Shown here: positions 1 to 64,000 of the stretch, one piece after another
Layout: each line of letters begins with the position of its first letter
Numbering within the stretch: position 1 is the first letter of the stretch
Assembly: GCA_965661985.1 (NCBI GenBank)
Contig: CBFIFY010000003.1
Coordinates: 29,207 to 93,206 of the forward strand
Origin: an uncultured Myxococcota bacterium
GTDB lineage: Bacteria; Myxococcota_A; UBA796
Length of the DNA stretch: 64,000 bases
Direction of reading: 5' to 3'
Translations under genes and position numbers: made by a program
Notes under the pieces: model-generated
Database searches by the model: none
Told to the model about the DNA's origin: nothing
Seen by the model: the letters and a program-made list of their open reading frames with translations, nothing else

Positions 1-130
1 ACCATACCAAAAAAGTAGGCTATCATCGAGTGGTTGGTTAAAAATAATTGGAATGATGTTTGCAATGTAAAACCTTGATAAGGTATATTTGACTAGTTCA
101 ATTTGGGTCCAGTAAACAGAGAGCACGATT

Positions 131-868
131 ATGGCGGTTACAATACAAAGTATCTTGGCTTCACTCAATGAGGCACACCTCCGCTATAAGTTGCACGAGT
201 TGACTGGCGAACCTTTGGTTGTGTTTCCAACAGACCAATACGTCAACAACAGTGGCACAAATCATTTAATGATCGTAATTCAACTGACTGAAGATGGGGA
301 GTATGTAAAGTTCTTCGTTCCTTCAGCATACCACATCCCTGAAGATGAAAGCGCGTATGCTGTATTGAAGAGTTTCTCGATCATTGCGTGGCAAGTAAAG
401 TTGTTGGATTTTGAAGTTGACCCATCCGATGGTGAAGTGCGCCCGACGATTGATTTTCCCATTGAAGATGGTACGCTTACCACCCTCCAAATCCAACGAT
501 GTTGTCGGACTCTTGCCAGACTAGTGGACATATTCCACCCATACATCAAAAGTGCGCTGGTCAACAACAAGGTTCCTTCTGAACTCTCTTGTGGCGATAT
601 CGGAACTGTATTGCGTGCCTATGATGATGATATGCAAGTTGAACCAGATGCCATTCCAGACTTAGACAGACGATTTAGAGAGATGCGGGAACGTCTAGCG
701 ACCCTAGAAGAAGTAGAAGAAGAAGAACATGAAGAGGATGAGACAACGAATACAGGCGACTCAGACTCTACCGCATCCGACTCCAGTGAAAACAAAGATG
801 CTCCTCAGGAAGATCAATCCCAAGTTGCATCAACAGAAGAAGATTCATCCGACGACGAATGGATCTAG
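131..868 (+). CDS. hypothetical protein; globular N-terminal domain (possibly YbjN/T3SS-chaperone-like) plus ~70-aa poly-acidic tail
   Basis: 245-aa ATG ORF with no competing ORF. The C-terminal tail ATLEEVEEEEHEEDETTNTGDSDS...EEDSSDDEWI is Glu/Asp/Ser low complexity. The fold assignment is by eye only. Confidence 0.6.
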   Translation: MAVTIQSILASLNEAHLRYKLHELTGEPLVVFPTDQYVNNSGTNHLMIVIQLTEDGEYVKFFVPSAYHIPEDESAYAVLKSFSIIAWQVKLLDFEVDPSDGEVRPTIDFPIEDGTLTTLQIQRCCRTLARLVDIFHPYIKSALVNNKVPSELSCGDIGTVLRAYDDDMQVEPDAIPDLDRRFREMRERLATLEEVEEEEHEEDETTNTGDSDSTASDSSENKDAPQEDQSQVASTEEDSSDDEWI

Positions 869-944
869 AAGAATTGCCTCACACCTTAAACAGCCACTTT
901 TACACGACCTTTACGAACATAAACCATTATTCTTGGATACGAAC

Positions 945-3158
945 ATGAGCTCAAAAAAGTTTGATGAAACAATGCAATCCACCATCGATTCTGCGAAGAA
1001 TGTTTTGCCTGAACGTGCTAGCCTAGACTTACACTGTCTACTCGCTGTCTTGTTGCAACAAGACAATTTTCAAGGCAGGTATCCCGCACTCGAAGATATG
1101 TTTCCAAACCCACCCAAATTGGATTCCAAAGCCGAAAAGTTAAAGTTGTCAGCCACCATTCGTTCCATCTTCAAAGCCAGTAAAATTGATGGGGTGATAT
1201 CGAGCGAAAGCGTATTTCGGAATGCTCTTTTCCACGACGAAATATTTGATGGTCTAGAAGCCAACCAGCGAATCCTGTTGCAGTCCATTCGCGCTCGACA
1301 CTCACTTGAAGAATACAAGCGTTCTCCAGTTAGGGCTCGTCTCGTGAAGAACTTGGCCCGTTTTGGCTCTTTTTTGACAGACGAAGACCTCAAAGAAAAA
1401 GACCTCTGTGGACGAGAAGACCTCTTGCCGAACATTGCACGTGCACTGATGAAGATGCGCACCAACGATGCACTGTTGGTCGGTCCATCGGGCGTTGGAA
1501 AAACAGCCATCGTACGTGAGTTTGCCAGACGAGTCAAAGAAGGACATGAGTGCATTCCACTGAGCCTGCACGGCGCAGAGGTTTTTCAAATTTCACCAGA
1601 GAACTTGACGGTTGGCGCGGTCTCTCGTCCGCAATTCATGACGCGCATTGAAACACTGAAAGGACATCTAGAAAAGCATCCCAAGATCATCTTGGTCATC
1701 AACCCAATGGATGCACTGGTCAGCAAAGACACCCGTAGACCAGACATCGTCATGCTCGAAGAGTTGGTGCGCCACCTCATCCAAAGCAACATTCCCATTT
1801 TGGCGACCATGTCTCCGGGTTCACACCTATTGTTGGATTCAAAGCCCGAGTGGGAAGGCATCTTCGAAGTATTCAGAATCCCAGAGCCTCCGACCGAACG
1901 CTTAATTGGAGTATTGAACGCACAGGTTCCCAACTTTCAAAAGCATTATGTTGGGATTGATTTCCAACAAAGTGGATTGGAGGCTGTCATCGAGTATGCC
2001 AAACGCTCCTATCCTACACAATGTGAACCAAGACGCTCTGTGCAGTTCTTGGATGAGTTGTGTGTCCGAGCCCAAACGGCAGACCCAATCATTACCGAAT
2101 TGTCCAGACAAAGTGTTGAGCAGATTCTCAGTGAACCGTTGCACGCCAACGCTGGTCGCGTGACCATCAACAGCGACGAATTGTTTGAGGCTCTTACAAG
2201 TCGAATTGTGGGTCAAGATCAAATCATGCAACAACTGTCCTCTACCATCACAACCCGCATGAGCAAATGGGCAAGTTCTGACCGACCACGTGGCGTGTTC
2301 TTGTTTGGTGGACCTACAGGTGTTGGAAAGACGGAAACAGCGGTGCAACTCGCACAAATGTTGAGTGGCTCTGCCAACAACCTCATTCGAGTAGACTGCA
2401 ACACCCTTCAACCAACTGGCCACCAAAAGACCTCTGTCATTTGGACTTTGTTGGGTGTCCCTCCTGGATACATGGGGCATGGAGAAGGTGGATTGCTGTC
2501 AAAAGTACGCGAAAAACCCAATGCTGTAATCTTGTTTGATGAGTTTGAAAAAGCAGACGCTGCCGTTGGAAAACTGTTGCTCCAGATTTTGGACACCGGT
2601 CTACAACAAGACAATATGGGCATGATGCTGGACTTCCGCCAAGCCTTCATCGTCTTCACATCAAATTTGGGATGCGACTATCAAGAAGCACCCGCTCAGT
2701 TGGGATTTGGCAGATCCGATACAAAGGCGAAAAAAGTCCCGACTGTCGACGAAGCAAAACTCAGAAGCGAACTGCGCATGATGGGGTATGGTCCAGAGTT
2801 CTTAGCCCGTATCCACCAAATCTTTTTGTTCAACGCCTTGGGACAAAACGACATCGCCAAAGTCATCGGAAAACTTATTGCATCGCTTCAACCGTTCATT
2901 CAAGATCAAGGCTACACGCTGGTCGCCAACGATCAGTTCGCTCAAGACGTCGCGGCAGTCTACGAGCCTCGTGACGGTGTTCGTGGCATCATTAACAAAG
3001 TCCGCTCTGAATTCACGCGGTCACTGAGTGAAAACGAGCGTCTTGGCAACCTTAATGGGATTCAAACGATTGCACTACACTTTGATGCTGAAGCAGAAAC
3101 CAATGCGTGCAAGAGAGACGATGACGCTCTGCACCTCTATCTATCGTTGAAACAATAA
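945..3158 (+). CDS. ClpA/ClpC-like two-ring AAA+ ATPase (Clp/Hsp100 family) with degenerate D1 Walker B
   Basis: ORF 729-3158 overlaps the previous gene; the first non-overlapping ATG is 945 (MSSKKFDE). D1 has Walker A GPSGVGKTA, but the Walker B position reads ILVINPMD with no Asp-Glu. D2 has Walker A GPTGVGKTE, Walker B AVILFDEFEKA and PPGYMGHGEGG. An LGF tripeptide lies at the position of the ClpA IGL / ClpC VGF loop. Confidence 0.85.
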   Translation: MSSKKFDETMQSTIDSAKNVLPERASLDLHCLLAVLLQQDNFQGRYPALEDMFPNPPKLDSKAEKLKLSATIRSIFKASKIDGVISSESVFRNALFHDEIFDGLEANQRILLQSIRARHSLEEYKRSPVRARLVKNLARFGSFLTDEDLKEKDLCGREDLLPNIARALMKMRTNDALLVGPSGVGKTAIVREFARRVKEGHECIPLSLHGAEVFQISPENLTVGAVSRPQFMTRIETLKGHLEKHPKIILVINPMDALVSKDTRRPDIVMLEELVRHLIQSNIPILATMSPGSHLLLDSKPEWEGIFEVFRIPEPPTERLIGVLNAQVPNFQKHYVGIDFQQSGLEAVIEYAKRSYPTQCEPRRSVQFLDELCVRAQTADPIITELSRQSVEQILSEPLHANAGRVTINSDELFEALTSRIVGQDQIMQQLSSTITTRMSKWASSDRPRGVFLFGGPTGVGKTETAVQLAQMLSGSANNLIRVDCNTLQPTGHQKTSVIWTLLGVPPGYMGHGEGGLLSKVREKPNAVILFDEFEKADAAVGKLLLQILDTGLQQDNMGMMLDFRQAFIVFTSNLGCDYQEAPAQLGFGRSDTKAKKVPTVDEAKLRSELRMMGYGPEFLARIHQIFLFNALGQNDIAKVIGKLIASLQPFIQDQGYTLVANDQFAQDVAAVYEPRDGVRGIINKVRSEFTRSLSENERLGNLNGIQTIALHFDAEAETNACKRDDDALHLYLSLKQ

Positions 3159-3179
3159 TCAGCATTGGCTTGATATTCA

Positions 3180-3398
3180 GTGGCTGTTCACTATTTGAGT
3201 ATTCACATTGAAGAAGACGAGTGGTTGCGTGTCTACGCTGGACGTGCAACCCACGTTCATTGCAAGAGTACGGATGGAGTGCGCATCGCCATTGCCGCTA
3301 AGCACTTTCGACGCTTTACAACCCACGACGGAGTGCGGGGCTTCTTTAGACTGACCCTCAAAGGAAACCAGTTTGTATCTCTAGAGCGCGTTCGGTAA
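3180..3398 (+). CDS. DUF2835 family small protein
   Basis: 72-aa GTG-start ORF lying 21 nt after the Clp-like gene. RIAIAAKHFRRFTTHDGVRGFFRLTLKGNQFVSLERV matches my recollection of the DUF2835 pattern (R.ql.a..lr.F.th.G..G.FrL......k...le). Confidence 0.55.
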   Translation: MAVHYLSIHIEEDEWLRVYAGRATHVHCKSTDGVRIAIAAKHFRRFTTHDGVRGFFRLTLKGNQFVSLERVR

Positions 3399-3471
3399 TG
3401 CTCCAAGCTTTCGAACCGTTCTAAGTTTGCTATCTATGTCTGCTATAGGGTTTACAGTCGAGCTGTCTGCC

Positions 3472-3927
3472 TCAACCGCCCAATACACCTGCGTCCCGAA
3501 TATCGGTGACAATCCCAGCAATGGATTGACGTCCTCGACGCGCCAATGCAAATGCACGTGCGTGTTCGGTCCTTAGACTATCGGAAGAAACCGCAGAGTC
3601 GATGTTCAACTTTTGAAATGGCACAAACAGTTCAGACGCTTCGTCGATGATGCACCCCAACTCCGCCAAGGCTTCTAAGAAAGCATTTCCTTCTTCCAAC
3701 GTTCCAGACAACAAAGAGTGAACCTGGTGGTCATAACGATTTCCCCATTCGTCTTCGAGTGTACCTTGCGCAAAATCAGCGAATACCCAACGAGTTAGAG
3801 CCTGTCGAGAGTCTAAGTTTTCTCCAAAAGCAACTTTTTTGGTTTCCGCAATGGATGCCAGTCTCCCATTGGCCGAGGGGGCAACAACCATAACAGAACC
3901 CATTGTATTGGTAAAGACATCTGACAT
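3472..3927 (-). CDS. hypothetical protein
   Basis: ORF 3472-3984. The internal ATG at 3927 is preceded by GGAGGTCCA, a strong SD, whereas the 3984 start is TTG. No recognisable motifs. Sits downstream of the polytopic membrane protein gene. Confidence 0.5.
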   Translation of the reverse strand: MSDVFTNTMGSVMVVAPSANGRLASIAETKKVAFGENLDSRQALTRWVFADFAQGTLEDEWGNRYDHQVHSLLSGTLEEGNAFLEALAELGCIIDEASELFVPFQKLNIDSAVSSDSLRTEHARAFALARRGRQSIAGIVTDIRDAGVLGG

Positions 3928-3991
3928 TGGACCTCCGAAAAATCGTAGTGGTGATGTATGGCAATATAGACAACTCCCCTTCAATCGTCAA

Positions 3992-5527
3992 CTACCTCAC
4001 CCAAACATTCAACCGAAATCGATTGTCCATCAGGACTTCGGTCGTCAAAGAAAACCCCTCTGATTTTAGTCGCTCGGTTTCCGTTTGGCTGTGTTTGGGG
4101 TCAATTACCCAAACTTGAACCGTGTCCAACACACGTTGCTCTCGATTCTGCAATTGCCGTTTGAATTGAACACAGGGATGTGAGGCTCCCAGTCTCAGTG
4201 CAACTTCTTCAATCATCGCATTGGCTTCCAACACGACCAAAACATCTTCTGTGCACCCATCGCTCTTTAACGTTTCAGCTATCGTAGATGCCAAGTCGTC
4301 TACCCCCCAAAAACGAGTGGGTTCCAAAGTGATGTTTCCATCGGAAGTTTGAAACAGTCCGCCATACTGTTCATCCCCTTGTAGAGTCTCTCCATTCAGT
4401 CGACCCGACAGGTTCCATCCAACCATCGACAACACAGCAAGCGTCAACAATCTCCGCCCCCAAGCGATAGACAGGACTTGTACTCCCTCACCGATAACCA
4501 AGGGCAATATCACCCATAAAATTGAAGGGTAATAAAAGTTTCGTTTGGATATCCAAGAGAGGGCAACATAGGGTACCAACACCGCCACAAACAACCCCAT
4601 CGGCAAACGCTTAAAAACACCGAGTACAACAAATGCAACCAACGCCATCCCTGCCAAAACAGGGCCCAATGCCCTCCAATACAGATGCCCCCAGTATCCA
4701 AACCATCGCAAAGAAGACGTCAATTCAATACGGCTTTCCATCATTGGGGAGTCGGCTTCTCGAAAATAATAGGCAATCCCTTCGGGGGACGAAAATTGAA
4801 AATAAGATGCAATGCCCCAAAGTAGAACACCACAGGTTGTGAGCGCCAACATACTCGACACTCCACGGTGTACAACCCTAGACTCAGCGTCGCGTCCATT
4901 CCATAAAGCCGAAATCCACACTCCAGCAGCCAAAGATGCTTGCAACAAAATTAGAATTAAATTGTCCGTTTCACGAAAACTCCAAAACGCGGAAACCCAA
5001 GAAACCCCTGCAAACGCGACAGTTGCCAAAAAACTACTGAACCCTCTGGACCAGTACACCAACCCCCACCCCAAGACAATTAAGGGTGCTTGCAATGAAT
5101 ACACATCCCATCGCAAAGAAGCATATACATTGGTTGGTGTACACAGGAACGCCGTCGCACCAACCAACCCCACCAAGGGCAAACGGCGACTGTAGCCAAT
5201 CAACAGTATGAGGGCCCCTGTGAGGATGTGCGACATTTGTGAAAGCCACAGCAAAGCCGCAGGATGTCGTTCCCAATAGCGCCACCATTCAGCAGCAATA
5301 TAAGACGCATAGCCTTTGGAAAAATCGACGGGTTCATTGCGTTCGATTTTCAACGTCGCATCAAACATCGCATCGGTAAAGCCACAACAAACCCCTTTGG
5401 CAAACTGTTGGTTGTCAACATTGAACGTTTGATAAAATTCCCACTGCCAAAAAATTACAGCCACCAGCACACAGACTGAGACCCACCAATCGAAACGGGT
5501 GGGTGTATAAGATGCTTGTTTCCACAT
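3992..5527 (-). CDS. polytopic membrane protein with C-terminal soluble domain; possible GT-C (ArnT/PMT-like) glycosyltransferase
   Basis: 511-aa ORF. About 12 hydrophobic segments are followed by a ~130-aa hydrophilic C-terminus. The architecture resembles GT-C enzymes, but no catalytic motif was verified. Confidence 0.6.
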   Translation of the reverse strand: MWKQASYTPTRFDWWVSVCVLVAVIFWQWEFYQTFNVDNQQFAKGVCCGFTDAMFDATLKIERNEPVDFSKGYASYIAAEWWRYWERHPAALLWLSQMSHILTGALILLIGYSRRLPLVGLVGATAFLCTPTNVYASLRWDVYSLQAPLIVLGWGLVYWSRGFSSFLATVAFAGVSWVSAFWSFRETDNLILILLQASLAAGVWISALWNGRDAESRVVHRGVSSMLALTTCGVLLWGIASYFQFSSPEGIAYYFREADSPMMESRIELTSSLRWFGYWGHLYWRALGPVLAGMALVAFVVLGVFKRLPMGLFVAVLVPYVALSWISKRNFYYPSILWVILPLVIGEGVQVLSIAWGRRLLTLAVLSMVGWNLSGRLNGETLQGDEQYGGLFQTSDGNITLEPTRFWGVDDLASTIAETLKSDGCTEDVLVVLEANAMIEEVALRLGASHPCVQFKRQLQNREQRVLDTVQVWVIDPKHSQTETERLKSEGFSLTTEVLMDNRFRLNVWVR

Positions 5528-5635
5528 AATCGAAACATATCGTGGAGAATGTTCCTACACGAATGAAAAAGAGTTGAAATCCACTCTAAAATCGATACAA
5601 GAAACTACACAATCAACCCATTACGGAGTCTTACC

Positions 5636-5956
5636 ATGAGCGATACCGCTACCATCTTCAGTACACTACAAAATCAATATCAAACTGGCAAAGTGGACAG
5701 TGAAACCATTTATTATTTCTCAATTGGCGCTGACAAATACACGCTGTTTGCTCGTCCAGACGGCTGCGAAGTGAAAGAAGGCAAAGCCGTAGACAAAGCG
5801 AACTGTGTCGTCAAAGCGGACCCAAAAATCTTCAGCGACATGGTGCTCAAAGGCAAAAAGCCAGGCATGATGGCCATCGCCAGTGGCAAGATCAAGTTCT
5901 CTGACATGAACTTGGTGATGAAGTTGCAAGATCTTTTCGGTTTGAACATTGCATAA
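5636..5956 (+). CDS. SCP2 sterol-carrier-like domain protein
   Basis: 106 aa. ANCVVKADPKIFSDMVLKGKKPGMMAIASGKIKFSDMNLVMKLQDLF matches the SCP2 C-terminal signature (G.l.p..a...Gk.k..Gdm..a.kl..l). Confidence 0.8.
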   Translation: MSDTATIFSTLQNQYQTGKVDSETIYYFSIGADKYTLFARPDGCEVKEGKAVDKANCVVKADPKIFSDMVLKGKKPGMMAIASGKIKFSDMNLVMKLQDLFGLNIA

Positions 5957-6014
5957 ATGCTGAACGCTTAATCTTTGCGATTCCAACGCAATTCCAACAT
6001 TCAAGGTGCGCACG

Positions 6015-7217
6015 ATGGCTTTGTACTCGACCAAAGACGTTCATTGGCTGCACACACACTCGGCACCCACATACCCAACGTTGTCAGACAACCTAGAAGT
6101 CGACGTTGTGGTGGTGGGTGCTGGTCTATGTGGTGTGTCTACAGCGTGGCACCTCAGTCAATCAGGTTTGCGTGTGGCCTTGGTTGAGGCTCGTGGAATT
6201 GCCCATGGCGCCACCGGTCGAAATGCTGGCTTTATTTTACAGGGAACCGCCGAGCGCTACAACCGTGCCATCGTTCAGATGGGTAGAGAGAAAGCGCGAA
6301 CGATACACGGGTTGTCTGTCGAAAACCATCGTCAAATGAAAGCTTGGCTCGCTCAACATCCCATTGACTGTGAATACCGACAGGGTGGCTCTCTTCAGTT
6401 GGCATCCAGTTTGGAGGAAGAAACAGAACTGATCGAGTCCGCAGACCTACTACTTGAAGATGGTTTTGAAGCAGAATTGCTCTATGGCGATGAACTTGGC
6501 GAGCCCTATGTAAGTGCGGGCTTTCAAACCGGCATTGTATTGCCTGAGGATGGGGAAATTCACCCAGCCAAATTTGTACACGGTGTGGCTCAAGTGGTCT
6601 CTGGGCAAGGGGTACAGATATATGAAAACACGCCTGTATTGAGTATGGACACTGGGGATGATGTCCTTTTACAAACACCACGAGGCAAAATTTCGGCACA
6701 CATGGCAGTACTCTGCACAAATGCCTATTTACCACAGGTTCTCCCGCAATACACCAATACCATCCACCCCGTTCGTGGACAAATGCTTTGTACAACGCCA
6801 CAACCTCATCTTTTTGAACGTCCAATTTATGCGGATCACGGATTTGATTATTGGCGTCAAAAACCCGATGGACGAATTGTCTTGGGTGGCTGGCGAAACC
6901 TCGACCCCGATGCCGAGGTTGGCTACGACGAAACATTGCACCCTGAAATACAGGCATCTATGACTGAGTTCCTCAGACGCTTCAAGGGCTTGGAAGCTGT
7001 CGAAATTGAGTCACGATGGTCAGGAATTATGGGGTTTTCACGGGATGGATTGCCCTTGATTGGTGGTGTTCCTGGCAAAGACAGTCTCTTGGTTGGCGCG
7101 GGGTTTACCGGACATGGCTTCGGCTTTGCGTGGCTGGCTGGACAAAGTTTGGCGAAAATGGTCGTCGATGCAGAAGACCAATTGGCAAGCATTTGTTCCC
7201 CCCATCGATTTGTATAA
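6015..7217 (+). CDS. FAD-dependent oxidoreductase (DAO / glycine-D-amino-acid oxidase family)
   Basis: Dinucleotide-binding motif VDVVVVGAGLCGVSTAWHL near the N-terminus, ~400 aa, C-terminal GFTGHGF. The ORF opens with GTG at 6006; the ATG at 6015 was chosen. Confidence 0.8.
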   Translation: MALYSTKDVHWLHTHSAPTYPTLSDNLEVDVVVVGAGLCGVSTAWHLSQSGLRVALVEARGIAHGATGRNAGFILQGTAERYNRAIVQMGREKARTIHGLSVENHRQMKAWLAQHPIDCEYRQGGSLQLASSLEEETELIESADLLLEDGFEAELLYGDELGEPYVSAGFQTGIVLPEDGEIHPAKFVHGVAQVVSGQGVQIYENTPVLSMDTGDDVLLQTPRGKISAHMAVLCTNAYLPQVLPQYTNTIHPVRGQMLCTTPQPHLFERPIYADHGFDYWRQKPDGRIVLGGWRNLDPDAEVGYDETLHPEIQASMTEFLRRFKGLEAVEIESRWSGIMGFSRDGLPLIGGVPGKDSLLVGAGFTGHGFGFAWLAGQSLAKMVVDAEDQLASICSPHRFV

Positions 7218-7270
7218 TGAACTCGACAAACAACCGTTGAATCCGATCAATCGCATCTGATCAATCAAAG

Positions 7271-7300
7271 ACAGACAAAAACAGATAAAAACGGATAAAA
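7271..7300 (+). repeat. three phased 10-bp A-tract repeats
   Basis: ACAGACAAAA ACAGATAAAA ACGGATAAAA, with exact 10-bp periodicity, ~70-100 nt upstream of the putative promoter of the 7406 gene. Confidence 0.85.
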
Positions 7301-7347
7301 ACTAGGATGAGACTGTAAAACCATCGAAGTCAGACGAACCTCCATCA

Positions 7348-7375
7348 TCGACAGACTGGAAATCTCCCATATAAT
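7348..7375 (+). promoter_or_regulatory. putative sigma70-type promoter for the DRE-TIM aldolase-like gene
   Basis: TCGACA (7348-7353), 16-nt spacer, TATAAT (7370-7375). GAGAGGG SD follows at ~7395, with ATG at 7406. Confidence 0.4.
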
Positions 7376-7405
7376 AGGCTATAGATCGATCATTGAGAGG
7401 GCGAT

Positions 7406-8413
7406 ATGGAACAAGACTATCGAGTGTCCTGCTGCCCAGCAGGGTTGGTATCTGAACAACGCAACCGCATTAAGGTACTGGACTGTACCATTCGTGATGG
7501 TGGCATCTGCAATGACTGGGACTTCGACATTCCCACCGTTCGGCGAGTGTATGAGACTCTATCAAATTCAGGTGTCGACTACATGGAGATTGGCTATCAA
7601 AGCAAGCCTGGCCTCTTTGATCCAAATGAAGTTGGGCTGTGGCGGTTTTGCGAAGAAAATGCCCTCAAAGAGGTGGTTCAAGGTTCCACATCCAAGATGA
7701 AACTCTGTACCATGATTGACGTTGGACGGATTCGTCCACAGGACATTCCACCAGCCGCCGATTCTTCTATTGATGTCCTTCGAATTGCGACCTATGCCCA
7801 CCAAATGGACGATGCCTTAGAATTGTTGAACGACGCCCTCAACAAAGGCTACGAAACCTTCATCAACGTCATGGCGGTATCCACATTGACGCCAGAGAAA
7901 GTCGATGTATTTTTGAAGCAATTGGCCGGGTCTGGTGTGCACAACGTTGCCATCGTAGACTCTTTTGGGGCAATGTACCCTTACCACATCCGTTATTTGG
8001 TCCAAAAGTACCGCGACATACTGGGAACGAACATCGGACTGGGTGTACACTGTCACAACAATCAGCAACAGGCTTTTGCCAACTCGATCGCTGCCGCCGA
8101 TGAAGGGGTGGACTTCATTGACGCAACCGTTTTTGGAATGGGTCGAGGCGCTGGAAACTGTCCCTTGGAATTGTTGCTGTTCTATCTCAACAACCCCAAG
8201 CACAGCATCGAACCCATCTTAGAACTGACCGAACACTTCGTCAAGTTGCGGTATGACTTGCTATGGGGCTACCACATGCCCTATGCAATTACGGGCTACC
8301 TCAACCTCCACCCACGCTCTGCGATTGAACAGATGGCGGGAGAAAACCGTGCCGAGGTTGTAGAATTGTACCAAAAACTGGCCTCTCGACTGACCCTGAA
8401 AAAATCTAGCTAA
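7406..8413 (+). CDS. DRE-TIM metallolyase (HMGL-like / pyruvate carboxyltransferase-type aldolase) family protein
   Basis: IKVLDCTIRDGG at the N-terminus. HCHNNQQQAFANSIAAADEGVDFIDATVFGMGRGAGNCPLE carries the metal-ligand H-x-H and the GxGxxAGN motif. Confidence 0.75.
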   Translation: MEQDYRVSCCPAGLVSEQRNRIKVLDCTIRDGGICNDWDFDIPTVRRVYETLSNSGVDYMEIGYQSKPGLFDPNEVGLWRFCEENALKEVVQGSTSKMKLCTMIDVGRIRPQDIPPAADSSIDVLRIATYAHQMDDALELLNDALNKGYETFINVMAVSTLTPEKVDVFLKQLAGSGVHNVAIVDSFGAMYPYHIRYLVQKYRDILGTNIGLGVHCHNNQQQAFANSIAAADEGVDFIDATVFGMGRGAGNCPLELLLFYLNNPKHSIEPILELTEHFVKLRYDLLWGYHMPYAITGYLNLHPRSAIEQMAGENRAEVVELYQKLASRLTLKKSS

Positions 8414-8469
8414 GCCCAACATGCCCAACCAGAGTTGGTTATGACTCTCAACAGAAGGTTGGGGGAAAT

Positions 8470-9540
8470 ATGAAACAGAAAATCAAAACAATGGTGGGGT
8501 TTGGCGTTGCGTTGCCAATCGTGTCCTTGGTGACCTTGTTGGGGTTGGAATTTCACCCAGACGACATTGAGAAAGTCCCTGTCCAAAATGTGCGTCCCAC
8601 AGAGCCGGCCCCAATGGGTAAAACACTGAAACTTCTGTCGTGGAATCTGCAATTTTCTGGTTCTCGAAAGCACCATTTTTTCTATGATGGTGGAGGTGCA
8701 GTTCACGTGCCACAGACTGATGTAAAAGAAACCCTTCAGCACATCAAAGCTTTTTTAACAGAGCGAGACCCTGATTTTGCCCTCTTGCAAGAAATTGATC
8801 GACACTCTGATCGCACGGGAAACATCGATCAATTGGAGCAATTAAAGTCCTATGCCCCAGGAATTGGTTGGGTCACCACCCCTTACCACAAGGTCCCCTA
8901 TGTACCTCACCCACCCCATGAACCCATGGGACGAGTCAATCTCAACTTGGGAACCCTATCGAAATATGAAATCAGCAGCGCTCGTCGACACCAGTTGGCT
9001 CTGCTCAACGAACCTCGTTGGAGACAGTTTTTCAACCTCAAACGCGCTGTTCTAGAAACCACCATACCCGTCGGAGTTGGCGCAAACCGTCCAACTCTCA
9101 TTTTGGGCAACACCCACCTCTCTGCATTTTCTGGAGGCGACGGCACTTTATCCAAACAAATCGCTCAACTCGATGCTTGGATTGAGTCCATTCCAAAGGG
9201 GCAGCCTTGGATACTGGCCGGTGACTTCAATCTCTTGCCAATCGGTGACACCCCTGAACGGCTAGGAGAAGATGGCAAACTCTATGCCGATGTCGAAAAT
9301 CCCCTACAAAGGCTGGCATCCAAATACAAGATGGCTTTTTCCGACCCACTCTCAGAAAGTGCAAGAACCTATTTGCCCTTTGAAGCAGAGGAACCCGATC
9401 GAAAAATCGATTACATCTTTTACGGTGGTCCAATAGAAATAGAATCCGCCAACGTATTGCGCCAGGCAAGCGCCATCAGTGATCACCTGCCATTGGAAAT
9501 CACGTTTCGACTGACAGCATCTCCACCAGAATCTCGGTGA
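8470..9540 (+). CDS. membrane-anchored endonuclease/exonuclease/phosphatase (EEP) family protein
   Basis: N-terminal TM segment (MVGFGVALPIVSLVTLLGL), LLSWNLQF, LLQEIDR, GNTHLSAF, AGDFNL and C-terminal SDHLPLEITF. These are the canonical EEP blocks. Confidence 0.85.
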   Translation: MKQKIKTMVGFGVALPIVSLVTLLGLEFHPDDIEKVPVQNVRPTEPAPMGKTLKLLSWNLQFSGSRKHHFFYDGGGAVHVPQTDVKETLQHIKAFLTERDPDFALLQEIDRHSDRTGNIDQLEQLKSYAPGIGWVTTPYHKVPYVPHPPHEPMGRVNLNLGTLSKYEISSARRHQLALLNEPRWRQFFNLKRAVLETTIPVGVGANRPTLILGNTHLSAFSGGDGTLSKQIAQLDAWIESIPKGQPWILAGDFNLLPIGDTPERLGEDGKLYADVENPLQRLASKYKMAFSDPLSESARTYLPFEAEEPDRKIDYIFYGGPIEIESANVLRQASAISDHLPLEITFRLTASPPESR

Positions 9541-10516
9541 ACTTTGGTTGACTGATCACTTGTTGGGCGATTGAAACCAAATACTCTTCGACTTCGCCAC
9601 GCCAGTCCTCACCCAAATCCGATTCCACCAAAAAGTCCTGTACAGACTGGTCACCTACAGTATCCAACGCCTGAGCCAGCACAACGCTCAACTGTTCTTG
9701 AAAAGACGGCAGTTCCAATATTGCTTGGGTCGTTTGAATGACGGTTTGCACGACAAATTGAGGTTCAAAGACGGTGAACTGGTTCATCAAACGTTGATTC
9801 TCTGTCGAAAGCAACACATCCAAAACGTGTAAACGATAGAGCGCTTGTTGTGCGCGGTTTTCTGGCTTGCCAATTTCTTGTGCAGAACGACGAATGATGC
9901 TCGCAATGGACTGGTCCAAAAATTGAAGAATCTTTTGCTGGGCTTGTTGCTCAATGATTTGTGTGATTTGACCCAGTGGGCTGTTCTGAACCATTTTTTC
10001 ACCAAAGGCCTTTAGCCGACCAAAACCACCGCCCATACCTTTGGGGCGCATATTTGACGTCGCCGATGTAGCCGCTTGGGTCCACGTTTTGATGGTATCG
10101 GTAAAGTCCAATAGAACACTGGATAGCACATCGTGAAAAAGTTGCTCCATCGCATCGTGATCCATCAATTGATGAACCAGTTCAGTATCGACGGGAATCT
10201 CCTGTTGTAAAGCCTTTCGAAGTGGTTCTTGAATGCTTGTGGGAACATAATCACCCGGTGTGCCAGTTGGTACCATCGACTGCGCTTGTTCGATTTGCGA
10301 CACCAACCAACTTTGGGTCTGTTCTGATTGTACAAGGGTCTGCAAAAACAGCGTCACTTGGTTCTGAACCAACGACAGAGGCACAATATCCTTGAGGGGC
10401 TGTTGCAACAAAAAGTCCATCGTTAACCGAACGAGTTTGTTGGTCGCAGAACCATTCAACCCCTGTACAATCAACGCCACCGTTTTCAGCGTTTCAGTTT
10501 GCTCATTTGACATCAC
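9500..10516 (-). CDS. hypothetical Gln-rich helical protein, translationally coupled to the HelD-like helicase
   Basis: 338-aa ORF with no motif recognised. Its start overlaps the helicase stop by 14 nt. Its 3' end overlaps the convergent EEP gene by 41 nt. Confidence 0.6.
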   Translation of the reverse strand: MMSNEQTETLKTVALIVQGLNGSATNKLVRLTMDFLLQQPLKDIVPLSLVQNQVTLFLQTLVQSEQTQSWLVSQIEQAQSMVPTGTPGDYVPTSIQEPLRKALQQEIPVDTELVHQLMDHDAMEQLFHDVLSSVLLDFTDTIKTWTQAATSATSNMRPKGMGGGFGRLKAFGEKMVQNSPLGQITQIIEQQAQQKILQFLDQSIASIIRRSAQEIGKPENRAQQALYRLHVLDVLLSTENQRLMNQFTVFEPQFVVQTVIQTTQAILELPSFQEQLSVVLAQALDTVGDQSVQDFLVESDLGEDWRGEVEEYLVSIAQQVISQPKFTEILVEMLSVET

Positions 10517-12578
10517 TCAATACCTCAGGCAATAAAGGAGATGGAGTCCCAACACAGGTCAGCCACAATTGATGCACAGCACGGGTTGCCGCAACGTGCA
10601 ATAGGCGTTGGTGGTGTGGGCTATCCGGATACGCAAAGGCATTGGCCTCTACGATGACGACATAATCAAATTCTAACCCCTTTACCTGGTCTACATCAAC
10701 CACATCGATTCCTGGTGCAAAGGCATAGTTCTGATCGACAACCAAACGAATGTAATCCAAGTCACATTTGGTTAGCCCATCGAAATAGGTTCTAGACAAT
10801 TCCAAAGACGGCGTGATCAGTGCAACATTGGCTCTGGGCTCGGCATCTTGAAGTCGACGCAACTCTTCTGCCAAGAAAGCGACGCACGCCCCGTGATCAC
10901 TGAACTGAAAGAACTCAACTGGTGGTCCCTCTTTGACTGTCAACGGTGCTGGTTCGTCTCGTTGTTCATCCTGCGTCAGCAATCGCATAGCAAAGTCGAC
11001 CACCTGCTTGGTTGAACGATAAGCCACTTGCAACGTGGACAACGCTGTTGATTGAACGCCAATCTGCGCCAGAAAGTCAGACCAAGAAGAGAAACCTGCC
11101 GACTTCGAAATGTGCTGGCGAGTGTCCCCCGCCAATGTCACACTTTGCTTGTCGTCACAGATGCCCAACAAAATCAAGATCTCCAACGGCGAGAAATCTT
11201 GAACCTCGTCGATGACCAAGTGCGCCAAAGCAATTTCGCGTCCACGTTCTCTGAGTTTCCCTACTCGAAGTTGATAGGCATACAGAAGCAAAGACACATC
11301 TTCCATATCCAAAAACGCTGGTTCATCATCTTCAAGCTGAGAGCCCTCATGCCAGATGGACATCAAGTCTGTTTGGCGGGCAATCCACCGCTCCGCTCGA
11401 TCGCGCATCGACATCGTCCAAACATCTTGCAGATCGTCTCGAATCTGAGAGAAATCTGTGAGAATGTGTGCCCAATCCTGATACACCTGATCAATATTTC
11501 TTGGCAAGTGTGGTGTGCTGGCGATGTGTTTACGCAGTCGACGCATGGTTGTGGGATGCAATTTGACACGTTGTACGGCGTCCGGAATCGGATCTACGGT
11601 AATGCTCGGCCAATGTGGAAAGTGTCTTTTGAACGTGGACTTCGCCCAAGATTTCCACGTTTGCACTGGCAACCCCACGACGCCCAACGGTGGCAACACG
11701 TGACCCACATAGTCTCGCATCGCCTTGCCCCACACCATGAACATCATATTTTGGGGTGCAAAATGCCGTGGGTTTTCAAAGGTCAAATAGGACAATCGAT
11801 GCAGTGCCACCGTCGTCTTTCCAGATCCCGCTGACCCTCGAATGACCATAATCCCCTCTTGTTCTGCAGAGATCAGTTCAAACTGGTCAGGATCAATCAA
11901 AGCAGCAATATCAGGCAAATGCTTACTCGACCGCAACTCTCCACCAGCACCCAACTGTGATGTGACTGGAGACCCCGCTCTCAAAGAAGCACCCTGTCCC
12001 CCTGCCAACTGCACTTGCTCTTTGGAAAGTTCTATCCAGTCATCTCCCCGTTTAACCCATGTCATAGAAGAATTGGACACCCTCACCAAACGGCTGTTGT
12101 TGATGTTGACAATGCGACGGGCGACGACCTCCCCTTCATGATTTTGTCCACCAAAGAACTCTTCGTACTCATCGCCTTCAGAATAGAGATAAAAAAGTTT
12201 GGAAATCGGTGCATTGCGCCAATCCACAATTTGCAGTCCATGCTTCAAATTGGTCGCCTTTCCCAAGTACACATCGCGTACACGCCCACGCTCTTTGAGT
12301 CGTAAATGAGCAAAGTACGGACAGGACGGATCCACTTCGGCTTGTCCCCGCAACGCTTTCATTGAATCCAATGAAGCGTTCAACTGATCCATTTGTGTAT
12401 ACAACACTGGCAAATCTTCTTCTTTGGCACCCAGCACATCTTCGCGTAAGACAATCAATTGATCAATGAGTTCTTGCTCTGCGTTGTCAAATCCGATTGG
12501 GTTCTCTTCTAAGATTCGTACAATTCGAGCCAACAAATCACTTTCTTCTTGTACGACGGGTGGAAGTTTACTTGTCAT
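10503..12578 (-). CDS. helD: HelD-like UvrD/Rep superfamily-1 helicase (RNA polymerase recycling ATPase type)
   Basis: N-terminal CPYFAHLRL...VYLGK...IVDWRNAPISKLFY is the HelD signature. Walker A is GSAGSGKTTVALHRLSYL, followed by LVIDEVQDFSP and C-terminal VKGLEFDYVVIV. Confidence 0.85.
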   Translation of the reverse strand: MTSKLPPVVQEESDLLARIVRILEENPIGFDNAEQELIDQLIVLREDVLGAKEEDLPVLYTQMDQLNASLDSMKALRGQAEVDPSCPYFAHLRLKERGRVRDVYLGKATNLKHGLQIVDWRNAPISKLFYLYSEGDEYEEFFGGQNHEGEVVARRIVNINNSRLVRVSNSSMTWVKRGDDWIELSKEQVQLAGGQGASLRAGSPVTSQLGAGGELRSSKHLPDIAALIDPDQFELISAEQEGIMVIRGSAGSGKTTVALHRLSYLTFENPRHFAPQNMMFMVWGKAMRDYVGHVLPPLGVVGLPVQTWKSWAKSTFKRHFPHWPSITVDPIPDAVQRVKLHPTTMRRLRKHIASTPHLPRNIDQVYQDWAHILTDFSQIRDDLQDVWTMSMRDRAERWIARQTDLMSIWHEGSQLEDDEPAFLDMEDVSLLLYAYQLRVGKLRERGREIALAHLVIDEVQDFSPLEILILLGICDDKQSVTLAGDTRQHISKSAGFSSWSDFLAQIGVQSTALSTLQVAYRSTKQVVDFAMRLLTQDEQRDEPAPLTVKEGPPVEFFQFSDHGACVAFLAEELRRLQDAEPRANVALITPSLELSRTYFDGLTKCDLDYIRLVVDQNYAFAPGIDVVDVDQVKGLEFDYVVIVEANAFAYPDSPHHQRLLHVAATRAVHQLWLTCVGTPSPLLPEVLSDVK

Positions 12579-12717
12579 GGATCACTCAGGTTCTAAAGTA
12601 AAATTAAGATGGATGTATGAGAATATGAAATAGAGACAACGAAAACACTTCAACAATTCGGATGCATTCTGGATTGTCTCAATGTACACAAAATGCAACT
12701 TTGAACAATCATTTGTA

Positions 12718-13281
12718 TTAACGAAGACGCTGTAGCAATGCAAATTCACGCTCACAGTACATCAAAATGGTCCACATTCCAAAAACCGCCGCAATCAAAC
12801 TACTTGCCAAACAGACATTGGAGAACCCAATCAAGCCTGCTACAAGAGTGGTATTGAGGGCAAAAGAGGCCACCTTACCAGCCCAAAAGGGTCTATTTTT
12901 GGGAATGACACCCTTCATGTATTGATGCACATAATAGGGAACCAATGGAATCTGAATCCATTCTCTGGCGAACAACAACCAGCCCATCCACCATTCTACC
13001 GCACCCATCAACACAATGGTCCACGCAACGTTGATGCCAAATATTTTGTCTACCCATCCGTCAATGAAGCCACCGGTATGTGAAGTTGTCCCTTGTCGTC
13101 TTGCAACCCAACCGTCCAAAATGTCTGAAATAGACCCAATCAACAACCAAAACAACGCCCACGATGCATCCACCGCCAAGAAGGGATACAATACTGCTAC
13201 CCCAAGTCGAAAAAAAGTGATCAACCCAGCGAGGTTGCACACTTCTTTCCAATACAATTTGGGTCTGGTAATTTGAGACAC
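12718..13281 (-). CDS. CDP-alcohol phosphatidyltransferase family protein
   Basis: DILDGWVARRQGTTSHTGGFIDGWVDK fits D-x2-DG-x2-AR-x8-G-x3-D-x3-D. Multi-TM, 187 aa, GTG start. Confidence 0.85.
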   Translation of the reverse strand: MSQITRPKLYWKEVCNLAGLITFFRLGVAVLYPFLAVDASWALFWLLIGSISDILDGWVARRQGTTSHTGGFIDGWVDKIFGINVAWTIVLMGAVEWWMGWLLFAREWIQIPLVPYYVHQYMKGVIPKNRPFWAGKVASFALNTTLVAGLIGFSNVCLASSLIAAVFGMWTILMYCEREFALLQRLR

Positions 13282-13311
13282 AGTTCATCCCGTCTACATG
13301 GTTCACTATCT

Positions 13312-14151
13312 ATGAATAACCCATTGGTCAGAATTCCACGCCTGGTTCCAGTAGCAGAAAAAATCAACCAACTTCGCCGTACAGTCGAAGGTGATTTGCG
13401 CGGCTTTGACATCATTCGGTGGAATGGAACACCCTATGGACTGCATCCCAATCAGTGCATGGACATTTCGGAGGTCAATGATCTCTGTCCAAGAGATGGC
13501 TGGCCAACCGTTTTGTGCATTCATGGTGGTGGATGGATTGAAGGCGATAAATCGCAATACGTTGCGATGCTCCCTCAATTTGCCAAAAAGAAGATCATGG
13601 CAGCCAGTATGAATTATCGTTTGGCTCCTGAGGTCACTTGGAAAGAACAGGTCGAAGATGTTCTCAAAGCACTGGATTTTTTGAAATCACAGCAGGTTGA
13701 TCACCAGCGAATCGCTTTGTGGGCGACTTCAGCAGGAGCACATTTGGCATTATTGGCAGCCGCACAAGTTCCAGAGCAAATTCGATGTGTGGTCACCATT
13801 GGTGCAGCTACCAACCCCTCACAACTGGATACTGACCTCACCAGAGAGGCGTTTCCAAATCCCCATGATCCACACTGCAACCCACATCAACAGTGCACCA
13901 ATCTTCCACCGACCCTCATGTTGCATGGAGAGATGGACCCTGTCATTCCACTCTCCCAACACAAGGAATTTAGTGATGCGCGGAGCGCTGTGACTTCTTG
14001 GGTTCTCAAAGATGGAGACCATCACCTACGATGGCCCATTGTCCAAGGCTGGAGAATGCGACAAAAAGCCATGCGGTGGCTGGTATCGACGATGGATTTA
14101 CCGACAGTTGGCTCAAAGTGGACACGACGAAAGAAGAACAATACCAAGTGA
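13312..14151 (+). CDS. alpha/beta hydrolase (esterase/lipase, HGGG type)
   Basis: IHGGGW oxyanion motif, nucleophile elbow WATSAGAH (G-x-S-x-G-like), and C-terminal HGEMD / GDHH. The ORF opens at TTG 13273; ATG 13312 was chosen because it clears the divergent neighbour. Confidence 0.75.
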   Translation: MNNPLVRIPRLVPVAEKINQLRRTVEGDLRGFDIIRWNGTPYGLHPNQCMDISEVNDLCPRDGWPTVLCIHGGGWIEGDKSQYVAMLPQFAKKKIMAASMNYRLAPEVTWKEQVEDVLKALDFLKSQQVDHQRIALWATSAGAHLALLAAAQVPEQIRCVVTIGAATNPSQLDTDLTREAFPNPHDPHCNPHQQCTNLPPTLMLHGEMDPVIPLSQHKEFSDARSAVTSWVLKDGDHHLRWPIVQGWRMRQKAMRWLVSTMDLPTVGSKWTRRKKNNTK

Positions 14152-14229
14152 GCGATTTGGGCACGATTCTTGCAGAACAACCCATGAAACCATCTCACTT
14201 GAACATCTGAACTGACTCGGAGACCCATC

Positions 14230-14754
14230 ATGAACACAAAACAATTTTCTTGGTTTGCGGCAACCACCCTTTGGCTGATCAACCCTGTGTTTTCAGGCTG
14301 TGACGCCAACAACGACCCTGAGTTTGAATTCGACGAATCGGACATGATTGCCCTACTCGACGATCTCAATGGGCAAGTTTGGGAAACAGAGTTCAACGGG
14401 GAGCCTTCCACCATCATTGTCGCCATTTCACAAGAGATTGAAGAACAAGCCCGTATGTGGAGTATTCTTCAACCAAATACCGCCACTGCCTGTAGCACTC
14501 GGAACTTTGTAGGCAGTGCCGAGGCCTGTATCGACATGAGTACATTGCCGATTGAGGGCACGATCACCATAGAGACTGAAACTGGAGAGATGGAACCTCT
14601 CGTGTATGACGTTTCGGGTAGCATTGACGTCTTTGGAACCACGCTCAACAACGCTGAAGTGTGGCTATCCAACGATGACGTACACGTTTCTTGGAGTGGC
14701 TACACTGAGGAAGATGGACAAGCGTTGGTCTTTGAACTCAATGCTGTTCAATAA
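14230..14754 (+). CDS. hypothetical lipoprotein
   Basis: Signal peptide with lipobox LINPVFSGC, acidic mature protein, no family recognised. Convergent with the 14.8-19.9 kb operon, with stops 6 nt apart. Confidence 0.6.
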   Translation: MNTKQFSWFAATTLWLINPVFSGCDANNDPEFEFDESDMIALLDDLNGQVWETEFNGEPSTIIVAISQEIEEQARMWSILQPNTATACSTRNFVGSAEACIDMSTLPIEGTITIETETGEMEPLVYDVSGSIDVFGTTLNNAEVWLSNDDVHVSWSGYTEEDGQALVFELNAVQ

Positions 14755-14759
14755 TTCCT

Positions 14760-15695
14760 TTAGTCAAATGGAGACGCTGTCCACGCCAACCAGTTTGAAA
14801 AGTCTGCGCACACTTGACCGATTGGTGCTCCATGTGCGTAAGCTTCACCACATCCGTCACAGCGTTCGGGTCTATCGAGTTGGTCTCCATGCCACTCAAC
14901 ATAGATCCATTGACCGTTCACCTGAACATGCTGGGTTCCATTTGGCTCCAATAGACAGTCCACATTGCTAAAGGTTTGCTCACCGAATTCCACTGCTCCG
15001 ATCACCCCATCAGCACCTTGGTCGCTTTGGTCACTTTGAAGGCCACTTTCTTCATTTTCTCGAACCAACTGAACACCATTGTAGAAAATGGCTTTGTACG
15101 TCGGTGCGTTTACAGCCCACATCTCCGCATCTGGAAAGTGCGACGTGGTGCCTGACTCAGTCAGAACATAGGGTCTAGAATAACTGTAAAACACATCGTG
15201 ACCGTTGGAGTCTACACCTGTGAGTTCGTTGATGCCACCCACACAAGACATCTGTGTATCGCCATCGCTCAGTGTCCCTTCACAGTGAATCTGGCGCCCC
15301 ACAAAAAGATTGCCATAGGGATCCGGTTCTGTATCATTTCGAGGAATACTGGTGGCAAAGCCTTCAAAGGACACCCCTTGCTCAGAGATGCAAGAATCTG
15401 CCCAATACAGTCCATCTGGATTGTTGAACCACCTTGGACAATCTGAGTCTGTTTGTGCCAACATCGCATCGTACACATCCAACAATCGACCTACGCGAAC
15501 AGTACGGATCTGCTCAATTCCCAGTTGCAAAATACTTTCAACCTCTTCAATGGACGGCGATTCCACAGCGTCCAACTCGGCAAGGTAAGCCGTATCTTCT
15601 TCAATTTGGTTCAGGTCTTCTTGAGTCACAGTCCGATAGTCACGAACAATTTCGGTTCGACACCCCACCATCAACCACAGCACACTCATACTCAT
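14760..15695 (-). CDS. hypothetical lipoprotein, paralog A of an unrecognised Cys-motif family
   Basis: Lipobox LWLMVGC. Shares DS.CP......G..W...C.S..G.S..G and C-terminal CDGCG-x8-IGQVC.D.S..L.W..SP with ORF 18925-19881. Its start forms an ATGA overlap with the upstream gene. Confidence 0.7.
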   Translation of the reverse strand: MSMSVLWLMVGCRTEIVRDYRTVTQEDLNQIEEDTAYLAELDAVESPSIEEVESILQLGIEQIRTVRVGRLLDVYDAMLAQTDSDCPRWFNNPDGLYWADSCISEQGVSFEGFATSIPRNDTEPDPYGNLFVGRQIHCEGTLSDGDTQMSCVGGINELTGVDSNGHDVFYSYSRPYVLTESGTTSHFPDAEMWAVNAPTYKAIFYNGVQLVRENEESGLQSDQSDQGADGVIGAVEFGEQTFSNVDCLLEPNGTQHVQVNGQWIYVEWHGDQLDRPERCDGCGEAYAHGAPIGQVCADFSNWLAWTASPFD

Positions 15696-16021
15696 CGGAG
15701 CGCCTCACAGTCCAACCAATCCAAGACCAATGCCAGTTGACCTTCTTCCACCCCTCCACTTGGAGGCATGGTTTGCGATTCGACTTCAATGCGTACTTGG
15801 TCGATGTGCAAACGAATATTTTCCAGAGAATCCAACGTTACGTCAACCGGTGCACCTTGTCGATTGGAACTGTAGCCCGCATGACATCCCAAACAGTACT
15901 GTACCATAAATGGCTCTCCCACATTGGCGTAGGACACCGCCGAGCAGTCAAGTTCTGCTGTGTCTCTGATGGAATAAAATTCTTCGGTCACACAGGCCAA
16001 TGCAAACACCCAAAGCATCAT
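15692..16021 (-). CDS. small mono-haem c-type cytochrome-like protein (PSCyt-like)
   Basis: 109 aa with an N-terminal hydrophobic signal and a single CLGCH haem-attachment motif in a context like planctomycete PSCyt domains. ATGA overlaps at both ends. Confidence 0.65.
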   Translation of the reverse strand: MMLWVFALACVTEEFYSIRDTAELDCSAVSYANVGEPFMVQYCLGCHAGYSSNRQGAPVDVTLDSLENIRLHIDQVRIEVESQTMPPSGGVEEGQLALVLDWLDCEALR

Positions 16022-17289
16022 GACAACATCCCCAACAACGGTTCGGCATCCAAAATGTGCTCGCTTGGGTCCAAACCAGCCAACGCAAGCAATCCAGCCC
16101 CCACCGACTCAATACTCAAAATTTGCCCTGCAGATTGTGGTTCTCCAGATTGCAAATCCAATCGAATGCCCTGATAGGACATGTCTACCCCACCCATGAT
16201 GCGATCCGTGGTTAGCCCCTCACCCAACAACATCACCGAGGTAAATGGCCAGTGATCTTTGCCGTTGGTTGAGTTGAGGTTTGCAGTGCGACCCATCTCT
16301 GAACACACGACCACAACCGTGTTCTCAGACAACAACTGTCCTTTTTCATCTCGTCGAACTTGCAACTGGTGCATGAGTTGATTGAGACTGCCAAACAGAC
16401 TTTCAAACAACTGGGATTGGGTTTCATCGTTGTTCGCATGGCTGTCCCACCCCAATCCATCGGAACCAGTGAAGACCACCGATGCACAACGAGAAATCCC
16501 CTTGGCCAACGCATCCACGGCACAAGAGAGTTGATTTGCCAACGAACCTGACGCAAAGGTCATGGTGTGCCGACGATCCTTGAGCATCATCGCGTTGTCT
16601 GTCGCTGTTTTGTAAGCGTCGGTCAAGCGTTGATCCGCACCATAATGAGCCTGCCCACTTCGAGCATGCACACGTTGCTGTATATATCGGTCGAGTACCG
16701 CTTGGCTGGGTGTAGAGATTTCTGGAACCTCGTCGTTGCTGAAATCCAAAATGCTTCGATCCAACACCGATTCCAACTGATTGTTGCTTCCAGTTCGCAC
16801 CACCATTGCCCCTAAGTCACCTGTAAAACTTGGACCATCCAACACCAAGTGGGGAATGGAAAGGTTGCGCTGAGTAGCAGAAGCAATCAACGTTGCCCAA
16901 TCGGGTGCTGTTCCAGATACGCCACCCGTAAACAACAGCGAAGTACAAATCTCGTGGGCGATCGAACGCACTTGCACACCGTTCAAAATCAGTGTTCTGG
17001 CGTGATGGGCATTGAAGAAGGCATCCACCGAAGGTCTATTTGCATGAGACACCCATTCGATGTTGGATGCTTGGGATACGCCTGCCGACGGTTCCATCGC
17101 CACCAATGGGTTGGCGAAGGCGGGCACAAAAACACGGGTGGGGTCCCATCCTCCTTGTGCAAACACAAAAAGAAAGTTCCGTTCTGACTGCGCCGACAGT
17201 GATGCCAATGCATCTGTTCCTGTAAACATTGAAGCACCCGTCACACCCAATAAGCCCAACGTGCCACGCATAAAGTTCCTTCTTTTCAC
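16018..17289 (-). CDS. DUF1501 family protein (sulfatase/alkaline-phosphatase-fold), TAT-exported
   Basis: Twin-arginine signal MKRRNFMRGTLGLLGV. Also QGGWDPT, GWDSHANN and SEMGRT...NGKDHW, as in DUF1501. Confidence 0.8.
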   Translation of the reverse strand: MKRRNFMRGTLGLLGVTGASMFTGTDALASLSAQSERNFLFVFAQGGWDPTRVFVPAFANPLVAMEPSAGVSQASNIEWVSHANRPSVDAFFNAHHARTLILNGVQVRSIAHEICTSLLFTGGVSGTAPDWATLIASATQRNLSIPHLVLDGPSFTGDLGAMVVRTGSNNQLESVLDRSILDFSNDEVPEISTPSQAVLDRYIQQRVHARSGQAHYGADQRLTDAYKTATDNAMMLKDRRHTMTFASGSLANQLSCAVDALAKGISRCASVVFTGSDGLGWDSHANNDETQSQLFESLFGSLNQLMHQLQVRRDEKGQLLSENTVVVVCSEMGRTANLNSTNGKDHWPFTSVMLLGEGLTTDRIMGGVDMSYQGIRLDLQSGEPQSAGQILSIESVGAGLLALAGLDPSEHILDAEPLLGMLS

Positions 17290-17299
17290 ACGCCCCCCC

Positions 17300-18934
17300 T
17301 CAGTACAACATGTAATCTGGGTCTCGAAACAGCGCGACCGTTACAACTGTCCACGCCTCGACAGTATCCCCCGTCAACGCATACACTTCTCGCCACAAGT
17401 CAAGACCCGACGACACGGCTGAACCATCCACCGAAACCTCTTTGGACAAAATCAACCGGTGCAAATACTGAAGTTGCTGTTGGGCACGTTCGAGTGTGTC
17501 TTCGTCTTGATCAATCGAGGCATTGAGGTTCACCATCGTAAAGAATCGACGTTCCTCAGAAGGCTGTCTCAGTTCTTGTTGTATTCTGTAGGCACTGGCT
17601 TGCTCTGCCAACAACCCTTGCACCAAGATCATCGTCGCATTCGGGACTTGGGCTTCTTGACCAGCAGCTCGACCGTCTATCCCCCCTGCCAGTGATCTCA
17701 ATCCAACGATATCATTGCCCAACATATCAAAATCGCCATAGGACCATCGAAAACCCGTCAAGTCTTCGATGCTGGAAACCAGTTGGGACACCGACATCAG
17801 TTTGCGGTTTTGAGCATCGCTGCGGTCATTCCATTTTCCTGCACGGTACTCTTCATCTTGAACAATTGAGGCAACCAAAGATTTGAGCCTCAGTCCACTC
17901 TCCAAAAAGGCTTCTCGGTGCGGCAACAATCGAACAGAATCCGCGGCGGTCAAAGGCTGTTGCAATAAGGCAGATGCCACTTGCTCTGTGGCACAATTGG
18001 GAAATCGACTGTCCGAGGCAATCAAAGTCCCCAAATCTGCAAAGCCAGCACTGGGTTGACCAAAATACTCTGGTGCAGTATCCAAATAGGTTTGCCACAA
18101 GCGCTCTCTGTCACTGTGGTAGACAGATGCCTCAAGCCAAGAGTCTACTTGATAGGTCCAAAAACCAAACAGGTGGGCAGCCAAGGGGTCCAAAGTCCGA
18201 TGGCAATTGACACAGGCAGGATCGTTGGAGATGGCATCGAGCATCGCTTCTTCATCCAACAGATTGCTGTCTCGTTCAAAGGAAATCGGTCGACTCAAAT
18301 AATTGTTGCACAGCAAAATTGAACTCACCACATTGGCCCGCATTCGATTGGCGTTGGTGTCCGTAGAGGTAAATCTCCACCATAGAGCATTGCTGCTCAA
18401 CACACCCGCCATCGGACGACCATCAATATAAGGAACGGGTTGCCACCCCTCACCACTTTGAGGATAGTCGACTGGGAAAACACCTCCCAACAGAGAATTC
18501 GCCATCGTATAGTCTGCGGTCACGATGGTGGTCCAAGACAGATCATTTTCAGCGACATAAGACAACAAACGCAAGGGTTCTTCTCCAATCGCACGACGAA
18601 AACCCACTTCGTCATCCAACTGAAAATCTGCCCCTGTCAGATTGTACCGATCGGTCACCGTTCGATAAATGGGCGCATACATTGCCCGAACCCGTACACC
18701 AAAGCCTTGGTGTTCCAAGAATTCATCAATTGTCGGTGCAGGCTCAGTGCCATCAAAGACATCCAACTCTTCAGGGGTTGGTAGAGTACCCCGAATGTCC
18801 AATGAGAGACGACGCAAGTATTGGGCATCGCTCATCCGATCTGTTTCCAGCGTCGTTGTCTGATAGACCACTCGCTCCGTACAGCCGATCCACAAGCCCA
18901 TCCAAAGCGGATACAATGCCAAGTTTATTCCCAT
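17300..18934 (-). CDS. DUF1549/DUF1588-like haem-binding lipoprotein
   Basis: YLRRLSLDIRGTLPTPEELDVF is DUF1549-like. TADYTMANS, TDTNANRMRAN and DPACVNCHRTLDPLAAHLFGFW form the CxxCH..DP motif of DUF1588-type domains. ATG 18934 gives a lipobox signal MGINLALYPLWMGLWIGC; the longer ORF to 19027 would overlap the upstream gene by 100 nt. Confidence 0.7.
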   Translation of the reverse strand: MGINLALYPLWMGLWIGCTERVVYQTTTLETDRMSDAQYLRRLSLDIRGTLPTPEELDVFDGTEPAPTIDEFLEHQGFGVRVRAMYAPIYRTVTDRYNLTGADFQLDDEVGFRRAIGEEPLRLLSYVAENDLSWTTIVTADYTMANSLLGGVFPVDYPQSGEGWQPVPYIDGRPMAGVLSSNALWWRFTSTDTNANRMRANVVSSILLCNNYLSRPISFERDSNLLDEEAMLDAISNDPACVNCHRTLDPLAAHLFGFWTYQVDSWLEASVYHSDRERLWQTYLDTAPEYFGQPSAGFADLGTLIASDSRFPNCATEQVASALLQQPLTAADSVRLLPHREAFLESGLRLKSLVASIVQDEEYRAGKWNDRSDAQNRKLMSVSQLVSSIEDLTGFRWSYGDFDMLGNDIVGLRSLAGGIDGRAAGQEAQVPNATMILVQGLLAEQASAYRIQQELRQPSEERRFFTMVNLNASIDQDEDTLERAQQQLQYLHRLILSKEVSVDGSAVSSGLDLWREVYALTGDTVEAWTVVTVALFRDPDYMLY

Positions 18935-19881
18935 GGAGAGTCTCCCCAGTCCAGCAGTGGTGAAATGTCCACACAGACTTGACCAATGACGTCTCCGTTG
19001 AAAGATGCCACACCACAACCATCGCACTCACCGGTCAATTGCCAATCCGACGACACGTCAAATTCAATATCCACCCAGCGTCCGTGCGCATCGCGTACTG
19101 CCAAAGTTCCGGAGGGTTCTGCTGGACATGGATACCCAATTTGGCTGGCATAGGTCACCGTGTCTCCAAACTCGATGGCGGTCACTGACCCTGACCCCGA
19201 CCCCGACTCTAACCCTGACCCTGACCATGCCATCCGACCACTGACCAGAAAGGCGTTGATGGGTAACACCTCCGAAAAAGAAGCCCCATACATCATCAGC
19301 GTGTGTGACTGCCCCTCTTGAAGCCATGGTTCTACAGCACCATCATCCATAAATGAACCTGTTACGCTCGAAAAGAACACTGGATATCCATCGACTGAAA
19401 TTCCGTCGGCCAAATAGGCTGAACCACCCCAGTGAATGAGTCTGCCGTCCCCATCGATCATTTGGGTAGAACCAGAGAGCAACTCAACGTTCCACGCTCC
19501 TCCATCACCAAAGAAATCATATTCTTCATAGGTGTTGTAGAACAAGTATCCATCGTAAGACATTCCTGTGGTCGAAGTGCACGCCCCATACCAAAACGAG
19601 TTTCCATCAACGGTGTAGGCTTGAGGACAGTAGGAATCGGCTTGAGCCATCACCATCGAGTATTGAGACAGTATTGGCGTTGTGTGACGGGTACGAAGGG
19701 TGGAAAAAATCTCATCCAAGGCCACCTCAATGCCTGTTAAGTCCCATTCTTCAGGTTCTTGAGTCACATCATCCGGCGGAATATATTCACTGGGTTCACT
19801 GGATTCGTTCATTCGCTCAGTGTCTGGTGCAGTTCCGGTGATCACCTCCGTCCTTTGACAGGCAAACAATAACCAAAACAT
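18925..19881 (-). CDS. hypothetical lipoprotein, paralog B of an unrecognised Cys-motif family
   Basis: Lipobox MFWLLFAC. Shares internal and C-terminal Cys motifs with ORF 14760-15695. Contains a SGSGLESGSGSGS linker encoded by a hexanucleotide repeat. Confidence 0.7.
   Translation of the reverse strand: MFWLLFACQRTEVITGTAPDTERMNESSEPSEYIPPDDVTQEPEEWDLTGIEVALDEIFSTLRTRHTTPILSQYSMVMAQADSYCPQAYTVDGNSFWYGACTSTTGMSYDGYLFYNTYEEYDFFGDGGAWNVELLSGSTQMIDGDGRLIHWGGSAYLADGISVDGYPVFFSSVTGSFMDDGAVEPWLQEGQSHTLMMYGASFSEVLPINAFLVSGRMAWSGSGLESGSGSGSVTAIEFGDTVTYASQIGYPCPAEPSGTLAVRDAHGRWVDIEFDVSSDWQLTGECDGCGVASFNGDVIGQVCVDISPLLDWGDSPWE
19186..19226. repeat. imperfect hexanucleotide microsatellite (TGACCC/CGACCC) inside CDS
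   Basis: The tgaccctgaccccgaccccgactctaaccctgaccctgacc stretch encodes the (Gly-Ser)n linker SGSGLESGSGSGS on the minus strand. Confidence 0.85.
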
Positions 19882-19976
19882 ACGTCCGTCCCCACTCGTT
19901 GATATCTTAACTCACTGTATGTTCAGTATATATGAATTGGCACCGTTCGCAAACTGAGCCATGCTTTTCGATTGCT

Positions 19977-20627
19977 CTACTGTGACGTACCCACAATTTG
20001 CTTCTGTACAGAAAACGCCCCGCGCACTTGACCAAGTTGGTATCCACGCGCCAAATCATCGGGGTAATGTTGCAGCAATGCTGTCTCTGTATCGGGACTC
20101 AAGGCTTCACCATGACACGACAAGCACAGTCCTTGTACCGGTTGTGCCTTCATGAATCGATAGGTCCCGTCTACCACCTCTGCTTTAACCATGGCTGATG
20201 CATCGACGCCGGCTTCGACTTGTGCATCGAACCATTCTAAGGTTTCACGCTCCCAGTCATCTGGGGTGCCGTTCGTTGAATTGCGGGTTTTGAGACTGAC
20301 GCGTTTGACGGACCATCCGGATTCCGTAGAAATGGATTGAGCAATCTGCGGCGCTTGCTGTGAACACACTTCGATGGCTTTCACAGTTCCACCAGACTGC
20401 ATCGCCGATTTCAGTTGTGGCTTTAGGGTACCACCAAACTGCTTTACCAACGCGACGGCTTCAAGTTCGAAGGCATCCAAGTCTGGTTCTGCAACGTTTT
20501 TTTCTACGTCTATCTCTGTTGGTTCTGACTCTGTCACAACAGAAGGAGTCGACTGTTCGACTCCAACCATTGCTGTTTGTGCAGTGGGTGTCGTAGATTT
20601 GACACAGGCCAACCATATCCACAGCAT
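19977..20627 (-). CDS. DUF3365 domain haem-binding lipoprotein
   Basis: Lipobox IWLAC. Also GGTVKAIEVCSQQAPQIA, GWSVKRVSLKTRN, YRFMKAQPVQGLCLSCHG and QLGQVRGAFSV, the pattern of DUF3365 c-type haem proteins. Confidence 0.75.
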   Translation of the reverse strand: MLWIWLACVKSTTPTAQTAMVGVEQSTPSVVTESEPTEIDVEKNVAEPDLDAFELEAVALVKQFGGTLKPQLKSAMQSGGTVKAIEVCSQQAPQIAQSISTESGWSVKRVSLKTRNSTNGTPDDWERETLEWFDAQVEAGVDASAMVKAEVVDGTYRFMKAQPVQGLCLSCHGEALSPDTETALLQHYPDDLARGYQLGQVRGAFSVQKQIVGTSQ

Positions 20628-20637
20628 AGGACGCTCC

Positions 20638-21495
20638 TTATTCTCCGAGTACAGGTAAACACATCATGCGAATACCGTTGTCCATCTTTGGTGGCAGCGC
20701 GCCTGCTCGAATGTTCAATTGAACACTTTGAAAGATCAACCTTGGAAGATTCAGTTTGGCATCCCGTTCTGTACGGAATTTCAAAAACTCTTCTTTGGGC
20801 GTGTCTACTTTGAGTTGCTTGTTGCCAGTTTTGCATTCGGCAATGGTGGTTTCAAAAGCCAACTCACGACCCCCGGGCTGATAATCATGCCCGACAAAGA
20901 CACGGGTTTCGTCTGGAAGTGTGTACAATTTTTGGATGGACTCATAGAGAGTCTCTGCTGAGCCTTTTGGAAAGTCACAACGTCCAGTACCGAAATCAGG
21001 CATAAACAAGGTATCTCCAGCAAAGATGGCGTCCCCAATTTGATAGGTTGTGCAAGCAGGTGTGTGCCCAGGCGTATGAATCGCCTTAATGTTTAGTGAA
21101 CCAGACTCCAAGACGTCGTTGTCATCCATCAACACATCAAAAATCTCAGCATTGATTTCGTTGCCGTCTAGGTTCAACAGTTCAACAAATGTTTCCTGAA
21201 TGGTCGGAAGCAATGAGCCCACAACCAATCTTGCGCCCAATTTCTCTCGCAGTCGTGATGCACCTGTAATGTGATCTGCATGAATGTGGGTTTCCAAAAT
21301 GTGCTGTACCTTTAAACCCTTTTCTGAAATGAAAGTCAACAGTTCTGTGATGGAATCTTCTGTAAATTTCAAGTTCACTGAGTCAAAGTCCAAAACTGGA
21401 TCGATGATGACAGCGTCGGATGTATCTGCATCCCACACGATATAACTTAAGGTTGAAGTGGACGTATCGAAAAAGTGTTGAATATTGAGATTCAT
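20638..21495 (-). CDS. MBL-fold metallo-hydrolase, persulfide dioxygenase (ETHE1/Blh)-like
   Basis: THIHADHITG (HxHxDH), HTPGHTP, GDTLF and VFVGHDY. The second ATG (MNLNIQ) was chosen because GGAGG lies 5 nt upstream of it. Adjacent to the ArsR-rhodanese regulator. Confidence 0.75.
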   Translation of the reverse strand: MNLNIQHFFDTSTSTLSYIVWDADTSDAVIIDPVLDFDSVNLKFTEDSITELLTFISEKGLKVQHILETHIHADHITGASRLREKLGARLVVGSLLPTIQETFVELLNLDGNEINAEIFDVLMDDNDVLESGSLNIKAIHTPGHTPACTTYQIGDAIFAGDTLFMPDFGTGRCDFPKGSAETLYESIQKLYTLPDETRVFVGHDYQPGGRELAFETTIAECKTGNKQLKVDTPKEEFLKFRTERDAKLNLPRLIFQSVQLNIRAGALPPKMDNGIRMMCLPVLGE

Positions 21496-21571
21496 GATGG
21501 CCTCCAAATCTCATGGGTGATTCTGTGCATACAGAAGTGAAAAAATTAAAACAGATACAAAAGAGTGTTCC

Positions 21572-22222
21572 TTACAAAGTGCGACATAATTTTCCACCTT
21601 GAACACACCACTCTCCAACACCGTCATCATACCGGGACACGTCAAAACCTTTTGATGTCAACAGTTCTGCCGCCTCATCAGACGACACGCAATACGGTCC
21701 TCGACAGGTCACGATGACTGGCTTGCTCGAGGTAAGTTCTGTAAATCGCGTGGACAAGTCTTCCAGTGGAATGTTGATTGCACCATCCATGTGGGCATTG
21801 AGGAACTCTTCATGGGTGCGGACGTCCAACAACGTTGCTCTCTGTTCAAGCAAGACGTGTTGAACATGTTCAAAAGAAACAGAAGGAAGAGTGCGATACT
21901 GGTGAAGTACTTGTAAATCTGGATTGATGGATTCAGCCAAACTGCGCAAAGCAACAAAGACTTCCAATGTTCCTTCCGCCAAACTATAAATGATGCTGGT
22001 CCCCTGTCGTTCGGTCACAACCGTTTTACTGCGTTTCAACACTTGCAAATGTTGAGATGTACTGGCAATCGATTGCCCGATCCGTTTGGCGATATCATCG
22101 ACAGAACGTGGACGCTGAATCAAGGCATCAATGATTTCAAGCCGTCTGGCACTGGCAAAAACCTTGCCAACATCGGCAAAACCAGTATAGCGCGCATTTT
22201 TGAGTTCTCGATTGGATGTCAT
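21572..22222 (-). CDS. ArsR/SmtB-family HTH regulator fused to a rhodanese domain
   Basis: The N-terminal winged HTH reads FASARRLEIIDALIQRPRSVDDIAKRIGQSIASTSQHLQVLK. The C-terminal rhodanese domain reads LLDVRTHEEF...VIVTCRGPYCVSS with an active-site Cys loop. ATG 22222 was chosen over TTG 22231. Confidence 0.85.
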   Translation of the reverse strand: MTSNRELKNARYTGFADVGKVFASARRLEIIDALIQRPRSVDDIAKRIGQSIASTSQHLQVLKRSKTVVTERQGTSIIYSLAEGTLEVFVALRSLAESINPDLQVLHQYRTLPSVSFEHVQHVLLEQRATLLDVRTHEEFLNAHMDGAINIPLEDLSTRFTELTSSKPVIVTCRGPYCVSSDEAAELLTSKGFDVSRYDDGVGEWCVQGGKLCRTL

Positions 22223-22315
22223 ATGGATCAACCTAGTAAAGCATTCTATATATTTATTGAATAGTATCGAAATGAAGCATTGTCAACACAAACAGGCAAT
22301 TATTTTTGGTAAAAC

Positions 22316-23665
22316 CTAACTTTTCAACAGTTCTGTCAGACGCTCTTGAAGCAATGGCAATTGATCTTTCGCCACCGTACGCATGTCCAGCCACAAAGTA
22401 CCCTGTTGAATTCTTCCCATGATGGCTGGATTGCCTGTGCGCAAATCCTTCGCCAGCCGTTCCACTTGGGGATCTTGCAATACAACAGCCCACGTATCCA
22501 GTCGACGGTCCGGCAAAGCACCGCCTCCAACCAGTGAGTGACTGCGCTCAACTTTTAACGATGGATGTACAGAAGCCACTTGTTCTGCATACTTTTTACA
22601 TTCTGCATCCGTTCTCTGTAAAAACGCCCACACGGGCAATTCATTGCTTCGCCCCTCAATGTGCATTTGCAATGTTGCTTCCAAGCCAGCCAATAGCATC
22701 TTGTCCAACCTCAATGCACGGTATAAAGGGTGTCGGCGACACTGTTCAATCCACTGTCTTCGACCCACAATCAAGCCTGCTTGCACTCCACCCAGCAGTT
22801 TGTCTCCACTGGCACACACCACATCCACACCCTCTGCGATTGCCCGTTCTATAGATTCTTCTCGCTCTAGCTCTTCCTTCCACGGTACGTTGGGAGCCAT
22901 TTTCAGCAAGCCAGATCCCAAATCTTCAACCACCGGTACTTGATGTCGTTGCGCCAACTGGCAAACGTCAGAACGGGATGGTTTGCTCGTAAACCCCACC
23001 ACGCGATAGTTTGACGTGTGAACGCGCAAAATGGCACCCGTTTGCTCCGTTAACACACCTTCAATGTCTTTGAGGTGCAGTCGATTGGTACATCCAACCT
23101 CTCTCAGTATTGCCCCACCCTGTTGGATGACATCAGGCACTCGAAAACTGCCACCAATCTCGACCAATTCGCCACGTGACACCACCACTTCCTTCTTTGC
23201 TGAGATTGCCGACAGTATCAACAATACTGCGGCGGCATTGTTGTTGACCACCAAAGCGTCTTCAGCCCCGGTCATTTGACAAAGTTTGTTGCGAATACCC
23301 GCCAATCGCCCACCGCGTTTGCCATCTTCCAGCCGCAACTCCAAATCTGTATACCCAGAAATCTCCTGCATGTAATCGAACACTTCTTGAGGTAGAGGCG
23401 CGCGACCAAGGTTGGTGTGGACAACGATTCCCGTTGCGTTGATGACCGAACGATAACGCTTTTGCGACCGTTTCTGTCGTTCGTCATGCACTTGTCGATT
23501 CCACTCTTCCATTGACCAACGTGCACTCAGTTGTTGATGCTGAATCTGATTCCGTACACGGTCCAACAAAGACTCAATAATCGACTTGGCCCAATTGTGC
23601 TCTACGTCTTGCAGTGCTCGAAGTGCCAAAAGCTGGTTCACATTGGGAATATCACTGTACTTCAT
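22316..23665 (-). CDS. selA: L-seryl-tRNA(Sec) selenium transferase
   Basis: VINATGIVVHTNLGRAPL, VVSRGELVEIGGSFRVPDV, VHTSNYRVVGFT and SGDKLLGGVQAG are collinear with E. coli SelA over the whole 449 aa. Confidence 0.92.
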   Translation of the reverse strand: MKYSDIPNVNQLLALRALQDVEHNWAKSIIESLLDRVRNQIQHQQLSARWSMEEWNRQVHDERQKRSQKRYRSVINATGIVVHTNLGRAPLPQEVFDYMQEISGYTDLELRLEDGKRGGRLAGIRNKLCQMTGAEDALVVNNNAAAVLLILSAISAKKEVVVSRGELVEIGGSFRVPDVIQQGGAILREVGCTNRLHLKDIEGVLTEQTGAILRVHTSNYRVVGFTSKPSRSDVCQLAQRHQVPVVEDLGSGLLKMAPNVPWKEELEREESIERAIAEGVDVVCASGDKLLGGVQAGLIVGRRQWIEQCRRHPLYRALRLDKMLLAGLEATLQMHIEGRSNELPVWAFLQRTDAECKKYAEQVASVHPSLKVERSHSLVGGGALPDRRLDTWAVVLQDPQVERLAKDLRTGNPAIMGRIQQGTLWLDMRTVAKDQLPLLQERLTELLKS

Positions 23666-23762
23666 CTATCTTCCATGGAAAGTATACACTCTATCCATAA
23701 CACATACACCCGTCAGAAAACCCAACCTCTCTCCTCCCATCTTCCATCTCTCTTCATCTCTC

Positions 23763-24302
23763 TCAATCGTCTTCGAAATCTCGAACCTTGGCACCGAAAA
23801 ATAACTGCATCAAAGTTCCCAACACGGTCAGTCCCACAAACCACTGAAGATTTTTGGGTTGATGCATGGACCAGTTGATGCACACAGCCCCAAACATAGA
23901 CATCCAAACAGGTATCAACCGTGGAAAGAGGGGAGTAAAGAAAATCCCACCGACCACAGAGCCCACAATGATCCAATACCATTCTGTTGGAACATCAAAA
24001 TAAAATGGCAAAGCATACTGCACCATTGCACCCCCAAACAATGCACACAAAATGGCGATTGCCAATTTCTCAACCAGCAACATGGTCACCACCCCAACGA
24101 CTGAGCAGAAACCAACCCCCAGCAATTGAATGCTGTCAGACTGAGCAACCGTCAACAAAACACCAATGTAGGCACCAATCACAGCGCCTGGAGCAATGAT
24201 GGAATAACGGTACAAACGGGTTCCCGAAACCAGCAAGAGCAAACCAAACAAGCCCACACAAACGCGCTGCAACACCGGCCATTCTAATATTACCAAATCC
24301 AT
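23763..24302 (-). CDS. small multi-TM membrane protein (DUF4203/TMEM198-like?)
   Basis: Five or six hydrophobic helices and an acidic C-terminus, DFEDD. ATG 24302 was chosen over GTG 24332. The family call is tentative. Confidence 0.55.
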   Translation of the reverse strand: MDLVILEWPVLQRVCVGLFGLLLLVSGTRLYRYSIIAPGAVIGAYIGVLLTVAQSDSIQLLGVGFCSVVGVVTMLLVEKLAIAILCALFGGAMVQYALPFYFDVPTEWYWIIVGSVVGGIFFTPLFPRLIPVWMSMFGAVCINWSMHQPKNLQWFVGLTVLGTLMQLFFGAKVRDFEDD

Positions 24303-24399
24303 CTTCTTTAAATATCGCGTCGCGCTTACCACGTCACGGTCAAGAACTGTCTACATTCGCAATCAAATTGACTATGATGTATGGGCATAAGGAGAACCC

Positions 24400-25284
24400 A
24401 TGATACCATTTCTTGTACTCTTGGCCTGCACAGAGAACACAACCGATACCTTTGCCAACATGGCCACAGAAGACAACGCCGACACAAACAGTGAAAACAG
24501 CGATGACACTGAATCTGGAGAGGAGATACCTGAACTCAATGCAACCCAGCAGTTTCGAGTGCCACAGAGACCTTGGGATCTGGCTGAAGGTCCAGATGGA
24601 ACCATCTATTGCTCTGCACAAGGGGGGAACAAAGTCTACTTGTGGAACCCTGTTTTGGAAGAGCGAAGCGAGTATCCCCACAGCGTACCCGATGTACAAA
24701 ACCTCTATGTTGACGATGACAGCACCTTGTACTTTACCCGTACTGAATATGGCGTCACCGGCAATCTTTCTCGAATGAACGGCTCTTTGAACGAATCTCG
24801 GGCAGAAGTCTTGTACAGTCAAGCAGACGATGGATTTATCATGCGCTGGCCAATGGACTTTGTGCGTCTGCCCAACGATGATGGCTGGGTGATCGCCGAC
24901 TTTGGATCAGGAGTACTCTTTGTCGTTCATGAACAAGTTGATCAGGCTGAGCAAAGTATTGTCACCACTCGCTCTGCAGGCTCCGCCAAACCTCAAGGTC
25001 TGTTGTTTGTAGACGACGTGCTCTATGTCTCTGGCGAAGACGGCATATACAGCATTGAATGGCCAAATGGAGAACCGGAACTGATCGATGAACGCGTTGG
25101 TTTGGCGTTGCTCAATGTGGATGGATCTCTTTGGTCCTCCAATGCTAATTTGGGTGTTTTTGAAGTTGCTGAAGATTCCGTTGGCCTCAATCAAGCGGCG
25201 AGACCAGGAAGTCTCCTTCAAACTTCAGATGGGATTTATTTTGCCGATCATGTAGGTGAAGGGGTATGGTTATACCAGCCATAA
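24400..25284 (+). CDS. hypothetical lipoprotein with beta-propeller-like repeats
   Basis: Lipobox LVLLAC and an acidic linker. Five or six repeats of the type DG.iY......g.v (GPDGTIYCSAQ, DDSTLYFTRT, DDGWVIADF, VDDVLYVSGEDGIYSI, TSDGIYFADH), as in NHL/SMP-30-type blades. Confidence 0.6.
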   Translation: MIPFLVLLACTENTTDTFANMATEDNADTNSENSDDTESGEEIPELNATQQFRVPQRPWDLAEGPDGTIYCSAQGGNKVYLWNPVLEERSEYPHSVPDVQNLYVDDDSTLYFTRTEYGVTGNLSRMNGSLNESRAEVLYSQADDGFIMRWPMDFVRLPNDDGWVIADFGSGVLFVVHEQVDQAEQSIVTTRSAGSAKPQGLLFVDDVLYVSGEDGIYSIEWPNGEPELIDERVGLALLNVDGSLWSSNANLGVFEVAEDSVGLNQAARPGSLLQTSDGIYFADHVGEGVWLYQP

Positions 25285-25309
25285 TGGTCGTTTGTAACAT
25301 GGAGACTGC

Positions 25310-25807
25310 GTGACCTTTAGCATTGTTCATATCTGTGTGGCCTTTATTGTGGGCTATGTATTTGGCGCTTTGGGCATGTGGTTGGTCCAACGACTTCGAT
25401 CGTCCACGACGCGCCAAGACAATGAGGTGCCGTTGCCAACAGTGGACCCAACAGAGCAAACATACTTGGGATTGATAGACGATGATCGCACCCGCATCCA
25501 AACGCGCCCCAACCTTGCTATCGACAAAGCCCCCACATTGAATCAGCCTTTGGACTCCGCTGAACTCTCAATTGAACGGGTTGAAGCGTTGTCGGCGCCG
25601 TTGACAAGCACTGGTAGTCAGCCTTTCGAAGAAATTGAAGATAGTGAAGATACTGAGGACTTGGATTTGAGTGAATTTGGGGAGCGTCCCATAGAAACGG
25701 CAGAGTTGCTCGCGGATCTCACCGATGATGTTGACGTTGAAGACATACTGGACAACGACGACACTTTGCCCTTTGTTCGCCCCAAATGGAAGCGCCCCCC
25801 AAACTGA
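25310..25807 (+). CDS. hypothetical single-TM protein with acidic low-complexity tail
   Basis: GTG start 25 nt after the previous gene. N-terminal TM segment HICVAFIVGYVFGALGMWLV. The rest is Asp/Glu-rich. Confidence 0.5.
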   Translation: MTFSIVHICVAFIVGYVFGALGMWLVQRLRSSTTRQDNEVPLPTVDPTEQTYLGLIDDDRTRIQTRPNLAIDKAPTLNQPLDSAELSIERVEALSAPLTSTGSQPFEEIEDSEDTEDLDLSEFGERPIETAELLADLTDDVDVEDILDNDDTLPFVRPKWKRPPN

Positions 25808-25858
25808 GATATATGTTTTGGAACAGTACTCTGTTTGACTGGTTGACTGGAGAACCAC

Positions 25859-26749
25859 ATGAATCCTTCTTTTGGACACACCCTTCTAGACGCATCCACT
25901 TTCACACTGTCGGGAGACGACACCAAACGCTGGTGCAACGGCATGTTCAGCAACAATTTTCGTTCTATGCGGCCCAATCAACACCACCGCTCTGCCATTT
26001 GTGACGATCGGGGACGGGTTCAAGGCTTTCTGGACGCCATTTGTGTGTCCGACACAGAATTTCTCTGTACCTTGGATGGAAACTCGATCGAGGATTTCAA
26101 CGGTCGGTTCAAGATGTACATGATGCTCGATGAGATTGAACTCGAAGAGCATGGCGCTCAAATCTTACACCTATTCGGAGAGGAACTGGATTCTGTCTTT
26201 GAAGAACTGTCTCTGCCCATTCCTGAGCCAGCACAGGCCATCTTACACGGCAGTGTCTGGATTCGACACCGTTCTAGATTGAGAGGTACTACTGGGATTG
26301 ATATCATCTCAGCGTCCGATGATACCGCTGATTGGAAATCCATTGTAGACAGGCTGAACAACCGTACACCATCTACAACACAAGCACAATTTGAAGACTT
26401 CCGAATTCAGACTGGAACCCCAAGATACCCCCAAGATTTCACCGACAAGTCTTTCATTCACGACTACGATTTACAAGACGATGTTTGTTCTTTCAACAAG
26501 GGATGCTACATCGGTCAGGAAATCATCAACCGAATGGACATCAAGAAACTCGCCACCAAGAAATTGATGCGCGTCCGACTCTCTGGAAGTTGGACTGTGG
26601 GAGATGACCTATTGCTCGAAGACAAAAAATCTGGCACTTTGACATCCATCGCATCCGATGGAACAATTGGACTGGCTCTGCTTCGAAAGACTGCTTGGGA
26701 ACAAGGCACGAGCTTGCACAATGGGGACAACACAGCCATCGTCGGTTGA
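25859..26749 (+). CDS. ygfZ: YgfZ/GcvT-like folate-binding protein
   Basis: FNKGCYIGQEIINRM is the K-G-C-Y-x-G-Q-E motif diagnostic of YgfZ. ~296 aa with GcvT-like N-terminal blocks. Confidence 0.8.
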   Translation: MNPSFGHTLLDASTFTLSGDDTKRWCNGMFSNNFRSMRPNQHHRSAICDDRGRVQGFLDAICVSDTEFLCTLDGNSIEDFNGRFKMYMMLDEIELEEHGAQILHLFGEELDSVFEELSLPIPEPAQAILHGSVWIRHRSRLRGTTGIDIISASDDTADWKSIVDRLNNRTPSTTQAQFEDFRIQTGTPRYPQDFTDKSFIHDYDLQDDVCSFNKGCYIGQEIINRMDIKKLATKKLMRVRLSGSWTVGDDLLLEDKKSGTLTSIASDGTIGLALLRKTAWEQGTSLHNGDNTAIVG

Positions 26750-26756
26750 CAATCCC

Positions 26757-27407
26757 TTACAGCCTGAGGATTTTCCAGCCCCGCTGTGTGGCTTCACGGT
26801 CCAGTCTTGGGTCTGGTGATACGACAATGGGATGCTTTACCGCTTCCAAGACCGGTAAGTCACTGTAGGAGTCCGTGTAGAAGTAGCCTTGTGTCCAATC
26901 CATACCAAGTTCTGTACCGAGTTTCTGTGCATGGCGCATTTTATCTGCACCAAAGCAGAGTGGCTCGAGCATGCGTCCTGTCAAAATACCGTCTCGAGAC
27001 TCCATACGGTTGGACAACACATATGGAATATTCAGTTCTGCCGCCACCAAATCCGACAGATAGTTTGATGATGCTGTCAGTAATGCCAGTATGTGCCCTT
27101 GTTCTCGATGTTGTTCAATAATTTCAACCATCTCGGAGCGGATTTCTTGGCGGATGCTCTCTTCCCAAAAATCTTCAGTGCGCTTCATCAAATCACACTC
27201 TCGATCATTGGTGACCCAGCTTGCCGCCGACCGCAAAAAAGCTGTGACATCAGCTTTACCCCAATGATACAGCGTCAGCCATCCGATGGTTTGGACCAGC
27301 TGCCAAGTAGAGATGTGTCCTAGTTTCCACTCTCTGGAAATCCACAACTTGGCAGAATTACAAGCAATCACGGTTTTGTCCAAATCCAGCAGTACCAAAG
27401 TACTCAT
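26757..27407 (-). CDS. HAD-IB family hydrolase (SerB-like phosphatase)
   Basis: LVLLDLDKTVI is the DxDxT motif, followed by LLTASSN and C-terminal YTDSYSDLPVLE. ATG 27407 was chosen because GGAGA lies 5 nt upstream. Confidence 0.8.
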   Translation of the reverse strand: MSTLVLLDLDKTVIACNSAKLWISREWKLGHISTWQLVQTIGWLTLYHWGKADVTAFLRSAASWVTNDRECDLMKRTEDFWEESIRQEIRSEMVEIIEQHREQGHILALLTASSNYLSDLVAAELNIPYVLSNRMESRDGILTGRMLEPLCFGADKMRHAQKLGTELGMDWTQGYFYTDSYSDLPVLEAVKHPIVVSPDPRLDREATQRGWKILRL

Positions 27408-27515
27408 CACATTCTCCATCAAACTCTATTTGAGTTAACGCATAAAAAAGCATTGGACATCCATAATCGGTGATACACTCAACACAGTTTATAAATCTAT
27501 ATTTTGGAGGTTGAT

Positions 27516-28661
27516 GTGAGTGAAAACTTTTATCACCAATTGAAATCGTTCACATATTTTGAAGCATTCTCCGACGCTGAATTCTATTCTCCAGCCCCAT
27601 CAGATTGGTATGTGGTCATTACAGATGTACAGGGCAGCACAAAAGCCATTGAGGCAGGACGATACCAAGATGTCAACACCATTGGGGTCGCAGCGATTAC
27701 AGCACTCCAAAATATTCTCCCTTCATCAGACTTCCCATTTGTCTTTGGTGGAGATGGGATGTCCGCCTTACTACCTCCAGAGGTGCTGGAACAAGCAAAA
27801 GAAGAGTTGTCTGCATTGAGACTACTCTCAGAAAGTAAATACAATCTGAACCTACGAGTGGGCCTTGTGCAGCACTCCATCCTAGAAGCTGAAGGATCTC
27901 CAGTACTGGTTGCCAAGCATCAAATGCAGAACGGCCAACACTTGGCAATGTTCTCCGGTGGTGGATTGAGTTTGGCAGAAGACCTAATCAAGGGAGATAT
28001 TCAAAAGTATGGTGTTCCCGTTATGAACAAAACGTCAGTCAACCTTGAACGACTGTCCTGTCGATGGCAGCCAATTCCATCCACAAATGGGGTTATGCTG
28101 TCCATACTGGTTCAGGCTTTGGACAATACAGATTTACCCCCCGTTCAACGATATGAAGCCTTCAGTTCAGAACTCAACACCATTTTGGGGTCAATCCAAA
28201 AGCACAACCCCGTCAACTATGCGAACATGCGTCAGAAAAGTACACTGACCAATCTCAAAAACACCATCATACTCCATGCGGGCGATTGGAAGTCATTGCT
28301 AATATCCTTGTACTTTTCCATCATGTATCTGCTTCCGTGGAAAAGAAATAGTGACCGGTTGAAAGATTATGGTGAATCCATGCATCAACATTCTGATTAC
28401 TGGAAGTTTGATGACATGCTGCGAATGGTTTTGGACTGTACGCCAGAACAACATCTAGCGATTGAACAGCTCTGTATCGATTGGCAAGAGAAAGGCTGGA
28501 TTGTCTATGGAATACACACCTCCGACTCCGCATTGATGACTTGTCAGTTTGATGCATTTGCCGATGGAAAGCACATGCACTTCATCGATGGTGGGGACGG
28601 TGGATACGCCATGGCTGCAAAGGGACTCAAACTTCAACTCAAGTCTCTAAATGCAGTATAG
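27516..28661 (+). CDS. DUF3095 family protein with nucleotide-cyclase-like N-terminal motifs
   Basis: The length and N-terminus (FYHQLKSFTYFEAFSDAEFYSPAPSDWYVVITDVQGSTKAIEAGRYQDVNTIGVAAI...FVFGGDGMSALL) match my recollection of DUF3095. GTG 27516 sits 5 nt after GGAGG. Confidence 0.65.
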   Translation: MSENFYHQLKSFTYFEAFSDAEFYSPAPSDWYVVITDVQGSTKAIEAGRYQDVNTIGVAAITALQNILPSSDFPFVFGGDGMSALLPPEVLEQAKEELSALRLLSESKYNLNLRVGLVQHSILEAEGSPVLVAKHQMQNGQHLAMFSGGGLSLAEDLIKGDIQKYGVPVMNKTSVNLERLSCRWQPIPSTNGVMLSILVQALDNTDLPPVQRYEAFSSELNTILGSIQKHNPVNYANMRQKSTLTNLKNTIILHAGDWKSLLISLYFSIMYLLPWKRNSDRLKDYGESMHQHSDYWKFDDMLRMVLDCTPEQHLAIEQLCIDWQEKGWIVYGIHTSDSALMTCQFDAFADGKHMHFIDGGDGGYAMAAKGLKLQLKSLNAV

Positions 28662-28700
28662 TTTCGGTATCAAATCACTCGGTATATAGAAGAAGAGTGG

Positions 28701-29321
28701 ATGAATCAATCGAATTCACAATCCGCCACTGTCACAAATCAGCCGAATCGGTTAAAAGTAAATATACCACTGGAAGCACCGATGAAGCAAGAGTTTTACA
28801 ACCAAGATGATAAAGATGCCCACCCTTCAGAGAAAATGCCTGGTTTTGGTTTGGCTGCGTACGGATGTTTGCTCATCGCTTTCTTCATTGTCGGAATCAT
28901 TGGGATGATTTCAAGTACATCCTCGATGCTACAAGCAACGTATACTCGTCCGCCATTTTCGCTGTCGCCGGGAAACCAAGTGGAAGTCTGGCGCACTCAG
29001 CCTATGCGTGATGCCAAGTTGCTCAAACTAACGGAAATTCCGTTGTGGTATCACGACGAAGGCAGTACAGGTACGGAAGCCTGTGCCCTCTCCGAGAGCG
29101 CATTGTTGCGGATTGATGGCAGTGACGCTTGGAAAGTGCCCTACACGGCCATGGAATCGGTGAAAAGTTTCCGACAAGATGAAACGATGGTCGCCGTTGT
29201 CTCCACCACCGATGGTGAGAAAATCCACTGTCTATTCCTACCGGGAGAAGGCGTAGAACGGTTCACCCGCATCGTCAAAAAACTGATGGCGGAAGCGTCT
29301 GTGACCAATCCAACCCCATAA
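28701..29321 (+). CDS. hypothetical membrane-anchored protein
   Basis: 206 aa with one strong TM segment (FGLAAYGCLLIAFFIVGIIGMI) and a C-terminal ~120-aa globular domain. No family recognised. Confidence 0.55.
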   Translation: MNQSNSQSATVTNQPNRLKVNIPLEAPMKQEFYNQDDKDAHPSEKMPGFGLAAYGCLLIAFFIVGIIGMISSTSSMLQATYTRPPFSLSPGNQVEVWRTQPMRDAKLLKLTEIPLWYHDEGSTGTEACALSESALLRIDGSDAWKVPYTAMESVKSFRQDETMVAVVSTTDGEKIHCLFLPGEGVERFTRIVKKLMAEASVTNPTP

Positions 29322-29361
29322 ATCCAAAACAATCAATGGGTTTTATCTCGGGTCTAGCCCC

Positions 29362-30279
29362 TCACAATCGACGCAATTCCTGTTCAAGCACCTCAATCTT
29401 TCTTTGCATTCGAGGGTGACATTCTCCTGTCCATGCCAATCCACTGCCAAATCGAACCGCCAGTTTGTAATATCCAATGGCTTTGTCAGCCAAAATGCTC
29501 GCTTGCTGTCCTACCTCTGACGCAAATATATCACCTTGGGCTGGTGTAAAGTCACTGGGGGGTGGCAACATTCTCAATTCATCAAAGAACAGCACCATGG
29601 AATCGGCAAACGTTTCCAACCCAGTCAATACATACTCTGGCTCTTGCAATTGAATGATGACCTGAAGTTGGCGTTCCGCCTCAAGTATCCATTGAGCCCT
29701 CCGATCCATTTGGACTTTCAAATCATCGGTTGGCTCCAACGTTGTTTGACTGGCTTGGGACAAAAGATGGTTCACCAACGCCATCCGTGCACGTGCTTGC
29801 AACCAAGACCATTCTGTGGGTTGCTCCAATCTCTCCAAGGTTCGGTGAATGCGCTGGGTGCCACGGCGCACATCTCCAGATTCTATTTCAGCGGCACCCA
29901 AAGCGAGGTGGATGCCCCGCCTGTCCTGTCCACTGAGTTTGCGCCAGCGCAGTCGCTTTAAAGTTCGAATGGCTCGACGATGGTCACCCAAATTAGACTG
30001 CACGAGTGCACGTCGATAGGCGACATTCAAACCAAAATCTCCCGCCAATCTTCGGATGTACAATTCATTGTACACATCCAGTGCAGTTTCATATTGTCCT
30101 TGCAATTCAAGATTTCTTGCCCACTCAAAGCGCACTCTCGGATCGTCGTACTCTAATATCAATCGATCCAACTCGGTTTGCGCCTCTTCATATTGTCCTC
30201 GCCTCTGCAATGCGTAGACGGTCTCCATATTCATCTCTTGTGACCATGCAACCTGACACACCAACCACATCCAAACCAT
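29362..30279 (-). CDS. hypothetical exported TPR-like helical repeat protein
   Basis: ATG 30279 is preceded by GGGGA and gives the signal-like N-terminus MVWMWLVCQVAWS. TPR-like pairs are present (RRGQYEEAQTELDRLI, LQGQYETALDVYNEL). Confidence 0.55.
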   Translation of the reverse strand: MVWMWLVCQVAWSQEMNMETVYALQRRGQYEEAQTELDRLILEYDDPRVRFEWARNLELQGQYETALDVYNELYIRRLAGDFGLNVAYRRALVQSNLGDHRRAIRTLKRLRWRKLSGQDRRGIHLALGAAEIESGDVRRGTQRIHRTLERLEQPTEWSWLQARARMALVNHLLSQASQTTLEPTDDLKVQMDRRAQWILEAERQLQVIIQLQEPEYVLTGLETFADSMVLFFDELRMLPPPSDFTPAQGDIFASEVGQQASILADKAIGYYKLAVRFGSGLAWTGECHPRMQRKIEVLEQELRRL

Positions 30280-30591
30280 ATTGTCCCCTATACGTACTGT
30301 GTTGCACCCCATCTAAAGTAGACATGGTATCTGAACTTTGGTTCCATCTGCATTGTAATTCACAAAATTGACTGTGAAAACAATCCACGATGCTCTATAC
30401 TAAAAATGCTGCTGGGTGGGTGATTGTGTAAGTGGTGACCCCCGTGCGTCTATTCATAGGCTGATGGTACGACAGTTGGAGTCTGGCCCCGTTTGGAGAG
30501 CGACCAACACTGTTGTCCGATGACCCCATTGCTTTCAGTGGGGTTCAACATGAGACACACACCGCCACAGCGGCTTGTTTTCGGTCAACCG

Positions 30592-30675
30592 TTGACTCTA
30601 TCGAAGCATCTGCTAACCAATGAAATCCATAGAGTTGTCCATAGAGTTGACATAGAGTAGACCCGATAGAGTCAA
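30592..30675. repeat. iteron-like array: 12-bp perfect inverted repeat enclosing direct ATAGAGT repeats
   Basis: TTGACTCTATCG (30592-30603) and CGATAGAGTCAA (30664-30675) are exact reverse complements. TCCATAGAGTTG is duplicated in tandem (30626-30649), followed by ATAGAGTAG (30652) and ATAGAGTCA (30666). Confidence 0.85.
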
Positions 30676-30696
30676 GGAAATGATTGCGCTGGAGTC

Positions 30697-31698
30697 TTAG
30701 CGTTCAGCAACAACCTTCGAATCCAAGGCATTGATGATGGGACCAATGTCCGACAGAAATCCAACAACATCGCCAGATTGGATCTTGCGTCGATAGGTTC
30801 CGTGATATTGAACAGGGTCCAAGACACGATTGCCTTTGTTCAATTGATAATGCAAGTGGGGTGCCGTTGAGCGACCAGTGTTTCCAACCAGCCCAACAGG
30901 GTCACCAACCTTCACAGTCTGCCCTTCCTTGACGTTCACCTTTTCCAAATGTAAGTACTTCGCCAGTGTTCCATCGGAGAATTTCAGTTCAACACAATTT
31001 CCATTGTACCGAAAGTTTCCGAAATTCACTCGAGTAACTTTGGCACTTTTTGGGGCATAGGTTGGTGTTCCCACAGGGGCTTTCCAGTCCATGCCTTTGT
31101 GACCACGGCCATCTTTGAGCAATGACGTCACCTGCTCGTATTCACGAATGGGAGAATTTTTGAGTTGGTGATTGATTTCTGTACCGTCAATCATCCAATA
31201 ACTCGCGTAGGTATCCTTGGGTGCTTTCCAACGAAAGGCAGTAAAGGTTTTGTTGTATTTTTTGGAATGCAAACGAGCTCCTGCAATCTCAGGGTGTCCA
31301 TCCTCTCCGATTCGATATGCCAGTTCGATTTTGTCCCCTTTGCGCAAGTCCTTGGTGAGATCAAAATCCCAAACAAACAATCGAGTAAACACCATACTCA
31401 GCGCATCTGCATTTGGAATCCCAGCATTGGAGAACGTACGGGTCAACGAATGCGTGACACTGACGTGTACGATTGTCCAATCATCTGACAACACTTCTGG
31501 CATTTCTTGTTGTGGAACATCTTCTTGCGTGTTCTCCACAATCGCTTCTACTGTTTCTTCTGGAACAAGTTCTTCAACTTCATCACCAGCCAAGGTTGCC
31601 GTTTCGCTAGATGGACCATCCACAATGTGCAAAAGATTGAAGGCCAAAGAGCCACCCAAAATACCGTATACAATCCACTGTTGTTTTTCTGTCATCAC
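30697..31698 (-). CDS. M23 family metallopeptidase (LytM-like)
   Basis: HKGMDWKAPVGTPTYAP is the HxxxD motif, and GNTGRSTAPHLHYQL is the HxH motif. N-terminal TM anchor. Confidence 0.88.
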   Translation of the reverse strand: MMTEKQQWIVYGILGGSLAFNLLHIVDGPSSETATLAGDEVEELVPEETVEAIVENTQEDVPQQEMPEVLSDDWTIVHVSVTHSLTRTFSNAGIPNADALSMVFTRLFVWDFDLTKDLRKGDKIELAYRIGEDGHPEIAGARLHSKKYNKTFTAFRWKAPKDTYASYWMIDGTEINHQLKNSPIREYEQVTSLLKDGRGHKGMDWKAPVGTPTYAPKSAKVTRVNFGNFRYNGNCVELKFSDGTLAKYLHLEKVNVKEGQTVKVGDPVGLVGNTGRSTAPHLHYQLNKGNRVLDPVQYHGTYRRKIQSGDVVGFLSDIGPIINALDSKVVAER

Positions 31699-31809
31699 AA
31701 ATGCCTCAGATTAGAATAGAAAGATTCTCCTACTCAATGCTGATACCATTATGACATTTTTTATTGACGTGTCAAGAGTTTTGTTGAAAATTTACAGATG
31801 TTTGCCACC

Positions 31810-33075
31810 TTATTTAGCATGGGTATCCAGCGCGTCGGCAATGATGTTGATCATCTCTGGAATGCTTTCAATTGACACTGTGGAATAACTCACCCGAATT
31901 GCCTGCTCAGAAGGTACAGACACAACCCCAACCCCTTTTCCAAGCAAGTATTGACGCATTTCTTCAGCATCATTTGGGGTGCGAATCAATACGAAAAATG
32001 CTGAATTGAATGGGAAATATGGAACTTTCCGAGCATCCATAGAGCGTTTCAAAGTTTCATAGCGTCGACGCAACAATCCACGGATGTCCAACACTTCTTG
32101 GTCTAGACTGTCAGACTGCAATGCGCGTAGAACCATCGCTTGAGATGGGGAAGGAAGCGCTGAAACAGTCGAACGAATACTGGCGATGACTTTCTCTTCC
32201 AACACCGGTGCGACTTTGGAGCTGCACAAAAATGTTACAAATCCGATTCGTCCACCAAAGAAAAACAACTCTTTGGTTGCCCCATCGACTTTCACCACCA
32301 AAAACTGTTCTCGATTCAATCCAGCGAAGGCTTTTGCCACGCTACCCTGTACGGATTCTTCGTCCCATTCCATCCCTTTGTAGGCCTCATCCAATACGAT
32401 GACCAGTGGCTTGTCTGACGCTTCAATCACAGATACCAATTCAGAGATTTCTGCGGGTGTCGGTGTGTAGCCTACTGGGTTGCTTGGGATATTGAGAACC
32501 AAAACGCCCTTTTGCTGAACCTTTTGCAACTGCGCACGAATGCCATCGACATTGAACACCGAAGCACGAACGTCTTCAGCCTCTTTCATGACTGAATAAT
32601 TGTGGATTCTTCCCTGTGGACGCATACCGAAAATGACATCGTAATTGCCCCATCTTGGAGATGGAAGCAATACATCTGTGTTTGAGTCCACGAACAAGTC
32701 TGCACAAATGCTCAACCCGTGCGTCAATCCCATACAAGCTACGGGTAAAGACACTCCATCGACAGGCACTTCATCGGCAATGTGCTGTGCCCACGCTTGT
32801 CTCAGGTCTACGCGTCCACCTTGGGCTTGATAGAGAAAAGCTTCCTCTTCCGACAAACCAACAATGGTTTTCGACATCGACGGTAGAGGCAAAGCTTTGC
32901 CATCTTCACCTTTGAGTTCACCAATGGTTGCATTGAACGGACATCCTGCTTTCTTTGCTTGACCGGCTTGAACTGGAACGCCCTTTGGAAAGTACAAGCG
33001 TTTCCCCAAGTCAGTCATCACCTCAAACGCCGCTGGATGTTCTGCTTTAAGTATTGAATTCAGTTTTTCTTCCAT
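31810..33075 (-). CDS. PLP-dependent aminotransferase, class I/II fold
   Basis: 421 aa. Blocks LNIPSNPVGYTP, VIVLDEAYKGM and KVDGATKELFFFGGRIGF (Lys for the Schiff base) appear in the canonical order. Confidence 0.75.
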   Translation of the reverse strand: MEEKLNSILKAEHPAAFEVMTDLGKRLYFPKGVPVQAGQAKKAGCPFNATIGELKGEDGKALPLPSMSKTIVGLSEEEAFLYQAQGGRVDLRQAWAQHIADEVPVDGVSLPVACMGLTHGLSICADLFVDSNTDVLLPSPRWGNYDVIFGMRPQGRIHNYSVMKEAEDVRASVFNVDGIRAQLQKVQQKGVLVLNIPSNPVGYTPTPAEISELVSVIEASDKPLVIVLDEAYKGMEWDEESVQGSVAKAFAGLNREQFLVVKVDGATKELFFFGGRIGFVTFLCSSKVAPVLEEKVIASIRSTVSALPSPSQAMVLRALQSDSLDQEVLDIRGLLRRRYETLKRSMDARKVPYFPFNSAFFVLIRTPNDAEEMRQYLLGKGVGVVSVPSEQAIRVSYSTVSIESIPEMINIIADALDTHAK

Positions 33076-33124
33076 GCCTACCCTCTATCTCAAACACACT
33101 GTTCTTTCCAATTCCACAATGGGA

Positions 33125-33961
33125 TTACCAATATTTCACCATGACCCCTGGCAACCATACTGAAACGATGCTTTGAGCGTGAAACAACCAAATCAGCGTT
33201 GCCAATGCAAGAAAGGGACCAAAAGGCAATGCCATTTTCCAACCTTTGCCTTGTAACAACCCAATCGGAACACCTACACAGACTGCCAACACCGCGGATG
33301 CTAGAAATATGAATGGCAATGCCGGCCAAGGTCCCACCATCGCACCAATCAACAAGAGCAATTTTACATCGCCCCAACCCATCCCTTCATAGCGACGTAT
33401 CCACAACCACAACAGTGCGATTCCACCCAACGTACCACCACCAAAGAATGCACCCAACACCGAGTTTTGCCAACCGATTCCCAAGCTTGGGTTCATTTGC
33501 TCAAGCCCCCACATCCCCACAATCGCAACTGGGGCAGCATAAATGCTGAGCGAATCTGGGATGATGTAATATTTCAAATCGATGAAGGCTTCTGCGACCA
33601 GTGCTGAGATGAACGCAAAATACAACAAAAATGCAACCAAGTTTGCCCCTGTAAAATCCCACGTAGACACAAAGATGTGATCAAAGAGCAACAGCGCAAA
33701 CAACCCCATCATTAGTTCAATGGTGGGATACAAAGACGAAATCGATGTTTTGCAATCACGACACTTACCCAACAACCAAAACCACGCCAATATTGGCACA
33801 TTGTCATACGGGCGTACGGGATTGCCACAATGAGGACAGTGACTTCCCGGATGGACAATGCTGCGACCTTCAGGCAATCGACCGATGACTACGTTCAAAA
33901 ATGATCCAACCATCGCCCCAAAAACAAAAGCAAAAATGGCAAAAACAACAAAGGGGTTCAT
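33125..33961 (-). CDS. pilD: prepilin peptidase / N-methyltransferase (peptidase A24)
   Basis: GSFLNVVIGRLPEGRSIVHPGSHCPHCGNPVRPYDNVPILAWFWLLGKCRDCK is the Zn-Cys motif, followed by GMGWGDVKLL and multiple TM segments. Confidence 0.9.
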   Translation of the reverse strand: MNPFVVFAIFAFVFGAMVGSFLNVVIGRLPEGRSIVHPGSHCPHCGNPVRPYDNVPILAWFWLLGKCRDCKTSISSLYPTIELMMGLFALLLFDHIFVSTWDFTGANLVAFLLYFAFISALVAEAFIDLKYYIIPDSLSIYAAPVAIVGMWGLEQMNPSLGIGWQNSVLGAFFGGGTLGGIALLWLWIRRYEGMGWGDVKLLLLIGAMVGPWPALPFIFLASAVLAVCVGVPIGLLQGKGWKMALPFGPFLALATLIWLFHAQSIVSVWLPGVMVKYW

Positions 33962-33977
33962 GGCTTCCTATCGGGGG

Positions 33978-34745
33978 CTATCGGATATCTTTTCGATTGA
34001 ACAACATGACTGCCAACAACAGTACCACAACCGAATAGACAATGCCATAGCCAGCTGCAGAACCGACTTGCCCCCACGGTACTGCTTGCTCATGAACCGA
34101 CAAATCTCGTAGGCTGAGAAGTTCAAAATTGGGCACCACCCAATAAATGAAATGTACAATTTGCTCAAGCAACATCGAATCCGATTTTGAACCAAGCAAC
34201 CACAAATCGTCTGCCAAATGCCCAATGGCGAAAATGGATATGGTGAATGCAGATGCTGTGGTGGGTGCGGAATAGGTTGAAAACAGTGTTGCCCACGCCG
34301 TCAACAGCATCAACTCTACAACCAACAATCCCATGGATACAAAAAATATGGGGTGCGGAAAGTCTTGCTGAAAGACCATCAACAACACATACATCGAAGA
34401 CAGCAACGCAATCTCTATCCAAATGGTCAAGTTCAACCCCACATACTTGCCCAATACAAACTGCCATCGTGGCATCGGCTTGGACAAGATCGTGTAGACC
34501 GTTTTCTTTTCCAACTCTTTCCAAATGATGGAAATACCCAAAAACATGGCGATCAGCGATGCAAAAAGGTCTATTCCACCTTCCGCAATCGAACGCACAA
34601 CCTTCTCTTGATCACCCAGTGTAACGTCCTTCAATACCAAAGATGCACAGACCGTCACCACTGCAAAAAAGAAAATGGAGTGCAACACGCGATCTCGTAC
34701 AGCCTCACGAAAGGTGTTGAGGGCAAGTGTCCAAATGACCATCAT
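33978..34745 (-). CDS. ABC-2 type transporter permease
   Basis: 255 aa with six hydrophobic segments. ATGA overlap with the upstream ABC ATPase gene. Confidence 0.7.
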   Translation of the reverse strand: MMVIWTLALNTFREAVRDRVLHSIFFFAVVTVCASLVLKDVTLGDQEKVVRSIAEGGIDLFASLIAMFLGISIIWKELEKKTVYTILSKPMPRWQFVLGKYVGLNLTIWIEIALLSSMYVLLMVFQQDFPHPIFFVSMGLLVVELMLLTAWATLFSTYSAPTTASAFTISIFAIGHLADDLWLLGSKSDSMLLEQIVHFIYWVVPNFELLSLRDLSVHEQAVPWGQVGSAAGYGIVYSVVVLLLAVMLFNRKDIR

Positions 34746-35761
34746 GCAAACACCCCCGTTTCTCCGTTTGGTCCTTCTCCTTCTCCTGGTCTTTGTCCTT
34801 GTGTTTGTCCTGTCCTGTGATCATCAGAGCCTTCATTGCCTTCTGCTTTGGACACAGCATCGACCAACAAATCTTCTAGCGACTTTCTAACGACGTGCAC
34901 ATCAACGATGGACACCTGATTCAGATTGTCTTTGAGGAAATGGGCAAAATCATCCTCCGCCAGCACCACTTCATACAATCCTCCTTTGGACTGTATTTCT
35001 ACCATCGACGGTACAGTCAAAGATTCCGTGGACGCACCATCCGACAACGTAAAGACACAGGTCATTTGTTTCTCGTTGGACACCACCAAATCTTCGATGC
35101 GACCTTGAACCTGAATCTGTCCACGCACCAAAATCGCCACCCGTTCACATATGCTTTCCACATCCGACAACACATGTGAACAAAAGAACACCGTTCTACC
35201 CGCTGCACGTTCCTCCAAGATAATGTCCCGCACCATTGCTCGACCAACTGGGTCCAACCCACTCATCGGCTCGTCCAACAAAATGACTTCTGGGTCGTGC
35301 AACAACGTCTGACACAGCCCTATTCTTTGCAACATACCTTTTGAATATTTCCCCAATGACACATCGGCAAAACGCGTCATATCGGTTCTCTTCAACAACT
35401 CTTGAATCCGACTGCGCAACACCGTTCCCTTCATTCCAAACAACGACCCACTCAAGGAAAGCACTTCATTGGCAGTGAGGTGGGTATAGAAATAGGGTCT
35501 CTCTGGCAAAAAACCCAAATGCTGACGAGATTGATGGTTTGTGCAGGGAACGCCATTGATAAAGGCCTCTCCGGACGTCGCATCCTGTAAACCCGCCAAA
35601 ATTTTGATGGTACTTGTTTTCCCTGCACCATTGGGTCCGACAAACCCAAAAGCCTCACCTTGAGAGACTTCTAAACTAATGCCTCGAACCGCTTCAAAAG
35701 AGGGTTTCCAAAAATCTGTGGTGTAGGTTTTTCGAAGGTCATGTAGACGAATGGCTGCCAT
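34742..35761 (-). CDS. ABC transporter ATP-binding protein
   Basis: Start set at MAAIRLHDL (ATG 35761). Walker A GPNGAGKTS, signature YSKGMLQR, Walker B ILLDEPMSGLD, H-loop FFCSH. Confidence 0.88.
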   Translation of the reverse strand: MAAIRLHDLRKTYTTDFWKPSFEAVRGISLEVSQGEAFGFVGPNGAGKTSTIKILAGLQDATSGEAFINGVPCTNHQSRQHLGFLPERPYFYTHLTANEVLSLSGSLFGMKGTVLRSRIQELLKRTDMTRFADVSLGKYSKGMLQRIGLCQTLLHDPEVILLDEPMSGLDPVGRAMVRDIILEERAAGRTVFFCSHVLSDVESICERVAILVRGQIQVQGRIEDLVVSNEKQMTCVFTLSDGASTESLTVPSMVEIQSKGGLYEVVLAEDDFAHFLKDNLNQVSIVDVHVVRKSLEDLLVDAVSKAEGNEGSDDHRTGQTQGQRPGEGEGPNGETGVFA

Positions 35762-36062
35762 TTTTCCGCTCCCACTCTGCTTTCCATTTGCGTGCTTCTG
35801 TTGCTGGTAAAGTCCCAGCCGAACGCCAATTACATCGTGTACACAAAGGACCACTGTCTTCAAAGCGCCCTTCAATCTGCGCAATTCGCCAAGCATTCAT
35901 CTCTTTCGAATTCCAAATTTCATGCAACGATTGCTCGGTTAGATTTCCAACTTTGTTGACCAAGTGCTCATCCAAGCAACATGTGGTCACGTCCCCATTG
36001 ACCTGTACCATTGGGGTCGACCACAAGCCTGCACACGGTGGACGTTTTTCAGACGGTGACAT
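35739..36062 (-). CDS. stand-alone SPASM/twitch-like Cys-rich domain protein (no radical-SAM core)
   Basis: PPCAGLWSTPMVQVNGDVTTCCLDEHLVNKVGNLTEQSLHEIWNS...GPLCTRCNW resembles the auxiliary-cluster C-terminus of rSAM/SPASM maturases. An alternative TTG start lies at 36113. In-frame stops at 36120 and 36132 exclude a longer N-terminus. Confidence 0.55.
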   Translation of the reverse strand: MSPSEKRPPCAGLWSTPMVQVNGDVTTCCLDEHLVNKVGNLTEQSLHEIWNSKEMNAWRIAQIEGRFEDSGPLCTRCNWRSAGTLPATEARKWKAEWERKNGSHSST

Positions 36063-36274
36063 TTTGACTCCAGATGTTGTTCCATCACAGCATAACCCTA
36101 GCAGAGAATTCAAGCACCTTCAACACCAAGTCTATGCTGTCCAACCCCTATTGTATACACTCTCCACTTTCAAAGAAGCCAAAGGTTGCAATGATCCCAG
36201 TCCGTTCAACAGTTTCAATGGATTCTTCGTACAAACACAGCCTTGAGACATTCGCAAAGCATTCGTGCCTTCAC

Positions 36275-37045
36275 TCAGGACTCTGTATCGTCCACATCTA
36301 CGGCAGTCTCTCGGGTCGTTTTGCGGTCTGCAAACTCGAACCACCGTCCTTGAATCAAACGGTGATGAGGGTAATAACGAGATTTGTAATTTAACCGTGA
36401 ACACTCTTCTACATACAGTCCCAAATAATAATGCCTCATCCCTTTTGAACGCATCCACTGAATCTCAAACAAGGCAGAAAAGGTACCCAGTGAACGGTCG
36501 GCATAGTCAGGATCAAAATAAAAGTAGACACTTGAGATGTCTTGTTTGCCAAAATCCAAAATGCTCACCCCAATCAACTTGTCGCCAAGCATATATCGAA
36601 ACTCTCTTGTATCAACGCAGGTTTGGGTCAACCAACGTTCGTAACCACTTCGCGAATAGGCATTGCCACTCGTACTCAAATCGCGTTCCAACTTGTGACG
36701 GTTGAACAGTTTGAGTTTTTCGACAGAGAAACTGGCTGGTGACATCAGAACGCGTAGGTCTTCATTTTTTCGCAAGATTCTTCGCTGTGATTTGGACGCT
36801 CGAAATGATTGCACTGGCACACGAATCGGCTCACAGGCTGTGCAAGACGGACAATCCGTCCGATAAACCATACGACCCACTCGACGATCTCCTCCGTCCA
36901 AAGATTTGTCCAACGCATCTGGGGTCATGTCCACAAATTGGTACCGCAATGGGGTCCGTTGGCGTCGATTTTCGAGGTAAGAGCAAGAATCGATTCCATC
37001 ATACACAATCTGCTCTTGGGAATGAGGGGTATACGGCTTTGACAT
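36275..37045 (-). CDS. bpt: arginyl/leucyl-tRNA--protein transferase (bacterial Ate/Bpt family)
   Basis: CSYLENRRQR, DRRVGRMVYRTDCPSCTAC, FNRHKLERD and HYYLGLYVEECSRLNYKSRYYPHHRL are ATE_N/ATE_C blocks. ATG 37045 has GAGG 6 nt upstream. Confidence 0.85.
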   Translation of the reverse strand: MSKPYTPHSQEQIVYDGIDSCSYLENRRQRTPLRYQFVDMTPDALDKSLDGGDRRVGRMVYRTDCPSCTACEPIRVPVQSFRASKSQRRILRKNEDLRVLMSPASFSVEKLKLFNRHKLERDLSTSGNAYSRSGYERWLTQTCVDTREFRYMLGDKLIGVSILDFGKQDISSVYFYFDPDYADRSLGTFSALFEIQWMRSKGMRHYYLGLYVEECSRLNYKSRYYPHHRLIQGRWFEFADRKTTRETAVDVDDTES

Positions 37046-37201
37046 GATGAACCTCACAAAATGCACTACATTGTTTGTATGTAACAGCGTTTTGTTGGAC
37101 CCTTAAAACCAAATTGTTCAATCCAACGACGCAAATCTATCCGACTTGATAATCCAACGCACTGGGAGTCAAATTCGGACAGATTCTATGGAAGGTATAC
37201 C

Positions 37202-37882
37202 ATGTCATTTGTTGAATGCCACATTGAGAATCAAATAGCCACGTTGCAACTGAATAGGCCTCAGAAGTCTCACGCGTACACCAACACCATGCTTGTGGAC
37301 ATCGACAATTTCTGGAGTGAGATAGAGTCGACCGCAAGGATGGCAATCATCCAGTCTACCGGTTCAAAGGCATTTTGTGGTGGAGCAGACCTAACGGAGA
37401 TGACCAACGCCACTGCTGAAACGGCTTTGGACTTGCTCTCCCAACGTGTTTTCAATCGCATCGCCACGTCAAAAGTTGTCAGCATCGCCGCCATACATGG
37501 TCCCGCCGTTGCTGGTGGTTTTGAACTGACCTTAGCCTGTGATCTACGGGTAGCGTCTTCAGAAGCTTGGTTTGCATTGCCGGAAGTATCGAAGGGACTC
37601 ATCCCCGCAGCAGGGGGATGTACTCGATTGACGCGATTGCTCGGCGCATCAATTGCCAAAGGGGTCATTCTTGGTAGTCAAAGAATATCCTGCGATCAGG
37701 CACTTCAATGGGGTTTGGTCCACCGTGAACACAACAGCCCTCGCGAAGAAGCCATGCGGTGGGCCACAGAACTCATCCAGCGCAATCCATTGGCACTTCA
37801 ACTGGCCAAACAAGTGTTGAACAACCCGACACTCGAAGCAGAGAGACTGGCCGAAGCCATCCTGTACGAACAAAAATTATAA
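37202..37882 (+). CDS. enoyl-CoA hydratase/isomerase (crotonase) family protein
   Basis: KAFCGGADL and AIHGPAVAGGFELTLACDLRV are the oxyanion-hole blocks. Confidence 0.85.
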   Translation: MSFVECHIENQIATLQLNRPQKSHAYTNTMLVDIDNFWSEIESTARMAIIQSTGSKAFCGGADLTEMTNATAETALDLLSQRVFNRIATSKVVSIAAIHGPAVAGGFELTLACDLRVASSEAWFALPEVSKGLIPAAGGCTRLTRLLGASIAKGVILGSQRISCDQALQWGLVHREHNSPREEAMRWATELIQRNPLALQLAKQVLNNPTLEAERLAEAILYEQKL

Positions 37883-37933
37883 GGTCTCGATACACACAAG
37901 TCCAACTTCCAAACATGACTGAGTAATCACCCA

Positions 37934-38986
37934 TCAATGATCACAGCACTGATCATCCTGTTTGTGAGAATGACGCTGTTGATTCAATGACTTGTCCGCT
38001 GGATTCAAGATCTCTACAGTACAATGTGCCAACGCAACGGACTGACACAACGATTTTTTGTACTCAAGTGGAGACTGTGGGTCTTGCGCAAGAATAGACA
38101 CCACACAGCAGTGTCTGTCCAGTCCCATATCCCACAGATGTAGGTCAACGATTTCCACACCCTCGATGTGTGCGAAATGGTGACGAACCTTCTCCTCCAA
38201 CTCTCGATTTGGGAGTGCACTGAGAAGTACCCAACCAGTATCTTTGATAAGTTGAACCGACCATCGAACAATGATGATTCCCCCGACAACACCCATCAGT
38301 GGGTCCAATACCCACCAACCGAATTGCTGACCCAAAAACAAAGCAACGATGGCCAAAACAGATGTCAACGCATCGGCAACCACGTGTAGATAAGCCCCTC
38401 TCAGATTGTGGTCGTGACCAGCCTGCTCCACATCACCCTGCCCGTGACTGTGACCATGCCCGTGGCTGTGACCATGACCGTGATGCCCTGCCGAATCATC
38501 CTGACTGAGCAACCAAGCAGACAGTAAATTTACCACCAAACCAATGATCGCTACCCACATCGCCGTACCAAATTCGACCGATTCAGGCTCCAACATGTGG
38601 TGTACCGACTCTACGGCAACGAGCACACCTGCCACAAACAACGCAATAGCAGAAGCAAATCCTGTTAAAGCAAAGACTTTTCCAGTACCAAATGAAAAGC
38701 GGGGATCAGAATCATACTTTCGTGCAAAGGCATAGCCCAACAACGTGAGTCCCAATGCGCCAGCGTGAGAGGCCATATGCCACCCGTCAGCCGTCAGTGC
38801 CATAGACTTGGTCCACCACCCAACCAAAAGTTCGGCGACCATCGTCACCAGTGTCAACCACACCACCCAACGGGTTCGTGTCTCATTCCCCTCTAGGATT
38901 GGGGTGTCGTGTTGATGGCGCACTTGCAATATCTCAGGATTCGACTCCCGCTGAGAGTTGCCGTGAAAGTGGTGGTCATGGGGCAT
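37934..38986 (-). CDS. cation diffusion facilitator (CDF) divalent-metal exporter with His-rich loop
   Basis: Six TM segments, SMALTADGWHMASH, HVVADALTS and a cytoplasmic loop GHHGHGHSHGHGHSHGQGD. Its start overlaps the upstream gene stop by 11 nt. Confidence 0.88.
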   Translation of the reverse strand: MPHDHHFHGNSQRESNPEILQVRHQHDTPILEGNETRTRWVVWLTLVTMVAELLVGWWTKSMALTADGWHMASHAGALGLTLLGYAFARKYDSDPRFSFGTGKVFALTGFASAIALFVAGVLVAVESVHHMLEPESVEFGTAMWVAIIGLVVNLLSAWLLSQDDSAGHHGHGHSHGHGHSHGQGDVEQAGHDHNLRGAYLHVVADALTSVLAIVALFLGQQFGWWVLDPLMGVVGGIIIVRWSVQLIKDTGWVLLSALPNRELEEKVRHHFAHIEGVEIVDLHLWDMGLDRHCCVVSILAQDPQSPLEYKKSLCQSVALAHCTVEILNPADKSLNQQRHSHKQDDQCCDH

Positions 38987-40823
38987 CTGGCTCTTCTCCT
39001 TGCACGATGGTGTACCGTTGATTGCCAGTAAGTGTGTACTCTGTTTCTGTCAAATCAGCGTCTGGCCAACGAATGCGAACGATGGCCTCACAGGTCTCTC
39101 CCATTCCAAAGTGCAGGCGCAAATCATTTTGAGCACCGTAATGACCGAATCCACCACCCACTTCTTGAACCTGGATTCCATCGTCTGTTTCTACTTCAAC
39201 ACGGGCACCAATGGCCGAGTGGTTGCTGCCATTTTGTCCAACCAAATCCAGTTGTAAAAAGCCTCCCCCAAGTTGATTCTCATACAATCTGGCGTGAAAA
39301 GACTCTGGACAATCGTCATCGCATCGACCCGACGAGTGTCCAATCACCATGTCCAAATCCCCATCATTGTCAAAATCAGCCACCGCCGCTCCGTGTGAAC
39401 GATTGTGGTCAATGCCGATGTCCAAAGGCACTGCCTCAAACACTCGGGGAGCCGTTTGACGATAGAGCAAACCTCGTGTACCTGGATAGTCTGTAGAACC
39501 GATGTATACATCTTTCCAACCGTCGTTGTCGATGTCCAGCACAGCCGCGGTAATGTCTCCATCGTTCCAGTCTACAATGTCATATGTTCGAGTCAAACCT
39601 GTCGAGGCATTTCCCGGTCTATCCAATTCTACTGAACTCGATTGGGTATTGAACAGCAACTCACTTGCGTCGGAAGAACCACCCACATCCCAGTGTACAA
39701 TCTCGGTCGTCAGCAAGTCCAACCACCCATCATTGTCAATGTCTGAACAAACTGTGGTTCCTGAGTTTCCACCCAAACGAAAGGCATTTCTATCTTGACC
39801 GTGGTTCCATCGAAAAGCATCGTCATCGCTGTTGCAGCGAATCAACGATGGCTCTGGCACACCTGCACATTCATCGTCCGTTGGATGCAACATACACCAA
39901 CACCGTGCCGATTCGTTGTCGGTCCAATCTTGATTTTCATCAAAGGCATAGCCCGAAGCAATACTTTGGTTGCTGTATTGACTGCCTTCTGATTGCCACA
40001 AATGATTGGGGGCACGACCGTAGGACGCCGACAACAATTCCATATCCCCGTCGTTGTTTAGGTCACAGGAATGAACAGACCAACTGACGGAGTGTCCCTG
40101 TGCTCGGTTCAAAGGCGCAATACTGGTCCAATTTTGCGTTTTCAGCCCCACGTCTTCTGTCACATCGGTAAACACCCCCGTTCCATCACCTAGAAGAAGA
40201 CGATCTTGCTCAGCATTGGCCTGACCCAACCACAAGTCTACGACACCATCACGATTCACGTCTACGAAACTTGCCCCAGCAGTTTGAGCGACTGTGGTTG
40301 AACGAACCCCTGAGTCTTCACTCCCCAAAGAAAATGTTCCATCCCCATTGTTGAGAACAATCTCAGAAGTTTCCACGCTGTCACCGGAAAAGTTGTGCCC
40401 CGTGTACAAATCCAAGTCTCCATCGTTGTCAATGTCTGCGAATGCAACGACTTGCCCAGGCCTACCAGTGTCCAAGGTTCGCGCTTGTCGAATCCCCGAT
40501 GCTTCTGTGACATCTTCAAAAGCACCAGCCCCTGTATTTCGAAGCAACCACGAGTTGCGATTGCCCTCTGCAAAATTGTCTCCATTGTCATTTTTTCGAA
40601 TGAACAAATCGGTCCAGCCATCCCCATCATAATCCACTGCAGAAATCCGTGTTCCGGTCGCATTGATTGATTCAAGCCCCCACTCTACGGTCCGATCAAC
40701 ATATACCGTCGCCTCTCCATCATAGGATGTGGTCACCCCTTCACAATCTGGTGACTTTTCTTTACAGCCAGTGCCCATCCCAACGAACAAACCCATAACG
40801 CCTAGCAAATTGCCTTGTCTCAT
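38976..40823 (-). CDS. CRTAC1-family lipoprotein (FG-GAP/VCBS repeats + ASPIC/UnbV C-terminal domain)
   Basis: Lipobox GMGTGC. Repeated D.DnDGd.D. motifs (DYDGDGWTDL, DIDNDGDLDL, DLNNDGDMEL, DIDNDGWLDL, DIDNDGWKDV, DFDNDGDLDM). C-terminal NHSAIGARVEV...HFGMGE...IRWPD. ATG 40823 was chosen over GTG 40838. Confidence 0.85.
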   Translation of the reverse strand: MRQGNLLGVMGLFVGMGTGCKEKSPDCEGVTTSYDGEATVYVDRTVEWGLESINATGTRISAVDYDGDGWTDLFIRKNDNGDNFAEGNRNSWLLRNTGAGAFEDVTEASGIRQARTLDTGRPGQVVAFADIDNDGDLDLYTGHNFSGDSVETSEIVLNNGDGTFSLGSEDSGVRSTTVAQTAGASFVDVNRDGVVDLWLGQANAEQDRLLLGDGTGVFTDVTEDVGLKTQNWTSIAPLNRAQGHSVSWSVHSCDLNNDGDMELLSASYGRAPNHLWQSEGSQYSNQSIASGYAFDENQDWTDNESARCWCMLHPTDDECAGVPEPSLIRCNSDDDAFRWNHGQDRNAFRLGGNSGTTVCSDIDNDGWLDLLTTEIVHWDVGGSSDASELLFNTQSSSVELDRPGNASTGLTRTYDIVDWNDGDITAAVLDIDNDGWKDVYIGSTDYPGTRGLLYRQTAPRVFEAVPLDIGIDHNRSHGAAVADFDNDGDLDMVIGHSSGRCDDDCPESFHARLYENQLGGGFLQLDLVGQNGSNHSAIGARVEVETDDGIQVQEVGGGFGHYGAQNDLRLHFGMGETCEAIVRIRWPDADLTETEYTLTGNQRYTIVQGEEPDAP

Positions 40824-40911
40824 CTGTACAACTCCCACAAATTGGTTATGAGCAGTCTATATCTCCCAATTCCCTTTCTGTAAATCTTCCCAAACCCTCT
40901 CCCTCTTTTCA

Positions 40912-43335
40912 ATGTTGTTTGGCTTTCTACTCTTTGCATCCTGCCCAAAACCCACTTGGTCAGAGCCCTATACACCTGTAATTTCGACACCGTCTTGGAC
41001 CGCCCATTTTACCAAACAAGGGTCCATTGACGTACCGGAAGCCGCACTGCAAAATCAACAGAGATTAACCATTTCAAATACAAAGGACGCCAAATCTTTT
41101 TCATGGCTTCCAACACACGAAGACATTTGGACCAGCAACAAGCCCCCATTTATTAATTCGATGCTCGCTGAAAAACAGTATGCAACTTGGAGCGATGATT
41201 CCGTACGGCTACTGCTAAGACACAATTGTTCAGACAACGACCTGCTTCACTGGAAATCTACGAGCAGTGAAGGGTCTATTCTCGCCACAGAATTCACAAT
41301 CTTAACAATTTCTCGGGCGCCGTACTCCAAATCTATTCCGATCCAATGGTCCTGTGGTACATCACAACAGACCACACACACCAAAATATCACTCGACAAC
41401 AGCCTACCCCTACCACATATTCAGTGGCGATGGCTCAATGCTCAAACCCTTCGGGTCATCAGCCTAGATGCAACTGAAAGTACGCTGTCCATTCTTCATG
41501 GAAACACCAACGTTGGCTGGACCGTTGGAGACACGGCTTTTATTGCCCATCCGTTAAGCGTATGGGATGTGGATACCCAAAGCATTCCAAGCACGCACCT
41601 AAAGTTCGAACTGAGCGCCAAACAAACAGTTTTATACACTTCCACACCCATTTCAATGCTCAATCCAGCGCTGTCTGTCACTCGGTCGAATGACCAAACC
41701 TATCTCATTGACACTCCGACTGACTCAACCCACATTGTCTACAGTCGTTTGATTGGACAGGCTACATCGGAAATGCCCAACCTCCATCCTGTCCTGACCC
41801 AGAAACCAATATCGGATGATCGACTGTTCAAAGGACTCTATTGGTTGAGTGTGCAAGATCCAAGCCGACAGAGTCATACGGTTGAACCCTTGTGGATGTA
41901 CGACGGAACTTGGCAATGGTACTCAAATACACAGTGGACCACCACCACCACCCCACAAAGCGAAGCGATACGTTCATCCAAACCACCCTATGTACGGTGG
42001 GGCGATGCCCTACTGGTTTCCGAACGTCATCTGGATACATCTCATCTTGTAGAGCGCACACGGTGGATCGTTGGAGACCCACTTCAACAGAATCTCATAA
42101 TTAGCCCTGAAGATGGTCTGTTCTACAATCATGACGTTCTATCTGTTCTTCAACAGCAACGCTCCGAAAAGCTGACAGCCCCTGCCGATGAGTCCATTCC
42201 TTTTCTTTTCCGAACGGACTCTCAAGCATCGGAGGAACGGCTCTTAACACTTCTTCCTTTGCTAAAAGCAGACTCTTTGTTGTCCACTGCCACACTGCTT
42301 CATCACGGCAGTCTATTGTGGGACGCTCTACACACTCGAAATCTCAGTTGGTATAATGGAGTGTTGCATGCTGTTCAAAAAGGACTGCGACAGTTGGAAC
42401 AAGTGTCTGAAGATCGGTGGGAGGCATTGGATTTTGAAGTGCAACTGTACATCCTATGGACCACGCTGATCGCCGACCAAGAAGGGCTTTCCCCCAACTC
42501 AACCTCAATGCGCCGTCAACTCTCTTGGTTGTGTGGCCTATCGGACACCGACATTGAACTGGATCGAGCACTCATTTCTCACGTTCGATGGATGGTCACC
42601 CAATCTTATTGGAAACACCGTTCCTGTACTGGCACCGCACAATCGTTGTCAGAACACGCGTTTACTGCCGACACTGTAAGCAACATCGATGATGAATTAC
42701 AGTCCGCTCTTAAAGAACATCGCACATACACATTGAAACCCGATGCTCCACTGTGGCAACAGTTTCTGTTGTTTGAAAGAGAAAAAGAACTCCGTGATCG
42801 CTATGTCAATCTACACCTTTCTTTGGAGAACAACAGTGAAAGTACACGGGGGCTGTTTCATGAGTGGCAAATCAGACCTGTACAAGCCACGTTGAAAGAC
42901 AGTGAATCACAATTTCACGTTTCAGGGGTGGGCAGACTCTATTCATCGACTTGGCAACCTTGGATTCAAACGCTGTCTGCTCAATCAGGAGACACCATAA
43001 ACGTCGTCCGCACAATTGTAGACAAATACAACACACCCATCCACCCCTTTGAACTTCAAGTTGGAATGCCCATTCAGCTCCACACCACCGTTCAAGGGTT
43101 GCCATCCACCCCCTTTTGCATTCGTCAATGGGGCAGTGCAGGCTTGGCCAACCAACCACAAGAACATCACAGTTGCCACACCCTTGATGAACAAGGATAC
43201 TGGTCGACCATTGAGTCCACCCATGTTGTCTACGATGGTCAATACAGACTTCCAGCCACTTGGGTCGCCACTGAGACCGACATTGCACACACAGCGACAA
43301 CGTGGTTGCGAACCAAACGCTTGACGTATCCTTAG
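40912..43335 (+). CDS. large hypothetical lipoprotein (807 aa)
   Basis: Lipobox FLLFASC and an uninterrupted 807-codon ORF. I recognise no family or catalytic motif. Confidence 0.6.
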   Translation: MLFGFLLFASCPKPTWSEPYTPVISTPSWTAHFTKQGSIDVPEAALQNQQRLTISNTKDAKSFSWLPTHEDIWTSNKPPFINSMLAEKQYATWSDDSVRLLLRHNCSDNDLLHWKSTSSEGSILATEFTILTISRAPYSKSIPIQWSCGTSQQTTHTKISLDNSLPLPHIQWRWLNAQTLRVISLDATESTLSILHGNTNVGWTVGDTAFIAHPLSVWDVDTQSIPSTHLKFELSAKQTVLYTSTPISMLNPALSVTRSNDQTYLIDTPTDSTHIVYSRLIGQATSEMPNLHPVLTQKPISDDRLFKGLYWLSVQDPSRQSHTVEPLWMYDGTWQWYSNTQWTTTTTPQSEAIRSSKPPYVRWGDALLVSERHLDTSHLVERTRWIVGDPLQQNLIISPEDGLFYNHDVLSVLQQQRSEKLTAPADESIPFLFRTDSQASEERLLTLLPLLKADSLLSTATLLHHGSLLWDALHTRNLSWYNGVLHAVQKGLRQLEQVSEDRWEALDFEVQLYILWTTLIADQEGLSPNSTSMRRQLSWLCGLSDTDIELDRALISHVRWMVTQSYWKHRSCTGTAQSLSEHAFTADTVSNIDDELQSALKEHRTYTLKPDAPLWQQFLLFEREKELRDRYVNLHLSLENNSESTRGLFHEWQIRPVQATLKDSESQFHVSGVGRLYSSTWQPWIQTLSAQSGDTINVVRTIVDKYNTPIHPFELQVGMPIQLHTTVQGLPSTPFCIRQWGSAGLANQPQEHHSCHTLDEQGYWSTIESTHVVYDGQYRLPATWVATETDIAHTATTWLRTKRLTYP

Positions 43336-43412
43336 ATTGACATTCCACTGTTTTGTCGAGTGTGTTATTATGGGATGTTGTATCGTCCAGTTCTGACTTT
43401 GGAGAAGACACC

Positions 43413-44141
43413 ATGGATCGCCCACACAATGTGCCAAAATTACTCATCAAACTCATGCACCAGCAAAATCAGCTCTGCCCACTCACGACCGACGTTGTTC
43501 GAGTCGGCCGAAGTGAAGAGTGCGAAGTCATCTTGCCCAACGCTTCTGTGTCTCGCATTCACGCCACCATCACCAAAGAAGGTGACCGCTTCGTCATCCG
43601 AGACAACGATTCTCAAAACGGTTTTCGCATCAACGGCGAGGCATCCAAAGAACACACATTGAGTTCCGGTGATGAAATCCACTTGGGGGTATTCTCACTG
43701 GTCTTTTTAAGTGATCGATTGGAAGACAACTATTACCGTGGTCGTTCGGTCACCTATTTGCCCATCTACAATCCAAAAATCATTGAAAGCAGTGATGACT
43801 CAACCTTCGCCATGTCCACGCGGGACAAAAACTTGTTGGCTCGCAAGTCCAGTCTGCTCTATCACGGATGCATCATGAGCAAGGATGGGCGCTACTTCTA
43901 TCCCGAAGAAAATCCGCTGACCTTTGGAAAGAATGCCGTCATTTCCATCGATCACTGGTGGGTATTTGGTGTGGTCGCAGAGATCGTATGGGCCGACAAA
44001 GCTCACGTCATCAACAAACTGTCTTGGTTCTGCCCCGTCAAAGTCAACGGCAACAACGTCGATCGTGCTTTGTTGAAAGCGGGAGACAAAATTCAAATTG
44101 GCAACAATCATTTTGGGTATACCATACGCCAAGATTACTAA
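43413..44141 (+). CDS. FHA domain-containing protein
   Basis: ATG 43413 has GGAGA 7 nt upstream. VVRVGRSEECEVILPNASVSRIHATITKEGDRFVIRDNDSQNGFRINGE is a canonical FHA core. The C-terminal VKVNGNNVDRALLKAGDKIQIGNNHFGY suggests a second, degenerate FHA-like module. Confidence 0.8.
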   Translation: MDRPHNVPKLLIKLMHQQNQLCPLTTDVVRVGRSEECEVILPNASVSRIHATITKEGDRFVIRDNDSQNGFRINGEASKEHTLSSGDEIHLGVFSLVFLSDRLEDNYYRGRSVTYLPIYNPKIIESSDDSTFAMSTRDKNLLARKSSLLYHGCIMSKDGRYFYPEENPLTFGKNAVISIDHWWVFGVVAEIVWADKAHVINKLSWFCPVKVNGNNVDRALLKAGDKIQIGNNHFGYTIRQDY

Positions 44142-44202
44142 AAGTTGATTTGCGGTGCTGTCTTCTTTGGCTTCCCTTGTCTAGAAACGCTCGGATACTA
44201 GA

Positions 44203-44588
44203 GTATACCTCGCGTTTATATCCTTCGGGCATCCTTTGAATCCATCATCCACTCTCAACTTTGAAAATACGAAATTGTTGTGGGTTGCTGGGTGACTTGG
44301 GTGTTTGTTAGGCTGTTGGAAGTTGACTGGCGTTGAGGGTGACTTTGATGTTTGCGAGTGTGTCGGTATTTGGTTGGATATAGCAGTTTGTGTTTGTATA
44401 CCTCGCGTTTATATCCTTCGGGTATCCTTTGAATCCATCATCCACTCTCATCATTGAAACTACGAGATTGTTGTGGTGTGCTGGGTGACTTGGGTGCTTG
44501 TTTGTATCGGGGCTTGGGTCGAGGCAGGCGTTTTTGGTGACTTGGTTGTTGTCTAGTGTGTTGGCAGAGGGGTAGATGTAGCAGTTTG
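44203..44588 (+). repeat. two tandem ~193-bp non-coding repeat units (44203-44395, 44396-44588)
   Basis: The first ~106 nt of each unit differ at 8 positions by my count. The distal ~87 nt are more diverged but still alignable. Lies in the convergent intergenic region between the FHA and Rpn genes. Confidence 0.85.
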
Positions 44589-44791
44589 TTGTATCGATTG
44601 TTTGTCAATCAAAAGCATTGTAGAAGGCTATCAGGTTTATTGGATGGGCTTTGGTATCCAAGTGAAGTGTACAATCGTACACGAATCTGGAGAACGAAGG
44701 TCAGTCGATGAAACGGATAGCCCTTCGGCTGTGAGATTGGTATACACAGGATGGTCTCTCAATGGTTTGGAGAGGTCGGCGAGGTGTCTAT

Positions 44792-45835
44792 TTATTTTTG
44801 AACGGGGGCGGATCGAAGTTTGCCGACTTCATCTACACTCAAGCCTGTTGCTTGTGCGGTTTGTTCGTCAGAGAGTCCCATTTTGATGAGATTTTGCGCA
44901 GTTTTGATGTTGGCTTGTATCGTGCCTTCTTCTCTTCCTCTTTCGATACCCTGCTGGATACCTTCTTCTTGCCACTGTTTGATTAAATCGATCATGTTGT
45001 TCTCCGTTCTTAATTTATTGTCTAGCATTTTTGAAATGGGTTCGTTTCCTTTGTAGGTTTGGATGATGTAGAGATACATCGAGAGTAGGGTATCTCCGGA
45101 TTCTTGTCTCAACAGTATGAACTGTTCGTCAACCAGCAATCGGTCATAGAAGGACGAATGTCTGGAATATTTGAAATACTCGGCAAACTTGGCTAGCAGA
45201 AACGACTGTTGGTACTGTCTTTGAATCTCGGCATCATCGGTTTGTGAGAGGTCTCGCAAGTGGAAAGACAGTTGGGGAGAATATTGGGAACATCCCACAG
45301 GCACGTTAATCAAAGCCTGTAGGGACGTTGGGGATTTCCAAGCTTCGATGCCATTGAAGAGCACCAATGGAAACACAAAGGGCAGTTTGTCGGGAAATTT
45401 TCCGTTGTGGATGGTTTTGATGTAGTTTGAATACCATAAGTATAGATACTCGTAGAACCTCCATGCCATCGAGTGAACATCTGTCGATTGATGCTCGAAC
45501 ATAAAGTAGACATACATTTTCTCTGAGGATTTGAGTTTCAGTGACAGAAGAATGTCGGCGCGTTTCTCGTTGACCATTGGAGAGCCGAGATTGGTGGGTT
45601 CGTAGGTCAGAGAGTCCCATTTGATATTTTCGACCAGTGCTTGGGGTATTTCAGCCTGTAGATAGGCGGTGATGACCTTGGGCTTCTCCATCATGTACTT
45701 GAAAATCACATCGTGAGAGGTTTTGCCTTTGGACATTTCATCGAGAAACATTTTGTGTAGGCGTTCAAAGGTGCGTTTTTGCTCTTGTAGTCGTTTGGTC
45801 TTGTCTGGTCCTAAATTGTCTGATTCATCGCTCAT
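44792..45835 (-). CDS. Rpn-family recombination-promoting nuclease / putative transposase (PD-(D/E)XK, YhgA-like)
   Basis: The N-terminal block HDVIFKYMM...RADILLSLKL...VYFMFEHQS fits the D...E.Q nuclease core pattern. The C-terminal EEGIQQGIERGREEGTIQANIKTAQNLIKMGLSDEQTAQATGLSVDEV repeat is typical of this family. Confidence 0.8.
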   Translation of the reverse strand: MSDESDNLGPDKTKRLQEQKRTFERLHKMFLDEMSKGKTSHDVIFKYMMEKPKVITAYLQAEIPQALVENIKWDSLTYEPTNLGSPMVNEKRADILLSLKLKSSEKMYVYFMFEHQSTDVHSMAWRFYEYLYLWYSNYIKTIHNGKFPDKLPFVFPLVLFNGIEAWKSPTSLQALINVPVGCSQYSPQLSFHLRDLSQTDDAEIQRQYQQSFLLAKFAEYFKYSRHSSFYDRLLVDEQFILLRQESGDTLLSMYLYIIQTYKGNEPISKMLDNKLRTENNMIDLIKQWQEEGIQQGIERGREEGTIQANIKTAQNLIKMGLSDEQTAQATGLSVDEVGKLRSAPVQK

Positions 45836-46190
45836 GATTGCTCCATTGTGTGTTGTGAGCGAGTATGAGCAAAAAGTGTGCCAATGATAGGGTGTCGGTA
45901 GGTTCGATACTGTACGATGTTAGTTGAAAAGTTAGTCAATTGTTGGTCAATGCTTCGTCAGTAGATGGGCTACATCGTCGATAGAATCGAAAATGGATTG
46001 GTCAATTTGACTGACCAAATTGGTGAATTTTCGTCAGTTTGTTTGGTTGTGTGTAAAATACCTCAATCATTTCAAGTATTTGTGTATTTCAAAAATTGAC
46101 GAAAACACCAAGTATTGAATATTCGTCGGTTTTGGCATAGGAAAGATAAAAGATCTATCAAACATTCATCCAACGACGGAGAACAGCATC

Positions 46191-47657
46191 ATGTTGTCGA
46201 TTTTACTCACACTCACCGGTTGCATCAGTATAGACCCACCTGAGAACCCATTGGCCATCGACGATGACCGAGACGGTTACACCGAGTTTGAAGGGGACTG
46301 TAATGATCAAGACCCAAACACCTTCCCAGGTTCGGTGACGGAGGCGACATCGAATGAGTGTATGAAAGACGATGACGGTGATGGGTTTGGTGATGTGGAT
46401 GTGTCTGGGTACTTCGATGTGGGTACGGATTGCGATGACTCGAATCGGTTTATCTTTCCGGGTGCTGCAGAGAATGAGTCGGACAGTGAATGTTTGACCG
46501 ATGAAGATGAAGATGGTTGGATTGCAGAGTTAGGTGATTGTGACGATGGTGATGCTAGTACTGTTGATGACATGGATTGTGATGGTGTGTTGAGTGTGGA
46601 TGATTGTGACGATGGTGATTCGAGTATGCCGAACAATGATAATGATTGTGATGGTGTGTTGAGCGTAGATGATTGTGACGATGGTGATGCGAGTACGATT
46701 GATGACATGGATTGTGATGGTGTGTTGAGTGTAGATGATTGTGATGATGATGATTCAAGTTTATTGGAACAATCAAATGACTTGGATTGTGATGGTGTGT
46801 TGAGTGTGGATGATTGTGACGATGGTGATGCTAGTACTGTTTATGACATGGACTGTGATGGAGTATTGAGTGTAGATGATTGTGATGATGGTGATCCTCT
46901 TGTCATGGATCTTTGTATTGATATTGGAAGTCTGTCTTTTGAGGCGATGTTAATTTCAGCTGGTACCTTTACGATGGGTTGTACAAGTGAGCAGGGAACC
47001 AATTGCTACTCAAATGAGAGTCCGACACATCAAGTTACCTTGACTCAAAATTTTTATATGATGCAGACTGAAGTTACACAAGGGGTTTATGCACAAGTGA
47101 TGGGTAGTAATCCAAGTTCATTTTCTGGTTCGAACCGACCGGTTGAAAGTGTTTCTTGGTTGGATGCTATTCAATTTGCAAATGAATTGAGTGTTCAGCA
47201 AGGACTGTCTGAATGTTATGTTTTGAATGGAACCAACGTAAGTTGGTCGCAAACTGGTTGTACAGGCTGGAGGTTGCCAACAGAGGCAGAGTGGGAGTAT
47301 GCTGCAAGAGGTGGAGAAGTGTTTCAATACCCAGGAAGTAACAATCCCAGTGACGTTGCGTGGTACAACTCCAATAGTGGTTCTCAAACACACAATGTGT
47401 GTGTTTTACAGACCAACGGCTATGGTCTTTGCGATATGAGTGGTAATGTTTCGGAGTGGGTTTGGGATATTGCTGGATTGTATAGTGGTGCATCACTTGT
47501 AGATCCGAGAGGTGCATCGAGTGGTTGTTGCCGAGTATTAAGAGGTGCTGGTTATAATCGACCTGTAGATCATATGAGAGTTTCAAAGCGTGGAAACACT
47601 AGTGGATCGAATATTGCTTCTTATAGAGGTTTTCGTCTTTGTCGTAATCCCAACTAA
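46191..47657 (+). CDS. lipoprotein with tandem Asp/Cys-rich (MopE-like metal-binding) repeats and C-terminal FGE/SUMF1-fold domain
   Basis: Lipobox LTLTGC. Five units of DCDGVLSVDDCDDGDAST.DDM. The C-terminal blocks FTMGCT, PTHQVTL, SWLDAIQFAN, RLPTEAEWEYAARGG, GNVSEWVWD and RVLRGAGY, and the terminal FRLCRN, are FGE-sulfatase family blocks. Confidence 0.85.
   Translation: MLSILLTLTGCISIDPPENPLAIDDDRDGYTEFEGDCNDQDPNTFPGSVTEATSNECMKDDDGDGFGDVDVSGYFDVGTDCDDSNRFIFPGAAENESDSECLTDEDEDGWIAELGDCDDGDASTVDDMDCDGVLSVDDCDDGDSSMPNNDNDCDGVLSVDDCDDGDASTIDDMDCDGVLSVDDCDDDDSSLLEQSNDLDCDGVLSVDDCDDGDASTVYDMDCDGVLSVDDCDDGDPLVMDLCIDIGSLSFEAMLISAGTFTMGCTSEQGTNCYSNESPTHQVTLTQNFYMMQTEVTQGVYAQVMGSNPSSFSGSNRPVESVSWLDAIQFANELSVQQGLSECYVLNGTNVSWSQTGCTGWRLPTEAEWEYAARGGEVFQYPGSNNPSDVAWYNSNSGSQTHNVCVLQTNGYGLCDMSGNVSEWVWDIAGLYSGASLVDPRGASSGCCRVLRGAGYNRPVDHMRVSKRGNTSGSNIASYRGFRLCRNPN
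46536..46895 (+). repeat. in-frame tandem coding repeats (~66-75 bp units, about 5 copies)
   Basis: The protein reads DCDDGDASTVDDM-DCDGVLSVD-DCDDGDSSMPNNDN-DCDGVLSVD-DCDDGDASTIDDM-DCDGVLSVD-DCDDDDSSLLEQSNDL-DCDGVLSVD-DCDDGDASTVYDM-DCDGVLSVD-DCDDGD. The nucleotide units are near-identical. Confidence 0.9.
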
Positions 47658-47802
47658 GTATTTTGTATATCTACGACATTTGGGGTTTGATTTGGTTTGT
47701 GCTTTTATGAGATTCTACATTTGCTCGACTAAAGTAATGTGAGTCGATTTAGAGAGTACTGGAACTTCAAATCAAAAAAATGTACTTCTGTACTCAAATT
47801 CA

Positions 47803-47884
47803 GTATAGGTCTCTTTCATATCATCCACTCTCATCATTGAAACTACGAGGTTGTTGGATGTTGCTGGGTGACTTGGGTGTGTTC
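47803..47884 (+). repeat. third, truncated copy of the 44.2-kb repeat core
   Basis: ATCATCCACTCTCATCATTGAAACTACGAG.TTGTTG......TGCTGGGTGACTTGGGTG is shared with 44444-44500. Same orientation, again in a convergent intergenic region. Confidence 0.8.
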
Positions 47885-47904
47885 AAGTGTATCTAGGACT
47901 GGTG

Positions 47905-49431
47905 TTAGTCGCCCGCCAGTTCACATCGATCGCCAACATCATCTCCATCGGCGTCGCTCTGGTAATCTTCAAAGATGCCAGTGTGGACAGGAGACAAAAT
48001 GAGGTCGGTGATCGGCTCCCCATTTTCTGTGAGGCGAAAGAACATGCCCCATCCACCACCGTTGTCGTGTACTTGGGTGAGGATGTAATTCCAACCGGCG
48101 TCGAGATTGGATGGGAAAGTGTATTTGTCTACACTGGCGCCTTGACAGGTTTGAGATTCTCCCACAAATGTGCCGTTGACCCAGACTCGACCTGCGTCGT
48201 CCGGACCAAACTTTACATCGACGCTTCGAGCATTGTCGCTGTAAACCCAGATGCCGGCAAACACGTTGCGCGCAGGAGAGAGGTCTTTGATTCCGATAAT
48301 TGTGTTGTAATCAATTCGACTGCCACCACTTTCATAGAGAGACCAATAAACGGTGTCTTCATTGTAATTGAGCAAGGTGTTGTACAGGGATGGAATGATG
48401 CTGGTTTCTGTGATTTCGTAGATGTTGTCGACGGTTTGACAGTTGCCTGTTTGTAGAGCGTTGACATTGTGGCCATCGGTCAGCACCCACGTTCGAAAGA
48501 AGCCGTCTTCATCGGGAGCGAATTCGATAGGACCGTTGTTGCTGTGCAACGGACAGTTGTCTTCTTCATCAATCAGTCCATCGTCATCATCGTCTTCGTC
48601 GCAGTTGTTGGCAAATGTGTCGCCGTCAACATCTTCGGTTTCGGTTAAGATTGGGTCTATCAAACTGCAACTGTCTGGCTGAATTTCCCATTCAAGGGTG
48701 TACTCTTCTACGGCTGTGCCGAATAGTCCCTGAAGGCAAAAGGTGGTTTCTGTCTCTGTGCTACTGGTCAAATATCGGGCACTGCTGTCGTTGATGGGTT
48801 CAATTGTGGGGCAACTGTCGTCGATGGGTAGATCGGACGCGACTTCAACTCCGTCTTCCAAAATGCTGATTCGCATGAGGTGAGAGCAAATTTCTTGGTC
48901 TGGGTTGACGGTGAATTCAATGTATTCATTCTCTTCAAAATCAAAGGTGTAGCAGTCTGTGTCTTGCTCCCACAACATCCCTCGAAGTGACCCACTGTCA
49001 GCCAACACCGTTGCCGTCAGATTGCTGTCGTTTGGTTCCATTTCAAACGTGCCATCTTCAACAGCGCAATCTTCGTCGCAACCATCAACGTTCCAGAGAT
49101 TGCTGTCGTCGCATTCCTCTGTGGAATCGAGTATGCCATCCCCACATTTGGGCAACAAACAGTCTGTGCGACAGGCATCTGCGACATTGGCGTTGTTCTC
49201 ACCGTCATCGCACTCTTCAAAGGGAGCGTTGACGATACCGTCTCCACATTCACCGACGATGTCCTCTGTGGGCTCAGCAGTATCTTCGCTTCCAGTATCC
49301 TCAGTGGCATCTGAAGTATCCGTGGTCACCGTGTCATTTTCTACATTGTCTTCTTTGGTATCACCACATGCACTGCTGAGTGAGAGCAGTAGGCTGAGTG
49401 CTGTCAAATTCATCCAAACAGGGGAAGCCAT
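47905..49431 (-). CDS. mosaic exported protein: two myxobacterial Cys-rich repeats, PPC-like domain, TSP3-like Asp repeats, C-terminal beta-sandwich
   Basis: Lipobox LSLSSAC. CGDGIVNAPFEECDDG and CGDGILDSTEECDD, then EMEPNDSNLTA (PPC-type), then DVDGDTFANNCDEDDDDDGLIDEEDNCP and DADGDDVGDRC. An alternative ATG at 49413 would form an ATGA overlap with the DUF1501 stop. Confidence 0.7.
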   Translation of the reverse strand: MASPVWMNLTALSLLLSLSSACGDTKEDNVENDTVTTDTSDATEDTGSEDTAEPTEDIVGECGDGIVNAPFEECDDGENNANVADACRTDCLLPKCGDGILDSTEECDDSNLWNVDGCDEDCAVEDGTFEMEPNDSNLTATVLADSGSLRGMLWEQDTDCYTFDFEENEYIEFTVNPDQEICSHLMRISILEDGVEVASDLPIDDSCPTIEPINDSSARYLTSSTETETTFCLQGLFGTAVEEYTLEWEIQPDSCSLIDPILTETEDVDGDTFANNCDEDDDDDGLIDEEDNCPLHSNNGPIEFAPDEDGFFRTWVLTDGHNVNALQTGNCQTVDNIYEITETSIIPSLYNTLLNYNEDTVYWSLYESGGSRIDYNTIIGIKDLSPARNVFAGIWVYSDNARSVDVKFGPDDAGRVWVNGTFVGESQTCQGASVDKYTFPSNLDAGWNYILTQVHDNGGGWGMFFRLTENGEPITDLILSPVHTGIFEDYQSDADGDDVGDRCELAGD

Positions 49432-50678
49432 TCGTCTACCTCAAATCCAGTGACAATCGGATGGTTGCTCAGACCGGCAATGTCTCTAAGGGCAGCGTGC
49501 ACATGCCCTGCAGTCAAAAATGTACCGTTGGGGTCAATTTCCAAGGTCTCTGGATTGACCGCCAGTGGCAGTTGATCCATGTCTGTGCCACCGATGACTC
49601 GACCACCTTGAATGTCAGAGCCCATGAACATCATTGAGCCAATGGACCAGTGATCTTTTCCATTGCCATCGTTGTAATACGGGGTGCGCGCAAAGTCAGA
49701 CCCAGCAATGACGTTGAATCGGTCTGCAATGCCCAATCGTTCGGCTTCTTGTCTGGCGAATGCCATGGCTTGTGCAACACGCAACAATCTAGGCGTGTGA
49801 TTGTTGTCGTGGTTGTTGTGGGTGTCAAACCCACCTATAGAGACGTTTGCGCTGACCGATACGCCTGCAGCAAAGCACGCCAAGGCAACTTGAATCTGAC
49901 GTTCCAGATCATCTTCGCGAAGTTCTGTCGGCATCGCCGCAACCAAGGATTGGAGTTCAGAATTGTCAGACTGCACCAATTCCAATACCTGTATGGAGTT
50001 GAGGGTTCGGGGCAAGTGGCTTTGACTTTGCACACGTCCCAGTCGGGCTGCGCGAGCCGCGTGAACCTTTTCTTGGACAGTGTTCGGCAAAAACAAGGAC
50101 TCGGGGTTGCTACTGTCTCGTCGATCTGGGTAGGCAAGGTCTTGCAACGTGTTGGTGCTGGGCAGACGGGTCACTGGCACAAGTCCATTGGTGCTGTCGT
50201 AGCCTCCGTTGCTGATGAAGGCCAGTGATGGCGCACTTTCTACTGCACCTGCAACCAACGCTGAAAATGCCGGTCTATTAGGATCTGTGTGTCCACTCCA
50301 CGTCGCACGCACACCTTGTTCGTGGCCATTGGTGCCAACGTCAATTCCGTTGATCACCAACAGTTCATTTTGAAACTCTGTGTAAAAATTTTCCAGTCCG
50401 TCGATTGGGGGAACCAAAAAGTTGCCCACTTCCAAAATTTCATCGGTGAAGTAGGTATTGATCGGTGCCACTTCAGTTTCGTTGGCTCGACCTTTGGGGT
50501 CACAAATCATGGTGGGGTCCCAGCCACCAGAGGCGTGGATGGTCAACCAAAAGGTACCGTTGTATCGGACTTGTTCTTGAGCATGGGCTTTTCGAATGGG
50601 AGACCATCCTGTGAGTGCCGACGGTACCAACAGTCCAGTTCCAGCAATGCGAAGGAAGCTTCTTCTTGAAAGGGTCAT
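49410..50678 (-). CDS. DUF1501 family protein, TAT-exported (second copy)
   Basis: Twin-arginine signal MTLSRRSFLRIAGTGLLV. Also SGGWDPT, GGFDTHNNHDNNH and SDFARTPYYNDGNGKDHW. Paralog of 16018-17289. Confidence 0.8.
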   Translation of the reverse strand: MTLSRRSFLRIAGTGLLVPSALTGWSPIRKAHAQEQVRYNGTFWLTIHASGGWDPTMICDPKGRANETEVAPINTYFTDEILEVGNFLVPPIDGLENFYTEFQNELLVINGIDVGTNGHEQGVRATWSGHTDPNRPAFSALVAGAVESAPSLAFISNGGYDSTNGLVPVTRLPSTNTLQDLAYPDRRDSSNPESLFLPNTVQEKVHAARAARLGRVQSQSHLPRTLNSIQVLELVQSDNSELQSLVAAMPTELREDDLERQIQVALACFAAGVSVSANVSIGGFDTHNNHDNNHTPRLLRVAQAMAFARQEAERLGIADRFNVIAGSDFARTPYYNDGNGKDHWSIGSMMFMGSDIQGGRVIGGTDMDQLPLAVNPETLEIDPNGTFLTAGHVHAALRDIAGLSNHPIVTGFEVDEWLPLFG

Positions 50679-50698
50679 ATCAATTCTCAGTCGGAGGG

Positions 50699-53014
50699 TT
50701 ATTCAAACAAAAAGTTGTAATCGGAGAGCAAGTAGACCATCACCCCACGCCATGCGCGAATGGTGAAGTCAGGATCGATGGCCAGTTGAAGTTCGGAAGG
50801 GAGATCGGTTCCTGTAATTGGATCTTGGACTCCCCGACAGCTGTACGTCATATAGGTACTCACTTCATCGGCTTCAATGAGTGCCTTTCCTTCAGTGTGC
50901 AGTTCCAACCAGAGATCGTACACTGCCAATACCTCAGGATCGTTGAGGCGTAATTCTTGTCCCAGTACTCGATAGAATAGATACTGAATGTTTTGCTTCA
51001 TGCGCTCTTGAACTTCTGGAATGGCAAATCCATCTTCGGTGTACGGTTCGTAGGAACTTTCTACGTATGGAAAGAGTCGGCGTTGATTGATGGGCAGAAC
51101 AAAGTCGGCACTGGTGGCTTTGCAGGCTACAGTGTTTGCCATTCTGAGTGCCACAGCACCGATGACACCGTTTGGTTCTTTGAGGCGCTGAACCACATCG
51201 TCACTGTCAATACCACCGTAGAGCAGTTTGTAATCGTCCAACAAAAAGTCACTGTTGCGGTCACCCCATCGATAACCCGTGACGGCAATAATTTGCTGGT
51301 TCAGTTCTTCTGGGGTCAACAAGCGCGCCGTTCCAGCCATCATCAGTTCGGCTTCAGATGCATTTTCATGATCGACTGCGCGATAGAACTTGGACAGCAA
51401 CACCTCACGAATTGGGATTTTTACATCCCAGCCACTTTCCATAAATTCATTGCTGACACGGTTGAAGAAGGCGTCTTGTTGTCTCCACGCTTCGTATTCT
51501 ACAGAATCTGTAGACCACTCGTATCCACGGAGGACGTCCAGTCCAGTGAACGCGTGGAACACTTGCTCAACTGTGGAACGTGCAAATCTTGGATCTTCAT
51601 AGGTTCTTTCTGCCAGCCAGCGCAGTGCATTGCCACTTTCGGTGATGGAGATGGTTTCTCCAGCGAAACCAGGTTCGTACATTTCTGCAAACCAACCCGT
51701 CTCAGGTGGATTGTAATGCCCACTGTTGTCCCAGTTTTGAAACGCGCCAGCGACGGGTTCCATCACAGAGTGACAGACGTTGCACTGAGGATCGTTCATC
51801 GTGGGGTTGTGGATGGCTGAATTGTCTGCATCGATGGGTCGATCTGCCAAAGACAAAATGTTGGTGTTCAAAAAGTATTCATAGAATACTTTCGATCGAT
51901 GTCGATTTCGGTTGGTATCGGTGGTTGGATAGCGATTCATGAAGGCCACGGAACTCAACAGACCCACCTGTGGTTGTGCGTCAAAGTCAACTGGATAGAA
52001 AATGTCGCTCTGTGGGTCGTCTATGTCTGGCGTGACAAAACGGTCGTCGCTCACACCGTAGGACATGGCAGACCAAGAGTTCATCATCGTATAATCGGCA
52101 GTCAGAATCGTGCCCCAGTGTAGGTCTTCCATGAAGACGTGGCGCATCAGTTCCAACGGTTCTCTAGCGATGGAACTGTTGACTTTGGTACGGCGATTGT
52201 TGCCCGGGTCGTTGTTGATGCTGTACCAATAGAGATTGGGGAACTTGTCATAGTCCATGCTTTGGATGGCCGTTTGACCTTGCATGTACTTATCGGTCAG
52301 CAATAGGTCATTCCACAGTGTGACCAATCGATCGGAAATCAAGGATTTGGTGTTGTCTGGATAGCCAATCTCTGTTCCATCGAGCAATTCTGTGAGCACA
52401 CGTTTGAGACCTGGCTCTCCTTCTTGCTCAACTTTGGCAAGGTGAGAGGGGGATGGCAAGGTACCCAACAAGTTGAGGGTAACTTTTCTCAGCGTTTCTT
52501 TGGGCGTGGCCAGTACCAAATCACTGCTTTCCACGCGAACATTTTCATCCCCAGGACACTCTTCGACTGGGTTCTCCAAGCGATCCACAAAGCCAACCAG
52601 TGCACTGTATGCAGGGGAATCTTCGGTGATGACTCTGCCGCCACCGTGCCCATCGAGTCCCAAGGGTTTGCGCAGAACCAGTGGGATGTCGTCGATTTCC
52701 AGTCTGGCGACATAGTGCAGTTCAGCGCTGTTGGTCTCCAAATAGCCTGGAAGGACGTTGGATTGCAATACAAGGTCGCTGTGTTGAGCTGCCCCAGTAG
52801 AGTTGTGACAGGAATAGCACACTGGACTCAGTGCTTCTCCCCAGACTTTCTGTTCAAAATAATCGGCGTCATTGACACATCCGTCGATTTCTTCTTCTGT
52901 CAAGTCCCCGGTGTCTTCAGTCTCTTCAGAGACGTCAACAACCGTATCTTCATTGGAATCCGGTGTTTTGGGTTCGCCTTGGCAGGCCACTAACCAGAGT
53001 GCGATGGGCATCAT
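50699..53014 (-). CDS. multi-domain DUF1587/1592/1588-type di-haem lipoprotein (planctomycete PSCyt/PSD-like)
   Basis: ATG 53014 gives MMPIALWLVAC, which contains a lipobox. The N-terminal CYSCHNSTGA motif and the central DPQCNVCHSVMEPVAGAFQNW motif are both present. LTADYTMMNS and TDTNRNRHRS are collinear with ORF 17300-18934. Confidence 0.75.
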   Translation of the reverse strand: MMPIALWLVACQGEPKTPDSNEDTVVDVSEETEDTGDLTEEEIDGCVNDADYFEQKVWGEALSPVCYSCHNSTGAAQHSDLVLQSNVLPGYLETNSAELHYVARLEIDDIPLVLRKPLGLDGHGGGRVITEDSPAYSALVGFVDRLENPVEECPGDENVRVESSDLVLATPKETLRKVTLNLLGTLPSPSHLAKVEQEGEPGLKRVLTELLDGTEIGYPDNTKSLISDRLVTLWNDLLLTDKYMQGQTAIQSMDYDKFPNLYWYSINNDPGNNRRTKVNSSIAREPLELMRHVFMEDLHWGTILTADYTMMNSWSAMSYGVSDDRFVTPDIDDPQSDIFYPVDFDAQPQVGLLSSVAFMNRYPTTDTNRNRHRSKVFYEYFLNTNILSLADRPIDADNSAIHNPTMNDPQCNVCHSVMEPVAGAFQNWDNSGHYNPPETGWFAEMYEPGFAGETISITESGNALRWLAERTYEDPRFARSTVEQVFHAFTGLDVLRGYEWSTDSVEYEAWRQQDAFFNRVSNEFMESGWDVKIPIREVLLSKFYRAVDHENASEAELMMAGTARLLTPEELNQQIIAVTGYRWGDRNSDFLLDDYKLLYGGIDSDDVVQRLKEPNGVIGAVALRMANTVACKATSADFVLPINQRRLFPYVESSYEPYTEDGFAIPEVQERMKQNIQYLFYRVLGQELRLNDPEVLAVYDLWLELHTEGKALIEADEVSTYMTYSCRGVQDPITGTDLPSELQLAIDPDFTIRAWRGVMVYLLSDYNFLFE

Positions 53015-53163
53015 GTTTGTACCTTGGAAAAATGATCGTAACTCACAATTAGTATAACGTATGTCACATTGCTTTGTGGACAGGATCGACCATTTGAGAC
53101 AAATGTTGAATCCCACAATCAATAGTCTATGTAGAAGGCTATTTTTCAGTTGTCGCGTCTACG

Positions 53164-54210
53164 TCACTGTGGAATGGATTGATGTTGCGTCATGGCGTAT
53201 ACAACGTCGAAAGTTTGCTCTTTCAAGTCGAGGTGTGACAAAGTCGTGTAAGACTTTTCTCCCGTTTGTTCAGGGATTCTTGCTGTGTTTTGTCCCCATA
53301 CAATACAACCAAACCCCAAGACTTCATCGCTGTGACTCCAAATGCTGTATCGATGCAGTCCTTCATATTCAGACACCCTGTTGAGTTGTTGAAGAATGTT
53401 GGCTTGGCCTGTGATCCCAAATCCGATGGATGTACCGGGATAAAGACCATCCACCGCTGAGCAAGCTGGCGTCAAGGCACCATAGCAGGAACTCAGTCCT
53501 TGGTTTGCCCCCGCAATTCCCACAAACACATCCACAAATTCGGTCAAGGGTGGCCCCAACTGAACACTTTGATTGTTGGCATCTGTAAATGCACCGCCCA
53601 AGATGGCTTTTCGTGTCAGTGTGACACCCAAAGAGTACGATACAACATCTATTTTGGGTGCCTGTGTATAGTTCAAAACGGCTTCGATGAACTGTCGGAT
53701 GTGTTTGAGGGTATCTACATCGTGCCGGTACGTAGACATGAACAGAGGGTCCGCAGGTCCATAGGTTGTCGCATAGAGTTCTGCGTTGGAGAATCCGACC
53801 TCTATAAATCGTTGCCGTTGCTTTTCCCAGCCACCGAATGTCCCTCCGATGGCACGATCCCCATTTCCATGAACAAAAACGATGGGTTTGTGGGACAGTG
53901 AGTGTCGGTCTTCTAGAAAACCACCAAAACTTCCACCGCTCAAATCCAGTCGGGTGAGATCGGCATCGTACTCAGGGTGCTGCGATAGCCACTCTTGAAA
54001 GTGGACAGAGAGATGGTCATCGGTGTTGTTCACGATTTCACTCCCTGTATCTTCATGGATGTCCACATCTCCTGAGTCATCAATCGAAGTGGAGTCTTCG
54101 GTTTCTGTCGCTGAGTCACGTGGTGTGGATGCATCCCAAGTGGCATCGGTGTTGTTGGATTTCTCAGAGCATCCCAACCAAAACATTGATGTCAAAAACC
54201 ACAGTGTCAT
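53164..54210 (-). CDS. secreted lipase/esterase, class-2 (LipA/PGAP1-like) alpha/beta hydrolase
   Basis: Lipobox MFWLGC and an acidic linker. PIVFVHGNGD and IDVVSYSLGV align with Bacillus LipA PVVMVHGIGG and VDIVAHSMGG. Confidence 0.7.
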   Translation of the reverse strand: MTLWFLTSMFWLGCSEKSNNTDATWDASTPRDSATETEDSTSIDDSGDVDIHEDTGSEIVNNTDDHLSVHFQEWLSQHPEYDADLTRLDLSGGSFGGFLEDRHSLSHKPIVFVHGNGDRAIGGTFGGWEKQRQRFIEVGFSNAELYATTYGPADPLFMSTYRHDVDTLKHIRQFIEAVLNYTQAPKIDVVSYSLGVTLTRKAILGGAFTDANNQSVQLGPPLTEFVDVFVGIAGANQGLSSCYGALTPACSAVDGLYPGTSIGFGITGQANILQQLNRVSEYEGLHRYSIWSHSDEVLGFGCIVWGQNTARIPEQTGEKSYTTLSHLDLKEQTFDVVYAMTQHQSIPQ

Positions 54211-54331
54211 TCAACTCACTTCGTGCATGGTGTACCCATAGCATAGGGCGAATGTTGTGCAGACGCAATGCATCAAAGTGAGAAAGGTACTCAGATCAAA
54301 CGCTTTGCAACTGTTTGGAAATGTTGAAGCC

Positions 54332-55267
54332 TTATGGACTGTTCTTTGTTTTTTTCGTTTCCGTTGTTTTCGTCATTTCCTTCGTTTGCTTTCCCTTTTT
54401 CTGTTGGCTGTGCTTGACGTCCACTCTGTAATTGGGAGAATCTTTGACATCGTATTGAGAGAGGCTGCGTCCGGTTGCTTCGCTGAGCAAGAGTCGCACA
54501 TTTTCAGCAAACAGTTTTGGGTTCTCTACCTCATCCTTGGAGGGTGTATAGGTGGGTAAAAAACGGATTGTCACCGGTGTATAGAGTCGACCCAGGATTC
54601 GGTAAATTTGGACACCAAAAGTCGATTCTTCACGGTTCCAAAACGGGGTGTACTCAGGAAAAGTAAAGGCGATGGGCGTGACGGGATGACCAGGGACAAA
54701 AGCCCCAGATTTGAACTGCAGAACATGTTTGCCGTTGGAATACGTCCCTTCTGGAAAGATGACGTGTTTGTAGACACCTTCATCCAAACTTTGCTTCAAT
54801 TGTTCGATCAGGCTCGGCCCTTTGCCCTTGTCTTTGCCTCGTGTGACATAGAGTGGATTGAGCGAGTGGGTGAACTTGTTGAAAATCGGCATGCGCTTTG
54901 TAAACTCAGCCGCCATCGGACGAAAGTGCCCCAGTTTGTAGAGTAGAACAAGGCTTTCAAACAGACAGGTGTGGGTGGACACAAAGAGTTTAGCATCGAG
55001 AGACTTGGGGTCGTCGATGATTGTGGTGACGGGCATTCGAATGCTGATCAGCAGACACTTGTTGCAAAAACTCGAAGACCAGTCTTTCCACTTTAATGAA
55101 ATGTAGGGAAAGAGCGGAATGAACACCAACCCTGTGAGCAAACCAAGTGCCAAAAAGACAATTGTCACGGGCAGGAAAATGATAAAAATGGGCAGTGTTT
55201 TCCACAATGGTTCCGGTGGCTCAACACTGAAGGGATCATCGATGGTATGGTTTGCAGTATCAGACAC
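54332..55267 (-). CDS. lysophospholipid acyltransferase (PlsC/LPLAT superfamily, LPCAT-like) with Lys-rich tail
   Basis: TM segment at the N-terminus. Motif I is the variant HTCLFE (H-x4-E), motif III is IFPEGTYSNG, and motif IV is SGAFVPGHPVTPIAF (compare LPCAT1 GAFIPGAPVQPV). The C-terminus is KHSQQKKGKQTKEMTKTTETKKTKNSP. Confidence 0.78.
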   Translation of the reverse strand: MSDTANHTIDDPFSVEPPEPLWKTLPIFIIFLPVTIVFLALGLLTGLVFIPLFPYISLKWKDWSSSFCNKCLLISIRMPVTTIIDDPKSLDAKLFVSTHTCLFESLVLLYKLGHFRPMAAEFTKRMPIFNKFTHSLNPLYVTRGKDKGKGPSLIEQLKQSLDEGVYKHVIFPEGTYSNGKHVLQFKSGAFVPGHPVTPIAFTFPEYTPFWNREESTFGVQIYRILGRLYTPVTIRFLPTYTPSKDEVENPKLFAENVRLLLSEATGRSLSQYDVKDSPNYRVDVKHSQQKKGKQTKEMTKTTETKKTKNSP

Positions 55268-55351
55268 GTAAGACTCTCTATCAATGGTGTTTTGATCAAT
55301 ATATTGAATGCGGTGACTGGTGAACAGTGTACTTTGCTACACGTTGTGGGA

Positions 55352-55984
55352 TTATTGCCACCCTTGTACATATGTGTCCAAAGGGACATCGCCTTTGGAT
55401 GCGCGGTTGATTAGGCTGGTGATGCTTTTGTGTGGCCAGTCGGCTTGGATGCTGTTTACAGCCCAGTCTGGCAAGGCACCTTCTGGATCGGTTTTGACTT
55501 CGACAACAATTTTGGTTTGACCATTGTCGGCAACAGAAAACTGCCAAAAAGTTCGCTCTCCTTTCGCCCGTACAAAGTCTGGACTGATGGGGACCTTTGG
55601 ACTGGTGACCGAAGACAAGTGTACCGTTGCCGTTTTGGACGCGTCATCGTAGACAATTTTCTTGTCAAAGACGTAATCTCTGTCAGAAACTGGCCAAGGC
55701 AGATCATAGCCTTGATGCAACAATGAATGGTTTTCGGAATACTGCTCAACCACTTTACCAAACATCATCATGTCAACCCATTCTGGACCAATGGACTCAT
55801 CTCGCAATACACCCATGAACTGAGCAATCGAGATCGAAGATGTCGCTTCTCCTTTGAAGGCGTAGAGACCGGTTCCCGATTCTTGTTTTCGATATACGGC
55901 AACATCGTTTGTGACACCCAAACTCGTCCACTCTTCTGCCATCACGCTGTTGATACACAGCAACCACGCTCCAATCCATCCCAT
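55352..55984 (-). CDS. START (StAR-related lipid-transfer) domain protein, exported
   Basis: Signal-like N-terminus. Also VAVYRK...YAFKGEA, SIGPEWVDMM, LPWPVSDRDYVF, VRAKGERTFWQF and DPEGALPDWAVN, the START blocks in order. Confidence 0.78.
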   Translation of the reverse strand: MGWIGAWLLCINSVMAEEWTSLGVTNDVAVYRKQESGTGLYAFKGEATSSISIAQFMGVLRDESIGPEWVDMMMFGKVVEQYSENHSLLHQGYDLPWPVSDRDYVFDKKIVYDDASKTATVHLSSVTSPKVPISPDFVRAKGERTFWQFSVADNGQTKIVVEVKTDPEGALPDWAVNSIQADWPHKSITSLINRASKGDVPLDTYVQGWQ

Positions 55985-56060
55985 AATACACTCCTTTTGA
56001 TTGTGAACAGTGTATCACACAGAACAAATGGATGTGCAGAACCGTTCCTTCATACGCAAG

Positions 56061-57266
56061 TCACCGTTGGTCGGGTGCATCTTTCCAATTGATCGCATTG
56101 AGCCGCTTCGCTTGATGCCGCAGAAGTTCATTGTCAGACGACAGCGCCTCTTGTACAAAGATGGCATTGCGAGGACGTAGGCGCGCAGAGGCTTCCAACA
56201 GGGCCAAGTTCCAGTTGAGTTCGCTTTGGTTTTCACAATACAAGCGATGGCTGTTGCCCAAAAAAGAAATCTTATGACACTTTGGCGGTATAGACACAGA
56301 GACCCACAAATCACTCTCCAAGTCCATGCCACGAGGATGCTCGCGTTTTGTACACGGTTTCGAAGACCACTGTTTTGCCCTGTTTGACCAATTGCTCAAA
56401 TATTGAACAGGGTTTTCACACCATCGAAGCGTTTCTACGGCATATTGGTTTTGCCAGTGTCCAATTAAGAAATGTGGTGTGTCATCGGTGAATTGTTGCC
56501 CCTGTTCGTACAAGGTTTGTACACTTTTGGCATAGAAGTGCTCTAGGAGATCTTGCTCAAACCCTTCGGTCAGTCTGTCACTTTGTAAGAGTGCTGTGGA
56601 AACTTTCGCATACCAGTCTGCATCGGATGTGTGTGGTGCGCTGTCTTTGGCGAGGGTGGTCACGAGGTGCATCCAACAAGATTTTTGAAATTGGTCGCTG
56701 AACTTGCAGACGGTCAGTCCTTGTTCAAGTGTGTCGATGGATGAAGGCAAGGACTCGGCAAGGGTGAAAAAGCACTCTGCTTGCCAAGTACGGTTCTCGA
56801 TGTGTCGACACGCGTCGATGGCCAACGCCACATCTTCCTGTCCATCGGCGACTGCCTGTGCGGTCCAACAGGTGTTGGGGTGTGGGTCCAAGGTGCAATC
56901 ACGCTCTGTGATGGGTTCGCTATTTTGGATTTGGTCGAAGTGGTTGATTTGGTCTTTCCACAAATGGGGGCGTTCGGTCAATCGGTGACAACGGTCTCGT
57001 CCAAGTGAAGTAGACAGGAATGCACAAAGGTCTTTACTGCGCCTTGGGTATTGTTCTACCGTTTCCAAGATGAGGACATCCCTTTGAACTTGCTCTAAAT
57101 TTTGCACATAACGCTTGGCTTGTACTGGACTGTTCTGTGCCAGATTGATCAACGCTTCACTCGAGTGTTTGGTTTCTGTTTCAAGAGTCGACGGTGTTGA
57201 AAGTGGATCGCAACCACCAAATAGAAACAGTGTGTACAGAACTGTTTGAAAGAACGATTGACGCAT
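56061..57266 (-). CDS. hypothetical Cys-rich helical lipoprotein
   Basis: Lipobox LFLFGGC, 401 aa, many conserved-looking Cys/Trp residues. No family recognised. Confidence 0.6.
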   Translation of the reverse strand: MRQSFFQTVLYTLFLFGGCDPLSTPSTLETETKHSSEALINLAQNSPVQAKRYVQNLEQVQRDVLILETVEQYPRRSKDLCAFLSTSLGRDRCHRLTERPHLWKDQINHFDQIQNSEPITERDCTLDPHPNTCWTAQAVADGQEDVALAIDACRHIENRTWQAECFFTLAESLPSSIDTLEQGLTVCKFSDQFQKSCWMHLVTTLAKDSAPHTSDADWYAKVSTALLQSDRLTEGFEQDLLEHFYAKSVQTLYEQGQQFTDDTPHFLIGHWQNQYAVETLRWCENPVQYLSNWSNRAKQWSSKPCTKREHPRGMDLESDLWVSVSIPPKCHKISFLGNSHRLYCENQSELNWNLALLEASARLRPRNAIFVQEALSSDNELLRHQAKRLNAINWKDAPDQR

Positions 57267-57287
57267 ATGGACTCAATGGGGTAGAAT
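57258..57287 (+). promoter_or_regulatory. putative sigma70-type promoter giving a leaderless mRNA for the CRTAC1-like gene
   Basis: TTGACG (57258-57263), 18-nt spacer, TAGAAT (57282-57287), then 6 nt and the ATG at 57294. No SD is possible in this space. Confidence 0.4.
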
Positions 57288-57293
57288 TACAGT

Positions 57294-57323
57294 ATGATAG
57301 CGTTCCTCCTCATGGCTTGTCAA
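57294..57323 (-). promoter_or_regulatory. putative divergent sigma70-type promoter for gene 56061-57266
   Basis: The minus strand reads TTGACA (57323-57318), 18-nt spacer, TATCAT (57299-57294). The -10 element is the reverse complement of the ATG-containing hexamer of the plus-strand gene. Confidence 0.35.
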
Positions 57324-59090
57324 CAAGAGTTTACCGACGTATCCTACACGGAAGCAGAGTTGATTCCCGCTTTTGAGCACGGGAACTCAGGGTGGGCTGG
57401 GGTCGCGCTGCTGGACTATGATGGTGATGGTTGGTTGGACATTTTCTTCACCAACGGCCTAAGTCAAGCGGATGCACTTTATCAAAACCAAGGGAATGGA
57501 CAATTCTTGAATGTTGCAGCCGAGGTTGGGTTGGATTCTACGGCTCAACACGGTGGAGTGGCCTCAGCAGATTTGGACAATGATGGAGACCCCGATTTGG
57601 TGATCGTGCGAGACTGTACCTTGGGCACCTTACAAGAAGATGGGACGGCTTTGCGCGACGGTGGTGTTGAGGTTGCGTGGAATGAAGATGGCACATTCGT
57701 TTTTGAAATGCTGACTTTTAAAGAGCAAGCGGCCGAACTTGGCATTTGTCCAGTGAGTGTGGAATTGGTTGATACCAACGGGGATGGGTGGCTCGACATT
57801 TCAGTGTCCAATGGATTGGATTTGGATCAGGTGTACCCTTGGATCTATCGAAAGGAGACCCGAGAAGGGGTGGATGTGATTTTGCTTTCGGATCAAGAAG
57901 GTGGGTTTGAACAAAGGGTGCTGTTGGAACCTACACCTGTGGGCGATGTGCTCAATCCCGATGAGTATGAATTTCAGTTTGCGACGTTTACATCAGCGTT
58001 TATGGATATCAATTTTGATGGTCTGTTGGACAAAATATCTGGCTATGGTGGTGGACCACTTGGCATTCACTTACAAGTAGAAGAGAACGTGTTTCAACCG
58101 GTACCAGAATGGACGACCAGTGTCCAAGGACTGTGGATGGGGCTTGCGCTGGCAGACTTTGATGGGGATGGAGACATCGACATATACAGTACCAACCAAG
58201 GATTGTCTCCACTTTTGACGGGATATGACAACATTCCAGAACCTTTTGAAGGAGAGACCTTCTCCGAAGCATGGATCGATCGAAATGTTAGACCCTTTCA
58301 CACAATATTTGAAAATGATCGTGGGTTCTTCAGCGAACGAAATGCCGATGTTCAAGCAGAGCATTTGTTGTCAGGCGATTTGTTTGATGGTGTCCCAACA
58401 GCAGATGGATACAAGTATCAAGGCTGGTTGAATCCAGAAGGACTGGATCGATACGGTTGGGCTTGGGGGGCGACGACCATTGATATCGATGCCGACGGTT
58501 GGATGGACGTTGTATTCAATGCCAACAATTGTGCTGCACCAATGACAATCGTTGGAGACGAGAGTGCAGGGGCTGGTCCAGGTTCGGTGTTGCGAAACAA
58601 TGTGGGCAACGGTTTTCAAGATGTGACTTGGAAATGGGGTTTGGCAAACGTCATGAACGATGGAACCTATCCAGATGGCAGAGGGGTGGCAGTTGGAGAT
58701 TTGAATAACGACGGCTATTCTGACATCGTCTATGCAAATCGAACCTTCAATCCCTCTCAGTCGTCGCCCTTGGATCAGCAACCCGGCATTCCCAAAATTT
58801 TGCTGTCTGAAGGTCAACCGGGGAATTGGTTGCAAATTGATTTGGTGGGTTCACAGAGCAACCGTGACGGGATTGGTTCATACATCCGAATTCAAAATGG
58901 CGATCGTACCCAGTTCTATCTTTTTGAACCTGGGGGTACGACCAACTCAAGCAATGAACGGTTGTTTACTGTGGGGGTTGGAAGTGCTAGAAAAGTTGAT
59001 GTCGCGGTTTTGTTTCCGTCTGGAAAACAGATACGATTAAACAGTGTAGACAGCAATCAGCGCATTGTGATTGAGGAGAATAGAGAATGA
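57294..59090 (+). CDS. CRTAC1-family lipoprotein (FG-GAP/VCBS repeats + ASPIC/UnbV domain), second copy
   Basis: Lipobox FLLMAC. DYDGDGWLDI, DLDNDGDPDL, DTNGDGWLDI, DFDGDGDIDI, DIDADGWMDV and DLNNDGYSDI. C-terminal NRDGIGSYIRI...VGVGS...VLFPSG. Confidence 0.85.
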   Translation: MIAFLLMACQQEFTDVSYTEAELIPAFEHGNSGWAGVALLDYDGDGWLDIFFTNGLSQADALYQNQGNGQFLNVAAEVGLDSTAQHGGVASADLDNDGDPDLVIVRDCTLGTLQEDGTALRDGGVEVAWNEDGTFVFEMLTFKEQAAELGICPVSVELVDTNGDGWLDISVSNGLDLDQVYPWIYRKETREGVDVILLSDQEGGFEQRVLLEPTPVGDVLNPDEYEFQFATFTSAFMDINFDGLLDKISGYGGGPLGIHLQVEENVFQPVPEWTTSVQGLWMGLALADFDGDGDIDIYSTNQGLSPLLTGYDNIPEPFEGETFSEAWIDRNVRPFHTIFENDRGFFSERNADVQAEHLLSGDLFDGVPTADGYKYQGWLNPEGLDRYGWAWGATTIDIDADGWMDVVFNANNCAAPMTIVGDESAGAGPGSVLRNNVGNGFQDVTWKWGLANVMNDGTYPDGRGVAVGDLNNDGYSDIVYANRTFNPSQSSPLDQQPGIPKILLSEGQPGNWLQIDLVGSQSNRDGIGSYIRIQNGDRTQFYLFEPGGTTNSSNERLFTVGVGSARKVDVAVLFPSGKQIRLNSVDSNQRIVIEENRE

Positions 59091-60505
59091 AATCCTATGT
59101 TCAAATGATTGGTGTGCTCACTTTAATGGCTTGTGAAACCGTAGAGACTGAAACGGCCCAACCACTTGAAAACTCCGAATGGAAAGATACGATCACCACG
59201 AAAGATGTGGGTGCAGACGTTGTTTTTTCGACAGCCAAAGAGTGTGGTGAGTGTCACCCTTCGCATCTCCAAGATTGGGAACAGTCGATGCATGCCTACG
59301 CTGCCCATTCGCCTGTATTTGATGCGATGGCACAAAAAGCCTTTCGAGATTCAGCTGGAGAAGTCGGTACATTTTGTACGAGTTGTCACTCTCCCATTGG
59401 TGCGATTCAAGGGGAAGATGGTACGGTGACGGCAAAGGACCGTTCAGAAATCTCACGGGATTCGGTTTCTTGTGAAGTGTGTCATTCGGCGGTCGATCAT
59501 TCTACGCCAGTTGGAAATTTATCACTGGAACTGACAGCAACCGGTGAGATTATGGGACCGTATGAGAGTGACTTTACCGAAGGTCATGAAAGTGTGCAGA
59601 GTGATTTCGTTCAATCTGCTGAATTGTGTGGTTCTTGTCACGATGTATTCAATTATCCCGGACTGCGAATTGAAGAGGCTTTTACAGAGTACTCAACTTC
59701 TCCCGCCAAAAATATGGGGCTGACCTGTCAGGATTGTCATATGGGAACCGTTCCTGGAGCAGTGTCTCAACGTGATGTTGGTCCGATAGCCGTTGTTGAA
59801 GGTCGTACCTATCCAGACAGAGCGCGCTCTTCGCATCGATTTATTGGTCCCGATTATTCTTTGCTGGATACATTTCCATACCCAGACGACATCGAGAAAT
59901 CTCGTCAAGCACAAGAAGAGATGTTTGCTCAAATTGAGGTGCTGTTGAAAAATGCGGTTGAAGTATCGGAGGTGCAAATAGATCGCTCTGGTGTCGAAAC
60001 GACCGTGCAGGTCACATTGCAATCCTTGACATCTGGCCACAATGTTCCGACAGGCTTTACATCCGAGCGTCAGTTGTGGTTGGATGTGATCGTCAAGAAT
60101 GCTGTCGGCACAGTCTTGTTTTCCAGTGGTCAGTTGGATGGGAATGGAGACCTTTACGATGAACATTCTTGGGAAGTGGCTGCAGATTCGACCAAACTGG
60201 ATACACAGTTGGTCAATCTTCAGTCCAAAAATAAGATGCGCTATGGTGAGTTGGAGTTGCCAAATGCAACAGAGACCGTCTTTCCATTTGATGCCGATTA
60301 CATTGAAAAGCATTCGTTGAGACCTTTGGAAACAAGAACGGTATCCTATACCTTGCCTGCATCTATTGGTCAGCAAACCATTCACGTTGAAGTTGCTTTG
60401 CGCTATCGAAACCTGCCGCCCTACATTCTACGGGCTTTACAACTGGACGATTTGGTAGATCGACTGCAAGTGTTTACCATTGATGAAACTGCGATAGAAG
60501 GATGA
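59087..60505 (+). CDS. penta-haem c-type cytochrome lipoprotein
   Basis: Lipobox LTLMAC. Five CxxCH motifs: CGECH, CTSCH, CEVCH, CGSCH, CQDCH. ATGA start/stop overlap with the CRTAC1-like gene. Confidence 0.85.
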   Translation: MKSYVQMIGVLTLMACETVETETAQPLENSEWKDTITTKDVGADVVFSTAKECGECHPSHLQDWEQSMHAYAAHSPVFDAMAQKAFRDSAGEVGTFCTSCHSPIGAIQGEDGTVTAKDRSEISRDSVSCEVCHSAVDHSTPVGNLSLELTATGEIMGPYESDFTEGHESVQSDFVQSAELCGSCHDVFNYPGLRIEEAFTEYSTSPAKNMGLTCQDCHMGTVPGAVSQRDVGPIAVVEGRTYPDRARSSHRFIGPDYSLLDTFPYPDDIEKSRQAQEEMFAQIEVLLKNAVEVSEVQIDRSGVETTVQVTLQSLTSGHNVPTGFTSERQLWLDVIVKNAVGTVLFSSGQLDGNGDLYDEHSWEVAADSTKLDTQLVNLQSKNKMRYGELELPNATETVFPFDADYIEKHSLRPLETRTVSYTLPASIGQQTIHVEVALRYRNLPPYILRALQLDDLVDRLQVFTIDETAIEG

Positions 60506-60606
60506 CCCTGCATTGCCTTCGAACTTTCTGATAAGTAGGGTATATTGATGGTATCAGTGTTCGTCCATAGTTACAATAGTTGCAGCATTGATGTGGTGGA
60601 GGCAAC

Positions 60607-61473
60607 ATGATGTGGTGGATTTGGGCGTGTGCAACGGAGCCTGCAGACACCAGCGTTGAATCGTATGCCGTTCCAGAACTTCAAGAAAATGGGTGCGGTA
60701 CAGGTCAAGGTTCGGGCTTGCCAATTGGTGACATAGAATGCAACAATGGACGATGTACCATTGCCCCTGGAGAGTTTTGGATGGGATCGTCAGACGTTGA
60801 TGCAGAGTGTCCCGTGCGAAAAGTTGAACTGTCAGAGTTTCAAATTGATCAATATGAGGTCACTTTGTCCGAATGGCAACGGTGTGTCGATCAAGGACGG
60901 TGTGCTTCTTTGCCGGCACATTGTCTCAATACGTTGTACAGCAGACCTGATTACAGCGTTGATTTTCCAGCCATTTGCGTCACTTGGTCTCAAGCCAACA
61001 ATTATTGTCGTGGCATAGGTGGTCGTTTACCGACAGAGGCAGAGTGGGAAAAAGCCGCTTCTGGAACGGAAGGTGCCAAGTGGGCGTGGGGAGCTTCTGC
61101 GCCTGACTGTGACGATGCCAACTTTCGCTTGGCCAGCATCTATTGCTCTCCAGGGGTTCGATCTGTTGGGTGGTATACTCAAAGTGTCTCTCCCTTTGGG
61201 TTGTATGATGTCAATGGCAATGTTTTTGAGTGGACAGCCGATTGGTATGATGCCACCTTTTATGAAGCGGCTACAAATATCAATCCCATCAAAGAATCTG
61301 GTTTGTGCGTTTCTAGTGTGGGTGCTGAACCTCAGGACTGTGGAGAGCGAGTCTTGCGCGGTGGAGCTTACAACGCGACAGAATCGACAATTCGAAATGC
61401 AGCTCGAAGTTTCGCGGACCCAACGTTGGTGGATGTGAACATTGGTTTTCGCTGTGCCTACGATGGCAATTGA
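60607..61473 (+). CDS. FGE/SUMF1-fold (formylglycine-generating enzyme family) lipoprotein
   Basis: Lipobox WIWAC. FWMGSS, PVRKVELSEFQIDQYEVT, RLPTEAEWEKAASG, GNVFEWTADWY, RVLRGGAY and FRCAY. No C-x4-C catalytic pair near the C-terminus. Confidence 0.85.
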   Translation: MMWWIWACATEPADTSVESYAVPELQENGCGTGQGSGLPIGDIECNNGRCTIAPGEFWMGSSDVDAECPVRKVELSEFQIDQYEVTLSEWQRCVDQGRCASLPAHCLNTLYSRPDYSVDFPAICVTWSQANNYCRGIGGRLPTEAEWEKAASGTEGAKWAWGASAPDCDDANFRLASIYCSPGVRSVGWYTQSVSPFGLYDVNGNVFEWTADWYDATFYEAATNINPIKESGLCVSSVGAEPQDCGERVLRGGAYNATESTIRNAARSFADPTLVDVNIGFRCAYDGN

Positions 61474-61527
61474 GCAATCCAACAAGAGCAAAAGTCTCGT
61501 CTACAACAATTGCGTCAACAATCGGAA

Positions 61528-62643
61528 TCAATTCAACATTCGTTTCTGTTGAAGCGTTTGAAAAATATGGGTGGCTTTCATCTTTTCGCCCGTTTGATCA
61601 ACGTGGACTTCATCGACGAAGTGCACTTCATCCATCGAAGACATCAATTGATGCAGAGGCACACTGTTCCATTTTTCTGCTCTCGCCAGTTCCATTACAC
61701 GCTGGTTTTGTATTGCGATCATTGGGCCCCATTGGTTTGCACTATTGGTGTCGCCTTGTGAGTCGTTCCCTTTTCGATAGGGCAATGTTGCAAACAGCAC
61801 TTTGCTACCAATACTTGTTGCAACCGTACCAATCGTTCGAAGGTTGCGAGTAAAGGTTTTGGAATGTTGATCCGTTTCTGCTCTGCGCACCAAGCCTTCT
61901 TTGGGAGGGTGGATGCTCAAGTTGTGCAACGTGTACATAGAAGGTGTGGGACCGGAGACTTGAATCTTGATCCAAGTATACAATTGACTGGTGTACACGC
62001 CCCAAGAGTCTAGGAAAAATGTCAAATTTGTTTGCACCACCATCCTTCCCAGTTCATCTTTGGTCAAGGCGATGGGTTTTCGAAAGTGTGCATAGTCCGG
62101 TCTAAAGTCTTTGCGCATTAGGGGGTCGAGATCATTGACGGCATGGTGAACAATGACGATGTCGGGTTGAAAAGACTGTCCCAACGTGGTGAATGCCACC
62201 ATACTTTCGGCACTGGTCCATCCACCCGTACCAAAGTTTAAGATTTCAATGGTTTTGTTTGAGTTGTGCTCTTGGAGCAGTTCTCCCAGATGAAAGGGCC
62301 AAGCCTCAGGTCCTGCCGTGGTCGAGCCTCCCAGCGTCAGGATGCGCAGGGTTTGTGGGCTTCTTGACAGAGAGATGTCGTCAGAAAATGTAAAGCCCCA
62401 TTCGTTGATTTCAGGTAAATCAGGAGAAAATGTGTAGACCATATACGGGTGCGGCGCCATTTCAATGGTGGGGTCCAATTCAGGACTGTTCAATTCTTGA
62501 TAGTCTATGATTTGGGTTCGGGTGTCTGGTGCGGCAAGTATGACAAGGCGAAAGAGGAGTTCGAACGATGTCAGTCCCAATAGTAATAGACCCAATGTGA
62601 ACAGATACTTTTTCCAACGTGGTGACAGGTTTCGTGTAGACAT
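61528..62643 (-). CDS. membrane-anchored SGNH/GDSL-like hydrolase
   Basis: N-terminal TM segment. Block I-like ILTLGGSTTAG, NFGTGGW, VIVHHAVNDL, and block V DEVH near the C-terminus. Confidence 0.65.
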   Translation of the reverse strand: MSTRNLSPRWKKYLFTLGLLLLGLTSFELLFRLVILAAPDTRTQIIDYQELNSPELDPTIEMAPHPYMVYTFSPDLPEINEWGFTFSDDISLSRSPQTLRILTLGGSTTAGPEAWPFHLGELLQEHNSNKTIEILNFGTGGWTSAESMVAFTTLGQSFQPDIVIVHHAVNDLDPLMRKDFRPDYAHFRKPIALTKDELGRMVVQTNLTFFLDSWGVYTSQLYTWIKIQVSGPTPSMYTLHNLSIHPPKEGLVRRAETDQHSKTFTRNLRTIGTVATSIGSKVLFATLPYRKGNDSQGDTNSANQWGPMIAIQNQRVMELARAEKWNSVPLHQLMSSMDEVHFVDEVHVDQTGEKMKATHIFQTLQQKRMLN

Positions 62644-62856
62644 AAGTTGGATATTACCTTGAATGATGTTGATCGTAAAGCATTTTTGGACATCGATACT
62701 GAAACTAGAAGGAAAAGGGATGCTTTGTGTACATTCGTTTGGTCATTGATGATATGTATTGTGTCGTCAATAATTGGTTCTGTAACTGACTTTTTACAGT
62801 ACAATCCCATTTTTTCCTTTATAATTTAAGTGGAATAAACAAACGAGGCTGTACAG

Positions 62857-63915
62857 ATGAAAAATCAATCTGCTGTAGAACATTCACTGGTCGAAAATTC
62901 AAATGACCAACAGTCATCTGCTGGTGGCTCTTCTTTCGGTAGCAATGCGGCACAAGACCAATCCTTACAACAATGTGGGACGTCACTTGCAGACATCTTT
63001 GACTGCATCGCCAATGGACACATTCAAGAAGCCAAGTATTCCGCACATTATTTAGCGGAACAGGCGCGACGGCATCAGGACAACCAAACGACTCAATGGG
63101 CTGGAAAAATTTGGACCGTTGCCAATGCATTTTCAGATATTCAGTCGGCAATTTCTCAAGAAGTCATGGATGGTGTCAAAGAAAAGGCTTCGTTGATTGG
63201 CCAATTGACTCGAGAACTGATGGGCAGTGGTCACATCGCCAAAGAAACTGGTGATCGCATATTGAATAGTGCAGGTGGATATTGGAATGTGGCTGATAAA
63301 GAATCCAAATCCAACAAAGGTCAAAAAGAGAACACTGGCAACGCGAACGGTGCTGCAGCGGTCGCCATGAACAGTGAAACCGTTGAACAATATAAAATGC
63401 CCACAGGAAAGACAGGCGCGCACTGTGGGATTGCCACGACGCTGATGTTGCTTCAAGCCAATGGACAAGGGGACATGGGCGATGCCAATCAGTTGGTTTC
63501 AGAAATGTACATTTCGGGTGCTGGCACCGATGTAGATTTGATGGCGCGTTCTTTGCGAAAGCGCGGATTGGAAACAGCACAAGCGACGCGAACGGGTACC
63601 TTCGGACAGTTGATGGATACGCTTTCTACAGGTCAGCCCGTTCCTTTTGGAATTGCATTTTCAACAGGTGAAGTGGTCAAGATGAACAAAACCTTCTCTT
63701 CGTACTATGCCCATTATCAACCAGGAGACAGGCATTATCGAAAGTTTGGTCCTGCAGGTCATTGGGTCTTGGTGGTTGGCTTTGAAGGAAATGTGGACAA
63801 TCCCACTCATTTCATCTTCAATGATCCAGATGTTGGTGGACAGCTTCGAGCCACAAGAGCCGAATTAGAGCAAATGGGTGTGGGAAATGGTCAGTTCTAT
63901 CAGGTGACGCAATAG
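62857..63915 (+). CDS. hypothetical protein with C-terminal papain-fold (C39-like) cysteine peptidase-like domain; no signal peptide
   Basis: The N-terminal half is polar/low-complexity and helical. The C-terminal ~190 aa carries GAHCGIATTLMLL (Cys nucleophile context) and GHWVLVVGFEG...FIFNDP (His/Asp context). Confidence 0.6.
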   Translation: MKNQSAVEHSLVENSNDQQSSAGGSSFGSNAAQDQSLQQCGTSLADIFDCIANGHIQEAKYSAHYLAEQARRHQDNQTTQWAGKIWTVANAFSDIQSAISQEVMDGVKEKASLIGQLTRELMGSGHIAKETGDRILNSAGGYWNVADKESKSNKGQKENTGNANGAAAVAMNSETVEQYKMPTGKTGAHCGIATTLMLLQANGQGDMGDANQLVSEMYISGAGTDVDLMARSLRKRGLETAQATRTGTFGQLMDTLSTGQPVPFGIAFSTGEVVKMNKTFSSYYAHYQPGDRHYRKFGPAGHWVLVVGFEGNVDNPTHFIFNDPDVGGQLRATRAELEQMGVGNGQFYQVTQ

Positions 63916-64000
63916 AAATACAGGTGGGTCTTTATGACTGTAAACATGTATGAATTGCCTCGCTGAGCAACATGGGACATTCCAAATGTGGAGAGTGCCC

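Follow-up and report, generated by a model that had tools for sequence, protein, structure and literature searches.

Two members of a new family of putative lipoproteins at the ends of a five-gene DUF1501/PSCyt-like cassette from Myxococcota

Locus features

The window, that is, the whole 64-kb stretch of DNA that was analyzed, carries a five-gene operon on the minus strand with two paralogous genes at its opposite ends, in the order paralog B, PSD-like gene, DUF1501 gene, small cytochrome gene, paralog A. Paralog B, the upstream-type member (18925..19881, minus strand), encodes 318 aa with the lipobox LFAC and the lipobox cysteine at position 8. Paralog A, the downstream-type member (14760..15695, minus strand), encodes 311 aa with the lipobox MVGC and the cysteine at position 12. 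Two related reading frames had been described here in the original prediction, and both are present on this strand as end-to-end paralogs (BLASTP E=1e-24, 26% identity, 42% positives).

The PSD-like gene (17300..18934, minus strand) encodes a PSCyt2/PSCyt3/PSD2-like monohaem c-type cytochrome lipoprotein with a CVNCH motif. Its maximal reading frame spans 17300-19027, and with the likely start at Met32 the protein has the lipobox WIGC and its gene begins within paralog B, sharing the last 10 nt of it. The protein scored 32.6 bits against PSCyt2 (cut-off 29.8) and stayed below the cut-offs of PSCyt3 and PSD2. The DUF1501 protein (16018..17289, minus strand; 423 aa) has the twin-arginine signal KRRNFMRG and matches the Pfam family with E=2.5e-15 and 57 bits against a cut-off of 27. 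The small monohaem cytochrome c lipoprotein (15692..16021, minus strand; 109 aa) contains the lipobox ALAC, a CLGCH motif and an MPP Met ligand motif; its gene overlaps both neighbors by 4 nt, and its score against PSCyt1 did not reach the threshold (E=0.13). The 95-nt gap upstream of paralog B holds a sigma-70-like promoter match, TTGCGA-16-TATACT (19925..19952, minus strand), a match to the consensus only and a possible start of the cassette transcript. The genes further upstream, coding for a Tll0287-like haem protein, an MBL-fold protein, an ArsR-rhodanese regulator and SelA, were rejected as parts of the system: just the close relatives L001-L003 and L012 have them next to the cassette, which L008, L009, L014 and the JGI contig do not.

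Sequence features of the paralogs

In both proteins the N-terminal hydrophobic segment ends in the lipobox, tested as [LVI][ASTVI][GAS]C. The aligned cysteine occurs in 170 of 187 family sequences, most exceptions being truncated or misaligned, and the lipobox pattern matches 146 of the 179 sequences that start with Met. The signal peptides of A and B are extremely short and uncharged: that of B is MFWLLFA, 7 residues before the cysteine without K or R, in place of the usual signal peptide of ~15-25 aa with a charged n-region. An in-frame TGA lies 11 codons upstream of the ATG of B, with no alternative start codon in between, and the same ultra-short form is found in at least 8 other putative lipoproteins of the window. 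By the lipobox, both paralogs are lipoprotein-like as originally claimed, and the family proteins are presumably exported and lipidated.

Behind the lipobox, paralog B consists of an acidic, Pro-rich tether of ~40 aa with a conserved PSEY motif, two helices, and a beta-meander of ~12 strands. Each paralog has the lipobox cysteine and six further cysteines, and A shows the architecture of B plus one extra cysteine pair, C137/C151 (B numbering). The two conserved motifs reported earlier were recovered in both proteins: DS.CP...W...C.S..G.S[FY].G[FY], the alignment of which needs a one-residue indel between A and B, and the C-terminal CDGCG...G..C.D...W..SP. Downstream copies group together in a rough NJ tree of the family, suggestive of an early duplication after which the positions stayed fixed.

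Paralog B contains an imperfect hexanucleotide repeat (19185..19226, minus strand; TCAGGG/TCGGGG on the coding strand) that encodes SGSGLESGSGSGS. It has a period of 6, 7.0 copies, 83% matches and a TRF score of 56, and is the sole hexanucleotide array in the 64-kb window at a score of at least 50. The Gly-Ser stretch had been called a linker; it is not inter-domain, and is modeled as a variable surface loop of low pLDDT (residues ~219-232) between the beta-strands 209-218 and 233-244. The anticipated length variability was seen between close relatives: in a relative with 97% identity (L012) the repeat is 18 nt shorter than in the window, and from another with 82% identity (L001) it is absent. 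The allele differences of 18 and 30 nt, from a comparison of three alleles only, are all in frame. It is highly unlikely that the repeat is a contingency element, slippage of which adaptively tunes or switches paralog B. Its singularity in 64 kb and the length polymorphism in 6-nt steps between near-identical relatives would fit such an element; however, an in-frame 6-nt unit allows no on/off switching, the imperfection of the repeat lowers slippage rates, the loop is hypervariable and of low pLDDT family-wide with most members lacking any repeat, and the case draws on no more than three alleles. A phase-variation locus acting by a shift of frame or promoter spacing was rejected, the 6-nt unit lying inside the reading frame and all alleles being in frame. 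As the unit keeps the frame, slippage alters the length of the loop and cannot switch the gene off. The Gly-Ser stretch would be a tolerant surface loop, the length of which drifts by hexamer slippage.

Cysteine pattern

The cysteines C85, C101, C252, C286, C289 and C303 (B numbering) are each present in 181-186 of 187 family sequences. In two independent sequences, P0152 (CDGV...A) and P0179 (CDGK...S), C289 and C303 are replaced together and C286 and C252 are kept. The extra pair 137/151 is all-or-none, with both cysteines in 23 and neither in 164 of the 187 sequences. Of 185 database sequences, 175 have the CxxC motif as CDGCG or CDGCA; A and B, both with CDGCG, are not part of this count. 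Paired cysteines in exported lipoproteins are normally oxidised, and the joint loss of C289/C303 together with the all-or-none pair is the signature of disulfide partners in such proteins. The pattern fits three structural disulfides, probably paired C85-C101, C252-C286 and C289-C303. A Cys4 metal site of the zinc-ribbon or rubredoxin type is unlikely and was rejected because C289/C303 are lost without C252/C286 in P0152 and P0179; of the metal or disulfide site first suggested, the co-varying pairs favor the disulfide part and the separate loss of C289/C303 speaks against the Cys4 part. A CxxCH haem attachment site is absent from the family proteins except in the fused cytochrome domain of P0067. 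A thioredoxin-like CxxC oxidoreductase was likewise rejected, CDGCG opening a beta-strand within an all-beta region in both AF2 models, and thioredoxin-family Pfam matches were not found.

Family size and classification

A profile search places 896 clusters (at 50% identity) in the family at E<=1e-3 and 228 at E<=1e-30; nearly all matches are ~300 aa long and matched over the full length. Homologue searches based on a word index under-reported the family, with 20-31 matches versus 896 clusters by the full HMM. All source labels read "hypothetical protein" from Myxococcota, the taxon labels numbering only four. Pfam gave no family for A or B at E<=1 and none for 50 diverse members at E<=0.01, and NCBIfam gave a single stray match (E=0.008) for A, B and the same number of diverse members. 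The family was without match in PDB sequence searches, by single sequence and by profile, as were the DUF1501 protein, the PSD-like protein and the small cytochrome of the cassette. A literature search on the CDGCG motif returned irrelevant matches only, and hhalign found no relationship between the family profile and a convergent 174-aa lipoprotein of the window (14230-14754). With the structure searches described below also free of significant matches, the earlier statement that the proteins belong to no named family holds.

Predicted structure

The AF2 models of paralog B (pLDDT 85, pTM 0.79) and paralog A (pLDDT 91.6, pTM 0.81) are both confident and have in common a layout of two helices followed by a beta-meander, with 12-15 long antiparallel strands. 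Foldseek searches of both models against the PDB gave nothing significant (best E 0.04-0.05, TM <=0.2), and the model of A had no match below E=0.04 in BFVD. All structural matches had an rmsd above 12 A. Carrier barrels of the LolA/LolB/LppX or ORD type and outer-membrane beta-barrels were rejected as assignments, Foldseek E<=1e-3 or TM>=0.5 not being reached. Judging from the models, the fold of both accessory proteins appears to have no solved analogue.

Synteny

Among loci with enough flank to score the order, a family member is directly followed by the PSD-like gene, and this by the DUF1501 gene, in the window, L001/6, L002/3, L007, L008, L009, L012-L018, L020, L022/23 and a JGI 28-kb contig. 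L004/5 has the same genes, though ordered differently, and the contig of L019 stops inside the PSD-like gene. These amount to ~19 independent loci, a small number that was found with family-derived patterns; a scan of genome contigs with one alignment gave two loci. Linkage to DUF1501 and haem genes, a check set beforehand, was strict in every locus examined. In most cassettes two further genes follow, one for a small monohaem cytochrome c lipoprotein and one for another family member, and the full five-gene form is present in the window, L002/3, L007, L008, L014 and the JGI contig. The downstream copy is missing from L016, L020, L022/23 and probably L018, so that the A-type role is dispensable. 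In all called loci the member gene runs 4-13 nt into the PSD-like gene. The PSD-like proteins that were checked have exactly one CxxCH each, and across loci the small proteins carry CxxCH and MPP and the DUF1501 proteins RR signals. One natural fusion occurs among the 187 family sequences: P0067 (L011), encoded directly after DUF1501, joins the small cytochrome to the family domain behind a single N-terminal lipobox.

Comparison with known DUF1501/PSCyt modules

DUF1501 and PSCyt modules are conserved, exported and of unknown function (PMC3542564, PMC5615132). They are known from Planctomycetes, Verrucomicrobia and Lentisphaerae as PF07394 with PF07635/PF07583/PF07587/PF07627/PF07624, and in the first two groups they belong to the most strongly expanded pairs of genes without known function, with unknown chemistry (PMC3542564, PMC5615132). 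As in these PVC modules, the cassette encodes a DUF1501 protein with a TAT signal beside an exported PSCyt/PSD protein with a CxxCH haem motif; this arrangement qualifies it as a DUF1501/PSCyt-PSD module (PMC3542564) and recurs in all loci. Some PVC modules comprise more genes, among them ones for additional exported beta-rich proteins and for a separate PSCyt1-type cytochrome. In contrast to them, the PSD-like protein of the cassette is a short lipoprotein (~545-585 aa where gene calls exist) with weak scores against several families at once (PSCyt2, PSD4, PSCyt3 and PSD2), the small cytochrome stands on its own as a lipoprotein below the PSCyt1 threshold, and the cassette is flanked by two paralogs of a non-Pfam family, with labelled hosts in Myxococcota.

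PSCyt proteins frequently carry fused beta domains that bind carbohydrates or proteins (PMC3542564, PMC5615132), such as Laminin_G_3, F5_F8_type_C, Big_2 and WD40, an example being the PSCyt1/WD40 proteins in clusters of Verrucomicrobium spinosum. As here, a beta-rich non-catalytic module is placed on a PSCyt-type cytochrome, and the P0067 fusion follows the same logic. Unlike these domains, the new family has no sequence or detectable fold relationship to them, and its members are usually separate lipoproteins, apparently stapled by disulfides.

The window contains a second pair, with a PSD1/PSCyt3/PSD4 protein (50699-53122) and a DUF1501 protein (49410-50678), followed by a DUF4215 Cys-rich lipoprotein (47905-49431). 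It resembles the cassette in its two core families, their order and the overlapping gene for a Cys-rich lipoprotein. It differs in having no member of the new family (hmmsearch; the DUF4215 lipoprotein has an hhalign probability of 0.5%) and no small cytochrome, and its DUF1501 protein is of a different subfamily (E=1e-34 versus 1e-224 with the cassette HMM). This memberless pair (49410-53122) counts against a partner-subunit role in the sense that the family is not a general DUF1501 partner.

Proposed role

The family is real and new and has an accessory place in a variant of the DUF1501/PSCyt module, itself uncharacterised; the biochemical role given below is a proposal from gene context, conservation and models. 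Given that relatives always lie in the same operon, A and B are most likely dedicated partner subunits. The full proposal, that they are dedicated, non-catalytic subunits of a membrane-anchored cytochrome c/DUF1501 module with a function in docking or positioning, is given about an even chance. Each protein would be anchored by its lipid, with a flexible acidic tether leading to two helices and then to a long antiparallel beta-meander stapled by three disulfides. The upstream copy B would be translationally coupled to the PSCyt/PSD-like monohaem cytochrome and work with it, these two and the TAT-exported DUF1501 protein making up an invariant core; the downstream copy A and the small monohaem cytochrome would work together as a pair added to this core. 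In the presumed physical complex, A and B would keep the DUF1501 enzyme and the haem proteins assembled at the membrane and perhaps also present substrate, with the interaction or ligand site at invariant acidic and aromatic residues by the disulfides (W97, E255, W269, D287, D305). Such docking, the likely job of A and B, is what fused beta-rich binding domains do in the PSCyt proteins of Planctomycetes and Verrucomicrobia.

A different view takes CDGCG...C and C252 as a functional redox or metal centre working with the neighboring c-type cytochromes, be it as a CxxC dithiol with redox activity, as a Cu/Zn/Fe site with Cys ligands or as a cation site assisted by Asp/Glu. The invariance of CDGCG, with its D and G in 182-183 of 187 sequences, exceeds the needs of a simple disulfide and could mark a chemically active site; invariant E255, D287 and D305 are close by, the operon contains two monohaem cytochromes, and the fusion to a small cytochrome puts the family domain beside a haem. 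Nevertheless, such a centre is rather unlikely: in P0152 and P0179 the four cysteines behave as two pairs, which fits neither a single Cys4 site nor a C286-C289 redox pair, exported lipoproteins are a setting of oxidised paired cysteines, the CxxC begins a strand and not a helix as in thioredoxin-like folds, and without a following His it is not a haem c site.

The meander itself allows two other readings. It could form an incomplete barrel around a hydrophobic cavity, with the two N-terminal helices as a lid, and act as a binder or carrier of lipids, other hydrophobic compounds or glycans that feeds substrate to the DUF1501 enzyme rather than docking cytochromes. The invariant Trp, Tyr, Asp and Glu residues are of the kind that ligand pockets typically have, PSCyt proteins elsewhere bear carbohydrate-binding modules, and the best, non-significant Foldseek matches were ORD lipid-transfer barrels for A (Osh6, ORP8, OSBP; E 0.04-0.25, TM ~0.2) and large beta-barrels for B. 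This is unlikely, however, as all these matches are below significance with the high rmsd given above, and LolA, LppX and lipocalins were not among the Foldseek matches. Extremely improbable is the further reading of A and B as outer-membrane-embedded, lipidated porin-like barrels through which the module would reach the cell surface. The 12-15 long antiparallel strands in meander order, the aromatic residue near the C-terminus (SPW-E in B, SPF-D in A) and weak matches of B to chitoporin, EspP, DcaP and OccK are in keeping with it, but six conserved cysteines and a helical N-terminal subdomain are atypical for such barrels, the aromatic residue is not itself C-terminal, and the matches (E >=0.05, TM <=0.2) were not reproduced by A.

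The partner-subunit reading can be extended to the doubtful proposal that the five proteins form an undescribed lipid-anchored extracytoplasmic redox enzyme of Myxococcota, in which the two new-fold lipoproteins would be substrate-recognition and assembly subunits, each paired with one monohaem cytochrome wiring the DUF1501 catalytic subunit. As a hypothetical-protein family without demonstrated function, the ~900 sequence clusters hold moderate immediate surprise for the specialist and amount to one more family deserving a name. The cassette is a compact version of the module, with its domains split into small separate lipoproteins and with two dedicated accessory proteins, and it offers a defined five-gene set, a natural fusion that hints at one contact between subunits, and conserved residues as targets for mutation. 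If the proposal is true, this compact and separable cassette could be a tractable entry to the role of the hundreds of PVC DUF1501/PSCyt modules.

Two paralogs and their family

Paralog B (18925-19881, minus strand, a 318-aa ORF) and the downstream paralog A (14760-15695, minus strand, a 311-aa ORF) lie exactly where the original prediction placed them and align over their full length in BLASTP (E=1e-24, 26% identity). The core of that prediction, a pair of lipoproteins with shared motifs, is correct and the feature is real; all motifs are found in both proteins, the one in the first third requiring a one-residue indel between the paralogs. The family had been called unrecognised, and this is borne out: neither A nor B matched Pfam-A or NCBIfam at a cut-off as loose as E ≤ 1, and 50 diverse relatives, searched at E ≤ 0.01, yielded nothing save one stray match. 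Searches of PDB sequences, whether started from one protein or from a profile of 50 sequences, returned no meaningful match. Members are named only 'hypothetical protein' in their source records, which are metagenome-assembled genomes labelled Myxococcota bacterium and JGI entries; one older entry bears the label 'uncultured proteobacterium'. Word-index searches gave 20 matches each for A and B, suggesting a tiny family. A full HMM search (28-sequence profile, 1.84 billion representatives) gave 896 clusters at E ≤ 1e-3, of which 550 passed ≤ 1e-10 and 228 passed ≤ 1e-30. Almost every one is 290-345 aa long and aligned over its entire length. The fetched loci span 45% to 74% G+C, a spread that marks the family as old and diverse.

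The lipobox (LFAC in B, MVGC in A) closes a short hydrophobic N-terminal stretch in each protein. In B a TGA lies 11 codons 5' of the ATG, with no ATG, GTG or TTG in the interval; the ATG at 19881 is thus the sole possible start, and the signal peptide has just seven residues, none charged.

Many putative lipoproteins of this genome carry very short signal peptides that lack charge, the lipobox Cys coming after 7-11 residues (MFWLLFAC, MLWIWLAC, MMWWIWAC, MIAFLLMAC and MIPFLVLLAC, for example). Short-signal ORFs in the window are 18925-19881, 19977-20627, 15692-16021, 14760-15695, 24400-25284, 40912-43335, 46191-47657, 57294-59090 and 60607-61473, each start limited by a stop codon upstream. 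Among family members on other contigs the lipobox Cys is mostly at positions 7-16. Such signals, unusual for Sec/Lsp substrates, may be a lineage trait.

Gene cassette

Five genes are tightly packed on the minus strand of the window. B is followed by a PSCyt2/PSCyt3/PSD2-like predicted lipoprotein (PSD-like; 17300-18934 if Met32 is the start) with one CVNCH and a 10-nt overlap with B, a DUF1501 protein with a twin-arginine signal (16018-17289), a small cytochrome c of 109 aa, also a predicted lipoprotein (15692-16021; CLGCH and MPP; 4-nt overlap with DUF1501), and A, which overlaps the small cytochrome gene by 4 nt. A sigma-70-like sequence match lies within the 95-nt gap 5' of B.

Related loci were obtained by exact-protein look-ups and pattern scans and annotated with HMMs of the cassette proteins. 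The order member, PSD-like, DUF1501 was found in every locus with sufficient downstream sequence, and the linkage to DUF1501 and haem genes, earlier named as a test of the family, held in all of these. In the loci with gene calls the member and PSD-like genes always overlap, by 4-13 nt, and each PSD-like protein checked has exactly one CxxCH. The five-gene form also occurs in L002/3, L007, L008, L014 and a JGI 28-kb contig. In L016, L020 and L022/23 the cassette ends at DUF1501 and a convergent gene follows; in L018 the small cytochrome is present and a second family copy is not detectable; in L004/5 the order is member, cytochrome, member, PSD-like, DUF1501. Directly after DUF1501, L011 encodes P0067 (674-1978, 434 aa), which has a single N-terminal lipobox, a small-cytochrome domain (CQSCH, MPP) and a complete family domain. 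P0067 is the product of a natural fusion between genes that elsewhere are neighbours, the sole such fusion in 187 sequences. Downstream copies, the fused one included, cluster together in a rough unbootstrapped NJ tree, which points to a duplication that is old and whose copies kept their positions.

Upstream of the cassette, 19977-23665 (minus strand) encodes a Tll0287-like c-haem PAS-type lipoprotein, a metallo-beta-lactamase-fold protein, an ArsR-type HTH-rhodanese fusion and SelA, and looks like a persulfide/sulfur-stress sensing and detoxification unit. These genes are adjacent in close relatives only (L001-L003, L012) and were rejected as cassette parts.

A second PSD/DUF1501 pair (49410-53122) comprises a PSD1/PSCyt3/PSD4 protein (50699-53122, minus strand) and a TAT DUF1501 protein (49410-50678, minus strand); the latter is overlapped by a 508-aa DUF4215 Cys-rich lipoprotein (47905-49431, minus strand), and a class-2 lipase lipoprotein (53164-54210) adjoins the module. 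No A/B-family member was found with this pair, which ties the family to one DUF1501 subtype only.

Hexanucleotide repeat

The SGSGLESGSGSGS stretch of B is encoded by a period-6 array (19185-19226, 7 copies, 83% matches), the sole hexanucleotide array in the window at a TRF score ≥ 50. The DNA reads TGG (TCAGGG)2 TTAGAG (TCGGGG)2 TCAGGG TCAGTG in the window and TGG (TCAGGG)2 TCAGGT GCAGTG in L012, where it is 18 nt shorter in a gene whose protein is 97% identical; in L001 (82% identity) the repeat is absent and the gene 30 nt shorter. The microsatellite does vary in length, as had been proposed, and slippage evidently took place. The units are in-frame, so phase variation is impossible. The stretch coincides with the part of the family alignment that holds most gaps, and residues 221-230 (pLDDT about 54) are the lowest-confidence portion of the folded domain; it is a tolerant loop within that domain, and its earlier description as a linker is probably wrong.

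Other observations

ORF 46191-47657 (plus strand) encodes a lipoprotein whose C-terminal domain is an FGE-sulfatase domain and whose N-terminal part holds a DCDGVLSVDDCDDGDASTVDDM-type array, a 66/141-nt tandem repeat (46527-46895, TRF score up to 537). These repeats resemble MopE-type Cys/Asp metal-binding motifs, which adjoin the cassette on the JGI 28-kb contig. At about 44000-48000 the GC skew turns from negative to positive (cumulative minimum near 44 kb) and G+C drops locally to 0.42-0.44; the segment might be foreign or mark a landmark of replication. An 18-nt tandem repeat (38435-38483, 2.7 copies, TRF score 77) lies within ORF 37934-38986 (minus strand), whose N-terminus is MPHDHHFHG.

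Predicted structure, cysteines and proposed role

The AF2 models of A (pLDDT 91.6, pTM 0.81, 106 sequences) and B (pLDDT 85, pTM 0.79, 22-sequence alignment) are mutually consistent. In both, a low-confidence post-Cys tether of ~40 aa that includes a conserved P-x-x-Y leads to two helices (about 48-80) and 12-15 antiparallel strands in an unbroken meander. Foldseek against PDB and BFVD gave no significant analogue (best E 0.04-0.05, TM ≤ 0.2), and the strongest statement possible from these searches is that the fold has no solved analogue. The best non-significant matches of B were to large barrels, those of A to ORD lipid-transfer barrels. A ligand-carrier barrel is rather improbable, and an outer-membrane barrel very improbable.

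Near-invariant in 187 sequences (B numbering here and below) are C85-P86, W97, C101, G111, C252, E255, W269, C286-D287-G288-C289, C303 and D305, and all seven Cys are present in 164 of them, the remainder being mostly fragments. In the full-length proteins P0152 (…CDGVASAY…GEIAVD) and P0179 (…CDGKGRMY…GEISLD), C289 and C303 are both replaced while C286 and C252 are retained. An extra pair on adjacent strands, 137/151, is all-or-none: both are present in 23 sequences, including A and its clade, and neither in 164. Disulfides are expected in exported proteins, and we infer three that staple hairpins: 85-101, 252-286 and 289-303. A Cys4 metal site fits both the co-loss and the all-or-none pair poorly, and the original reading of a metal site is probably wrong, since the replacement pattern fits disulfides better. 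A C286/C289 redox pair fits poorly with the loss of C289 and C303 from the same protein. The CxxC is not followed by His and is therefore not a haem site, and it opens a beta-strand in both models, which argues against a thioredoxin type. For all the near-invariance of CDGCG and its acidic neighbours, a chemically active site is unlikely.

From the strict synteny, gene overlaps, fusion and common export signals, the cassette products (four lipoproteins and one TAT substrate) would form one membrane-anchored extracytoplasmic assembly. A and B would be its subunits for docking or recognition, stabilised by disulfides, with B assigned to the PSD-like cytochrome/DUF1501 core and A to the small cytochrome. 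DUF1501/PSCyt modules in the literature, of unknown function, carry carbohydrate- or protein-binding beta domains fused to the cytochromes, and A and B are proposed to be detached equivalents of these. That they are dedicated accessory subunits with structural disulfides has, in our judgement, an even chance of being right; any specific ligand is far less certain. The module is known though uncharacterised; the cassette is a new variant of it, and A and B make up a new accessory family that deserves a name and testing, the functional role given here being a proposal.

Follow-up and report, generated by a model that had tools for sequence, protein, structure and literature searches.

Several families of short intergenic repeats have been described in bacteria. 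ERIC elements, which are about 127 bp long, are classed as MITEs, are co-transcribed and affect mRNA decay, while BOX elements are tandem and modular, transcribed, non-autonomous and predicted to form RNA structure (PMC3184786). SPRITE elements, which are found at convergent genes' 3' ends, and BIMEs are further analogues, and Correia elements, which are co-transcribed, can provide neighbouring genes with signals (PMC3184786). The present analysis concerns a 64,000-nucleotide stretch of DNA from an uncultured Myxococcota bacterium (the window). The reading that we lean towards is that positions 44139-44791 of the window are a mosaic array of a lineage-specific, ERIC/BOX-like intergenic repeat, which is probably co-transcribed as a 3'-UTR structure. 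The family is confined to a small clade of uncultured marine Myxococcota. It adds one more instance to a type of bacterial repeat that is already known (ERIC/BOX/REP-like) and does not amount to a system of a new class.

The first-pass annotation of this region described two tandem 193-bp units, with a third copy of their core further downstream. The parts of the array, the genes on either side and the separate downstream fragment are as follows.

43413-44141, plus strand: gene for an FHA-domain protein (242 aa; Pfam FHA, E=3.7e-20; 100% identical to P0001)
44139-44791: the array and non-coding region, running from the FHA stop codon to that of the convergent gene
44139-44266: palindromic hairpin H1, with 5' arm 44141-44198, apex loop TAGA 44199-44202, 3' arm 44203-44262 and then an invariant GAAA
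44263-44316, plus strand: linker 1, which holds the exact 18-mer at 44286-44303
44317-44462, plus strand: second, decayed hairpin module, in which the 5' arm (the tail of unit 1) is degenerate and rich in G/T, while the 3' arm at 44396-44455 (the head of unit 2) is well preserved
44463-44617, plus strand: linker 2 (18-mer, 44479-44496) plus a third tail, G/T-rich and orphan, which resembles a 5' arm and has no 3' arm
44618-44731, plus strand: the rod, a long hairpin of a second type, whose apex is GTGTAC-AATC-GTACAC
44754-44791, plus strand: small hairpin GGTCTCTC...GAGAGGTC with a T-rich end, reaching as far as the convergent gene's stop codon, read from the sequence
44792-45835, minus strand: gene for a YhgA/Rpn-like PD-(D/E)XK 'Transposase_31' protein (Pfam PF04754, E=3.1e-28), convergent with the array
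47819-47881, plus strand: solo fragment, consisting of the last 20 nt or so of a 3' arm, the linker and the 18-mer (47862-47879)

Both core sites lie in 3'-to-3' intergenic DNA, as had been noted. At the first site the FHA gene (plus, 43413-44141) faces the YhgA/Rpn-like gene (minus, 44792-45835), and at the second an FGE-sulfatase gene (plus, 46191-47657) faces a DUF4215 gene (minus, 47905-49431). A tie between the YhgA/Rpn-like gene and the repeat was considered and rejected, as the gene is absent beside the arrays of the related loci L010, L039, L046, L053 and L062; it is a mere neighbour of the window array. The small hairpin and T-rich end at 44754-44791 show no conservation at other loci. 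The tandem repetition itself is real: identity is 79% over 194 nt for the units as a whole and 93% over 107 nt for their heads (44203-44309 and 44396-44502, spacing 193), and three copies of a 60-nt core, with 90% identity, lie in the window at 44244, 44437 and 47820. Because the distal halves of the units are too diverged, the array was missed by Tandem Repeats Finder in its scan of the window. The 193-bp register, however, is an arbitrary one. The natural module consists of a palindromic hairpin and a linker, and the "193-bp repeat" comes from reading a tandem array of such palindromic hairpin elements, of about 125 nt, out of register. Position 44203, where the first unit was said to start, opens the 3' arm of H1, and the hairpin (44141-44262) is made up of 62 nt from the FHA stop codon onwards and the first 60 nt of "unit 1". 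Contrary to the earlier statement that no obvious hairpin is present, a hairpin of about 125 nt straddles the left boundary of that unit. The TAA stop codon of the FHA gene (44139-44141) forms the first three bases of the element, and the match to the covariance model of the family, R1, begins at 44139.

The arms of H1 are about 60 nt long, with a G+C content of 39-48%. The ends of the element read TAAAAGTTGA...TCAACTTTGAAA, the flanks at the base of the hairpin are A-rich on the 5' side and CTTT on the 3' side, and the sequence downstream is GAAA(A/C/T)T. As a whole-length palindrome shorter than 500 bp, without a conserved ORF, H1 has the size and shape of a MITE. In the window its minimum free energy structure is a single hairpin on both strands (-30.6 kcal/mol on the plus strand and -41.0 on the minus strand; z -2.4 and -5.2), and it matches R1 at 139.4 bits. 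R1 finds ten intact copies, of which 9 were included in the structure alignment. The RNAalifold consensus of this alignment is one long hairpin of 39 pairs, with compensatory double changes at 23 of the 39. Pairing is kept in 91.1% of the cells, compared with 73.0% in shuffles and 35-46% with slid partners, and the covariation score of 0.472 (against 0.166) was reached in 0 of 500 shuffles. Individual copies have 33-38 of the 39 pairs in Watson-Crick form, and the numbers of A.C mismatches (7) and G.U pairs (13) are similar in order. Since H1 is in this sense a Watson-Crick palindrome, and since the minus strand folds better in the window, H1 itself gives no evidence for a role as plus-strand RNA; a DNA-level or two-strand role fits it equally well as an RNA-level role.

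The second module still gives a full-length match to R1, on the plus strand only (37.1 bits, E=3e-6), in which 23 of the 39 pairs are Watson-Crick, 6 are G.U and 10 are mismatched. Two further structures were tried and dropped: an RNA-selected internal hairpin (H2) in the window, which is as stable as its shuffles (z +0.25 and +0.18), and an alternative, riboswitch-like hairpin formed by the 3' arm with the 18-mer downstream of it, which is no stabler than shuffles (z -1.5 to +1.8). The 18-mer, TGCTGGGTGACTTGGGTG, occurs exactly three times in the window, as had been seen at first pass, where 0.09 occurrences are expected and 0 of 100 shuffles reach three. By eye it resembles the 5' end of the 5' arm of H1 (GGTGACTTGGGTG and GTTGATTTGCGGTG). 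The third core copy was recovered by nhmmer with a profile of the unit head (47819-47881, profile positions 41-103, E=7e-14), 162 nt past the stop codon of the FGE-sulfatase gene and 24 nt before that of the convergent gene. No intact hairpin was found there by R1, which gave no match, or by folding (z -0.2 and -0.5 on the two strands).

Exact conservation of the 18-mer alongside drift elsewhere had been taken as a sign of selection. The heads are indeed conserved far above the local background, with 94% identity to L010 (80 of 85 positions, counted by hand) against 77% for the whole aligned stretch including the flanking genes, and within the window the head is 93% identical while the tail is roughly 65% identical. 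The part of the claim that rests on the 18-mer does not stand: the exact sequence is kept only in the closest genomes (the window, Co_bin_45 and, nearly, L055), and since it is replaced in L046, L053 and L054 it is no functional core of the family as a whole. A purely selfish element does not explain why the 3' arm and linker are strongly conserved relative to the tails. This contrast counts in favour of tandem small RNA genes, in which each 193-bp unit would be transcribed separately and the conserved 106-nt head would be the small RNA; UUCG-type loops that recur in the units and weak stem-plus-T-run sites in some tails, such as the weak terminator-like stem at 44512-44529 followed by GTTTTTGG, point the same way. 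Such genes, one of the roles first proposed, are nevertheless decidedly unlikely. No promoter was found inside any unit, either by eye (sigma-70, sigma-54 and sigma-32) or by scan, where the counts are at or below the shuffled expectation, and the terminator scans are inconsistent across arrays, with 0 sites in L053 and L046. The head has no Rfam match and is simply the 3' arm of the palindrome plus the linker. Head and 18-mer together have no structure beyond that of shuffles (z about 0), and the 18-mer varies between genomes.

The rod of the window is 87% identical to positions 7200-7344 of L039, which is a different locus (prfA) in a relative. It folds at -51 kcal/mol on the plus strand (z -3.8), compared with z -1.0 on the minus strand, and on the array strand the z values of the rods are -6.6 in L039, -5.9 in L046 and -8.9 in L062 (other strand -1.8). 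The G+T content of the array strand is 0.67-0.72, against 0.49 +/- 0.065 for the window, and a minus-strand transcript of the array would be about 70% C+A. Other stretches of the window that are skewed (G/T or C/A) or strongly folding, at 23.9-24.3 kb and 14.6 kb, are both coding.

No conserved ORF covers the array, in agreement with the first-pass annotation, which had also named decaying gene fragments as an alternative. Minus-strand ORFs are called over the arrays of L046 (224 aa) and L053 (167 aa), and HMMER against 1.84 billion representative proteins gave six matches, of which two are unrelated repeat proteins and four are real array ORFs. These calls are what could be cited for a decayed protein-coding or repeat-protein gene, which is hardly credible. 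The ORFs are judged spurious: they are low-complexity sequences with TTG starts and no Pfam match on record, and stop codons are simply scarce on the C/A-rich strand. The L046 ORF is broken by stops in the window, where the frame also shifts between units because 193 is not a multiple of 3, and the variation is palindrome-preserving, not synonymous. The arrays are therefore not decaying gene fragments. A word-indexed protein search with the open minus-strand frame gave no match.

The description of the repeat as a novel non-coding family holds, in that it is undescribed in the databases searched. Rfam gave nothing at gathering score for the window and six related loci, and at E<=10 only chance-level matches on 44100-44800 (CRISPR-DR16 at 14.8 bits, and PART1_3). 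The array had no blastn match among plasmids and phages. A metagenome scan with the pattern ATCCACTCTCA-N25-35-GCTGGGTGAC gave two matches, both in unrelated DNA without other similarity to the element, and a limited literature search on myxobacteria found no such dispersed palindromic repeats. A shared 3'-terminal motif, GTCTATTTAT, was dropped as a candidate; it has one other occurrence, compatible with chance.

The core does occur outside the window, so that the refuting case named in the first-pass annotation, a core found nowhere else, does not apply. The ten intact copies of H1 (109-139 bits) stand behind four genes, namely the FHA gene, prfA, a 195-aa gene and one unnamed gene. All ten begin 0-2 nt past the stop codon, the left junction is always a T(A/G)A stop, then 0-1 nt and TAAA(A/G)G, and the linker and tails are distal to the upstream gene in every array. 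The housekeeping gene prfA adjoins a gene with a Rho RNA-binding domain. Two core sites are present in the 64-kb window, two loci in the MAG Co_bin_45 and two arrays within 4 kb in L053; the estimate of copy number comes only from the contig breaks and the density of sites, 1-3 in 8-64 kb. A scan of 185,579 genomes with the 18-mer gave 39 matches, 37 of which are chance matches (19-39 nt), while the two real ones are the loci of one Myxococcota MAG.

The sequence type of H1 tracks the genome, not the locus. The copy behind the FHA gene of the window (W_FHA) is 86% identical to L054_prfA and only 67% identical to L010_FHA, though the two FHA proteins are 97% identical; L010_FHA is 80% identical to L039_prfA, from the same MAG, and L052_FHA 88% identical to L055_prfA. 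Presence also varies, as the FHA locus has no element in L047-L050 and the locus of the 195-aa gene is filled in L053 only. Synteny with the relatives stops at the array, and 13 of 15 short-read contigs end inside it, 28-384 nt past the stop codon. Because H1 type tracks the genome, presence varies, synteny stops and contigs break in the array, the family behaves like a copy-and-paste repeat. No transposase, target-site duplication or clean pair of empty and filled sites was identified at the loci compared; the empty FHA sites of L047 and L049 are too diverged for base-level comparison with filled sites. L047 has a small hairpin, read from the sequence, at the same place, and in L057 a 19-bp inverted repeat touches both convergent stop codons. 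The next gene is co-directional, not convergent, at the arrays of L046, L053-prfA and L062.

The break in synteny, together with the direct core copies that flank a 3.3-kb segment with the YhgA/Rpn-like 'transposase' gene and the FGE-sulfatase gene, could also be read as the remains of recombination sites, either att-like or integron attC-like, or as scars left when the Rpn-FGE segment was inserted between two direct repeats. An imperfect palindrome of about 125 nt right after a stop codon does recall chromosomal attC sites. However, the bases at the foot of the hairpin covary freely (AAAGTTGA, AAGGCTGA, AAGGATGA and AAGGGAGAG; for example AU:5/GC:3 and UA:6/CG/AU/GC), so that there is no fixed GTTRRRY/RYYYAAC core site. 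The upstream genes are housekeeping genes (prfA) and not cassettes, the Rpn-like gene is beside the window array only, and no integrase is near any array, the XerC-like gene 1.5 kb off in the array-less L049 being unrelated. The att-like remnants suggested at first pass find no support as site-specific recombination sites, with the integron attC core motifs not conserved, and this origin is very improbable.

The position of H1 exactly at stop codons, often between convergent genes, and its Watson-Crick pairing, with folding on both strands, would also suit a host-evolved two-way insulator or terminator module that is not a mobile repeat, with H1 selected on both strands. H1 would then stop or process transcripts arriving from either side, and the C/A-rich, G-poor minus-strand RNA (about 70% C+A) would be a Rho-loading, rut-like tract that blocks antisense or convergent transcription into the upstream gene. 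The A-rich and CTTT flanks at the base of the hairpin, the small hairpin in the element-less L047 and the inverted repeat in L057 are in keeping with such a module. On the other hand, scans placed no intrinsic terminator at H1, neither strand has a U-tract after it, and stems of 60 bp are unlike intrinsic terminators. Terminator sites are not a consistent part of the arrays, three of the arrays precede a co-directional gene, and a local terminator leaves the genome-tracking H1 type and the contig breaks unexplained. We consider the insulator rather unlikely. A role of the array as a boundary or protein-binding element, also raised at first pass, is possible, because the motifs at the apex and base of the hairpin are invariant.

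In the mobile-repeat reading that we prefer, the basic module is the palindrome of about 125 nt (H1) followed by a linker of about 55 nt. The first module runs intact from the stop codon of the upstream gene, and the later ones are tandem copies in which the 3' arm and linker are conserved while the 5' arm has decayed to G/T-rich sequence; the rod, as a second hairpin type, can come after them. Copies appear to have spread and been homogenised within a genome by copy-and-paste, perhaps through MITE/ERIC-like trans-mobilisation, or else through gene conversion and unequal recombination between arrays. Quasipalindrome template switching, which has been described (PMC7202029), could account for the joint change of both arms. 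Since the arrays directly follow a stop codon and point away from the gene, co-transcription as a 3' UTR is most likely. The hairpins would then serve as a 3'-end structure, and might act as a barrier to exonucleases, as a processing site or by interfering with the termination of translation or transcription, as for ERIC, REP, BOX and SPRITE. It is unlikely that the array of H1 and rod goes beyond this, as a functional stop-codon-anchored 3'-UTR device or as a new mobile element that targets the site right after stop codons. As a device, a 60-bp hairpin with the stop codon in its foot would couple translation termination to the fate of the mRNA, by ribosome stalling or rescue, by RNase III-type processing or by release of small RNAs from the rods.

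The repeat adds a dispersed palindromic family to the marine Myxococcota clade, and it explains why short-read assemblies of these bacteria break right after genes such as prfA and why spurious low-complexity ORFs are called at the arrays. The covariance model R1 can be used to mask or annotate the family. With stop-codon anchoring in four gene contexts and a palindrome that survives wholesale sequence replacement, it is a clean natural system for two questions: whether long palindromes are kept up by template switching or by selection, and whether 3'-proximal hairpins modulate termination or decay.

The attC repeats of the Vibrio cholerae chromosomal integron, of about 120-126 bp, are imperfect palindromes after a stop codon in which structure is conserved over sequence. 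In H1, in contrast, the R''/R' core sites (RYYYAAC ... GTTRRRY) at the foot are not conserved, the upstream genes are prfA and the FHA-domain gene, no integrase is called in the array-bearing loci, and the arrays consist of several palindromes with no genes between them, so that H1 does not qualify as an attC site. Correia elements are likewise a hairpin repeat family, from which H1 differs in having no terminator-type U-tract, no evidence of promoters or IHF sites and no TA duplication. The REP/BIME repeats of E. coli and Pseudomonas are also clustered palindromic mosaics, with a bias to convergent intergenic regions and an effect of their own on mRNA stability; in work by Liang, Rudd and Deutscher (2015), REPs no more than about 15 nt from a stop codon reportedly lower the expression of the upstream gene through ribosome stalling. 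REPs, however, are short (about 20-40 nt), G+C-rich, alternating in BIMEs and RAYT-linked, whereas the stems here are 60 bp long with 39-48% G+C and the modules are all direct, which places them outside REP/BIME. With the BOX elements of Streptococcus pneumoniae (boxA-boxB(n)-boxC) the array shares a mosaic, modular build in which the tandem modules inside vary in number. A BOX module measures about 45-60 nt, while the module here is a palindrome of about 125 nt plus a linker of about 55 nt; there is no sequence relation and no candidate mobilising IS was identified. The ERIC/IRU elements of the Enterobacteriaceae belong to another phylum than the Myxococcota MAGs and have no sequence similarity to the array (blastn of the 653-nt region against 5,426 E. 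coli genomes gave 0 matches), and H1 differs from them in showing no TA flanks or target duplication, in occurring in tandem arrays with decayed internal copies and in being anchored at stop codons. Like ERIC, it is of near-equal size, the whole element is one long imperfect hairpin, it lies between genes and, as is typical of ERIC, is probably co-transcribed at the gene's 3' end, and its presence and copy number vary between relatives.

The intergenic DNA behind the FHA-domain gene carries two direct tandem copies of a 193-bp unit (44203-44395 and 44396-44588), which are 93% identical over their first 107 nt and 79% identical over their whole length. A 60-nt core occurs three times in the window (at 44244, 44437 and 47820, with 90% identity), and the 18-mer TGCTGGGTGACTTGGGTG exactly three times, versus 0.09 expected. 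The first-pass annotation had already described the tandem units, the third core copy and an exact 17-18-mer common to all copies, and these hold, as does its 3'-to-3' placement: given the positions and strands of the flanking genes, both repeat sites are convergent intergenic DNA. Tandem Repeats Finder does not report the array in the window.

Genes flanking the repeat sites
43413-44141, + strand, FHA-domain gene, flanks the array
44792-45835, - strand, YhgA/Rpn-like 'Transposase_31' gene, PD-(D/E)XK, separates the array from the FGE-sulfatase gene
46191-47657, + strand, FGE-sulfatase lipoprotein gene, flanks the third core copy
47905-49431, - strand, DUF4215 gene, flanks the third core copy

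The repeat family exists elsewhere and is restricted to a narrow clade. A scan with the 18-mer over one genome per species gave 39 matches, 37 of them by chance (19-39 nt long). The two genuine ones come from a single MAG, 'uncultured Myxococcota bacterium Co_bin_45_indstr'. In L010, the locus orthologous to the FHA site, which matches the window at 77% nucleotide identity across 2.9 kb, there are at least three tandem units against two in the window; L039 is a separate locus downstream of prfA. More arrays were collected through FHA and prfA homologues in marine metagenome assemblies (Tara marine metagenome and marine-looking sample names). Nothing was found in a metagenome pattern scan, in plasmid, phage and E. 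coli collections, or with Rfam on the related loci. The 3.3-kb Rpn-FGE segment of the window, which has direct copies of the repeat core on both sides, is missing from L010 and may have arisen by insertion or recombination.

Further arrays in related sequences
L046, L052: behind the FHA gene
L053, L054, L055: behind prfA
L053, second array: behind a 195-aa gene
L062: downstream of a further, unnamed gene

The FHA and prfA loci have in common the roughly 60 nt that separate the stop codon from the annotated unit 1. This leader base-pairs with the opening 60 nt of unit 1 in a single hairpin, H1 (44141-44262), with the foot AAAGTTGA/TCAACTTT and the apex GGATAC-TAGA-GTATACC. The first base 3' of the apex loop is 44203, the annotated unit start. 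The first-pass annotation had thus correctly spotted a real repeat, but placed its unit boundaries in the wrong register, inside H1, and overlooked this long hairpin when it recorded no obvious terminator hairpin. The covariation and folding analysis that it proposed was run on nine aligned H1 copies from three gene contexts, for which RNAalifold gives one hairpin of 39 pairs, 23 of them with compensatory double changes. With the structure fixed, 91.1% of pairing cells are paired. Shuffling columns lowers this to 73.0%, and sliding partners by 1-3 columns to 35-46%; none of 500 shuffles matched the covariation score of 0.472 (0.166 in shuffles). R1, a covariance model built from this alignment, retrieves every H1 copy at 109-139 bits (L062 at 120.8 bits). 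In seven of ten copies the model starts on the T of the TAA that ends the gene itself; in the remaining three it starts behind that gene's stop (TGA or TAA) and one C. The positions that never vary are the 5' foot's TAAA, the 3' foot's TTGAAA and, at the apex, TCG..TAC-loop-GTA.

R1 has a second match in the window at 44317-44462, restricted to the + strand and covering the full model (37.1 bits). This makes the 'tail' of unit 1 a degenerate 5' arm whose 3' arm is the head of unit 2, so that the module, repeating every 193 nt, consists of 5' arm, apex and 3' arm followed by a linker of about 55 nt. The linker's 18-mer looks, by eye, like the start of the 5' arm. Pairing of the 3' arm with the 18-mer in an alternative hairpin was also considered, and is not supported by the folding test. 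The second module is decayed (23 Watson-Crick, 6 G.U and 10 mismatched pairs), and neither of its strands folds more stably than its shuffles (z +0.25 and +0.18). A third G/T-rich tail (44510-44617) lacks a 3' arm, and copy 3 (47819-47881) comprises the end of a 3' arm and the linker only, with no hairpin detectable by folding or R1. The array strand has 67-72% G+T versus 49 +/- 6.5% for the window. The sole other strongly G+T-skewed stretch, 46527-46895 within the FGE-sulfatase lipoprotein gene, is built of about 5.4 tandem copies of a 66-nt (22-codon) unit, has a super-period of 141 nt and encodes Asp/Cys/Gly-rich DxDxDG-like repeats. An 18-nt tandem repeat, ACCATGCCCGTGACTGTG (38435-38483, 2.7 copies), lies inside a 350-aa ORF (37934-38986, - strand), a short way upstream of an FG-GAP/ASPIC gene (38976-40838).

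The pairing of H1 is that of a palindrome, not of an RNA fold confined to one strand. Each copy has 30-38 Watson-Crick pairs out of 39, and the 13 G.U pairs and 7 A.C mismatches are of the same order of magnitude. The two strands fold at -74.0 and -73.5 kcal/mol in L046, and at -30.6 (+) and -41.0 (-) kcal/mol in the window, with z of -2.4 and -5.2. Between copies, entire arm blocks change while complementarity is kept; the scarcity of wobble intermediates fits quasipalindrome template switching, which would yield two-sided Watson-Crick changes in one step (PMC7202029). The main rival to a 3'-UTR hairpin role is a two-way insulator: H1 would work from both strands, with the C/A-rich minus-strand RNA as a tract for Rho loading. 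The sole feature favouring + strand RNA specifically is the strand preference of a second long hairpin, the rod, at 44618-44731 (87% identity to L039 7200-7344, a non-orthologous locus). It folds at -51 kcal/mol on the + strand (z -3.8), and the minus strand (z -1.0) has no such fold. L046 has a rod with the same apex (GAAGTGTAC-N4-GTACACGAA) and different arms, and L062 a comparable rod with a variant apex; z on the array and opposite strands is -6.6 and -5.8 in L039, -5.9 and -3.6 in L046, and -8.9 and -1.8 in L062. Together with the strict stop-codon anchoring and fixed orientation, this preference leads us to propose a putative 3'-UTR hairpin role.

The sequence type of H1 tracks the genome, not the locus. 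The window copy behind FHA is 86% identical to that behind prfA in L054 and only 67% to the FHA copy of L010, despite 97% identical FHA proteins; L010-FHA and L039-prfA, from one MAG, share 80%, L052-FHA and L055-prfA 88%, and the two copies of L053 are mutual best matches. The FHA gene is without an array in the more distant relatives L047-L050, and the 195-aa-gene locus has one in L053 and none in L039 and L054. In array-less L047 (858-884) a small hairpin, AGTCCCTAA-N8-TTAGAGACT, comes after the FHA stop and the convergent gene's stop comes next, an arrangement that may be ancestral for this site. None of the downstream genes of L010, L046 and L047 was found in the window, and synteny therefore ends at the array. 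Short-read contigs with these FHA or prfA genes end 28-384 nt past the stop codon in 13 of 15 cases, the usual signature of a multi-copy repeat. In L053 a 143-aa gene with an RF-1 domain (11995-12426), possibly ArfB-like, lies downstream of the prfA array, so that a stop-codon-anchored hairpin array separates a release factor gene from a possible ribosome-rescue factor gene. In the distant relative L057 (prfA 78% identical), prfA and a convergent pterin-4a-carbinolamine dehydratase gene are separated by a 323-nt spacer (3711-4039), all of it closed by a 19-bp inverted repeat, TAACCCCAGTTCGGGATAC ... GTATCCTGAACTGGGGTTA, whose ends touch both stop codons and whose 5' end is similar to the H1 apex motif; four short-read contigs end 28-67 nt past this prfA stop.

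Gene callers place low-complexity ORFs on the C/A-rich minus strand of the arrays (224 aa in L046, starting with TTG, and 167 aa in L053), for which no Pfam hit is on record.

Public array ORF calls, 167-224 aa (proteins P0147-P0150)
L046 10766-11440, - strand
L053 11205-11708, - strand
L062 683-1333

They are rejected as real genes on account of the stop-poor C/A-rich strand, their low complexity and the frame in the window, which is interrupted and shifts from unit to unit, in agreement with the first-pass statement that the units hold no credible ORF. Such artefacts will contaminate protein databases. Only four occur among 1.84 billion representative proteins, and the family is therefore rare in public data. 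Promoter-like sites in the arrays do not exceed the number expected from shuffles, and terminator-like sites show no consistent pattern across arrays.

Copies may have spread by trans-mobilisation, or by gene conversion and unequal recombination. As a putative hairpin of the 3' UTR, the array would be co-transcribed and would act on processing, termination or the stability of the 3' end. In anatomy and behaviour the family fits a known class, the bacterial interspersed palindromic or mosaic repeats. This class includes REP/BIME, the ERIC elements of about 127 bp, which are classed as MITEs, are co-transcribed and affect mRNA decay, the tandem modular, transcribed BOX elements, and SPRITE, found where convergent genes have their 3' ends (PMC3184786). 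No sequence relation to ERIC, BOX, REP/BIME or SPRITE was found, and the family lacks several traits specific to individual named families. We thus class it as a new family of a known class, outside every named family; the novelty claimed at first pass stands in this form, and Rfam has no match at the window repeat sites. What sets the family apart most is that it is anchored at stop codons and keeps a palindrome of 125 nt.

Follow-up and report, generated by a model that had tools for sequence, protein, structure and literature searches.

A string of four co-directional genes lies on the minus strand (53164-57266) of the stretch of uncultured marine Myxococcota DNA that we analysed (64,000 nt, hereafter the window). 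On balance, we read it as a string particular to this lineage, whose four envelope and lipid genes evolve separately, and not as a conserved dedicated pathway. Its notable part is an acyltransferase family of eukaryote-like character, a bacterial clade of LPCAT-type enzymes.

All four open reading frames described in the initial annotation are present on that strand, with exactly the limits it gave, and every motif it quoted (VFVHGNGD, VVSYSLGV, IFPEGTYSNG, SGAFVPGHPVTPIAF, PWPVSDRDYVF and DPEGALPDWAVN) was found in the translations (Table 1). That they are genuine genes, not chance reading frames, follows from the tens to hundreds of homologues of each and from the synteny of the string in five other assemblies. 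The lipase, acyltransferase and START assignments withstood an HMM check, with three of three above the Pfam curated cut-offs. In GC content and codon usage the four genes fall inside the background of the window, and the intergenic gaps within the string are 76, 84 and 121 bp (roughly 40–110 bp in relatives). Consensus scans for promoter-like sites (12; 7.8 expected from shuffled sequence) and for terminator-like sites (8; 8.7 expected) gave no excess over shuffled sequence; the terminator scan had no hit between the four genes on the minus strand. The genes are possibly co-transcribed in this clade. No flippase gene was recognisable among the four string genes or the annotated neighbours on either side.

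Table 1. Features of the gene string and its downstream context, in window coordinates.
Feature	Position	Strand	Basis
Cys-rich predicted lipoprotein, no known family	56061..57266	-	401 aa ORF
Cys19 codon of the 401-aa protein, putative lipobox cysteine (LFGG-C)	57210..57212	-	Sequence; alignment A3
Exported START-domain lipid-binding protein (predicted)	55352..55984	-	210 aa; Pfam START 3.6e-13
Predicted Sec signal peptide, START residues 1-16 (MGWIGAWLLCINSVMA)	55937..55984	-	Family N-termini
LPCAT/LPEAT-like membrane acyltransferase, PF01553	54332..55267	-	311 aa, GTG start; Pfam 1.4e-10
N-terminal hydrophobic membrane anchor, acyltransferase residues ~24-56	55100..55198	-	Kyte-Doolittle
Motif I, His99-x4-Glu104 (HTCLFE), HX4E variant of HX4D	54956..54973	-	Alignment A1
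Motif III, FPEGT, acyltransferase residues 171-175	54743..54757	-	Alignments A1, A4
Lys-rich C-terminal tail of acyltransferase	54332..54415	-	Read from sequence
Class-2 lipase/esterase, lipoprotein, acidic low-complexity linker	53164..54210	-	348 aa; Lipase_2 3.3e-58
Catalytic Ser193 codon of lipase (S-Y-S-L-G; H-S in most homologues)	53632..53634	-	Homologue alignment
Context: PSD/PSCyt-type (DUF1553/1588/1592) lipoprotein, next downstream, co-directional	50699..53122	-	Pfam matches near cut-offs
Context: DUF1501 protein, co-directional, usual partner of PSD-type protein	49410..50678	-	Pfam 8.9e-20

Profile comparisons place the acyltransferase (PF01553 domain, 41.5 bits; gathering cut-off 23) in a small bacterial family of the AGPAT superfamily whose nearest relatives are eukaryotic LPCAT and LPEAT enzymes. 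The family profile scores 119–149 bits against eukaryotic LPCAT/LPEAT representatives. Thermotoga maritima PlsC (PDB 5kym) reaches only 34.5 bits with that profile and 20.4 bits when the single sequence is the query, and the NCBIfam AGP_acyltrn model reaches 36 bits (cut-off 103), so that the proposed LPCAT-like assignment, far nearer to LPCAT/LPEAT than to bacterial PlsC, is borne out. The YihG-like PF01553 protein of a START-bearing relative gave no match to the family profile at E ≤ 1. Beyond the enzyme's own family, the first named matches in a word-index search were animal LPCAT2-like proteins (70–78 bits), and the named nearest matches in an exhaustive profile search were all eukaryotic LPCAT/LPEAT. 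These eukaryotic relatives come from animals, Euglenozoa, red and green algae, Anaeramoeba and Heterolobosea, and the similarity runs beyond the Pfam domain into a C-terminal block, LP(T/V)YxPSxEE..DPxLYAxNVR. Members of the family itself turned up in metagenomes and otherwise in just five Myxococcota-type MAGs; the GTDB species representatives hold just 5 loci, 3 labelled Myxococcota and 2 'uncultured proteobacterium'.

Within the family (alignment A1), His99 is invariant, Glu104 nearly so and FPEGT invariant; the last also hardly varies in the eukaryotic LPCAT-like set (A4). HX4E occurs in 36 of the 37 members scored, and the 141 nearest outsiders, proteins of eukaryotic type, carry HX4D in 103 cases and HX4E in 16. 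To judge from these alignments, HX4E is a conservative variant of the catalytic His-x4-Asp dyad. The WNREES and DSPNY motifs are family-specific. The Lys-rich tail already described for this protein is real, and such a length is found only in the source genome and its nearest relative (A1); the remaining members stop soon past DSPNY, many with short K-rich ends. Kyte-Doolittle 19-residue windows exceed 1.6 at start positions 20–41, and because the N-terminus is acidic and the flank behind the anchor is Lys-rich, we infer that the catalytic domain is cytoplasmic.

The START assignment was upheld by HMM, profile and fold tests. PF01852 scores 49.8 bits (gathering cut-off 22), and an AF2 model built on 20 sequences (pLDDT 89.9) shows a predicted classic STARD helix-grip fold. 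Its top Foldseek matches are STARD10, the Xanthomonas START protein 3qsz, STARD5 and STARD4 (E from 1e-12 to 1e-14), and the best 50 matches are all STARD-type, with a lowest E of 6.5e-14. With the family profile, 3qsz reaches 73.8 bits, PC-TP 65.2 and STARD10 55, but StAR and STARD4 about 20; the protein is nearest to the phospholipid-type subgroup (PC-TP/STARD10/CERT), not to the sterol subgroup. Opposite the choline-cage and phosphate-binding residues of PC-TP (Tyr72, Trp101, Tyr155, Arg78 and Asp82 in PC-TP numbering) the alignment has Leu, Gln, Glu, Gly and Val, and because these headgroup residues are not kept, specificity for PC cannot be inferred. Export, as the initial annotation predicted, agrees with an N-terminal signal peptide pattern conserved in the family: nearly all full-length members have a short hydrophobic start, A-x-A and then a conserved (G/E/D)(E/D)W.

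The lipase matches Lipase_2 (PF01674) at 197 bits (cut-off 20.3) over model positions 2–216 of 219, and its PDB matches include PhaZ7 (1.4e-7) and Bacillus subtilis LipA (7e-3). Aligned with its homologues, it is a serine hydrolase of lipoprotein type whose Ser-Asp-His triad is intact. Ser193, Asp295 and His326 are kept in at least 118 of 119 homologues (Ser193 in all 119), position 192 is His in 113 and Tyr in the source genome, and few if any homologues in the set depart from Cys242 and Cys250. In most homologues a D/E/S/T-rich linker comes after an N-terminal lipobox signal peptide, which agrees with the predicted export. The 401-aa protein is, as first described, an orphan, with no match in Pfam, NCBIfam or the PDB. 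Alignment A3 contains 13 invariant Cys, the putative lipobox Cys19 included, and points to a disulfide-rich lipoprotein whose fold is not recognised (a single-sequence AF2 model, pLDDT 46.6, was unusable). Its gene is the fastest-evolving of the string; orthologues at loci L001, L009, L010, L011, L023 and L024 are 43–74% identical.

The eukaryote-like character proposed for the whole string is not supported for the START protein, whose closest relative of solved structure comes from a bacterium (Xanthomonas, PDB 3qsz), or for the lipase. The latter has more than 200 bacterial homologues, including in Pyxidicoccus, Cellvibrionaceae and Pyrinomonadaceae, and its family is, by these matches, an ordinary one widespread in bacteria.

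The full string occurs only where the entire neighbourhood is syntenic and the acyltransferase at least 76% identical. It is intact only in L009, L010 and L024; the L011 and L023 contigs end before the lipase position, and the L001 lipase is truncated to residues 201–347 and so is without Ser193. At L014 and L015 (acyltransferase 61–62% identical) the order is START, M48 peptidase, acyltransferase, PSD, and the lipase gene is absent. The PSD-type and DUF1501 genes are syntenic in L001, L009, L010, L014, L015 and L024. START and acyltransferase genes lie no more than 1 kb apart down to about 62–67% identity, despite other gene gains and losses. At 40–47% identity, none of four acyltransferase contexts has START or lipase; the gene there adjoins methyltransferases or RlpA/TPR genes. 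None of 78 START loci at ≤53% identity, 39 of them informative (at least 1.5 kb downstream), has an acyltransferase or Lipase_2 gene, although the metagenome contigs are short and redundant, and absence of a partner within 1.5–10 kb is compatible with co-occurrence elsewhere in the same genome. Co-conservation of the string, whose lack the initial annotation had named as grounds for refutation, thus fails beyond the immediate clade.

The dedicated pathway suggested by the initial annotation, with its string limited to close relatives, draws no support from conservation, and we consider it unlikely. In a trans-envelope scavenging and remodelling module, the tethered lipase would deacylate glycerolipids of prey, particle or own envelope, and periplasmic START would bring lyso- or diacyl-lipid to the inner membrane for re-acylation by the LPCAT-like enzyme, with the Cys-rich lipoprotein as an accessory. 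The predicted compartments suit such a periplasm-to-cytoplasm relay and the START protein falls nearest the phospholipid-binding subgroup (PC-TP/STARD10/CERT), not the sterol one, yet the lipase is dispensable, being missing from L014/L015 and cut before the catalytic Ser in L001. Co-directional genes, short gaps that are smaller still in relatives and the lack of internal terminator-like sites also fit a module, as does the persistence of START and acyltransferase as neighbours at 62–67% identity; against this, an unrelated M48 peptidase gene lies between those two. Because the pairing is gone at every depth where general synteny is gone, there is no sign of selection for clustering, and a block of exported-protein genes inherited in synteny would explain the gene order equally well. 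In the lineage-specific string that we favour, the acyltransferase would sit in the inner membrane, active site in the cytoplasm, and re-acylate a lysoglycerolipid from acyl-CoA or acyl-ACP in a Lands-cycle type step; START would carry a two-chain polar lipid in the periplasm, and the lipase would deacylate ester lipids outside the cytoplasm. Loose cooperation within the clade may join deacylation outside, periplasmic carriage and re-acylation inside. Real functional coupling between START and acyltransferase is doubtful, and the lipase's part in it more so; pure coincidence in three of the four genes being lipid-related is also unlikely.

Capture of the acyltransferase, perhaps with START, from a eukaryote by an ancestor of the marine Myxococcota clade, where it later became an ordinary bacterial membrane enzyme, is possible but falls short of probable. 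Each identified nearest relative outside its own family is eukaryotic, the bacterial spread is very narrow (5 MAG species), and the C-termini of many members are Lys-rich and KKXX-like, recalling ER retrieval signals. Such a transfer would necessarily be old, however, with members down to 40% identity within bacteria and in several unrelated contexts; the gene's composition is native, and the bacterial affinities of the lipase and of START's best solved relative also weigh against it. The family is about equidistant from all eukaryotic groups, and neighbour-joining resolves no sister group; because that tree is unrooted, it gives no direction of transfer. The reverse, in which this Myxococcota family or its ancestors were the bacterial source lineage of the ER GPAT3/4-LPCAT acyltransferases, seems improbable. 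A bacterial origin of GPAT3/4 and LPCAT1/2/4 has been inferred, an alphaproteobacterial one being without compelling support (2025 Nature study, PMC12872463), and plasmalogen genes, that of the PF01553 enzyme GNPAT among them, have been proposed to come from myxobacteria (PMC13012113). The family is also the sole bacterial one near the LPCATs among identifiable matches. Its narrow distribution nevertheless suits acquisition better than ancestry, and the unrooted neighbour-joining tree sets it, without support, near short protist and algal LPCAT-like proteins.

Escherichia coli LplT/Aas salvages lysophospholipids. The string contains no LplT homologue, and the likeness would be a functional analogy in concept only, in that lysophospholipids derived from the envelope would regain an acyl chain at the inner membrane. 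Like B. subtilis LipA and Paucimonas lemoignei PhaZ7, the lipase is a minimal alpha/beta hydrolase in which the Ser-Asp-His triad is joined by an HGNGD oxyanion region; it differs in its lipoprotein signal peptide and acidic linker of ~90 residues, its conserved Cys pair and its nucleophile surroundings (S-Y-S-L-G versus A-H-S-M-G). The START protein resembles the Xanthomonas axonopodis protein (3qsz), PC-TP/STARD2 and STARD10 in being a single helix-grip domain of ~200 aa (TM-scores of the model 0.75–0.88, profile 55–74 bits); the 3qsz crystal construct, 'fragment 25-204', likewise leaves out residues 1-24, in keeping with export. With bacterial PlsC (5kym) the acyltransferase has superfamily and catalytic motifs in common, but the similarity, only 20–35 bits, is restricted to the core domain. 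Unlike LPCAT1/2 and some LPEATs, the family (~290–310 aa) has no EF-hand region, its proteins stopping ~20–40 residues past the domain; an EF-hand loop occurs in 35 of the 141 nearest outsiders, and the short LPCAT-like proteins of protists and algae are likewise without the region. It differs from the mostly HX4D eukaryotic enzymes in its HX4E motif and bacterial gene contexts. The acyltransferase shares with LPCAT1/2/4 and LPEAT an N-terminal membrane anchor, the catalytic His-x4-acid, FPEGT and PV(T/Q)P motifs and the post-domain block LPxYxPSxEE..DPxLYAxNVR.

The four genes of the string follow one another with gaps of 76, 84 and 121 bp, and three further genes in the same direction extend the run. 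The open reading frames in the window begin and end exactly where the initial annotation placed them, every peptide motif it quoted occurs in the translations, and its lipase, acyltransferase and START domain calls all exceed the Pfam curated cut-offs. The predicted proteins show which domains they contain, catalytic motifs that are intact, signals for export and a membrane anchor; each of the proteins belongs to a known family except the Cys-rich orphan, for which there is no family match. In GC content, GC3 and codon usage, the four genes stay inside the range shown by 31 other genes in the window, which gives no sign of recent horizontal transfer. A promoter and terminator scan gave site counts close to those of shuffled sequence.

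Features of the gene string, its surroundings and related loci (positions in the window unless a locus is named)
Feature	Position	Strand	Evidence or remark
DUF4215 gene	47905-49431	as string	Pfam; extends run
DUF1501 gene	49410-50678	as string	Pfam; extends run
PSD/PSCyt-type gene	50699-53122	as string	Pfam; extends run
Class-2 lipase, 348 aa	53164-54210	minus	ORF; Pfam Lipase_2 3.3e-58
PF01553 acyltransferase, 311 aa, GTG start	54332-55267	minus	ORF; Pfam Acyltransferase 1.4e-10
START protein, 210 aa	55352-55984	minus	ORF; Pfam START 3.6e-13
Cys-rich lipoprotein without family, 401 aa	56061-57266	minus	ORF
FG-GAP/ASPIC lipoprotein and multihaem c-type cytochrome genes	57294-60505	plus	4-bp overlap
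FGE-sulfatase gene	60607-61473		
GDSL-like lipase-type gene	61528-62643	minus	Pfam 9e-9
Low-GC segment	44000-48000		GC down to 0.42-0.45
YhgA-like Transposase_31 gene	44792-45835	minus	in low-GC segment
FGE-sulfatase-domain gene, 488 aa	46191-47657	plus	in low-GC segment
M48-like metallopeptidase gene	L014:974-1696; L015:1-372		no window counterpart
Class-I SAM methyltransferase genes	L016:418-1236; L017:1823-2641; L018:4907-5788; L019:1435-2316		co-directional with acyltransferase

Around the string, the FG-GAP/ASPIC and cytochrome gene pair is divergent from it and is kept in two related loci (L001 and L009), the second lipase-type gene lies 4 kb upstream, and FGE-sulfatase genes occur on both flanks of the region. 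Across the low-GC segment GC skew moves from about -0.15 to between +0.2 and +0.43, with the cumulative skew minimum near 43.5-44 kb; this segment could be acquired or inverted.

The acyltransferase, whose exact sequence is not on record in the look-up, is the notable member of the string. When one genome of each GTDB species was scanned with a pattern, relatives turned up in just five loci, every one in a metagenome-assembled genome (three labelled Myxococcota and two 'uncultured proteobacterium'). Further homologues were found in assembled metagenomes, a number of which are Tara or marine. One accession among the acyltransferase-bearing loci is a Tara Oceans run. A word-index search brought up 41 relatives with identities of 40-99%, each either without a name or carrying a Myxococcota label; beyond the family, the first matches with a name, at 55-78 bits, were LPCAT2-like proteins of animals and transcripts of protists. 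Because such a search is biased by shared words, we ran an exhaustive profile search with the 27-sequence family alignment (A1) against 1.84 billion representatives. About ten family representatives came first, followed by outsiders at 119-149 bits, and all of the nearest outsiders that could be named are eukaryotic: Anopheles, Orchesella, Flectonema, Rhodosorus, Raphidocelis, two Anaeramoeba species, Pharyngomonas, an Acrasis 'LPEAT' and Caligus. One unnamed outsider cluster lies on a contig of low gene density that carries ARC6 and a protein kinase and looks algal. Thermotoga PlsC (5kym) scored only 34.5 bits with the same profile, and a YihG-like PF01553 protein from a START-bearing bacterial contig gave no match to it at E<=1. 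The likeness to LPCATs also runs past the Pfam domain into a C-terminal block common to the consensus of A1 and that of a eukaryotic LPCAT-like set. These scores, the eukaryotic identity of the named outsiders and the common block bear out the proposal that the enzyme is LPCAT-like rather than PlsC-like. The family is a new bacterial branch of LPCAT/LPEAT type, and no description of such a bacterial family was found in the literature searched.

Members of this family share an N-terminal hydrophobic anchor (residues about 24-56 here) and the family-specific motifs WNREES and DSPNY, and 36 of the 37 scored carry HX4E instead of HX4D in motif I. The HX4E variant was dropped as a marker of the closest eukaryotic subgroup, since it is scattered among eukaryotes and uninformative. 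The Lys-rich C-terminal tail described in the initial annotation is real, its long form being limited to this genome and the nearest relative. Many A1 members (for example, P0014, P0016, P0021 and P0022) have Lys-rich, KKXX-compatible ends a few residues past DSPNY, such as ...DRNKKKS, ...DKKKKS and ...DRKKKK; these ends resemble the ER retrieval signals of eukaryotic membrane proteins but may simply be a cytoplasmic basic tail. A 633-aa metagenome protein, P0233 (named histidinol-phosphate aminotransferase by JGI), contains an LPCAT-like domain of the family's kind at residues 362-632 (177 bits) and is either a fusion or a merged gene call.

The START assignment is supported at the level of fold. 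An AF2 model built on 20 family sequences reached a pLDDT of 89.9, and its 50 best Foldseek matches in the PDB were all STARD-type structures. The START-family profile scored 73.8 bits with its best match, the Xanthomonas protein 3qsz, followed by PC-TP at 65.2, STARD10 at 55 and CERT at 38, against about 20 bits for the sterol carriers StAR and STARD4. On this ranking and the modelled fold, the protein is a true START of the phospholipid/ceramide-type subgroup. It had been described as eukaryote-like; its STARD-type character stands, without any special eukaryotic affinity, the best profile match being bacterial. In an alignment with PC-TP the phosphocholine-holding residues are not conserved, so the head group cannot be inferred. 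Nearly all full-length family members open with a short hydrophobic stretch that closes with A-x-A immediately ahead of the first strand, from which we consider the protein almost certainly exported; the Xanthomonas construct is given as 'fragment 25-204'. An exact match of the START sequence was found on one 1.2-kb contig only. Signal-peptide-bearing STARD-type proteins occur widely in marine metagenomes (a single scan confirmed 118 loci), which may be a second matter of importance; the text of a 2026 review of bacterial START proteins contains neither 'signal peptide' nor Myxococcota, acyltransferases or lipases.

The lipase had also been proposed to be eukaryote-like; it is not, since over 200 of its homologues at E<1e-60 are bacterial, cultured Myxococcaceae among them. 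Conservation across 119 homologues extends to Ser193, Asp295, His326 and a Cys pair, and most homologues have a lipobox signal peptide and an acidic linker. The database copy P0109 (NCBI, Logan) has 340 aa, starting at Met9 (MFWLGC...), so that the lipobox Cys is preceded by hardly any signal peptide; a start at the ATG further upstream, at 54210, gives a more plausible lipoprotein signal. The orphan has a lipobox and 12 further invariant Cys in the orthologue alignment and is the fastest-evolving of the four genes (43-74% identity where the acyltransferase has 76-87%). It has no Pfam match, a five-orthologue profile found nothing in the PDB even at E<=10, and its single-sequence AF2 model has a pLDDT of 46.6.

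The clustering of these genes had been taken to indicate a dedicated lipid pathway, a reading that the related loci speak against. At acyltransferase identities of at least 76% (L001, L009, L010, L011, L023 and L024) the whole neighbourhood is collinear, with the cytochrome and FG-GAP genes as its upstream end and DUF1501 as its downstream end, and therefore carries no information specific to the four genes; L001 keeps just lipase residues 201-347, and has thus lost the nucleophile. At 61-62% (L014 and L015) the order is START, M48-type metallopeptidase, acyltransferase, PSD and DUF1501, with no lipase; the lipase is gained or lost independently. The M48-like gene shows an HE motif followed by masked residues, and its L015 copy stops 1 bp ahead of the acyltransferase start. 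At 45-47% (L016/L017 and L018/L019) the acyltransferase follows a SAM methyltransferase gene, and at 40-43% (L002-L008 and L013) it is flanked by an RlpA-like gene and a TPR gene. Taking the START gene as the starting point, a metagenome scan yielded 80 loci, only two of which, those at 73-74% START identity, contain the acyltransferase. Among the 78 loci at 53% identity or less, neither the acyltransferase nor Lipase_2 occurs in any of the 39 with at least 1.5 kb downstream, as searched with HMMs that score all family members above 440 bits; a different acyltransferase, of YihG-like type, occurs 2.6 kb from one START relative, beyond two opposite-strand genes. Deeper relatives are hence unpaired from both sides, and the START-acyltransferase pairing vanishes exactly where general synteny does. 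We favour, as fairly probable, independent genes within an inherited block of exported-protein genes, and regard functional coupling of START and acyltransferase as rather unlikely.

No conserved partner of the START family emerged, its neighbours being heterogeneous (PfkB-like kinase, enoyl-CoA hydratase, MaoC, AAA and DsbA). In other marine lineages (L037-L057 and L027) the exported START gene has neighbours from fatty-acid metabolism: enoyl-CoA hydratase lies upstream on the opposite strand in 10 loci, a MaoC-like dehydratase directly upstream in L027, and a convergent ~650-aa open reading frame with a PfkB domain after START in 19 loci. The methyltransferase genes of L016-L019 lie directly upstream of the acyltransferase with gaps of 33-72 bp; one type is like mycobacterial Mtf2 and phthiotriol methyltransferase (218 bits) and the other is generic or PEAMT-like, and the acyltransferase family may have a recurrent link with lipid methylation. 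A phosphatidylcholine theme uniting a PC-TP-like START, an LPCAT-like enzyme and these neighbouring methyltransferases is unsupported: the choline-cage and phosphate residues of PC-TP are not conserved, the two methyltransferases are not mutually orthologous, and one resembles lipid O-methyltransferases such as Mtf2, not PmtA.

The acyltransferase is probably an enzyme of the inner membrane, its active site facing the cytoplasm, that would re-acylate a lysoglycerolipid; START would carry a two-chain polar lipid in the periplasm, and the lipase would be an esterase tethered to the envelope. Should the proteins cooperate, the result would be a relay of deacylation outside, carriage through the periplasm and re-acylation inside, which is plausible on physical grounds and may be at work in this clade. 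As a local arrangement of known domain families in one uncultured clade, the string itself is of modest importance.

The wider interest lies in the acyltransferase, as a bacterial LPCAT/LPEAT-type family bears on which bacteria supplied the phospholipid acyltransferases of the eukaryotic ER. In an unrooted neighbour-joining tree of 172 LPCAT-like sequences, the family and the database protein P0231 form a clade in 187 of 200 bootstraps, with no resolution of its sister group. A bacterial source has been inferred for eukaryotic GPAT3/4 and LPCAT1/2/4, with no compelling support for an alphaproteobacterial one (PMC12872463), and myxobacteria have been proposed as donors of other lipid genes (PMC13012113); the family is therefore a candidate for transfer in either direction. 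Its position beside an exported START carrier could mean that lipid transfer and lipid remodelling were paired early on. That this marine Myxococcota clade holds the only identifiable prokaryotic close relatives of eukaryotic ER LPCAT/LPEAT, and that the donor and early-pairing readings hold as well, is jointly improbable. Compared with eukaryotic LPCATs, the bacterial family is missing the EF-hand region; the nearest outsiders have a median length of 455 aa, and a PROSITE-style regular expression picks out a canonical EF-hand loop in 35 of the 141. If the family were to fall outside the pre-LECA GPAT3/4-LPCAT duplication, Myxococcota would be the bacterial donor of the eukaryotic endomembrane Lands-cycle and glycerolipid acyltransferases, a case that would join those of sterols, plasmalogens and ACSL.
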